A stretch of DNA of 28,893 bases from Deltaproteobacteria bacterium. GTDB taxonomy: Bacteria; Myxococcota; Kuafuiibacteriia; Kuafuiibacteriales; Kuafuiibacteriaceae. The notes below the pieces were generated by a model. It was given only the letters and a program-made list of their open reading frames with translations. It was not told the DNA's origin and searched no databases. Within the stretch, counting starts at the first letter, position 1, and the number at the start of each line of letters is the position of its first letter. Shown one piece after another: positions 1-28,893 of this stretch. Location: positions 1-28,893 of the forward strand of contig JAVJQW010000031.1 of the NCBI GenBank assembly GCA_040218735.1. Direction: 5' to 3'. The position numbers were made by a program, and so were the translations under genes.

Positions 1-1
1 T

Positions 2-355
2 ATGAACAGAAAAAACAATGCAGCCTCTCCTGGTCGGTTCATCGTTCTGGAGGTGAGCGTGGAGCTCATCGAGGAGCTCGTCGACGTGGTGAGCAAGATT
101 CGGAAGAAGGATGCGAGCTTGGCGAAGCAGATTCGGGACGCGGCGAGCTCGGTGGCGCTGAATCTCGGTGAAGGACGGCGGCGGGAAGGCGGGTCGAGGA
201 CGTACCACTACACGGTGGCTGCGGGGAGCGCGGACGAGGTGCGTTGCGCTCTGCGGGTGGCGGTGGCCTGGGGGTACGTGAAGGTGGAGGACGCAGCGGT
301 GAGCATGGAGCTCATCGATCGGATCAACGCGATGCTGTATCGGCTGACGCATTAG
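2..355 (+). CDS. Four-helix-bundle protein (23S rRNA IVP / Avd-like family)
   Basis: 117 aa all-helical protein with family motifs [19 protein letters not shown] and Y..AAGSADEV...L. The start is at the window edge, so upstream context is not visible. Confidence 0.9.
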
Positions 356-365
356 GTGGAGGTAC

Positions 366-393
366 CGGCGGCGCTCCGCGAGGGGCGCCGCCG
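366..393 (+). other. GC-rich stem-loop with GCGA (GNRA) tetraloop
   Basis: CGGCGGCGCTCC-GCGA-GGGGCGCCGCCG: 12-bp stem with one U-G pair, 10 nt after the stop codon. No U-tract follows. Confidence 0.75.
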
Positions 394-395
394 CG

Positions 396-612
396 ATCCG
401 ACTCGGAATCCGAGTCCGTGGCCGATTTCGAATCCGAATCCGAATCCGTGGCCGAATCCGAGTCCGTGGCCGAATCCGAGTCCGTGGCCGAATCCGAGTC
501 CGTGGCCGAATCCGAGTCCGTGGCCGAATCCGAGTCCGTGGCCGAATCCGAGTCCGTGGCCGAATCCGAGTCCGTAGCCGAATCCGAGTCCGTAGCCGAA
601 TCCGAATCCGAT
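396..612. repeat. 18-bp tandem repeat (GAATCCGAGTCCGTGGCC), about 10 units, built on a 6-bp sub-period
   Basis: GTGGCC/GTAGCC recurs at 418, 448, 466, 484, 502, 520, 538, 556, 574 and 592. CCG recurs about every 6 nt. Units degenerate at both ends. Confidence 0.97.
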
Positions 613-619
613 CCCTCAG

Positions 620-1363
620 CTACTCGAAGTCCTCGAGCCTCACCTCCACCACATCCCCCCGCGCCAGCAGCGCCCGCCTGAACCGCCCCTTGTGCCAGGC
701 GCCGAACGTCACCACGAACAGCTTCCCCTCGCCGCGATGCGCGTCCAGCGCCCGCGCGATCAGCCCGAAGTGCGCGCGGTTGATGTTGGTCCAGCCGCCC
801 GGGCCCAGGTCCTCGTTGAAGAGCCGATCGTACGGCTCCATGCCCCGCTCGACGATCGCGTCGTAGGCGTCGGTGTGGATCATCGCCGGGTCGTCGGCCC
901 ACCCCTTCGCTTCGAGCTCCGCGTCCGCGGCCTCCATCGCGGCGTCGACCTCGCGTGACTCCTCGGGACGCGTCGCCTTCCACTCCGTGAGCTTCGCCTT
1001 CCGGTCGTCGGCCATCGCGCGGGTCCACGCCGCGCAGGGGACGATCTCGAAGTCCATGGTTCGGGTGAGCGGGAAGACGACGTCCGTGTACTCGGGGAAG
1101 CGCCGCACGCGGGGCTCGGTGATTGTGCCGGTGGCGGCGAACTGCGCCCGCGCAGCCTCGAAGCGGTCCGGGGGGATCTCCGCCAACACGTAGTCGGGGT
1201 CCACGCGCTCGATCAGCGCTCGAAGCGCATCCACGCCGTACCGCGTGCTCGTGCGGTGCCCGTCGTGGATCATGACGAGCACCAGGACGCGGTTCTTCCG
1301 CTCCGCCGGGGGCGCGTGCGCGCACCCGAGAGTCACCAGCAGCAGCAGGGCAAGTCCGCGCAC
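620..1363 (-). CDS. Hypothetical lipoprotein, possibly EreA/ChaN/TraB(Tiki)-like fold
   Basis: C-terminal 247 aa of ORF 620..4402. GTG start at 1363 gives signal [14 protein letters not shown] (lipobox). Motif order VLVMIH, VLAE, N.N, VTFGAWH resembles the superfamily. Confidence 0.75.
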
Positions 1364-1453
1364 GCGCTCCCGAATCCCCCGTCCCGCCCCTTCTTGTCCA
1401 CCCGAACGAATTTCGTGACCCGATCCCCACCCCCCTTCGCTCCATGGGGGGTG

Positions 1454-3964
1454 ATGCCGAGGTTGTTGCCCTGCCGCGTCGCGTCGCTCGCCTTCCTCGC
1501 CGCCCTGTCCTGCAAAGGGCTCGTCGGCGAGACGGACGGCCCCTCGGGCCCCGACGACCCGAACGTCCCCGTCGATGACCCCAACCTCGAGACCGGCCTC
1601 GACCACTGGACCGCCAAGTGCGCCGGCTGCCACGGCAACTTCGGCGCCGCCTCCGCGATCAGCTCCGGGAACGCCAACGGGGACTTCCGCCTCGACGCCA
1701 ACGCGGCCGTCGAAAAACACGGCGCCGGCCTCGAGGCCTACATCGACGCCGCGATGCCCCAGGCCGCGGCCGGGACCTGCGTGGGCCGCTGCGCCGAGCT
1801 CACCGGCGCGCTCATCCGCTCCAAGGCGCAACCTGTCTTGCCCGCCGACTGCCCCGCCGATCCCGCCCCAACCTACGGCGTCCGCGAGCTGAAGCTGCTC
1901 ACCAGCGCCGAGTACGACAACGCCCTCGAAGATCTCCTCGGCGCCCCGGGCGCGTACGGCGCGACCGTCGCCAACAACGACGGCGCGCTCGGCGGTTTCG
2001 TCAACATGCGCGGCAAGGGCGTCAACAGCGCGACGCTCGAGAGCTACGTCGCCAACGCCGAGGCCGTCGCGACCTGGGCGACGAGCAACGGCCGCCCGTT
2101 CACCTGCGGCGGCGACGCTACGGCGTGCGCGAACCGCTTCGTCGACGAGTTCCTCTTCTTCGCTTTCCGCGGCCCCGTCTCGGACGCGCAGCGCGCCGAG
2201 TACGTCGCGCTGTTCGAAACGTACCCCGCCGACGCGATGCAGCTCGCGCTCGAAGCCGCGCTGACTTCGCCCTACTTCCTGTACCGCGTCGAAGCCGGCG
2301 TCGATCTCACCACCGCGCGCGAGCGCGGCTACTACTCGGGCACCGGCGAGGCCGGCCCGACGAACGGCGCCACCGAAGAGATCCTCCCCGCGCAGTTCCC
2401 GCAGCAGGGCGGGCGCCTCGACGGCGACGTCTGGGGCTTCTTCGAAAACGGCGGCGTCGAGCTCGTCTTCACCACGCCGTTCACCGACCCGAGCACGATC
2501 GAGATCGACGCACGCGGCAGCAACCACGACCAGCACTGGCCCGAGCTCCGCGTGCGCGTGAGCGGCCACGAGATCGGCGTGGAGCGCGTCGACACCCAGA
2601 CCCTCACCACCTACCGCTTCACCGTCACGGGCGAGACCGGCACCCCCCGCGTCCGCATCTCGTTCGACAACGACTCCGGCGTCGCGCCGTATGGCCCCGG
2701 GCAAGACGCCAACCTCTTCATCGGTAGCGTCCGGCTCGTGACGACGTCGAGCGAGCCGCCGCCGATGATGCCGCCGCCCGCCGGAGACGCCCTCGCCGAC
2801 GTCGACCCGAACGCCTACGTGCTCACGCCGTACGAGCTGGCGTCCACCCTCGCCTTCATGCTCACCGGCTCTACGCCGGACCGCACCCTCCTCGCCGCGG
2901 CACGGGCCGACCAACTCACCACGCGCGCGCAGATTCGCGCGCAGGTCGAACGCCTCATCGACAGCGAGCGCGGCCGCGCGCACTTCGGCGACTTCGTCAC
3001 GCAGTGGTTCGACCTCGACGCCGTGAAGAGCGCCACCCGGCCCGACGTCACCGAGTTCACGCCCGCCGTGAAGGACGCGATGGTCGAAGAGGTGCGCCAG
3101 CACTTCGCGCACGTCTTCTATGAACCCGACGCCCCCTACCGCGAGTTCTTCGGCGGCGACTACACGTTCCTGAACCGCACCCTCGCCGACTTCTACGGAG
3201 TGACCGGCAACTTCGGAGACACGTTCACGCAGACCGTCGTCGAAGGTCGCGGCGGCCCGATCGCGAGCGGCGCGTTCATGGCGGCGAACGCACACGCCGA
3301 ACGCACCGCGCCGATCCTCCGCGCGGTGCACAGCCGGCAAGCGGCGCTCTGCCACTACATCGACCCGCCCAATTCCCCCATCGCGGGCGACGACATCGAC
3401 GCGCAGCGCGCCGCAGCGCAGATGCGGGTCACGGAGCGCGAGGCAGAGGGCACGCTGAGCAGCCGCGAGTTCTACTTCCTCTACACCGACGGCATCGAGG
3501 CCTGCGCCGGCTGCCACGAGAAGATCATCAACCCGATGTTCGGGATGGAGGACTTCGATCACGTCGGTCGTCTCCGCCCCACCGCAGCGGCCGGCACCGT
3601 GCTCGAGACGGTACGCGGCGAAGAGGTCGCGGTGTCGCTGGAGGGGACGCTGTTCGGCGTCGACTCCACGAGCGATCAGGCTTCGCTCGAGTATAGCGGC
3701 GCCAAGGACTTCTCGAACCAGATCGCCGACACCGACGCGGTGAAGTCGTGCCTCGTGCGCCGCGGGTTCCGCTTCGCCACCGGTCTCACCTTCAACGACC
3801 GCGACCTCGACACCGCGAACCAGGAGTCGCTCACCGAGGAGCAGCGCAACGCCTACGCGTGCATCGCATCGCGGATGAACGACGCGCTCGTCGACGCCAA
3901 CGAGAGCCCCCGCGCGATGTTCGTCGAGCTGGCCACGGAGTCGCTGGTGCGTCTGCGCCGCTGA
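1454..3964 (+). CDS. DUF1592-family (DUF1587/1595/1592/1588/1585) lipoprotein with N-terminal cytochrome c and an inserted CBM-like domain
   Basis: Lipobox LAALSC; CAGCH at 1619 and 3503; [71 protein letters not shown]. Confidence 0.9.
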
Positions 3965-3975
3965 GGAGCCCCGAG

Positions 3976-5265
3976 ATGAAGGACACGAACCACCGCAACA
4001 ACCGCCGCGAGTTCCTCGGCTTGGCTTCCCGGATCGGCGCCGCGGCGCTGGCGTCGCCGCTGGTCGGCGGCCTCCTCGGCTCGCGCGTCGCACGCGCGCA
4101 GGCCACCGGCCCCAAGCGCGTGGTGTTCGTCTACACCCCCGACGGCGCGCCCAACGGTCTGTGGCTCCCGAACGGCAATACACTGAATGTCGCGACGCGG
4201 GCCTACGAGGGCCTTCAGTCGGTCTGTCACTTCCGCGAGGTCGACGTCGTGAGCAGCGGCCACGGCCTCGCGCGCAAGTGCCTCGGGGCGCTGCGCTGGT
4301 CGCAGGACTGGACGAGCGACACCGTGGACCAGCAGGTCGCGAGTGTCCTCGGCGCGACGACGCCGTACGAGTCGTACACCCTCGGCGTGCAGGCCAACCC
4401 ACAGGAGGTCGTCGGGCGGAAGTCGGGGGACGCGGTGCCCGCGCAGAACAGCCCGGCCGCAGCGTACGAGCAGCTCTTCGGCGGCGCGCCGCCCACGAGT
4501 GACACCGCCGGTTTCCTCGCGCGAAAGCAGAGCGTGATGGACGTGAACCGCGCTGCGCTCGCGGAGCTGAAGGGGCGCCTCGGCACCTTCGAACGCGAGA
4601 CGTTGGAGAAACACGAAGTCGCGCTGCGCCAGGTCGAGCAGCGGCTCGTGGACTCCGTGAACTTCGAACCCGCGGAGGGCTGCGAGGCGCCGGCGTGGAA
4701 CGCAGGAGGGTACCCGACCGACGGCGGCGAGGGCGTCCCGTTCCTCCACACCGCCGAGCTGCAGTCGGACGTGATCGTCGCGGCGCTGTCGTGCGGCATC
4801 ACCAACGTGATGACGCTTCAGCTCGGATGGCACCAGGCGACCTGGTACGGCCACGACACCAACTACCGCGGCGACCACCACGGCTCATGTCACGCCGCCC
4901 CCGCGGCGGACAACGCGGAGATGACGAACTACCTCAGCCGCTGCGTCGCGTACCTCGTGCGCCGGCTCGTCGAAGAGGACGACCCCGCGGCGCCCGGCAC
5001 GAAGATGATCGACAACACCGTCGTCGTGCAGGTGACCGACATGGGCGACGGCCAGGACCACTCCGGCGGCAACGGCCCGAACATGATCGCGACCCGAATG
5101 CCGAGCTTCCGCACCGGAACGACCTCCTCGGGCGGCAACAACCTCGAAGTCCTCGAAGCGGTCGTCGAAGGCCTCGGCCTCGGGATGTACAAGGGCGAAG
5201 ACGCCAACGCGCACAAGATCTGGCCGCACGCAGGCGGCAGCGTGGCGACAGACCTGCTGAGCTAG
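3976..5265 (+). CDS. DUF1552 (HXXSHH) family Tat-exported protein
   Basis: RBS GAGGAG at 3963; twin-arginine RREFL signal; KRVVFVYTPDG, TVDQQVA, ALSCGITNV, HHGSCH, DMGDGQDH. Canonical partner of DUF1592 proteins. Confidence 0.9.
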   Translation: MKDTNHRNNRREFLGLASRIGAAALASPLVGGLLGSRVARAQATGPKRVVFVYTPDGAPNGLWLPNGNTLNVATRAYEGLQSVCHFREVDVVSSGHGLARKCLGALRWSQDWTSDTVDQQVASVLGATTPYESYTLGVQANPQEVVGRKSGDAVPAQNSPAAAYEQLFGGAPPTSDTAGFLARKQSVMDVNRAALAELKGRLGTFERETLEKHEVALRQVEQRLVDSVNFEPAEGCEAPAWNAGGYPTDGGEGVPFLHTAELQSDVIVAALSCGITNVMTLQLGWHQATWYGHDTNYRGDHHGSCHAAPAADNAEMTNYLSRCVAYLVRRLVEEDDPAAPGTKMIDNTVVVQVTDMGDGQDHSGGNGPNMIATRMPSFRTGTTSSGGNNLEVLEAVVEGLGLGMYKGEDANAHKIWPHAGGSVATDLLS

Positions 5266-6137
5266 GCGGCGGCGCGCGCGCCGAGGTGACGCGCGAGGAA
5301 GGCCTTCGTGTGGCGGGCGAACGTCGCGGCGTGCTCCTCGTGCACGAACAGCTTTCCGCCCTCGATGACCTCCAGGTCCGAGCCCTCCGGGAACTGATCG
5401 AGCATCCCGCGCGCACCGGCGAGCGGGAACCACGGGTCGTCGGCGCCCCACACCATGCGCACCGGCGCCTTCAGCTCGCGGTGCAGCTTGCGGAGGTTCT
5501 TCAGGTCGTCCTTGTCGAAGTGCTGGATCAGCTCGAACGCGCCGCGGCTCCGCTGCGGGTCCGCGAGCGGCTCGACGACCCGGTTGAAAAACGGACCCTC
5601 GGCGTAGCTCGGATCGGTGAAACAACCGCCGAACCCGAGCACGCTCCTGCGGAAGGTCTTCGACTTCAGGCAGAGGGCCATCAGGCTGCGCCCGCCGGGG
5701 ACGTGCGCGAGCATGAAGTAGACACCGAGCATCCACGGGACGTGGCCCGGGATCTCCGTGTTGCCGAAGACCATCGCGCGGACGTGCTCGGGGCGACGTG
5801 CGGCGATCATCCGGGCGACGACCGCACCGCTGTCGTGCGCGACGAGGGCGTAGTCCTGGATCTGGAGGGCGTCGAGGGCGGCGATGAGCGCGTCCGCGTG
5901 GCGGCGGAGTTTGACGTCGTGCGGTCGGTCGTACTCCGTCTCCCCCGCGCCCGGGAGATCGAACACGTGGCACGTGTAGTCGTCGGCGAGCCGCTCCACG
6001 AGCGGCGCCCAGGTGCGGCCGTCGAGGGGCCAGCCGTGCACGAACACCACGTCGGGGCCTTGCCCGGTGTGGCGGTACGCGAGGCGGGCGTGGCCGGCGT
6101 CCACGAAGTTCACGTCGAGGTCGTCGTAGCGAGTCAT
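5262..6137 (-). CDS. Alpha/beta hydrolase (epoxide hydrolase/dehalogenase-like)
   Basis: VHGWP, FDLPGAG, AHDSG nucleophile elbow, WGADD. Start taken at MTRYDD. Confidence 0.9.
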   Translation of the reverse strand: MTRYDDLDVNFVDAGHARLAYRHTGQGPDVVFVHGWPLDGRTWAPLVERLADDYTCHVFDLPGAGETEYDRPHDVKLRRHADALIAALDALQIQDYALVAHDSGAVVARMIAARRPEHVRAMVFGNTEIPGHVPWMLGVYFMLAHVPGGRSLMALCLKSKTFRRSVLGFGGCFTDPSYAEGPFFNRVVEPLADPQRSRGAFELIQHFDKDDLKNLRKLHRELKAPVRMVWGADDPWFPLAGARGMLDQFPEGSDLEVIEGGKLFVHEEHAATFARHTKAFLARHLGARAAA

Positions 6138-6172
6138 GCCTGCACCGTGCGATTCGCGGCCCTCGCCTGCCA

Positions 6173-6190
6173 ATGACCTCGGGAGGTCAT
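6173..6190. promoter_or_regulatory. Palindromic operator between divergent hydrolase and XRE regulator
   Basis: Perfect inverted repeat ATGACCTC-GG-GAGGTCAT in the 88-bp divergent intergenic region. Confidence 0.75.
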
Positions 6191-6225
6191 GGCGCTCGAC
6201 GGGGCATCCAAGTTACCGATCTTCC

Positions 6226-7017
6226 ATGGCCTCTCGAACCGCCCTGTTCCCCGCGCTCCTCAAGTACTGGCGACGCGAGCGCGGGATGAGCCAGCTCGAC
6301 TTCGCGCTGACGGCCGACGTCTCCACGCGGCACCTGAGCTACATGGAGACGGGCCGCGCCAAACCCAGCCGCGAGATGGTGCTCCGCCTCGCCGGCGTGC
6401 TCGGCGTCCCGCTGCGCGAGCAGAACGCGATGCTGCGCGCGGCCGGGTTCGAAGCGGAGTTCGAGGAGCCGGCGTTCGACGACGGCCTGACGCCGGAGGT
6501 CGAGTACATCCTCGACACGATGCTGAAGGCCCACGAGCCGTACCCAATGGCGATCATGAACCGTCGGTACGACGCGCTCCGGGTGAACGAACCAGCGCAG
6601 CGTCTCCTCGCGTCGGTCATCGCGGATCCGTCCGCGCTCCCCACGCCGCTCAACCTCTTCCACATCCTGCTCGACGAGCGGCTCTGCAAACCGTTCGTCC
6701 AAGACTGGGAGCGCACGGCCCGCCTGATGATGACACGCCTGCAGCGTGAGTGTCTGATGTCGCCGCAGGACGACGACCTGCAAGATCTCTTGCGCAGCTC
6801 CCTGGAGTACGCGCCCGACGACTGGCGTGAACCGGATCTCTCGACGCCCATGGACGCGCTCCTCACGATTCGCCTGAAGCGCGACGACGTCGAGCTCGCG
6901 CTCATCACGATGCTCACCGTGTTCAGCGCGCCGCAGAACGTGACGTTGGAGGAGCTGCGGATCGAGAGTTACTTCCCCGCCGACGAAGCGACGCGACACT
7001 TCTTCGAGCAAGCCTGA
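6226..7017 (+). CDS. XRE/HTH transcriptional regulator with MmyB-like ligand-binding domain
   Basis: WRRERGMSQLDFA..ADVSTRHLSYMETGRAKPSREM HTH; HEPYPM, NLF, ELRIESYFPADEAT in the C-terminal domain. Confidence 0.93.
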   Translation: MASRTALFPALLKYWRRERGMSQLDFALTADVSTRHLSYMETGRAKPSREMVLRLAGVLGVPLREQNAMLRAAGFEAEFEEPAFDDGLTPEVEYILDTMLKAHEPYPMAIMNRRYDALRVNEPAQRLLASVIADPSALPTPLNLFHILLDERLCKPFVQDWERTARLMMTRLQRECLMSPQDDDLQDLLRSSLEYAPDDWREPDLSTPMDALLTIRLKRDDVELALITMLTVFSAPQNVTLEELRIESYFPADEATRHFFEQA

Positions 7018-7557
7018 CTACCGGGGGCCGCAGACGTTCGGGTCATCGCCCGGCCAGCGCGCCATGACCGTCTTCGACGCCGTCGCCGAGACCTTCGTGG
7101 TCGACGTCGGCTCGTACCAGACCTCGGTGCGGATCTCGACGCGCGCGTCCTCGAACTTCCAGGGCTGGATGAGGAAGCCGGTCATGCCGGCCGCCTCGCA
7201 GACGTCCTCGCCGTCGACCGGTTCGAGCGCGATGGCGAAGCTCGAGCGGCTCATCGTCGTGGTGCCCGTGTCGGCGTAGACGACCTCGTAGCGCAGCTTC
7301 GTCCCGCGCGACGGGAAGCCGACGGTGCGGACGCCCAACCAGAAGTGACAGCCGCCCTGCGGCCCGGGCGCGAAGAACAGGTCCTGCCCATCGACGAGGG
7401 GCTCGAACGAAGACTCGCCGGTACCGAGCTCGTAGGACGGGTTCGCCTCCGCCGAGCACTCCACGACGCCCGCGTCCATCGAACCAGGTCCCGGCCCTCC
7501 GCACGCCGTCAGCAGGACCACTGCGACGAACGGAAGGCCGGGACCCCGAACACACAT
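7018..7557 (-). CDS. Hypothetical lipoprotein
   Basis: Signal ...VAVVLLTA-C; ELGTG...GPQGGCHFW segment; Cys pairs. The upstream part of ORF 7018..7878 overlaps the next gene, so the start was trimmed. Confidence 0.75.
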   Translation of the reverse strand: MCVRGPGLPFVAVVLLTACGGPGPGSMDAGVVECSAEANPSYELGTGESSFEPLVDGQDLFFAPGPQGGCHFWLGVRTVGFPSRGTKLRYEVVYADTGTTTMSRSSFAIALEPVDGEDVCEAAGMTGFLIQPWKFEDARVEIRTEVWYEPTSTTKVSATASKTVMARWPGDDPNVCGPR

Positions 7558-7576
7558 CTTGGGAAACGGTCGGGGG

Positions 7577-9241
7577 TCAGCGGCGGCGGCGACGCATGAG
7601 CAGGCCGAACCCACACAGCGCGAGCGCCGCGATGGACAGGCCCGCCGAACGCTGCGTGGACGTCTCCTCGCAGCCGCAGCCGGACAGGTCGTTGATCTCG
7701 TTGTGGCGCTGCAGGAGGTCACCGATCTCGTTCGAATTGTCGCGCACCACGCGGTCCTCCGCGAGCTGCTCGACGCGCTCGGCGGCCGGCATCGCGTCGA
7801 TGACCGACATGTCCGGCTCGAACGACGAGTCGTAGTAGATGGAGCGACCGTCCTCGAGGATGATCTGCACACCCGCATCGCCCGGCGCGCCGCCGAGGCC
7901 GCAGTACATGATCATCTTCGCCGAGTGCACGTTCGAGACGTCGTCGAGGTCCTTGCGATACGTGAACTGCGGATCGAGCGTCATCTCCTTGGGGTCGAGC
8001 AGCGTGAACAGACGCGTGAAGTAGTCGTTGCGCGTCATGAGCTCCTGCGCGCGACGGTCGGGCGCGAGCACCTTCTCGTCGATCTCGTCGATGAGCGCCT
8101 GCGGGTCCTCGATCAACGTCCCGCGGAACTGCTCCGAGCCGCAACCTGCGTTGCAGTCGGCGATCGCCGGGAAGTGCGACTCCAGGATCGAGCGCACACC
8201 GGGGCGACGCAAGATGCCTTGCTCCTGGAGCGCGTTCAGGAAGTCGGCGAGGTCACGAAGCGAAGCGAAGGCCGAGAGGTTGATCTGCGTGGGGTCGTAG
8301 ACCATGCCGTCGAAGATGTCCGGCGACCCGGCGTACTCGGTCACGAACGCGTGGCCCTGGTCGGCCTCGTCGACCGCGCGCGAGATGACGTCGCGGTAGT
8401 TGGCGCCCCAGTTGATCCAGTCGATCTTCAGGAGGTTCGGCTTCACGTGGAAGAAGTTCTGCGGAATCGCGCGGCCCTCATCGGAGAAGACGTACGCGGT
8501 GATCGGCATGTCCGTGTTCGCGGCCATCGCCGTCATGCGGATCGGGATGCACGCCTCGAGGTCCGGCTTGGCCTCCGACGCGGTCATCTTCACCTCGATG
8601 GGCGTGATCTCGCCGACGTCCTTGTCGTTGAGGAGCTTCAGCGCCACGAGGGTGTCGCCCTGCGCGAGGTACGGCGTGACCATGTCCATCATCTCGTCGG
8701 TCACGCGGAAGCCGTTCTCGACGAGCCACCCCTGCACCGCCTCGGGGTCTCGGCCCTCGAGCACCACGGTGTCGTACGGCCCGACCTCCTTGCGCTCGAT
8801 GACTTCGACGCCGCTGTTGCGGTTCGCCGGCGGCTGCGGTCCACCACCCGCCGAGGCGTCCTCGGCCTGGCTCGCGAGCCAGACCTGATCGTCACACGAA
8901 CCGACTGTCTCCCACTCCGTGATGTTGAACTGCGGCGCGGTGAGCCCCTGCGCCGTGAGGAATGCCTGACGCGACCCGACCTCGATCGACTGAGGCGCGG
9001 TCTGCAGCGGGAGCACCCAAGCGAACTCCTCGGCGCTGCCCTGGTAGACGATGTTGATGATGGCGGTGACGTCCTTCCCGCCCTCGGTCACCTCGAAGAT
9101 GATGGCCTCTTCGGCCTGGTTGACGGGGGTGTTGGCGCAGAAGAGGCCGCCGCAGGCTTCGGCGGGGGTGGGGGTCAGGGCGCTGAACGTGAGCGCAGCG
9201 GTGGAGGACAGGAGCAGTGCGGCGTTCTTTCGCAGGATCAT
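7577..9241 (-). CDS. DUF2330 domain protein with MYXO-CTERM-like sorting tail
   Basis: Signal peptide then ACGGLFC; YQGSAEEFAWVLP, VGPYD, WLVENGF, IPIRMTA, FVTEYAG; C-terminus GCGC...hydrophobic...RRRRR. Confidence 0.9.
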   Translation of the reverse strand: MILRKNAALLLSSTAALTFSALTPTPAEACGGLFCANTPVNQAEEAIIFEVTEGGKDVTAIINIVYQGSAEEFAWVLPLQTAPQSIEVGSRQAFLTAQGLTAPQFNITEWETVGSCDDQVWLASQAEDASAGGGPQPPANRNSGVEVIERKEVGPYDTVVLEGRDPEAVQGWLVENGFRVTDEMMDMVTPYLAQGDTLVALKLLNDKDVGEITPIEVKMTASEAKPDLEACIPIRMTAMAANTDMPITAYVFSDEGRAIPQNFFHVKPNLLKIDWINWGANYRDVISRAVDEADQGHAFVTEYAGSPDIFDGMVYDPTQINLSAFASLRDLADFLNALQEQGILRRPGVRSILESHFPAIADCNAGCGSEQFRGTLIEDPQALIDEIDEKVLAPDRRAQELMTRNDYFTRLFTLLDPKEMTLDPQFTYRKDLDDVSNVHSAKMIMYCGLGGAPGDAGVQIILEDGRSIYYDSSFEPDMSVIDAMPAAERVEQLAEDRVVRDNSNEIGDLLQRHNEINDLSGCGCEETSTQRSAGLSIAALALCGFGLLMRRRRR

Positions 9242-9385
9242 CGGGCGGTTCGATTAGCAGGCGGCGGGCCAAGCTGCGCGTTCCCCTGAAAGGCTCGCGT
9301 TCGCGGGCCCCTGCGCCCCGCGTTCTCGGGCCGCGCCTCAGTCCTGCGGAGAGGAGAGCCGCGCCGCCCTCAAAAGTCTGAGCCC

Positions 9386-10693
9386 TCAGCGCGCGCCGGG
9401 GACGCTCATGCTCTGCACGACGTACACGGTGTTGACCGTGGTGACGAACAGCGAGGTCAGCGTCCGGTCCACGAACGCGACGTTCGAAGCCGGGTCGGGC
9501 GTCGAGATGACGCCGTAGTACGTACCGTCCGGCCCGAACACCTCGACCCCGGCGTTGGCGGCCACGTAGACGTTGCCGAGGCTGTCGACCGTGATGCCCT
9601 GCGGCGCGCCGCTCACCGAACGCGCGAAGGCCGTCTCCGTCGACAGCGCGCCGTCGGTCGCGACGTCGAAGGCGTAGATCAACCCGTCGATCCGATCCGA
9701 CATGTAGAGCCGACTCTCGTCCGGCGACAGCTCCAACCCGCAGGGCTCGAACGAATCGAGCCCCTCCCACTCCGCGACCGGGGCGCCCATCCCCATCGGG
9801 ATCCTGAACAGCCCGACGAAGTCGAGCTCGCGCGCCGCCTCCATCGTGTTGAAGCCCGGGTCGGTGAAGTAGAGCGTCCCGTCGGTGCGACGCACGACGT
9901 CCTGCGGACCGTTGAGCGCGGAGCCCTCGTAGGCCTGCGCGATCGTCTGCGCACCCTGCAGCGTGAGGTTCGCGACGGAGCGGTCCGTGCTCAACGCGAC
10001 GACCAGGTTCCCCATCGCGTCGACCGCGAGGCCGGCCGGACCGCCGGGGAGGTTGAGCACCTCCATCGGCATGCCCGGGAGCATCGCCTGGTACATGCGG
10101 TCCTGCCGGCTGTCCGTGAACAAGACCGCAGCGGCGGCCGCGTTCCACACCGGAGCGTTGGCCCCGGCGTAACCGAACGCCAAGGGCTGGGCCGTCTCGG
10201 CGCCGGTCAACGGCCCCATGCCGCCGTCCATCCCCGTGCACATCCCTCCGTCACACCCGCCGGACGTGGGGCCCTGCGGCCCGCCGCGGTCCGCCCAGGC
10301 GACGATGATCGCGATCTCGTCCTCCGTCAGCATCGCCTGCCCGGCGGGGGGCATCGGCGAGGCGGTCGACGCCACGCGGATCGCCATGCGCTCGTAGACG
10401 GTGCCGCCGTTCGGTGACGCGGCCGCGACGTTGGCGTAGGTGACCAGGCTGAGCGGCGCGCCCTGCTGGAGCATCGTGCCGTGGCACATCAGGCAGCGCC
10501 GCGCGACGATCGGCTGCACGTCGACCTGCCAGTTGACGTCGGCGAGGTCCGGGTCGAGGCACTGGCCGTCGATGCACGCGAGGCCACCGCCGCACTCGTC
10601 CGCCCCGAAGCAGTCGGGGTTGCTGCGGCACGCCGTCGCGGCGGCCAGCACGGCGGCGATACACGCGGCCCGCATCATCATCCGATCTACCAT
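9386..10693 (-). CDS. Lipoprotein: cytochrome c domain fused to SMP-30/gluconolactonase beta-propeller
   Basis: Lipobox ATAC; Cys-rich repeat; DVQPIV..RCLMCH ... MPP; DGTLYFTDPG, LSPDESRLY, VDSLGNVYVA, SNVAF. The start may be a few codons downstream. Confidence 0.85.
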   Translation of the reverse strand: MVDRMMMRAACIAAVLAAATACRSNPDCFGADECGGGLACIDGQCLDPDLADVNWQVDVQPIVARRCLMCHGTMLQQGAPLSLVTYANVAAASPNGGTVYERMAIRVASTASPMPPAGQAMLTEDEIAIIVAWADRGGPQGPTSGGCDGGMCTGMDGGMGPLTGAETAQPLAFGYAGANAPVWNAAAAAVLFTDSRQDRMYQAMLPGMPMEVLNLPGGPAGLAVDAMGNLVVALSTDRSVANLTLQGAQTIAQAYEGSALNGPQDVVRRTDGTLYFTDPGFNTMEAARELDFVGLFRIPMGMGAPVAEWEGLDSFEPCGLELSPDESRLYMSDRIDGLIYAFDVATDGALSTETAFARSVSGAPQGITVDSLGNVYVAANAGVEVFGPDGTYYGVISTPDPASNVAFVDRTLTSLFVTTVNTVYVVQSMSVPGAR

Positions 10694-13179
10694 CGGTACA
10701 TCATCCCGGTCGGGAGAATCGTGAAGCCCTCACCCTCGTAGTACGTGTCCAGGTAGTAGTCGCCGGACGGCTCGGCCGGATCCGCGATGAAGAGCCACGC
10801 CGCGACCGCCAGCCCCGCGAGCGAGACGGTGTACGCACCGACCGACATCAAGCTCCACCGGAACGCCTCGTTGTCCAACGAACGAATCGGCGCGGAGTTC
10901 GCGGGCATGGGGTTGTCGGCGAGGAGCTGGTCGCGCTCCGACGTCGCGTTGAAGTGCGCGAGCAAGTACACGGTGCCGGCCACCGCGCTGACCAGGCCCG
11001 TCGCGCCCGAGAGCACCATCGCGGGCTGCGCGGCGTCCTCGATCGGGATGTCGCTGACCGCGGTCATGACCAGCGCGGTCCCCGCGCCCGCGAACGCGAG
11101 CGTGAACCCGAGCGTCGACCCGATGCTGTGCCGGTACGCGGCGTTGTCGAGGTCGCGCGCGGGCGTCCCGTCCGCGAGGTTGGCCTCCGCCGCGAGGAGC
11201 AAGTCGCGGTTGCCGGCGGTCTGCAGGTACAAGCCGCTGAACAACCACCCCAACGCGATGCCCGTGGCTCCGACCGTCCCGGCTGTCCACACCCCGACGT
11301 TCGAGACCGGCTCCAGGTCGGTGTCGGTCCCCGGCCCCACGAAGGGCGGCGGAGGTGGGGGCGGAGGAGGCGGCGGGCCCCCGACGATCGCGTTGCCGTT
11401 GTTCGGCGGACCCGCGGGAGGGCCCGACGGAGGTGGCGCGTTGGCCGCGGTCGTCGCGCCCTTGGGGGCGTCGTCCCACCAGCGTGTGTTCCGCTCCGCG
11501 AACGCGAGCAGCGCGTCGTGTTTCGGCGTCACACGACGGGGCTGATCGATATATTCGATGGAACCTTCGCGCCCGCTCTCGTCGAACGGCGTCGCGAACG
11601 ACGCGTGGGTGAACAGCTCTCCGCCGGAGCGACGCCAGCCGTCGAGCAAGGAGGCGTAGACCTGGCCGATCCCACGGTCTCGGTTGGCTGCGTTCAGGCG
11701 CGAAGCGAGCGCTTCGTCGCGGCGTAGCCCGGCGGGGGCGACGAGGTCCTGGCCTCCGTCGTACGCGGCGAGCCCCACGCCGTAGCGCGACGCGACGCGC
11801 GCGCTGGAGCGGACGTTCTCCAGCACCTTCGGCACCCGCTCGAGCAGCTGCTCGACGAGCCACTTCACGCTCTGACGACGGATCGTCGCGGCGTTCTGCG
11901 TCGTGACGAAGTCCGAGCCGACCAGCGCGTCGATCGCGAGCAGGTCGATGCGCTCCGCGGCGCGGTCGAAGCCGAGGAGACGCTCGTGCTCGGCGCCCGC
12001 CCCGGCGCGACTGCCGATCACCCGGATGACACGCGGGTCGTCCTCGAAGATGCGCGCGAACATGTCGAACACCTCGAGGGAGCGCTGCGACTGGTAGTAC
12101 AGACGCGCGAGTGAGGCGTCCTGTTCGAGGTTGCGGAAGCGGCCCTCCCGCTGCGCGTGGGCGAACGGAGCGGAGCCCGGGCGCCAGACCTCCGACGCGT
12201 ACTCGATGTAGACCTTCAGGTCCTCGTCGAGGTTCGCGCGGATCAGCTTCGCGAGCGCTTCGACGAACTCGTCGTCCGCGGCGTACGGCACCGTGATCCA
12301 CGCGTCCGCGCCGACCGCGTTGGCGAGCTGGATCATGTACTCGTACGCGACGCCGTGTTCGCCGGTCTGGCGTGCGTCCTTGTACTGCGTGCGATCTTCC
12401 CACCGCACGATCGGCGAGGTCGTCGCCTTGCCCCAGTCCGCGAACCGCAGCACCGAGAACTTCGTCAGGCGCCGCACGAAGAGCGGGTGGAACGGGTCGC
12501 GGTCCGCGCTCGACTCCAGCGACTCGGGGACGATGCGGATGTTGCGCACGTTGTCGGACGGGTTGGTCGCCTCGACGACGACGCGCATCCGCGCGTACGG
12601 CTTCGCTTCGACGAGGAGACGTCCGTCGCCCTCGCCCAACGTCTTCACCCCCTCGACGGAGAGGATCCCGCGCCCGTCGTACAGCACGACCATGCGACCG
12701 CCGTAGAGCGTCGGCACCTCGGCGACGGCGCGCTGGCCGTAGTCGAGCGCCTGCACCCAACCGTCGGGGTCGAGGTGCACGAGGTTGTTGTCCGCGCGGT
12801 TCTTCCGATCGCGCGACTGCCACGGCCCGGCGAAGCGGAACGCGTTGAGGAACGCCCAGTCGCGTGAGTCGAGCGTCGGCGCGGCGAGGTTCGTTGCGAT
12901 CGGCGAGCTCGCGCCGGGTTTGCCGCGGCGCCGAGAGCCCGGGAGGACGCGACGCTCCGGCTTCACCCGCTTCTTCGGCTTCCGCCGGCCGGCGGTGGGC
13001 TGGTCGCCCGTACCGAACCACAGCGGCGTCGCGTCACCACCCTTCGGAGGCGGCGGCGTGACGGCGACCGGCGGCGCCGGCCCCCGCCGTCGACGACGAC
13101 GCGAGCTCGCGCAGCTCGCGAGCAACGCGGCCGCGAGAACGAGTACGATCGCGGATGTCGAACGGTGACCCAGACGCAT
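10687..13179 (-). CDS. Lipoprotein with a clan GH-A-like (cellulose-binding/glycoside hydrolase-like) domain, Pro linker and C-terminal hydrophobic helices
   Basis: Signal MRLGHR...LLASC; FHPLF, LRFADW, GVAYEYMIQLAN, DAWITVP, LKVYIEYASEVW, AYDGGQ; poly-Pro linker; four hydrophobic segments. Confidence 0.75.
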   Translation of the reverse strand: MRLGHRSTSAIVLVLAAALLASCASSRRRRRRGPAPPVAVTPPPPKGGDATPLWFGTGDQPTAGRRKPKKRVKPERRVLPGSRRRGKPGASSPIATNLAAPTLDSRDWAFLNAFRFAGPWQSRDRKNRADNNLVHLDPDGWVQALDYGQRAVAEVPTLYGGRMVVLYDGRGILSVEGVKTLGEGDGRLLVEAKPYARMRVVVEATNPSDNVRNIRIVPESLESSADRDPFHPLFVRRLTKFSVLRFADWGKATTSPIVRWEDRTQYKDARQTGEHGVAYEYMIQLANAVGADAWITVPYAADDEFVEALAKLIRANLDEDLKVYIEYASEVWRPGSAPFAHAQREGRFRNLEQDASLARLYYQSQRSLEVFDMFARIFEDDPRVIRVIGSRAGAGAEHERLLGFDRAAERIDLLAIDALVGSDFVTTQNAATIRRQSVKWLVEQLLERVPKVLENVRSSARVASRYGVGLAAYDGGQDLVAPAGLRRDEALASRLNAANRDRGIGQVYASLLDGWRRSGGELFTHASFATPFDESGREGSIEYIDQPRRVTPKHDALLAFAERNTRWWDDAPKGATTAANAPPPSGPPAGPPNNGNAIVGGPPPPPPPPPPPFVGPGTDTDLEPVSNVGVWTAGTVGATGIALGWLFSGLYLQTAGNRDLLLAAEANLADGTPARDLDNAAYRHSIGSTLGFTLAFAGAGTALVMTAVSDIPIEDAAQPAMVLSGATGLVSAVAGTVYLLAHFNATSERDQLLADNPMPANSAPIRSLDNEAFRWSLMSVGAYTVSLAGLAVAAWLFIADPAEPSGDYYLDTYYEGEGFTILPTGMMYRW

Positions 13180-13296
13180 GGCGAACGCCGTCTTCCGAAT
13201 AGCGAGAATACCGGATCGGGTAAAGCGCGTCTTCCGTCGGAGCCCACGCCGTCCTCGACTTCGCTGAAGGCGCGTGCAAGGCTCTTTTCGTACGCG

Positions 13297-14328
13297 ATGT
13301 GGCGCCGCTTCCGTCCCTACGTGCGCGACCTGGTGGGTGACGTCCTCTATGCGTCGCGTCTGACGCGCCCCGCGCGAGCGGCCCGCGGGCTGCTGACGGT
13401 GGTCACTTTTCACCGCGTTCTGCCGCCGGAGCACTTCGAGGCGTATCCGCTGCGTGAGATCGCGGTGACGACCGACGAGTTCGAGTGGTTCGTCGCGTTC
13501 TTCGGGCGCCACTACACGATCCTCCCCCTCCCGGAGGCCTACCGGCGGTGGAACGCCTACGAGCGCACCGCGCGGCCGCTGCTGGCCATCACGTTCGACG
13601 ACGGTCAGCTCGACAACTTCCTGCACGCGTGCCCCATCCTGGAACGCGCGGGGGTGCGCGGGAGCTTCTACGTCCCCGTCGACGCGATCGAGGAGGACGG
13701 CACGCTCTGGCACGACCGCCTCGCCTACGCCGCGGACGGGCTGCTCAAGAAGGACGCCTCCACGGCGCGCGCGATGTTCTCGGAGATCGGCGTGACGAAC
13801 GATCCCGACGATCACGCGACGGTGGTGACAACCGTCGAGCGCGTGAAGTCGCTGCCGACCGAGGAGCGCCTCGACTTCGTCGCGCGGATGGAGAAGGCGC
13901 TGCCGGGTCCGGTGCGTCCAGAGTGGGACGGGATGATGTCGTGGGCGCAGCTGAAGACGATGGCCGACGCGGGGCACGAGATCGGGTCGCACTCGATGTC
14001 GCACCAGATCCTCCCGCTGCTCGACGACGCCGCGCTGACGAACGAGATCCACACGTCGCGCGCCGTGCTCGAGGAGAAGCTCGACCGTCCGATTCAGACC
14101 TTCTGTTATCCGAACGGTGACTACGACGATCGCACCCTCGCGGGCGTACGTGCGGAGGGGTACCGGCTCGGCGTCACGACGAAGTGGGGCCCGAACGGTG
14201 ACGGCGCAAATCCGTACGAGCTGCACCGCGTCGACGTGCAGGGCCAGCATGCCCGCACGACGGCCGGCGCGATGTCCGAGCCGCGAATGACTTGGCGTAT
14301 GTCGCGGTACTTCTCGGGGCCCAACTGA
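13297..14328 (+). CDS. Polysaccharide deacetylase (CE4/NodB)
   Basis: FHRV, ITFDDG, IGSHSMSH, FCYPNG motifs. Start uncertain (13297 chosen). Confidence 0.92.
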   Translation: MWRRFRPYVRDLVGDVLYASRLTRPARAARGLLTVVTFHRVLPPEHFEAYPLREIAVTTDEFEWFVAFFGRHYTILPLPEAYRRWNAYERTARPLLAITFDDGQLDNFLHACPILERAGVRGSFYVPVDAIEEDGTLWHDRLAYAADGLLKKDASTARAMFSEIGVTNDPDDHATVVTTVERVKSLPTEERLDFVARMEKALPGPVRPEWDGMMSWAQLKTMADAGHEIGSHSMSHQILPLLDDAALTNEIHTSRAVLEEKLDRPIQTFCYPNGDYDDRTLAGVRAEGYRLGVTTKWGPNGDGANPYELHRVDVQGQHARTTAGAMSEPRMTWRMSRYFSGPN

Positions 14329-15527
14329 TGGCAAAGCGCATCGGCTACCTCATCAGCCAGTACCCTGCGCCCTCGCACACGTTCATCCGTCGCGAGATCG
14401 ACGCGATCCGGCGCGCGGGTCTGGACATCGAGACGTTCTCGATTCGCCGCCCGCCCGACGACGAGATCCTGTCCGACCGCGACGCGCAGGATCGCGACGA
14501 GACGTTCTACGTCCTCCCCGCGTCGCCGTTGAGGTTGCTGCGCACCAACGTGCGTCAGCTCGTGCGGCGGCCGGGGCGGTACCTCGACACACTGAAGGCG
14601 TCGCTCGAACACCGCGTGCCGGGCACGCGCTCGCTGGTGTGGGCGCTGTTCTACTTCCTGGAGGGGATGCGGCTGTCGCGTGAGCTCGAGGACCGCGGCG
14701 TCGACCACCTCCACGATCACTTCGCGAACCCCGCGGCGCACGCCGGGTTCGCGGCGGTGCGGTACCTCGGGATCGGGTGGAGCCTCACGCTTCACGGCCT
14801 GTCGGACTTCGACTACCCGGGTGGGTTGCTGCTCGAAGACAAGATCAAGGCGGCGCGTTTCGTCGCGTGTGTGACGCACTTCGGGCGGGCGCAGGCGATG
14901 CGCCTGTCGGACCCCGGGCTGTGGGAGAAGCTGTTCATCTCGCGCTGTGGGATCGAGCTCGACAAGTTCCCGGAGCGCGACACGAGTGACGGGCGCTTGC
15001 GCTTCGTGTGTGTCGGTCGGCTGTCACCGGAGAAGGGTCAGCTCGGTTTGCTCGACGCGTTCAAGCGCGCCGTCGACCAGGGCCTGGACGCGGAGCTGAC
15101 GCTCGTCGGCGACGGGCCGGATCAGACGCGCGTCGAGGAGCGCATCCAGGCGCACGGCCTCCAAGACCGCATCAAGATGCCGGGGCGCATGGCGGAGGCC
15201 GACGCGCTGATGGCGATCGCGCGGAGCGACGTCATGGTCCTCGCCAGTTTCATGGAGGGCCTGCCGGTGGTGTTGATGGAGGCGCTCGCGCTGGAGATCC
15301 CGGTCATCGCGCCGTGCATCGCGGGCATCCCGGAGCTCGTCGAAGACGAGGTCACCGGCCTGCTCTTCCCCGCCGGCGACTGGGACGCGCTCGCAGAGCA
15401 GCTCGTTCGTCTCGGCGGTGACGCCGAGCTGCGGACGAAGCTCGGGCGCGCCGGTCACCAACGCATCATCGAAGAGTTCGACATCGACCGGGCGGTTCGC
15501 CCCCTGGTCGAGCACTTCCGACGTTAG
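14328..15527 (+). CDS. GT4 glycosyltransferase (WcaL-like)
   Basis: YLISQYPAPSHTFIRREI, VGRLSPEKG, EGLPVVLMEA. TGATG coupling to the deacetylase. Confidence 0.93.
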   Translation: MAKRIGYLISQYPAPSHTFIRREIDAIRRAGLDIETFSIRRPPDDEILSDRDAQDRDETFYVLPASPLRLLRTNVRQLVRRPGRYLDTLKASLEHRVPGTRSLVWALFYFLEGMRLSRELEDRGVDHLHDHFANPAAHAGFAAVRYLGIGWSLTLHGLSDFDYPGGLLLEDKIKAARFVACVTHFGRAQAMRLSDPGLWEKLFISRCGIELDKFPERDTSDGRLRFVCVGRLSPEKGQLGLLDAFKRAVDQGLDAELTLVGDGPDQTRVEERIQAHGLQDRIKMPGRMAEADALMAIARSDVMVLASFMEGLPVVLMEALALEIPVIAPCIAGIPELVEDEVTGLLFPAGDWDALAEQLVRLGGDAELRTKLGRAGHQRIIEEFDIDRAVRPLVEHFRR

Positions 15528-16390
15528 CGCCGGCGGACGACGTAGCAGTACTCGTGTTGGTACGGCACGGTGAGGGTGTCGTCCATGTCGAGGTCCGCGT
15601 CCGCGAACCAACCGCGGATGCGCTTCACGCGCGGGTAGACCGGGTCGAACGGGCGCACGATGACGCGCCCGACCCACGGGTACACGAGCATGTTCGCGAA
15701 CATCGCGCCCTCGCGGATGAACTGCTGCGGACGGCGGAAGGTGAACACGCGTGACGACAGCTCGGTGACGTAGCCGCGCAGATCCGACAGCGTGAAGATC
15801 GCCATGCCGCCGGGGCGGAGCACCCGACTGACTTCGTGAAGGACGCGCTGAATGTTCATGTACTGCAGCGCGCCGAGGCACACGATGATGTCGAAGCTGT
15901 CGTCGTCGAACGGCATCCGCTCGGCGCCGCTGTGCACGGTCTTCGGCGTCGGCACTTTGGAGAGCTCGGCCCAGATGGGCGTGAACTGCAGGTAGATCGG
16001 CTCGACCTCGAGGCCGACGACCGACTTGCACATGGTCTGGAACGAGAAGAGGTTCGTCCCGCAGCCGCAGCCGATCGAGAGGAGGTCCTTGCCTTCGAAG
16101 TGCTCCGCGCGGAGGACCGGGAGCTGCTCCCAGTCGTGGACCTTTCGGTCGCGTGCGTTCCAATTGACGAGCTCGCGGATCGGGTCACCCATCTTCCAGC
16201 CGAGCTTCGTCGCGAAGTGACCGCGATCGATCCAGCCGAGCTCCTCCGCGAGCGCGAGGACCTCGTCCGAGAAGTCCCCCTTCGGACGACCGCCGGTGGT
16301 GAGGCGGTGCATCAGCTCCATGAGCGAAGCCCCGTGGGGGCCCGTCAGCGCGGCCGTTACGGCCCCGAGCTCGTCCGGCGTCAGCGACAT
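15524..16390 (-). CDS. Class I SAM-dependent methyltransferase
   Basis: LLSIGCGCG, VVGLE, AERMPFDDDSFDII, EVSRVLRPGG. Alternative start at 16405. Confidence 0.88.
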   Translation of the reverse strand: MSLTPDELGAVTAALTGPHGASLMELMHRLTTGGRPKGDFSDEVLALAEELGWIDRGHFATKLGWKMGDPIRELVNWNARDRKVHDWEQLPVLRAEHFEGKDLLSIGCGCGTNLFSFQTMCKSVVGLEVEPIYLQFTPIWAELSKVPTPKTVHSGAERMPFDDDSFDIIVCLGALQYMNIQRVLHEVSRVLRPGGMAIFTLSDLRGYVTELSSRVFTFRRPQQFIREGAMFANMLVYPWVGRVIVRPFDPVYPRVKRIRGWFADADLDMDDTLTVPYQHEYCYVVRRR

Positions 16391-16463
16391 GCGCGGTCCG
16401 TCCATGCCGCGCTTCGACCGAGGAGTAAAGGATGACGTCGCACATGCGATACGTTGTCTCGTC

Positions 16464-17228
16464 ATGACGCGTAACTCGTGGGTGCTCCTCTCGTTGACCC
16501 TGGTCGCCGGCGGTGTCGCCGCCTGGTGGTTCCTCGGGCGCGGCGCGGACGTCGTGCCGTCCGCGCCCGAGCCTTCGCCGCCGCCCGTGGTCGCGGCGGA
16601 GCCTGTGGTGCTCGACGCGGGGGTCGAGGAGGACGAAGCGCCGCCGCGCTCGGGCCCGACCGGGGAGGTGCGATTGCGCGAAGACCTCGCGGAGCGGCTC
16701 GCCGGTTCCTCCGGCGCGGCGTGGGTCGCGGCGCCGGGGCTGTTGCAGCGGCTTACGGCGGCGGTGTGGTTGGTGTCGCAGGGCCGTAGCCCGCGCGCGG
16801 TGCTCGGGTTCGTCTCGGTCACCGGTGACTTCGAGGTCGACGAAACGTCGAAGATCGATGACCCGATCTGGATGTCGGAGAAGAGCTACCGGCGCTACGA
16901 CCGCATCGTCGAAGCGCTGGACAAGGTCGGCCCGACCTCGGCCGCGAAGATCTACCGCGCGACGAAGCAGAGCTTCACGCGCGAGTTCCGACAGGTCGCG
17001 AGCGACGGCGAGAGCTTCGACGCAGTGCTGCGCAAGGCGATCGATCACCTGCTGGAGGTCGACGTCCCCGACGAGCGAATCGAAGTGAAGGTGAAGGGCG
17101 GGATCTTCGTCTACGCCGACCCGAAGCTCGAAGGCCTGAGCGACGCCCAGAAACACCTCGTCCGCATGGGCCCCAAGAACGCGAAGGCCGCGCAGGACTT
17201 CCTGACCGCGTTTTCCGAGTCGCTCTAG
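16464..17228 (+). CDS. DUF3014 domain protein
   Basis: N-terminal membrane anchor, Pro linker, SYRRYD, YADPKLEGLSDAQKHLVRMGPKNA signature. Confidence 0.9.
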   Translation: MTRNSWVLLSLTLVAGGVAAWWFLGRGADVVPSAPEPSPPPVVAAEPVVLDAGVEEDEAPPRSGPTGEVRLREDLAERLAGSSGAAWVAAPGLLQRLTAAVWLVSQGRSPRAVLGFVSVTGDFEVDETSKIDDPIWMSEKSYRRYDRIVEALDKVGPTSAAKIYRATKQSFTREFRQVASDGESFDAVLRKAIDHLLEVDVPDERIEVKVKGGIFVYADPKLEGLSDAQKHLVRMGPKNAKAAQDFLTAFSESL

Positions 17229-19586
17229 TCACCGCGGCGCGCAGCCGTTGTACAGGTACGTGAGGCCGCCCGACATCGAGTGCACGATCACCTGACACAC
17301 TTCGTTCGCCGCGCACTGCGCGTCGCGTGAGCACGACCCGAAGCTCGACGGCACCGGGACGCACGCCTTCGTCGCCTGCACGAAGTTCTGTCCCGGGTGG
17401 CTGATGTACGTGCAAAAGAAGCCGTTCGCGCACTGCCCGTCGTGGTCGCAGGGCTGGCGGCAGAACAGGTTGTTCGGGGACTGCACGCCCACCGAGCAGA
17501 TGCCGTTTTGGCAGTCGAAGTAGCTGTTGCAGTTGCCTTGCGCCGGCTGCGGTCCGAGCGCGCCGCGGCAGCGTTGGTCCCAGCGACCGGGTTGCTCTTC
17601 CAGCCAGACACAACGGTTGCCGCCGCCGCAGTCGGCGTCGGTGGTGCAGTCGATCGCCTCCGCGACGGCGGGCGCGCTCGCGACGGGGATGCACATGCGC
17701 GCGCCGGAGAACATGTGGCAGCCGAAGCCCGCGTCGCAGTCCGCGGGGCGGCCGCAGGAGCGCGTGCAGCGCGGCCCGGCGCCGTAGTCGAAGCACACGC
17801 TGGAGAGGCAGTCCGCGTCGGCGGTGCAGGTCGCGCCGAGCGCACCGAGCGGGGCTTCGCAGCTCCCGTTCGCGCCGCACACTTGGCCGCCGGGGCACCC
17901 GGTCGTCGCGCAACCAACGCACGTCGCGGTGGTCGCCGCGCAGGTCGGCGTCGGCGCGGCGCAATCCGCGTTGCTCACACAGGCGAGGCACAGCCCGGAG
18001 GGGACGTGGCAGGCCGGCGTCGCGCCGGCGCAATCCGCGTTCGACGTGCAGCCGATGCACGTGGAGGTCGCGCCGTCGCAGGCCGGCGCGGACGCGGGGC
18101 AATCGTCCTTCGTCACGCACTCGACGCACGTCGCCGACGGAACGTGGCAGGCCGGCGTCGCGCCGGCGCAATCCGCGTTCGAGGTGCAGCCGGTGCACTG
18201 CCCCGACGGGCTGCAGATCGGCGGCGTCGTGCACTCGGTGTTGGAAGCGCAGCCGCGGCACGCGCCGGTCGGGAGATCACAGACGGGCGTGGTGCCGGAG
18301 CAGTTGGCGTCCGAGGCGCAGCCGACGCACGCGCCGGCGTTGCAGGTCGGCGTGGGGGACGCGCACTCGCTGTCGGCGGCGCACGCGAAGCACAACCCGC
18401 TCGGGGCGCACTCCGGCTTGGTCGTCGGGCAGTCGACGCGCGCGGCGCACGCGTAGCAGACGCCGGTGGCGGTGTTGCAGGTCGGCGTCGGCGCTGCGCA
18501 GTCGGCGTCCGTCGCGCAGCGCGGGAGCTCGCAGCGGCCGGTGCCCGCGTTGCAGACCTCGTTGGCCGCGCAGGTCGGTCCCCCCGCCTGGTCGCAGCCG
18601 GGTCGACAGCGCTCCGCGTCGCAGACGGGGGCGGCGATCGGGCACTCGGCGTCGGTCGTGCAGCTCGGGCGCGGTGCGCACCGCCCCGCTTCGCAGATCT
18701 CCTCCGCGCCGCAGACGGGGCCGTTGGGTTGGCCGCACCCGGCGACGCAGACCTGCGCTTCACACACCGTCACCGGCGGCGCACAGCCGCTGTCGTCGGT
18801 GCACATCGCGCCGGTCGACTCCGGGACGCAGCGCCCGGTGGTGTCGTCGCAGACCTCGCCCGCGCCGCACCCCGCCGCGCCGCACCCCGCGACGCAGACA
18901 CCACGCTCACACACGGTGCTCGGCGGTGCGCACTCGAGGTCGATGCGGCAACCGCCGTCGGCGATGCAGCGACCGGTGGCTTCATCGCAGACCTCCCCCG
19001 TCGCGCAGACGACGGGGCTGTTGATCTTCCCGCAGCCGCCAACGCACAGCGCACCCTCGCACACGGTCGTGGGGGGTCGGCACTGGCCGTCGTTCGTGCA
19101 CTCGGGGCGCTCGCTGATGCACGCGCCCGCGCTGCACACCCACCCCGTCGGGCAGTGCGCGCTGTCGACGCATGGACGGCAGACGCCGAGCGCGGTGTCG
19201 CAGTAGGCGTCGGTGCAGTCGGTGTCCGCGGCGCACGCCTGCGGACCCGAGCGGCACTCGCCGGTTGCGGCTTCGCACCAGGTGCCGGGCGCGCACTCGA
19301 CGGTGTCGCAGCTGCGTCGGCGGTCGGTGCAGCGTCGCGTCGTGTCGTCGCAATAGCTCCCGCCGGGGCAGTCGGCGTGCGCGGCGCACGGCCGGGGCGC
19401 GTTGGGGTCGAGGACGCAGGCACCGTCGACGCACAGGTGGAGCGCGCCGCAGTCGGAGACCGAGACACAATCCGGCGTCGTCAGGGTCGGCGACGAGCAG
19501 GCCGCCAGCAGGAGGGTGAGGAGACCGACCGAGACCTCCCGTGCGCCGGGGGGCTCGAGCCGGTCTCCTCGGGGTGAGCGCCACAT
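17229..19586 (-). CDS. Cys-rich repeat surface lipoprotein
   Basis: LLTLLLAA-C lipobox; many C-x(2-5)-DC / TP.C / C.GC modules. The start may be about 17 codons downstream. Confidence 0.85.
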   Translation of the reverse strand: MWRSPRGDRLEPPGAREVSVGLLTLLLAACSSPTLTTPDCVSVSDCGALHLCVDGACVLDPNAPRPCAAHADCPGGSYCDDTTRRCTDRRRSCDTVECAPGTWCEAATGECRSGPQACAADTDCTDAYCDTALGVCRPCVDSAHCPTGWVCSAGACISERPECTNDGQCRPPTTVCEGALCVGGCGKINSPVVCATGEVCDEATGRCIADGGCRIDLECAPPSTVCERGVCVAGCGAAGCGAGEVCDDTTGRCVPESTGAMCTDDSGCAPPVTVCEAQVCVAGCGQPNGPVCGAEEICEAGRCAPRPSCTTDAECPIAAPVCDAERCRPGCDQAGGPTCAANEVCNAGTGRCELPRCATDADCAAPTPTCNTATGVCYACAARVDCPTTKPECAPSGLCFACAADSECASPTPTCNAGACVGCASDANCSGTTPVCDLPTGACRGCASNTECTTPPICSPSGQCTGCTSNADCAGATPACHVPSATCVECVTKDDCPASAPACDGATSTCIGCTSNADCAGATPACHVPSGLCLACVSNADCAAPTPTCAATTATCVGCATTGCPGGQVCGANGSCEAPLGALGATCTADADCLSSVCFDYGAGPRCTRSCGRPADCDAGFGCHMFSGARMCIPVASAPAVAEAIDCTTDADCGGGNRCVWLEEQPGRWDQRCRGALGPQPAQGNCNSYFDCQNGICSVGVQSPNNLFCRQPCDHDGQCANGFFCTYISHPGQNFVQATKACVPVPSSFGSCSRDAQCAANEVCQVIVHSMSGGLTYLYNGCAPR

Positions 19587-19677
19587 GCTCCATTCAGTGT
19601 ACGGAGCACGCGCGGATGGCGCCGCCTCACCACGAACCCGCGGCGCGCACCATCGTTCGGGGTCCCAGCTGACGTAG

Positions 19678-20676
19678 TCAGTCGGTCTTGGCTTGCGCGG
19701 TCGCGGGCTGCGGGAAGCGGAAGTCGCGGAGGTGGTCGACGATGCCGGTGCGCTCGATGCGCCCGAGGTAGGGGTGCTCGACGACGACGCGGTAGGGGCC
19801 GTTGCCGGGGACGCCGATCTCGAAGCGACCCTTGGCGTCGGTGACCGCGAAGAAGGGGTGGTCGAAGACGTAGAGGCGCGACTTCATCCAGGGGTGCACG
19901 TCCGAGGTCACGGGGAAGTTCCGGGTCGCGCGCTTCATCTCGATCCGCCGCGTGCTCCCCTCCTTGGGGAGGACGAAGTGGTGGGCCAGCCCCCCCTTGT
20001 CGCCCCGACCCTCAGCGCGGACGCTGTGCAGCACGGGGTCCGCGTTCACGAACTCCACCGACTGCCCGACGCGCGCGACCGTGACGTTCGGGAACCGACA
20101 GTGCTCGATCACGAACGGGACGTCGCCTTCCTCCGGTGGGTAGCGCTCGCCGATGTTCTCGATCCACACCACCGCGTCCGCGACGCCGAGCCCCGCGGGG
20201 CGATGCACGACCGGCCGCTCCTGGTGGTCCTTCGCGATCTTCTTGCACTTCGGATCCGAGGACATGTCGAGGACCTCGGGCTCGGGCACCTCACCGCGGT
20301 AGGTGACCATGCCCTGGAGCGTGGCGACGCGCTGAACGAACACAGTCGATCCGGTGGCGCCTCCAGCGGCCTCGTCGTCTTCGCCATCGCCGTTGCCGTC
20401 GTCGCCCGTTTCGGGGTCGTCGTCCTCGCTCGCGTCGGCCTCGTCACCGGACGTCGAGCCCTCGCCCTCCTCGTCCGCGTCGCCGTTCGGCCACTGGATC
20501 TTCGCGGTGAGGCGCTCCTCGGGGTCGACCTCCTTGACCCCGACGACCTCCCCTTCGACGGCCCCCCGCCCGAAGCGCGCGCGCCGATCCGGCGGGCGAT
20601 CGCTGATCAGCCCGTAGACGAGCACCACGGCGAGCACCACGAGGACACCCAGCACGAGCTTGGTCTTCGAGCCCAC
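19678..20676 (-). CDS. Membrane-anchored protein with cupredoxin-like and carboxypeptidase-regulatory-like domains
   Basis: N-terminal TM; acidic linker; DPKC, DAVVWI, NADPVLHSV, SDVHPWM, HPFFAVTDAKGRFEI. Start GTG 20676 or TTG 20694. Confidence 0.8.
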   Translation of the reverse strand: MGSKTKLVLGVLVVLAVVLVYGLISDRPPDRRARFGRGAVEGEVVGVKEVDPEERLTAKIQWPNGDADEEGEGSTSGDEADASEDDDPETGDDGNGDGEDDEAAGGATGSTVFVQRVATLQGMVTYRGEVPEPEVLDMSSDPKCKKIAKDHQERPVVHRPAGLGVADAVVWIENIGERYPPEEGDVPFVIEHCRFPNVTVARVGQSVEFVNADPVLHSVRAEGRGDKGGLAHHFVLPKEGSTRRIEMKRATRNFPVTSDVHPWMKSRLYVFDHPFFAVTDAKGRFEIGVPGNGPYRVVVEHPYLGRIERTGIVDHLRDFRFPQPATAQAKTD

Positions 20677-20775
20677 CCCACCATTGAGCCCCAATCCGCC
20701 GACGAAACGCCACCGGGCGGACTGCGGTCACGCGGGATGGGACCCGACCGGCGCCGTGTTACCTTCCCGCCGCCG

Positions 20776-20988
20776 ATGGATGCCTTCCTCGACACCCTCG
20801 CCAACAACCCCCTCCTCGCCGCGGGCGCGATCGCGCTCGTGCTGCTCATCGTCTTCTCGCTCGTGAAGAAGCTGATGAAGCTCCTGCTCGTCACGGCGGT
20901 GGTGTTCGTCGCGCTGATGTCCTGGAGTTACTTCACGGGGCACGACCCCGGAGACCCCGTCCGCGCCGTGAAAAAAGCCACGAAGTAA
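20776..20988 (+). CDS. Small two-TM membrane protein (70 aa)
   Basis: Tail of ORF 19693..20988 from ATG 20776: MDAFLDTL...FSLVKKLMKLLL...; fills the gap, with typical codon usage. Confidence 0.75.
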   Translation: MDAFLDTLANNPLLAAGAIALVLLIVFSLVKKLMKLLLVTAVVFVALMSWSYFTGHDPGDPVRAVKKATK

Positions 20989-21026
20989 CCACCCGCCGCC
21001 TCCCCGCGACGTCGCGCACTTTCGAT

Positions 21027-21069
21027 TCGAATATGCCTTGACGAGAATATTCGATCTGAAGCATATAAA
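21027..21069 (+). promoter_or_regulatory. AT-rich promoter/operator of the ArsR gene
   Basis: Inverted repeat TCGAATAT-N12-ATATTCGA (21027-21054); ATAT at 21031, 21047, 21063; TTGACG at 21038 and TATAAA at 21064 (20-nt spacer, non-optimal). Confidence 0.65.
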
Positions 21070-21073
21070 ACCC

Positions 21074-21400
21074 ATGGTCGAGACGTTCGCGGCCCTCGCC
21101 GAACCCAACCGCTTCCGCATCGTGGAGCTCCTCCGCTCCGGGCCTCGCCCGGTGAACGCCATCGGCGAGCGGCTCGAGCTCCGTCAGCCGCAGGTGTCCA
21201 AGCACCTGAAGGTCCTCAAGGAGGTCGGGTTGGTGGAGGTCGAGCCGCGCGCGCAACAGCGGTTCTACGCGCTCCGCCCGGAGCCGCTGCGCCAGATGAA
21301 CGAATGGTTGGAGCGTTACCGCCAGCTCTGGGAGTCGCGCTTCGAAGCGATGGACGAGGTGCTCGAAGAGCTCGCTCGCCAAGAAGAGGAAGAGAAATGA
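21074..21400 (+). CDS. ArsR/SmtB family transcriptional regulator
   Basis: FAALAEPNRFRIVELL, QPQVSKHLKVLKEVGLV, R.Y.L. Confidence 0.95.
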   Translation: MVETFAALAEPNRFRIVELLRSGPRPVNAIGERLELRQPQVSKHLKVLKEVGLVEVEPRAQQRFYALRPEPLRQMNEWLERYRQLWESRFEAMDEVLEELARQEEEEK

Positions 21401-21900
21401 CCGCAGCTACACAAACGAAAGATCCCACCACCGTCGAGCTCGAGGGCGACCGCGTCGTCGTCATCAAGCGCACGTTCCGCGCGCCGCCGCGCCTCGTGTA
21501 CGAAGCGTGGACCAACCCCGAGCTCGTCGCCCGGTGGTGGGCGCCCGCGTGCCACCAAGTGACGATGAAGTCGTGCGACGCCGACGTCCGCGTCGGCGGC
21601 GACTACCGCTACGTGCTCCAGCACGGCGAGAACGTGTTCAGCTTCTACGGGACGTACCGCGAGCTCACGCCGCCCGACCGGCTCGTCTACACCCAGATCT
21701 ACGAGCCGTACCCGGACGCGGAGACGGTCATCACCGTCACGTTCGAAGCCACCGACGACGGACGCACGAACATGATCTCGCGCGAAGTCTACGCATCGGC
21801 GGAGGCGCGCACCGGCGCCCTCGAGTCGGGCATGGAGACCGGGATGCGCGCGACGATGAACCAGCTCGACGAGCTCGTCGCCGAGCTGGCGAAGGCCTGA
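21397..21900 (+). CDS. SRPBCC/AHSA1 domain protein
   Basis: RTFRAPPRLVYEAWTNPELVARWW, DVRVGGDYR, PPDRLVYT; ATGA overlap with ArsR. Confidence 0.93.
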   Translation: MTAATQTKDPTTVELEGDRVVVIKRTFRAPPRLVYEAWTNPELVARWWAPACHQVTMKSCDADVRVGGDYRYVLQHGENVFSFYGTYRELTPPDRLVYTQIYEPYPDAETVITVTFEATDDGRTNMISREVYASAEARTGALESGMETGMRATMNQLDELVAELAKA

Positions 21901-21901
21901 C

Positions 21902-22495
21902 CTACTTCGTCGACTCCCACTTCATCTCGTTCTGCCGCACGCGCGGGTGCGACACGACGAGGTGCCAGATCACCGCCTGGAACGCCTCGGTCTGCGCCGT
22001 GGCCTCGCCGCTCGGGTTCGGGATGATCAGCACCGCGTCACCCTCGCGCCCCGCGTGCCCGCCGTCGCGACCGACGACGCCCACGATGCGCGCGCCGACC
22101 TCCTTCGCGTGTGTCATGCAGTTCACGAGGTTGATGCTCACGTTCTTCTCGCGGTTGCCGCCGCCGACCGAGAAGATGAACACGGCGTCGTTGCCATTCA
22201 TCTTGCTGGTCTTCAGCCAGTTCACGTAGCTCGTGTCCCAGCCGTCGTCGTTGATGCGCGCGGTCAGCTCGGAGACGTTGTCCGTCGGCGTGTACGACTC
22301 GACGCAAGCGATCTTGCGGAAGTCGTTCACCGCGTGGCTCGCGTGGCCGGCGCCGCCGCCGCTCCCGATGAAGAAGAGGCGGCCGCCCTTCTCCCGCACG
22401 TCGACGATGATGTCGATCATCGCCTCGATCTTCGAACGGTCGATCCCGTCGATGATCTCTTTCGCTTCGTTCAGATACGCCTCGATGTACTCCAT
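21902..22495 (-). CDS. gmhA: SIS-domain phosphoheptose isomerase-like protein
   Basis: GGRLFFIGSGGGAGHASH, LTARINDDG, FSVGGG, GRDGG; operon context. Confidence 0.8.
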   Translation of the reverse strand: MEYIEAYLNEAKEIIDGIDRSKIEAMIDIIVDVREKGGRLFFIGSGGGAGHASHAVNDFRKIACVESYTPTDNVSELTARINDDGWDTSYVNWLKTSKMNGNDAVFIFSVGGGNREKNVSINLVNCMTHAKEVGARIVGVVGRDGGHAGREGDAVLIIPNPSGEATAQTEAFQAVIWHLVVSHPRVRQNEMKWESTK

Positions 22496-22500
22496 GGTCC

Positions 22501-23034
22501 CTACTCTTCGCGCCTCGCGAGGGAGGCGATCAAGTGCGCCGCGGCCAAGAGGTCCTCTGCCTCGTAGTCGCCACGCGTCTTACGATTGTCTTCACGCCGG
22601 ATCAGCACCGTCGGCACCCCCGCCGCCGCGCCCGCGTCGATGTCCTTCCAGGAATCACCGACGAAGAACGACCGCGACAGGTCCACGTCGTGCTTCGAAG
22701 CCAGCGCCGTGAGCATCCCGGGTTTCGGTTTGCGGCAGTCACACTGGTGCGCGTCGTCGTGCGGGCACACCACCACGTCGTCCGGCGCGATCGCCGCACG
22801 CACCTGCTCGAGCATCACGTCGAGCGTCGCCTGGGTCATCAAACCGCGCGCGATGTCCGGCTGGTTCGTCACCACGTAGATCCGAAACCCCGCGGTCCGA
22901 ATCACCTCCGCCGCGTCCGCGGCGAAGTCGAAGATCTCGAAGTCCTCCAGGGTCCGCGGCGACACCATGCGGCCGTCGCGCTCGACGACGCGATTGATCA
23001 CGCCATCGCGATCCAGGAAGACGGCCCGCTCCAC
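22501..23034 (-). CDS. gmhB: D,D-heptose 1,7-bisphosphate phosphatase (HAD IIIA)
   Basis: FLDRDGVIN, VTNQ, CPH...CDCRKPKPGM, VGDSWKD. Confidence 0.92.
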   Translation of the reverse strand: MERAVFLDRDGVINRVVERDGRMVSPRTLEDFEIFDFAADAAEVIRTAGFRIYVVTNQPDIARGLMTQATLDVMLEQVRAAIAPDDVVVCPHDDAHQCDCRKPKPGMLTALASKHDVDLSRSFFVGDSWKDIDAGAAAGVPTVLIRREDNRKTRGDYEAEDLLAAAHLIASLARREE

Positions 23035-23050
23035 GCTTCAGTCCAACCCT

Positions 23051-24070
23051 TCAGTCGAGACCGATCGGCTGGCGCTGCTCGGCCGCGCGGTAGATCGCGT
23101 CGAGCACCCGCATCACGACCACGCCGTCGTTCGGCGTGCCCATGTAGCGCCCGGTCTCGATGCCGCGGATGAGGTCGTCCCACTCCAGCTTCCAGGAGAT
23201 GTCCTCTTCGTCGTAGACGGTGCGCGACATGTACGGCGCCCCGCCCTCCTTCTTCCGCTTCGCGAAGATCAGCGTCTCCGGCCCGTAGCTCCGACCGAGC
23301 CCGTCGACCGTCACCGAGCCGTCCGTACCGAACACCTCGAACGAGAACATGTTCTTCCACTGCGTCCACGCCGTGTGGAAGCTCGCCAGCGCACCCGACT
23401 CGAACTTCATCAACGCAAACGCGCTGTCCTCGAGCGGCGCGATCGGCCACGCCGCGGTCTGCAGATAACCGAACACCTCGGTCGGCTCACCCGCGAACCA
23501 CGCGATCAGATCGATCACGTGCACACCCTGGTCGGTCAGCTCCCCGCCACCCGCCAGCTCGCGGTTGCCGCGCCACTCGTTCTCGTAGCCCGGACGACCG
23601 CCGTGCCCGTAGCGCGCGCGGATGTTGATGATCTGACCGATCTCCCCGTCCGCGTACATCTCGTGCGCACGCATCAGCGCCGGGTGGTAGCGGTGGTTGA
23701 AGCCGATCTTCAGCACCTGGTTCGTGCTGGTCGCGGCGCCCGCCATCTGGATCGCCTCGTGGATGTTGCGGCCCATCGGCTTCTCGACGAGGACGTGTTT
23801 GCCCTTCTTCAGCGCCGAGATGCAGATCTCCGCGAGGAACGCGTTCGGCGTGGCGACCACCACGATGTCGGCGTTCGAGTCCGCCAACGCACCCGACCAC
23901 GAGGTCGACCACGGCGCGCCCACGCGCTCGCCGAGGCGCTTCGCCGCCGCTTCGTTCGGATCCACGACGACCGCGAGCTCACACCGCGGGTCGTTCACGA
24001 TCACGTCGGAACGTTTCCCGCCGATCAGCCCGCAGCCGACCACCGCGACTCGGTACTTGCGCTCACTCAT
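23051..24070 (-). CDS. Gfo/Idh/MocA NAD(P) oxidoreductase
   Basis: VVGCGLIG, HVLVEKPM, GFNHRY, GGGELTDQGVH. Confidence 0.93.
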   Translation of the reverse strand: MSERKYRVAVVGCGLIGGKRSDVIVNDPRCELAVVVDPNEAAAKRLGERVGAPWSTSWSGALADSNADIVVVATPNAFLAEICISALKKGKHVLVEKPMGRNIHEAIQMAGAATSTNQVLKIGFNHRYHPALMRAHEMYADGEIGQIINIRARYGHGGRPGYENEWRGNRELAGGGELTDQGVHVIDLIAWFAGEPTEVFGYLQTAAWPIAPLEDSAFALMKFESGALASFHTAWTQWKNMFSFEVFGTDGSVTVDGLGRSYGPETLIFAKRKKEGGAPYMSRTVYDEEDISWKLEWDDLIRGIETGRYMGTPNDGVVVMRVLDAIYRAAEQRQPIGLD

Positions 24071-24074
24071 GGGT

Positions 24075-25085
24075 TCAGCCCGTCGGGAGCGAGGCGACGA
24101 CCTTCGTCCCCTCGCGGTCCACGCCGTAGTGCACGCGCGGCATCCCGAGCTCCTTCATGAAGTTCTCGAGGCGCCGCGGGTTCTTCGCGCAGTAGAGCAT
24201 CAGGAAGCCGCCGCCACCGGCGCCGATGATCTTGCCGCCGAGCACGTCGTAGTTGGAGCGCGCCTCGTCGTAGATCTCGTTCCACTTCTCGTTCGAGATC
24301 TTGTTCGACATGCGCTTCTTGCGCTCCCAGTGCTCGTGCAGCAGGCGCCCGAACTCGTCGAACTCCTGCGTCTCGATCTGCTCGAGGATGCGGTACCCGA
24401 GGTCCTTGATCGCCTTGAGGCTGTCGCTCACGACGTCCGACTTCGGGTGCTCCTTCTTCTTCATCGCGTTGTCCTGATCCGACAGGACGTCCGGCGCCGC
24501 GCGACGCGTGCCCGTGTAATAGATGTGCGTGTTGCCGACGAGGTCCGCCATCGCGCTCTCGCCGAGATCCAACGAACGCACCGCGACCTTCCCGTCCTTC
24601 GCGATGTCCAACACCGTGAAGCCACCGAACGCCGCCATGTACTGGTCCTGCTTCCCGATCGGCTTCTTCAGGATGTCGAGCTCGATGTGGCAGGCGTCGT
24701 CCGCGGTCTTCTCGAGCGACTGGTACTCCCGCTTGTGCGCCTGCAGCGCGGTGAGCAACCCGACCAGGTAACACGACGACGAACCCACTCCGGTGCCCGC
24801 GGGGATGTCGGCCAGCGAGGAGATCTCGATCTGCCGCTCGATGCCGTACCGACGCAGCGCCTCACGCGCGAGCTCGTGTTTGAGCTCCGAGACGTGCTCG
24901 ACCTCCTCCGCCTTCGTGTAGTGCAGCCGCACCTTCGTGTCCGCGATCGGGCGGTTCACACACAGGTACATGTACTTGTTGAGCCCCATCGCGAAGATGA
25001 AGCCGCCCTCCTTCTCGTAGAAGGAAGGGAGGTCGGTCCCGCCACCGCCGAGGGTGACGCGGAAGGGGGTACGCGTAATGATCAT
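24075..25085 (-). CDS. hddA: D-glycero-alpha-D-manno-heptose-7-phosphate kinase (GHMP family)
   Basis: RTPFRVTLGGGGTD, IPAGTGVGSSS, IGKQDQY, GGKIIGAGGGGF; start MIITRTP overlaps the upstream stop. Confidence 0.9.
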   Translation of the reverse strand: MIITRTPFRVTLGGGGTDLPSFYEKEGGFIFAMGLNKYMYLCVNRPIADTKVRLHYTKAEEVEHVSELKHELAREALRRYGIERQIEISSLADIPAGTGVGSSSCYLVGLLTALQAHKREYQSLEKTADDACHIELDILKKPIGKQDQYMAAFGGFTVLDIAKDGKVAVRSLDLGESAMADLVGNTHIYYTGTRRAAPDVLSDQDNAMKKKEHPKSDVVSDSLKAIKDLGYRILEQIETQEFDEFGRLLHEHWERKKRMSNKISNEKWNEIYDEARSNYDVLGGKIIGAGGGGFLMLYCAKNPRRLENFMKELGMPRVHYGVDREGTKVVASLPTG

Positions 25086-25816
25086 TGCAGCTTCACCTTG
25101 CCGGCCGAGATGAGCGCGTTCGCACGCTCGAAGGTCTCGGGCGTATCGATGCCCAAGCAATAGCCGGTAATGGAATGGCCATAAAGAGGACGCTCCCGCT
25201 CCAGCAGATCCGGGAACACCTCCTTACCGAAGTCGTAGAACGTGTCCGCCGGGATCGCGTCGAGCACCGACGGCTCGACGAAGTACACCCCCGCGTTCAC
25301 GAGCGGCGACACCTCGTCACTCGCGCCCTCCGCGAACCGCACCACGCGCGCGTCGTCGTCGATGACGACACGCCCACCCGCGATCCCCGTATGCGGATGC
25401 GTATTCCTGTCGAACAGCGCGATCGACACGTCGCCGCCCTTGTCGAAGTGGAACTTCTCGAACTGCGCCAGGTCCGTGAACAGCAGGTTGTCGCCGTACA
25501 CGACGACGAACGTGTCGCCGCCCAGCTCGGCCGCGAGGTTCTTCACCGCGCCCGCCGTGCCGAGGATCTCGTCCTCGACGGAGTAGGTGATCGACACGCC
25601 GAACTTCGATCCGTCGCCCACCGCCTCGCGGATCAGATCCGCCTTGTAGTGGAGGTTCACGAAGATCTCTTCGTACCCCTGCGACGCGAGCCAGCGGAGG
25701 TTCCGGAAGATGATCGGGTCGCCGTCGATCTCGAGCAGGGGCTTCGGACCACCCTTCGTCACGGCGTGGATGCGGGTGCTCTTCCCCGCCGCGAGCAGCA
25801 GAACTCGGCGGGCCAC
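25082..25816 (-). CDS. hddC: Sugar-1-phosphate nucleotidyltransferase (HddC-like)
   Basis: LLAAGKSTR, PKPLL, LGTAGAVK, VVYGD, NAGVY, IDTP. The gene symbol rests on operon context. Confidence 0.8.
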   Translation of the reverse strand: MARRVLLLAAGKSTRIHAVTKGGPKPLLEIDGDPIIFRNLRWLASQGYEEIFVNLHYKADLIREAVGDGSKFGVSITYSVEDEILGTAGAVKNLAAELGGDTFVVVYGDNLLFTDLAQFEKFHFDKGGDVSIALFDRNTHPHTGIAGGRVVIDDDARVVRFAEGASDEVSPLVNAGVYFVEPSVLDAIPADTFYDFGKEVFPDLLERERPLYGHSITGYCLGIDTPETFERANALISAGKVKLQ

Positions 25817-26746
25817 TCAGATGACCTTGGCTTCCTTGAGGTAGGTGACCATCCCGCGGAGCCCGTCTTCGAGCGACACCTGCGGCGCCCAACCGAGCGC
25901 CTTCGCCTTGTCGATGTTCGCGAGCGTCTCCGTCGCCTCACCGGGCAGGTCCGGCTTGTGGACCGGCGCGATGTCGGACGCGAGGATGCGCGCGACGTTG
26001 TCGTAGATGTCGCGCACCGAGTGGTTCGTCGCGCTGCCGAGGTTGTAGACCTGGCCGTCCGTCCGCGCGTCGTGGATGCACATCTCGTGGAAGCGGTTGA
26101 TGTCGTCCACGTGGATGAAGTCGCGGCGCTTCTCACCGGTGCCGTAGATGATCGGCGGCTCGCCCTTCGACAGCTTCATGATGAACGCGCTCATCACCGG
26201 CGGGATCGTGCGGCGGTAGTCCTGCCGCGGACCGTACGCACAGAAGTACCGAAGCGCCGTCGTGCGCAGCCCGTAGTAACGCTCGTACGCCTCGGCGAAG
26301 AGCATCGAGCCGAGCTTGCTCACCGCGTAGAAGCTCTCCGCCGCGACCTCGGACTCCGGCGTCGGCATGACACTCGAGCCCTCGTACATCGCCGACGACT
26401 CCGCGTAGACGACCTTCGCCGCTTCGTTCTTCCGCGCCGCCTCGAAGACGTTCACGGTGCCGTGCACGTTGATCGACGCGGTCTCGACCGGGTCCTCCTG
26501 GCAGTCGGAGATGCAGTTCTTCGCGGCGAGATGAAAGATGACGTCGCCCTTTTCGACGACGCCCATCAAGTCCGGCGAACGGATGTCGAGCTGGTGGAAC
26601 TCGCAGGCCTCGGGCACCTGCTCGCGCACGCCGTAGGCGAGGTTGTCCACCCCGACGACCGCGTAGCCGGAACGAAGCAGATGGTCGGCGAGGTTGCTGC
26701 CGATGAACCCCGCGACGCCCGTGATGAGTACGCGGGGCTTGGTCAC
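25817..26746 (-). CDS. NAD-dependent epimerase/dehydratase (extended SDR)
   Basis: TGVAGFIG, HLAA, YAVSK, YGPRQ, RDFIHVDD. Confidence 0.93.
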   Translation of the reverse strand: MTKPRVLITGVAGFIGSNLADHLLRSGYAVVGVDNLAYGVREQVPEACEFHQLDIRSPDLMGVVEKGDVIFHLAAKNCISDCQEDPVETASINVHGTVNVFEAARKNEAAKVVYAESSAMYEGSSVMPTPESEVAAESFYAVSKLGSMLFAEAYERYYGLRTTALRYFCAYGPRQDYRRTIPPVMSAFIMKLSKGEPPIIYGTGEKRRDFIHVDDINRFHEMCIHDARTDGQVYNLGSATNHSVRDIYDNVARILASDIAPVHKPDLPGEATETLANIDKAKALGWAPQVSLEDGLRGMVTYLKEAKVI

Positions 26747-27450
26747 AGCGAGTATCCGGCGCTCGACGCGTCGTTGTAGAACATCTGCACGGTCTCGAGC
26801 GAGAACTGCGCGAGGTCCTTACCGAAGTTCTTCACCTGCCCGATGATCGACGGCGTCGCGGTGATGATGTGGCAACCGCACTCCTGCGCCTGGATGATGT
26901 TGAGCGCCTCGCGCGGGCTCGCCCACAGCACCTCGGCCTTCGGGTTCGCCTTCGCGATCTCGACGGCGCGCTTCATCGCCGGCATCGGGTCGAGGCCCGT
27001 GTTCGCGATGCGACCCGCGAAGACCGAGATCACCGACGGCGTGTCGTTGTTCAGCGCCTCCGTGATCCACTCGACCTGCGCCTCCGTGAACACCGCGGTG
27101 ACGTTCAGCTTCACGCCCGCGTTCGAGAGGCTCGTGATGATCGGCGCGGTCGAAACACCCTTTGTGTTCGTCACCGGGATCTTCACGTAGACGTTGTCGC
27201 CCCACTCGGCGATCAGCTTCGCCTGACGCTCCATCTCGTCGAGCTCGTCCGAGAAGACCTCGAAGGAGATCGGCATGTCGGTGATCTTCTCGAGCACCTT
27301 CTTCGCGAACGCGACGTAGTCCGTGACGCCCGCCGCGCGCATCAGCGTGGGGTTCGTCGTGAAGCCTTGAATGCGCCCACTCTCGTAGGCCGCCACCATC
27401 TCGTCGAGGTTGGCGCCATCGGCGTAGAGCTTGATCGTGAGGTCTGCCAT
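26743..27450 (-). CDS. tal: Transaldolase (short type)
   Basis: YADGA, GFTTNPT, SFEV, VYVKIP (Schiff-base Lys), SVFAGR, LWASPRE; start MADLTIK. Confidence 0.92.
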   Translation of the reverse strand: MADLTIKLYADGANLDEMVAAYESGRIQGFTTNPTLMRAAGVTDYVAFAKKVLEKITDMPISFEVFSDELDEMERQAKLIAEWGDNVYVKIPVTNTKGVSTAPIITSLSNAGVKLNVTAVFTEAQVEWITEALNNDTPSVISVFAGRIANTGLDPMPAMKRAVEIAKANPKAEVLWASPREALNIIQAQECGCHIITATPSIIGQVKNFGKDLAQFSLETVQMFYNDASSAGYSL

Positions 27451-27566
27451 CAGGAGTGTGCTTACTAGAAAACGAAGACGTGCACCACGCGCTTCGCACG
27501 TTGACTGCTCAGTCTTGAAACGCGATGTTCCCGCCCCTGCGCGACACGTCGCAGGTCGAACCACGG

Positions 27567-28772
27567 ATGACCGAAAAGACGCTCACCGTACTCCCCAGCT
27601 TGACGGGGATACGCCGCCCCAACGGGCGCATCGTTCTGGCCGGACGCTTCCTCTCCGGCATGAAGGCCTACCGCGAGCTGTGGGACGGGCCCCTGATCGC
27701 CGTCGTAGAGCCCCAGAGCGCGTCCGTGGTCGACGAGGACCGAAAACTCGGCGGAGACGACGTCGAGATCGATCCCTCCAACGCCGACTTCGAGACGGTG
27801 CTCCTGGACTACGACGACCGCAGCGCCCTCACCCGCGAGCTGTCCCGCGCGAGCATCGTCCTCGGCGGAATCCACTATCGGCAGAACCACATCTGGTCGC
27901 TGGGTGAGAAGGCGCGCGTGCCCGTCGTGTACACCTCCGAGTACACGCTGAAGACCCGGCTGCAGGTCGTGCACGCCAGCGTGAAGAACCCGCTCGTGAA
28001 AGCCCGACGCATCGCGTGGGAGGTGAACCAAGAGCGGCAGATCCGCGTCGGCCTTCAGCGCTCCGCCGGCCTGCACGCCAACGGCACGCCGACCTACGAG
28101 GCGTACCGCGATCTGTCACCGAGCCCGCTGTTGTTCTTCGACGGCCGCGGCAGCGACGCGATGCTCGTCCCGCCCGACACCCTCGAGGAACGCCTCACGC
28201 GCCTCGACGGCCCGGGCCCCCTCCGCCTCGTCTTCGCCGGGCGCATGAACCACATGAAGGGCGCGGACGAGCTGTTGAAGGTCGCGCGCCAGCTCCTCGA
28301 CGACCGCGTCCCGTTCACGCTCGACATCTACGGCGGCGGCATCCTCGAAGACACGATGCGCGAGACGATCGCGATGGAGCAGATGGGTCACGCCGTGCAC
28401 ATGCACGGGTTCGTCCCGTTCTCGGAGCTGATGCCGCGCATCGGCGTCGACTACGACTTGTTCCTCTGCTGTCACGTGCAGGGCGACCCGTCCGGGATGT
28501 ACCTGGAGATGCTCGGCAAGGGGCTCCCGTTCGTCGGCTACGGGAACGAAGCGCTCGCGGGGATTCTGCGCATCACGAACGTCGGCGTCGTCGCGCCCGT
28601 GCGTGATCACGTCGGGTGCGCGAAGCACATCGGTCGCCTCGCTTCGGATCCGGATCGCATTCGGTTCATGGCGCGCGCGGCGCGTGCGTTCGCGCAGCGG
28701 CACACGTTCGATCGCAGCTTCAAGCGGCGCATCGATCACCTGCGATCACTCGCTAGTCACCTGCGTCAGTGA
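27567..28772 (+). CDS. GT4-like glycosyltransferase
   Basis: LRLVFAGRMNHMKGA, DLFLCCHVQGDPSGMYLE..G.GLP; divergent from the heptose operon. Confidence 0.85.
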   Translation: MTEKTLTVLPSLTGIRRPNGRIVLAGRFLSGMKAYRELWDGPLIAVVEPQSASVVDEDRKLGGDDVEIDPSNADFETVLLDYDDRSALTRELSRASIVLGGIHYRQNHIWSLGEKARVPVVYTSEYTLKTRLQVVHASVKNPLVKARRIAWEVNQERQIRVGLQRSAGLHANGTPTYEAYRDLSPSPLLFFDGRGSDAMLVPPDTLEERLTRLDGPGPLRLVFAGRMNHMKGADELLKVARQLLDDRVPFTLDIYGGGILEDTMRETIAMEQMGHAVHMHGFVPFSELMPRIGVDYDLFLCCHVQGDPSGMYLEMLGKGLPFVGYGNEALAGILRITNVGVVAPVRDHVGCAKHIGRLASDPDRIRFMARAARAFAQRHTFDRSFKRRIDHLRSLASHLRQ

Positions 28773-28893
28773 TTGCTTGCGTATGTCGCGAGCCGAGTTT
28801 CGTGCCTGGTGCCCGCGTGAGGAGGGCGCATACCGGGCGTACGCAACCGACGAGAGCCGAAGGCGGCGCGGGCAGCAGGCGCGAAAGGCGGCC

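Follow-up and report, generated by a model that had tools for sequence, protein, structure and literature searches.

The window, a stretch of 28,893 nucleotides from a member of the Myxococcota, probably opens with the right-hand half of a mobile cassette bounded by repeats, the ring-forming protein of which would recruit an enzyme in trans. The complete cassette would read repeat array, palindromic leader, four-helix-bundle gene, GC hairpin, optional convergent paralogue and repeat array; it would occupy gaps between host genes and multiply in a genome without a transposase or reverse transcriptase (RT) of its own. A sequence-only reading of the window had put gene, hairpin and array together as a single unit, which the enrichment of arrays and stems around relatives supports, and had named a small mobile cassette as one form the unit could take, which is supported by multi-copy genomes and by filled and empty sites in distant relatives. 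The window begins 1 nt 5' of the ATG, and the left half of the locus lies beyond its edge. That reading lacked the usual upstream half, with its array and palindromic leader, as well as the frequent tail-to-tail second gene and the link to the intervening sequence (IVS) of 23S rRNA.

The locus at the start of the window

The gene at 2–355 (forward strand) runs from an ATG to a TAG and encodes a protein of 117 aa with a pI of 9.2. This protein matches PF05635 in a Pfam profile search (E 4.6e-15, 56.2 bits against a cut-off of 33.8) and TIGR02436 (55.6 bits, cut-off 24), and its AlphaFold model has four helices with a mean pLDDT of 93 and low pLDDT at residues 5–10, which bears out the four-helix-bundle gene first called by eye. 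The first 12 codons (1–37, forward strand) lie outside the folded bundle and, to judge by relatives, would supply the right arm of a leader palindrome, the left arm falling before the window start. XCC0516 (2GSC) and BT_0352 (2RLD), stand-alone PF05635 proteins with five chains per entry, are the top matches in both sequence and structure; Foldseek places 2RLD and 2GSC first for the modelled bundle, followed by the DGR protein Avd (4DWL; TM 0.77–0.82, 12% identity). A model of four copies scores 0.82 against 0.02 for the best control, with a contact agreement of 100% and partner pLDDT of at least 89. Twenty of 30 solved homo-pairs and 1 of 23 single chains attain the mark by which we predict a homo-oligomer, and the score may be due to likeness to solved pentamers. 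We infer that the basic protein assembles into a ring, as XCC0516 and Avd do. The P0001 cluster (97% identical) has 8 members, and the PF05635 profile matches 12,205 clusters at 50% identity.

A GC-rich hairpin (366–393, forward strand) begins 10 nt past the stop of the gene, with arms at 366–377 and 382–393, a GCGA loop at 378–381 and no U tract; read by eye, its 12 pairs are 11 Watson-Crick and one G-U. Behind it lies a short tandem repeat array (396–611), the putative right end of the cassette, which resolves into NNNCCG hexamers. Within this array of 12-bp period, TRF reports an 18-bp period repeated 9.8 times (98%) as a homogeneous core at 434–610. The array ends 7–8 nt ahead of the TAG (620–622) of a convergent host gene (620–1357, reverse strand), which marks the right border and lies outside the cassette. 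The sequence-only reading had described a 12-bp hairpin within 10 nt of the gene and about 215 bp of tandem repeat ending 7 nt from a convergent stop, and both descriptions hold. A comparable array is absent from the 53 other 500-nt tiles of the window, and the array region folds no better than its shuffles (z +1.04). Long frames cross the array; we rejected it as coding sequence because the genes on both sides stop before it. The convergent gene encodes 245 aa with no Pfam match, and its ESM Atlas neighbours fall in TraB-like and DUF5694-like clusters, which we take as a lead only.

Scans of positions 1–1500 gave no sigma-70 promoter and no intrinsic terminator (GC stem plus U tract). No Rfam family matches in the window, and the locus thus does not lie inside 23S rRNA. 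The RT motif pair is absent from all six frames of the window, and a Pfam scan found neither RT nor transposase among its 28 ORFs; the absence of RT and rRNA noted at the outset therefore stands.

The gene at 2–355 has a G-skew of +0.30, an absolute value unmatched in 571 sliding windows of 354 nt, and its four-fold sites hold 44 G and 8 C. The contrast with neighbouring genes that had drawn attention is therefore genuine at this gene but does not extend to the family: the mean skew across 80 relatives is +0.02 (sd 0.12), and we rejected G-skew as a family trait. At the four-fold sites of the bundle genes in L001–L080, T was counted 1092 times and A 356 times, host genes being near even. A second skew, which is reproducible, concerns the host genes that end at arrays. 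By heuristic gene calls, the four-fold G-skew of the last 25 codons is +0.42 in 39 such genes, against +0.02 in 34 distant convergent ends and −0.12 in 37 distant co-directional ends with a gap, and it is higher beside arrays in 16 of 18 genomes (p 0.001). The convergent gene of the window carries the same signature in its last 25 codons (623–697, reverse strand), where four-fold sites hold 12 G and 1 C, compared with 47 G and 42 C in the interior. Possible sources are target choice, local mutation or selection for Rho loading on antisense RNA.

Elsewhere in the window, a DUF1592/PSD-family gene with a CBM60 insert precedes a DUF1552 (HXXSHH) gene (1454–5265), a common pair. A long reverse-strand frame (10687–14334) that encodes 1215 aa and matches no Pfam family partly overlaps a polysaccharide deacetylase on the opposite strand, and the gene structure at 10.7–13.1 kb is ambiguous. 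A tandem repeat of 69/138 bp (17919–18210) lies within a cysteine-rich ORF (17229–19586), and a cluster for nucleotide-sugar (heptose-like) biosynthesis and glycosyltransferases occupies 21902–28772.

Arrays, stems and leaders in the closer relatives

Our closer set is the best 80 of 169 relatives found in species-representative genomes with a query built from a 14-sequence alignment, a query that biases the 80 loci towards two motifs. The loci come from 26 genomes, mostly of Myxococcota and Planctomycetota, and 14 of these genomes hold two or more. Counted among the best 80 of 169, the three richest genomes have at least 15, at least 12 and at least 10 loci, and those of the first all lie on one closed chromosome. 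A short-period array stands in at least one flank of 53 of the 58 relatives with at least 400 nt visible on both sides, against a background of 14 in 953 distant tiles and 7 in 76 distant intergenic gaps. A stem of at least 12 bp follows the stop in 36 of 74 relatives, compared with 3 of 186 host stops. The flanks of homologues, which the sequence-only reading had proposed to examine, are thus enriched in both features. By genome, 21 of the 26 are array-positive and five have no array at any copy; in the gene tree, the six rows closest to the window gene all lack a downstream array that reaches the threshold (0/6). The gene tree is a quick version in which the root and the clade of L008, L031, L033, L053 and L054 (wrong frame) are meaningless; these five loci were left out of the composition count, and identities were taken from tblastn frames.

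The stem itself is common, but its loop is not conserved. Loops vary widely among the 48 relatives with stems of at least 9 bp, and we therefore rejected a GNRA loop as a conserved ligand; the GNRA-type loop first reported is real at the window locus, as GCGA, and goes no further. Of the 30 loci with arrays on both sides, 10 have them inverted and 2 direct, and in 18 the two are unrelated or ambiguous. The purine-inward orientation is a weak tendency (33 of 56 arrays upstream and 23 of 36 downstream), and the window array is neutral. The sense strand of the inverted arms would form 20 G-U against 24 A-C mispairs, which gives no preference for G-U on that strand. Arrays without an ORF also occur away from the family genes in the same genomes. 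A second family gene lies tail to tail within 1.3 kb in 23 of the 80 loci, and L004, L006, L009, L012 and L032 share a segment of about 200 nt between the paired genes, in either orientation.

Of the 134 genes nearest the loci, 131 were scanned, after removal of two duplicates and an overlapping frame and with three sequences shortened; the best five Pfam families were considered for each. The 131 include five transposases of mixed families and two serine recombinases, the rest being unrelated host genes; none is an RT, and no HUH transposase appears among the best five families. The single RT motif match in the 80 loci falls within a four-helix-bundle gene. The cassette itself contains no catalytic domain of the DDE, HUH, tyrosine recombinase or serine recombinase kinds. 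A weak search of 13 longer profile matches gave no conserved fusion partner, and in the 10 inspected the extension resembles a leader or array wrongly called as coding sequence, or an unrelated run-on. Roughly counted against the majority codon, pN/pS is 0.12–0.25 in seven within-genome copy sets, a sign of purifying selection among the copies. Changes per site among copies are 0.25 for A (only 20 sites), 0.29 for C, 0.22 for G and 0.35 for T, and an excess of adenine changes of the DGR type was not found among copies, at the low power that 20 A sites allow. A contig end lies within 600 nt in 22 of 80 relatives. The break is upstream in 16 of 80, three of them within 10 nt of the match, so that a window starting at an ATG is typical of the family.

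Many relatives have a palindromic leader ahead of the gene. Both of its inner boxes are present in 33 of 106 gene copies, four rows of which are one duplicated region, and planctomycete families have other palindromes upstream, as judged by eye. Each inner arm resembles what we take to be a sigma-54 box. Compensatory changes, nearly all Watson-Crick, occur at 9 of 21 leader pairs (17 of 20 extracted leaders), a covariation that related sequences can also acquire by descent or by conversion between arms; three almost fixed mismatches lie amid the pairs. Pairing of the outer arms covers the ribosome-binding site or, in L003, L010, L061 and L074, the ATG and first codons instead, the ATG of these four lying 13–14 nt past the conserved box. 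Since the start of L061 is much like that of the window gene, the same leader is predicted upstream of position 1. A translation start hidden in read-through RNA is an insertion-sequence trait, as in IS10.

Distant relatives and the evidence for mobility

A tblastn search of plasmids and phages with the window protein gave no match at 1e-5. The distant set was reached through a weak plasmid match from P0019, which led to 38 records; 20 of these, picked for diversity, and the seed make up the 21 loci. A distant Nostoc member has one weak phage match. Inverted arrays of 7–8-mers bracket 15 of the 21 plasmid genes, against 0 of 63 shifted controls; of the remaining loci, two have direct arrays, one falls just below the mark and three have an array on one side or none. 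The purine-rich strand of the plasmid arrays mostly points inward, and the repeated unit varies from lineage to lineage and from one side of a cassette to the other. A Treponema locus has a similar anatomy. Altogether, gene and arrays occur together in cyanobacteria, Bacteroidota, Gemmatimonadota, Alphaproteobacteria, Spirochaetota, Myxococcota and Planctomycetota. The distant cassettes sit between the stop of one operon gene and the start of the next, at sites that include cas6/cas4, cmr2/cmr3 and two ribonucleotide reductase genes.

One relative, L097 (Azospirillum), lies within 23S rRNA, where its arrays form a closing stem (z −8.6); Rfam reported nothing in 9 of the 10 relative loci scanned. 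The IVS of 23S rRNA that carries an ORF (S23p/IVP; Coxiella, Leptospira) encodes a protein of the same family as the window gene. For Coxiella, passages of PMC4990558 describe an IVS with terminal inverted repeats and with heptamer repeats upstream of the ORF, an anatomy that recurs in L097, as well as a terminal stem cut by RNase III in vitro and a protein that appeared unmade and decaying; the same passages cite a 1993 proposal that the IVS is a mobile element with an ORF serving mobility. The window copy, in contrast, stands outside rRNA, and the relatives are dispersed, multi-copy and placed between protein genes, often with a leader of their own, a 3' hairpin and a second paralogue.

Mobility was followed in an operon of Nostoc plasmids, present in 15 records of which nine were compared. 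The junction between genes A and B is filled in 3 of the 9 loci and that between genes B and C in 1 of 9, and the genes that fill the two junctions are 39% identical and come with different heptamers. L081 and L084, one of which is filled and the other empty, have copies of gene B that are 99.7% identical. The Nostoc junctions show a duplication of 0–3 bp, which is not consistent with a target-site duplication of fixed length, and some likeness of the target to the repeat unit. The search for empty sites that the sequence-only reading had suggested was thus successful in cyanobacterial relatives, which are too distant to match the window protein directly. An insert of 182 bp with no ORF and with inverted heptamer ends splits one four-helix-bundle gene, and it matches 106 places in 46 plasmids, in 30 records over 80% of its length. 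This ORF-less element (L107:1129–1310, L102:167–456) is common in Nostocales plasmids and may be a named cyanobacterial repeat.

In the closer set, copies at three sites of one genome are 96–98% identical to one another, whereas copies at the same host sites in related genomes are 64–86% identical and once inverted. At the level of sequence, this identity pattern is one of repeated insertion or of overwriting by conversion, and the host sites common to related genomes can also be explained by vertical descent together with gene conversion. Relatives show that the cassette moves, and the window locus would share this mobility by extension from them.

Other features were seen around the cassettes. 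In the genome of L055, smc and a glycogen/starch synthase gene are joined by a cassette, while L058, L019 and L053 have separate cassettes at the smc–ftsY junction and at the synthase gene; the L055 arrangement could possibly represent a rearrangement through cassettes. L013 (7498–9603) and L032 (7703–9808) carry the same serine-recombinase element, which interrupts the leader palindrome ahead of the second gene at an identical point in both. In L023, about 2–6 kb upstream of the match, three tandem units, one with a confirmed IS110-family transposase, are separated by runs of GAGGCA-type hexamers, and IS110 may target such arrays.

Proposed mechanism, rival explanations and significance

We propose that the protein ring would bind the folded-back single strand of the cassette and hand this strand to a catalytic enzyme supplied in trans. 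The enzyme might act on DNA, as host recombination or repair or as the nuclease of another element, an assignment we put forward only tentatively; a borrowed RT is a somewhat weaker candidate. The DNA-level route is placed slightly ahead because leaders with putative promoters travel with the copies and no RNA or adenine signature was seen. The arrays would serve as cassette ends and provide short homology for insertion and for the overwriting of resident copies. In host transcripts that read through, the leader palindrome would mask the start of translation, and expression would come from an internal promoter. In rRNA, the inverted arrays would form a stem removed by RNase III, which would make such an insertion tolerable.

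The sequence-only reading had offered, besides a mobile cassette, an RNA-binding protein with its own repetitive RNA ligand. This option fares poorly: array units differ, the array is unstructured, the sense strand shows no preference for G-U and the GNRA loop is not conserved.

The cassette resembles several known elements and differs from each. Like MITEs, REP/REPIN-RAYT systems, in which a HUH transposase stands beside short palindromes, and STRR, which are cyanobacterial heptamer repeats, it is small, dispersed and intergenic, with inverted ends and ORF-less derivatives. Unlike them, it has ends of tandem 6–8-mers whose unit changes by lineage, no consistent target duplication and an internal gene that is not a known transposase. 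It shares with IS10 a translation start hidden in an inverted repeat and with eukaryotic Foldback elements its tandem-repeat ends, but differs from insertion sequences and Foldback in having no DDE, HUH, tyrosine or serine recombinase and a total length of about 0.5–2 kb. Transposition by an unidentified mechanism has been suggested for short-unit bacterial satellites in a passage of PMC6749651.

The strongest rival, though an unlikely one, holds that arrays and hairpins are self-standing miniature repeats of the MITE, REP or STRR kind and that the bundle gene is a captured passenger kept for host benefit. The ORF-less arrays away from the family genes (the 7 of 76 gaps) and the common 182-bp element fit this explanation, as do the inverted heptamer pairs of Xanthomonas, for which the relevant passages of PMC4692102 report no gene, and purifying selection is explained equally well by host benefit. 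Many separate captures would however be needed to unite gene and arrays across seven lineage groups despite the change of unit, and host need hardly explains 10 or more conserved copies per genome.

It is improbable that the locus is instead a host regulatory or defence module, in which the protein binds RNA, be it its own hairpin or array or the operon mRNA, and adjusts the expression of nearby operons, perhaps by way of RNase III cleavage or Rho loading. The G-skewed host ends that face arrays would yield C-rich antisense RNA, the kind that Rho prefers. The protein is basic and has the Avd fold. Cassettes do lie inside cas, ribonucleotide reductase and other operons, and 18 such genes in cas loci are reported in a passage of PMC3936711. 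The neighbours, however, share no function, and one and the same operon holds a cassette at one junction, at another or not at all; the sense strand with its lack of G-U preference and the unstructured array also argue against an RNA target.

An ordinary DGR avd, with RT, template repeat and target upstream of the window, is very improbable. The window protein shares with Avd the bundle, a basic character, a predicted oligomeric state and a stem-loop close behind the gene, and the DNA ahead of position 1 is outside the window; moreover, DGR RNAs carry tetraloop-capped stems that bind Avd, according to a part of 10.1101/2023.10.23.563531. Against this, the protein scores 14.1 bits with NF033474, the DGR Avd model, below the cut-off of 80, no template or variable repeat was seen in the window, the 131 neighbours include no RT, the sole RT motif match lies inside a bundle gene and no adenine bias was found at the 20 A sites available. 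In DGRs, the template repeat and RT usually come after avd, whereas an array and a convergent gene come after the window gene. Least credible is chance, with an orphan gene that happens to lie beside a terminator of the usual kind and a minisatellite born of slippage, or else an error of assembly: the window begins at an ATG, 22 of 80 relatives are close to a contig end and array lengths may be mis-assembled, but the enrichment of arrays and hairpins over controls, found also on a closed chromosome and complete plasmids, has already largely refuted this reading.

Returning to the cassette, we suggest with considerable reserve that stand-alone PF05635 genes in general mark a class of mobile elements without a catalytic mobility enzyme, in which an Avd-like ring binds the folded-back strand of the element, borrows a host or foreign enzyme, possibly an RT, and also spreads ORF-less copies. 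Among the main texts of openly licensed PubMed Central papers and bioRxiv, with subscription papers outside the scope, we found no description of such a cassette. If the suggestion is correct, ORF-bearing 23S rRNA IVSs and many dispersed 6–8-mer bacterial satellites would have one origin, the Avd of DGRs would be a domesticated member of this class of mobile element, and a strand-specific G footprint would be left on neighbouring host genes. An element that has no transposase and settles between genes while leaving them intact would matter for genome annotation, in which arrays are miscalled as low-complexity proteins and leaders and arrays coincide with contig breaks, and a cassette in a cas operon may mean insertion and not a role in CRISPR. 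Multi-copy cassettes outside rRNA, filled and empty alleles in culturable strains of Nostoc and ORF-less partners make both the mobility of IVS proteins and the spread of satellites testable, and a very large family of unassigned function would thereby be tied to a testable role.
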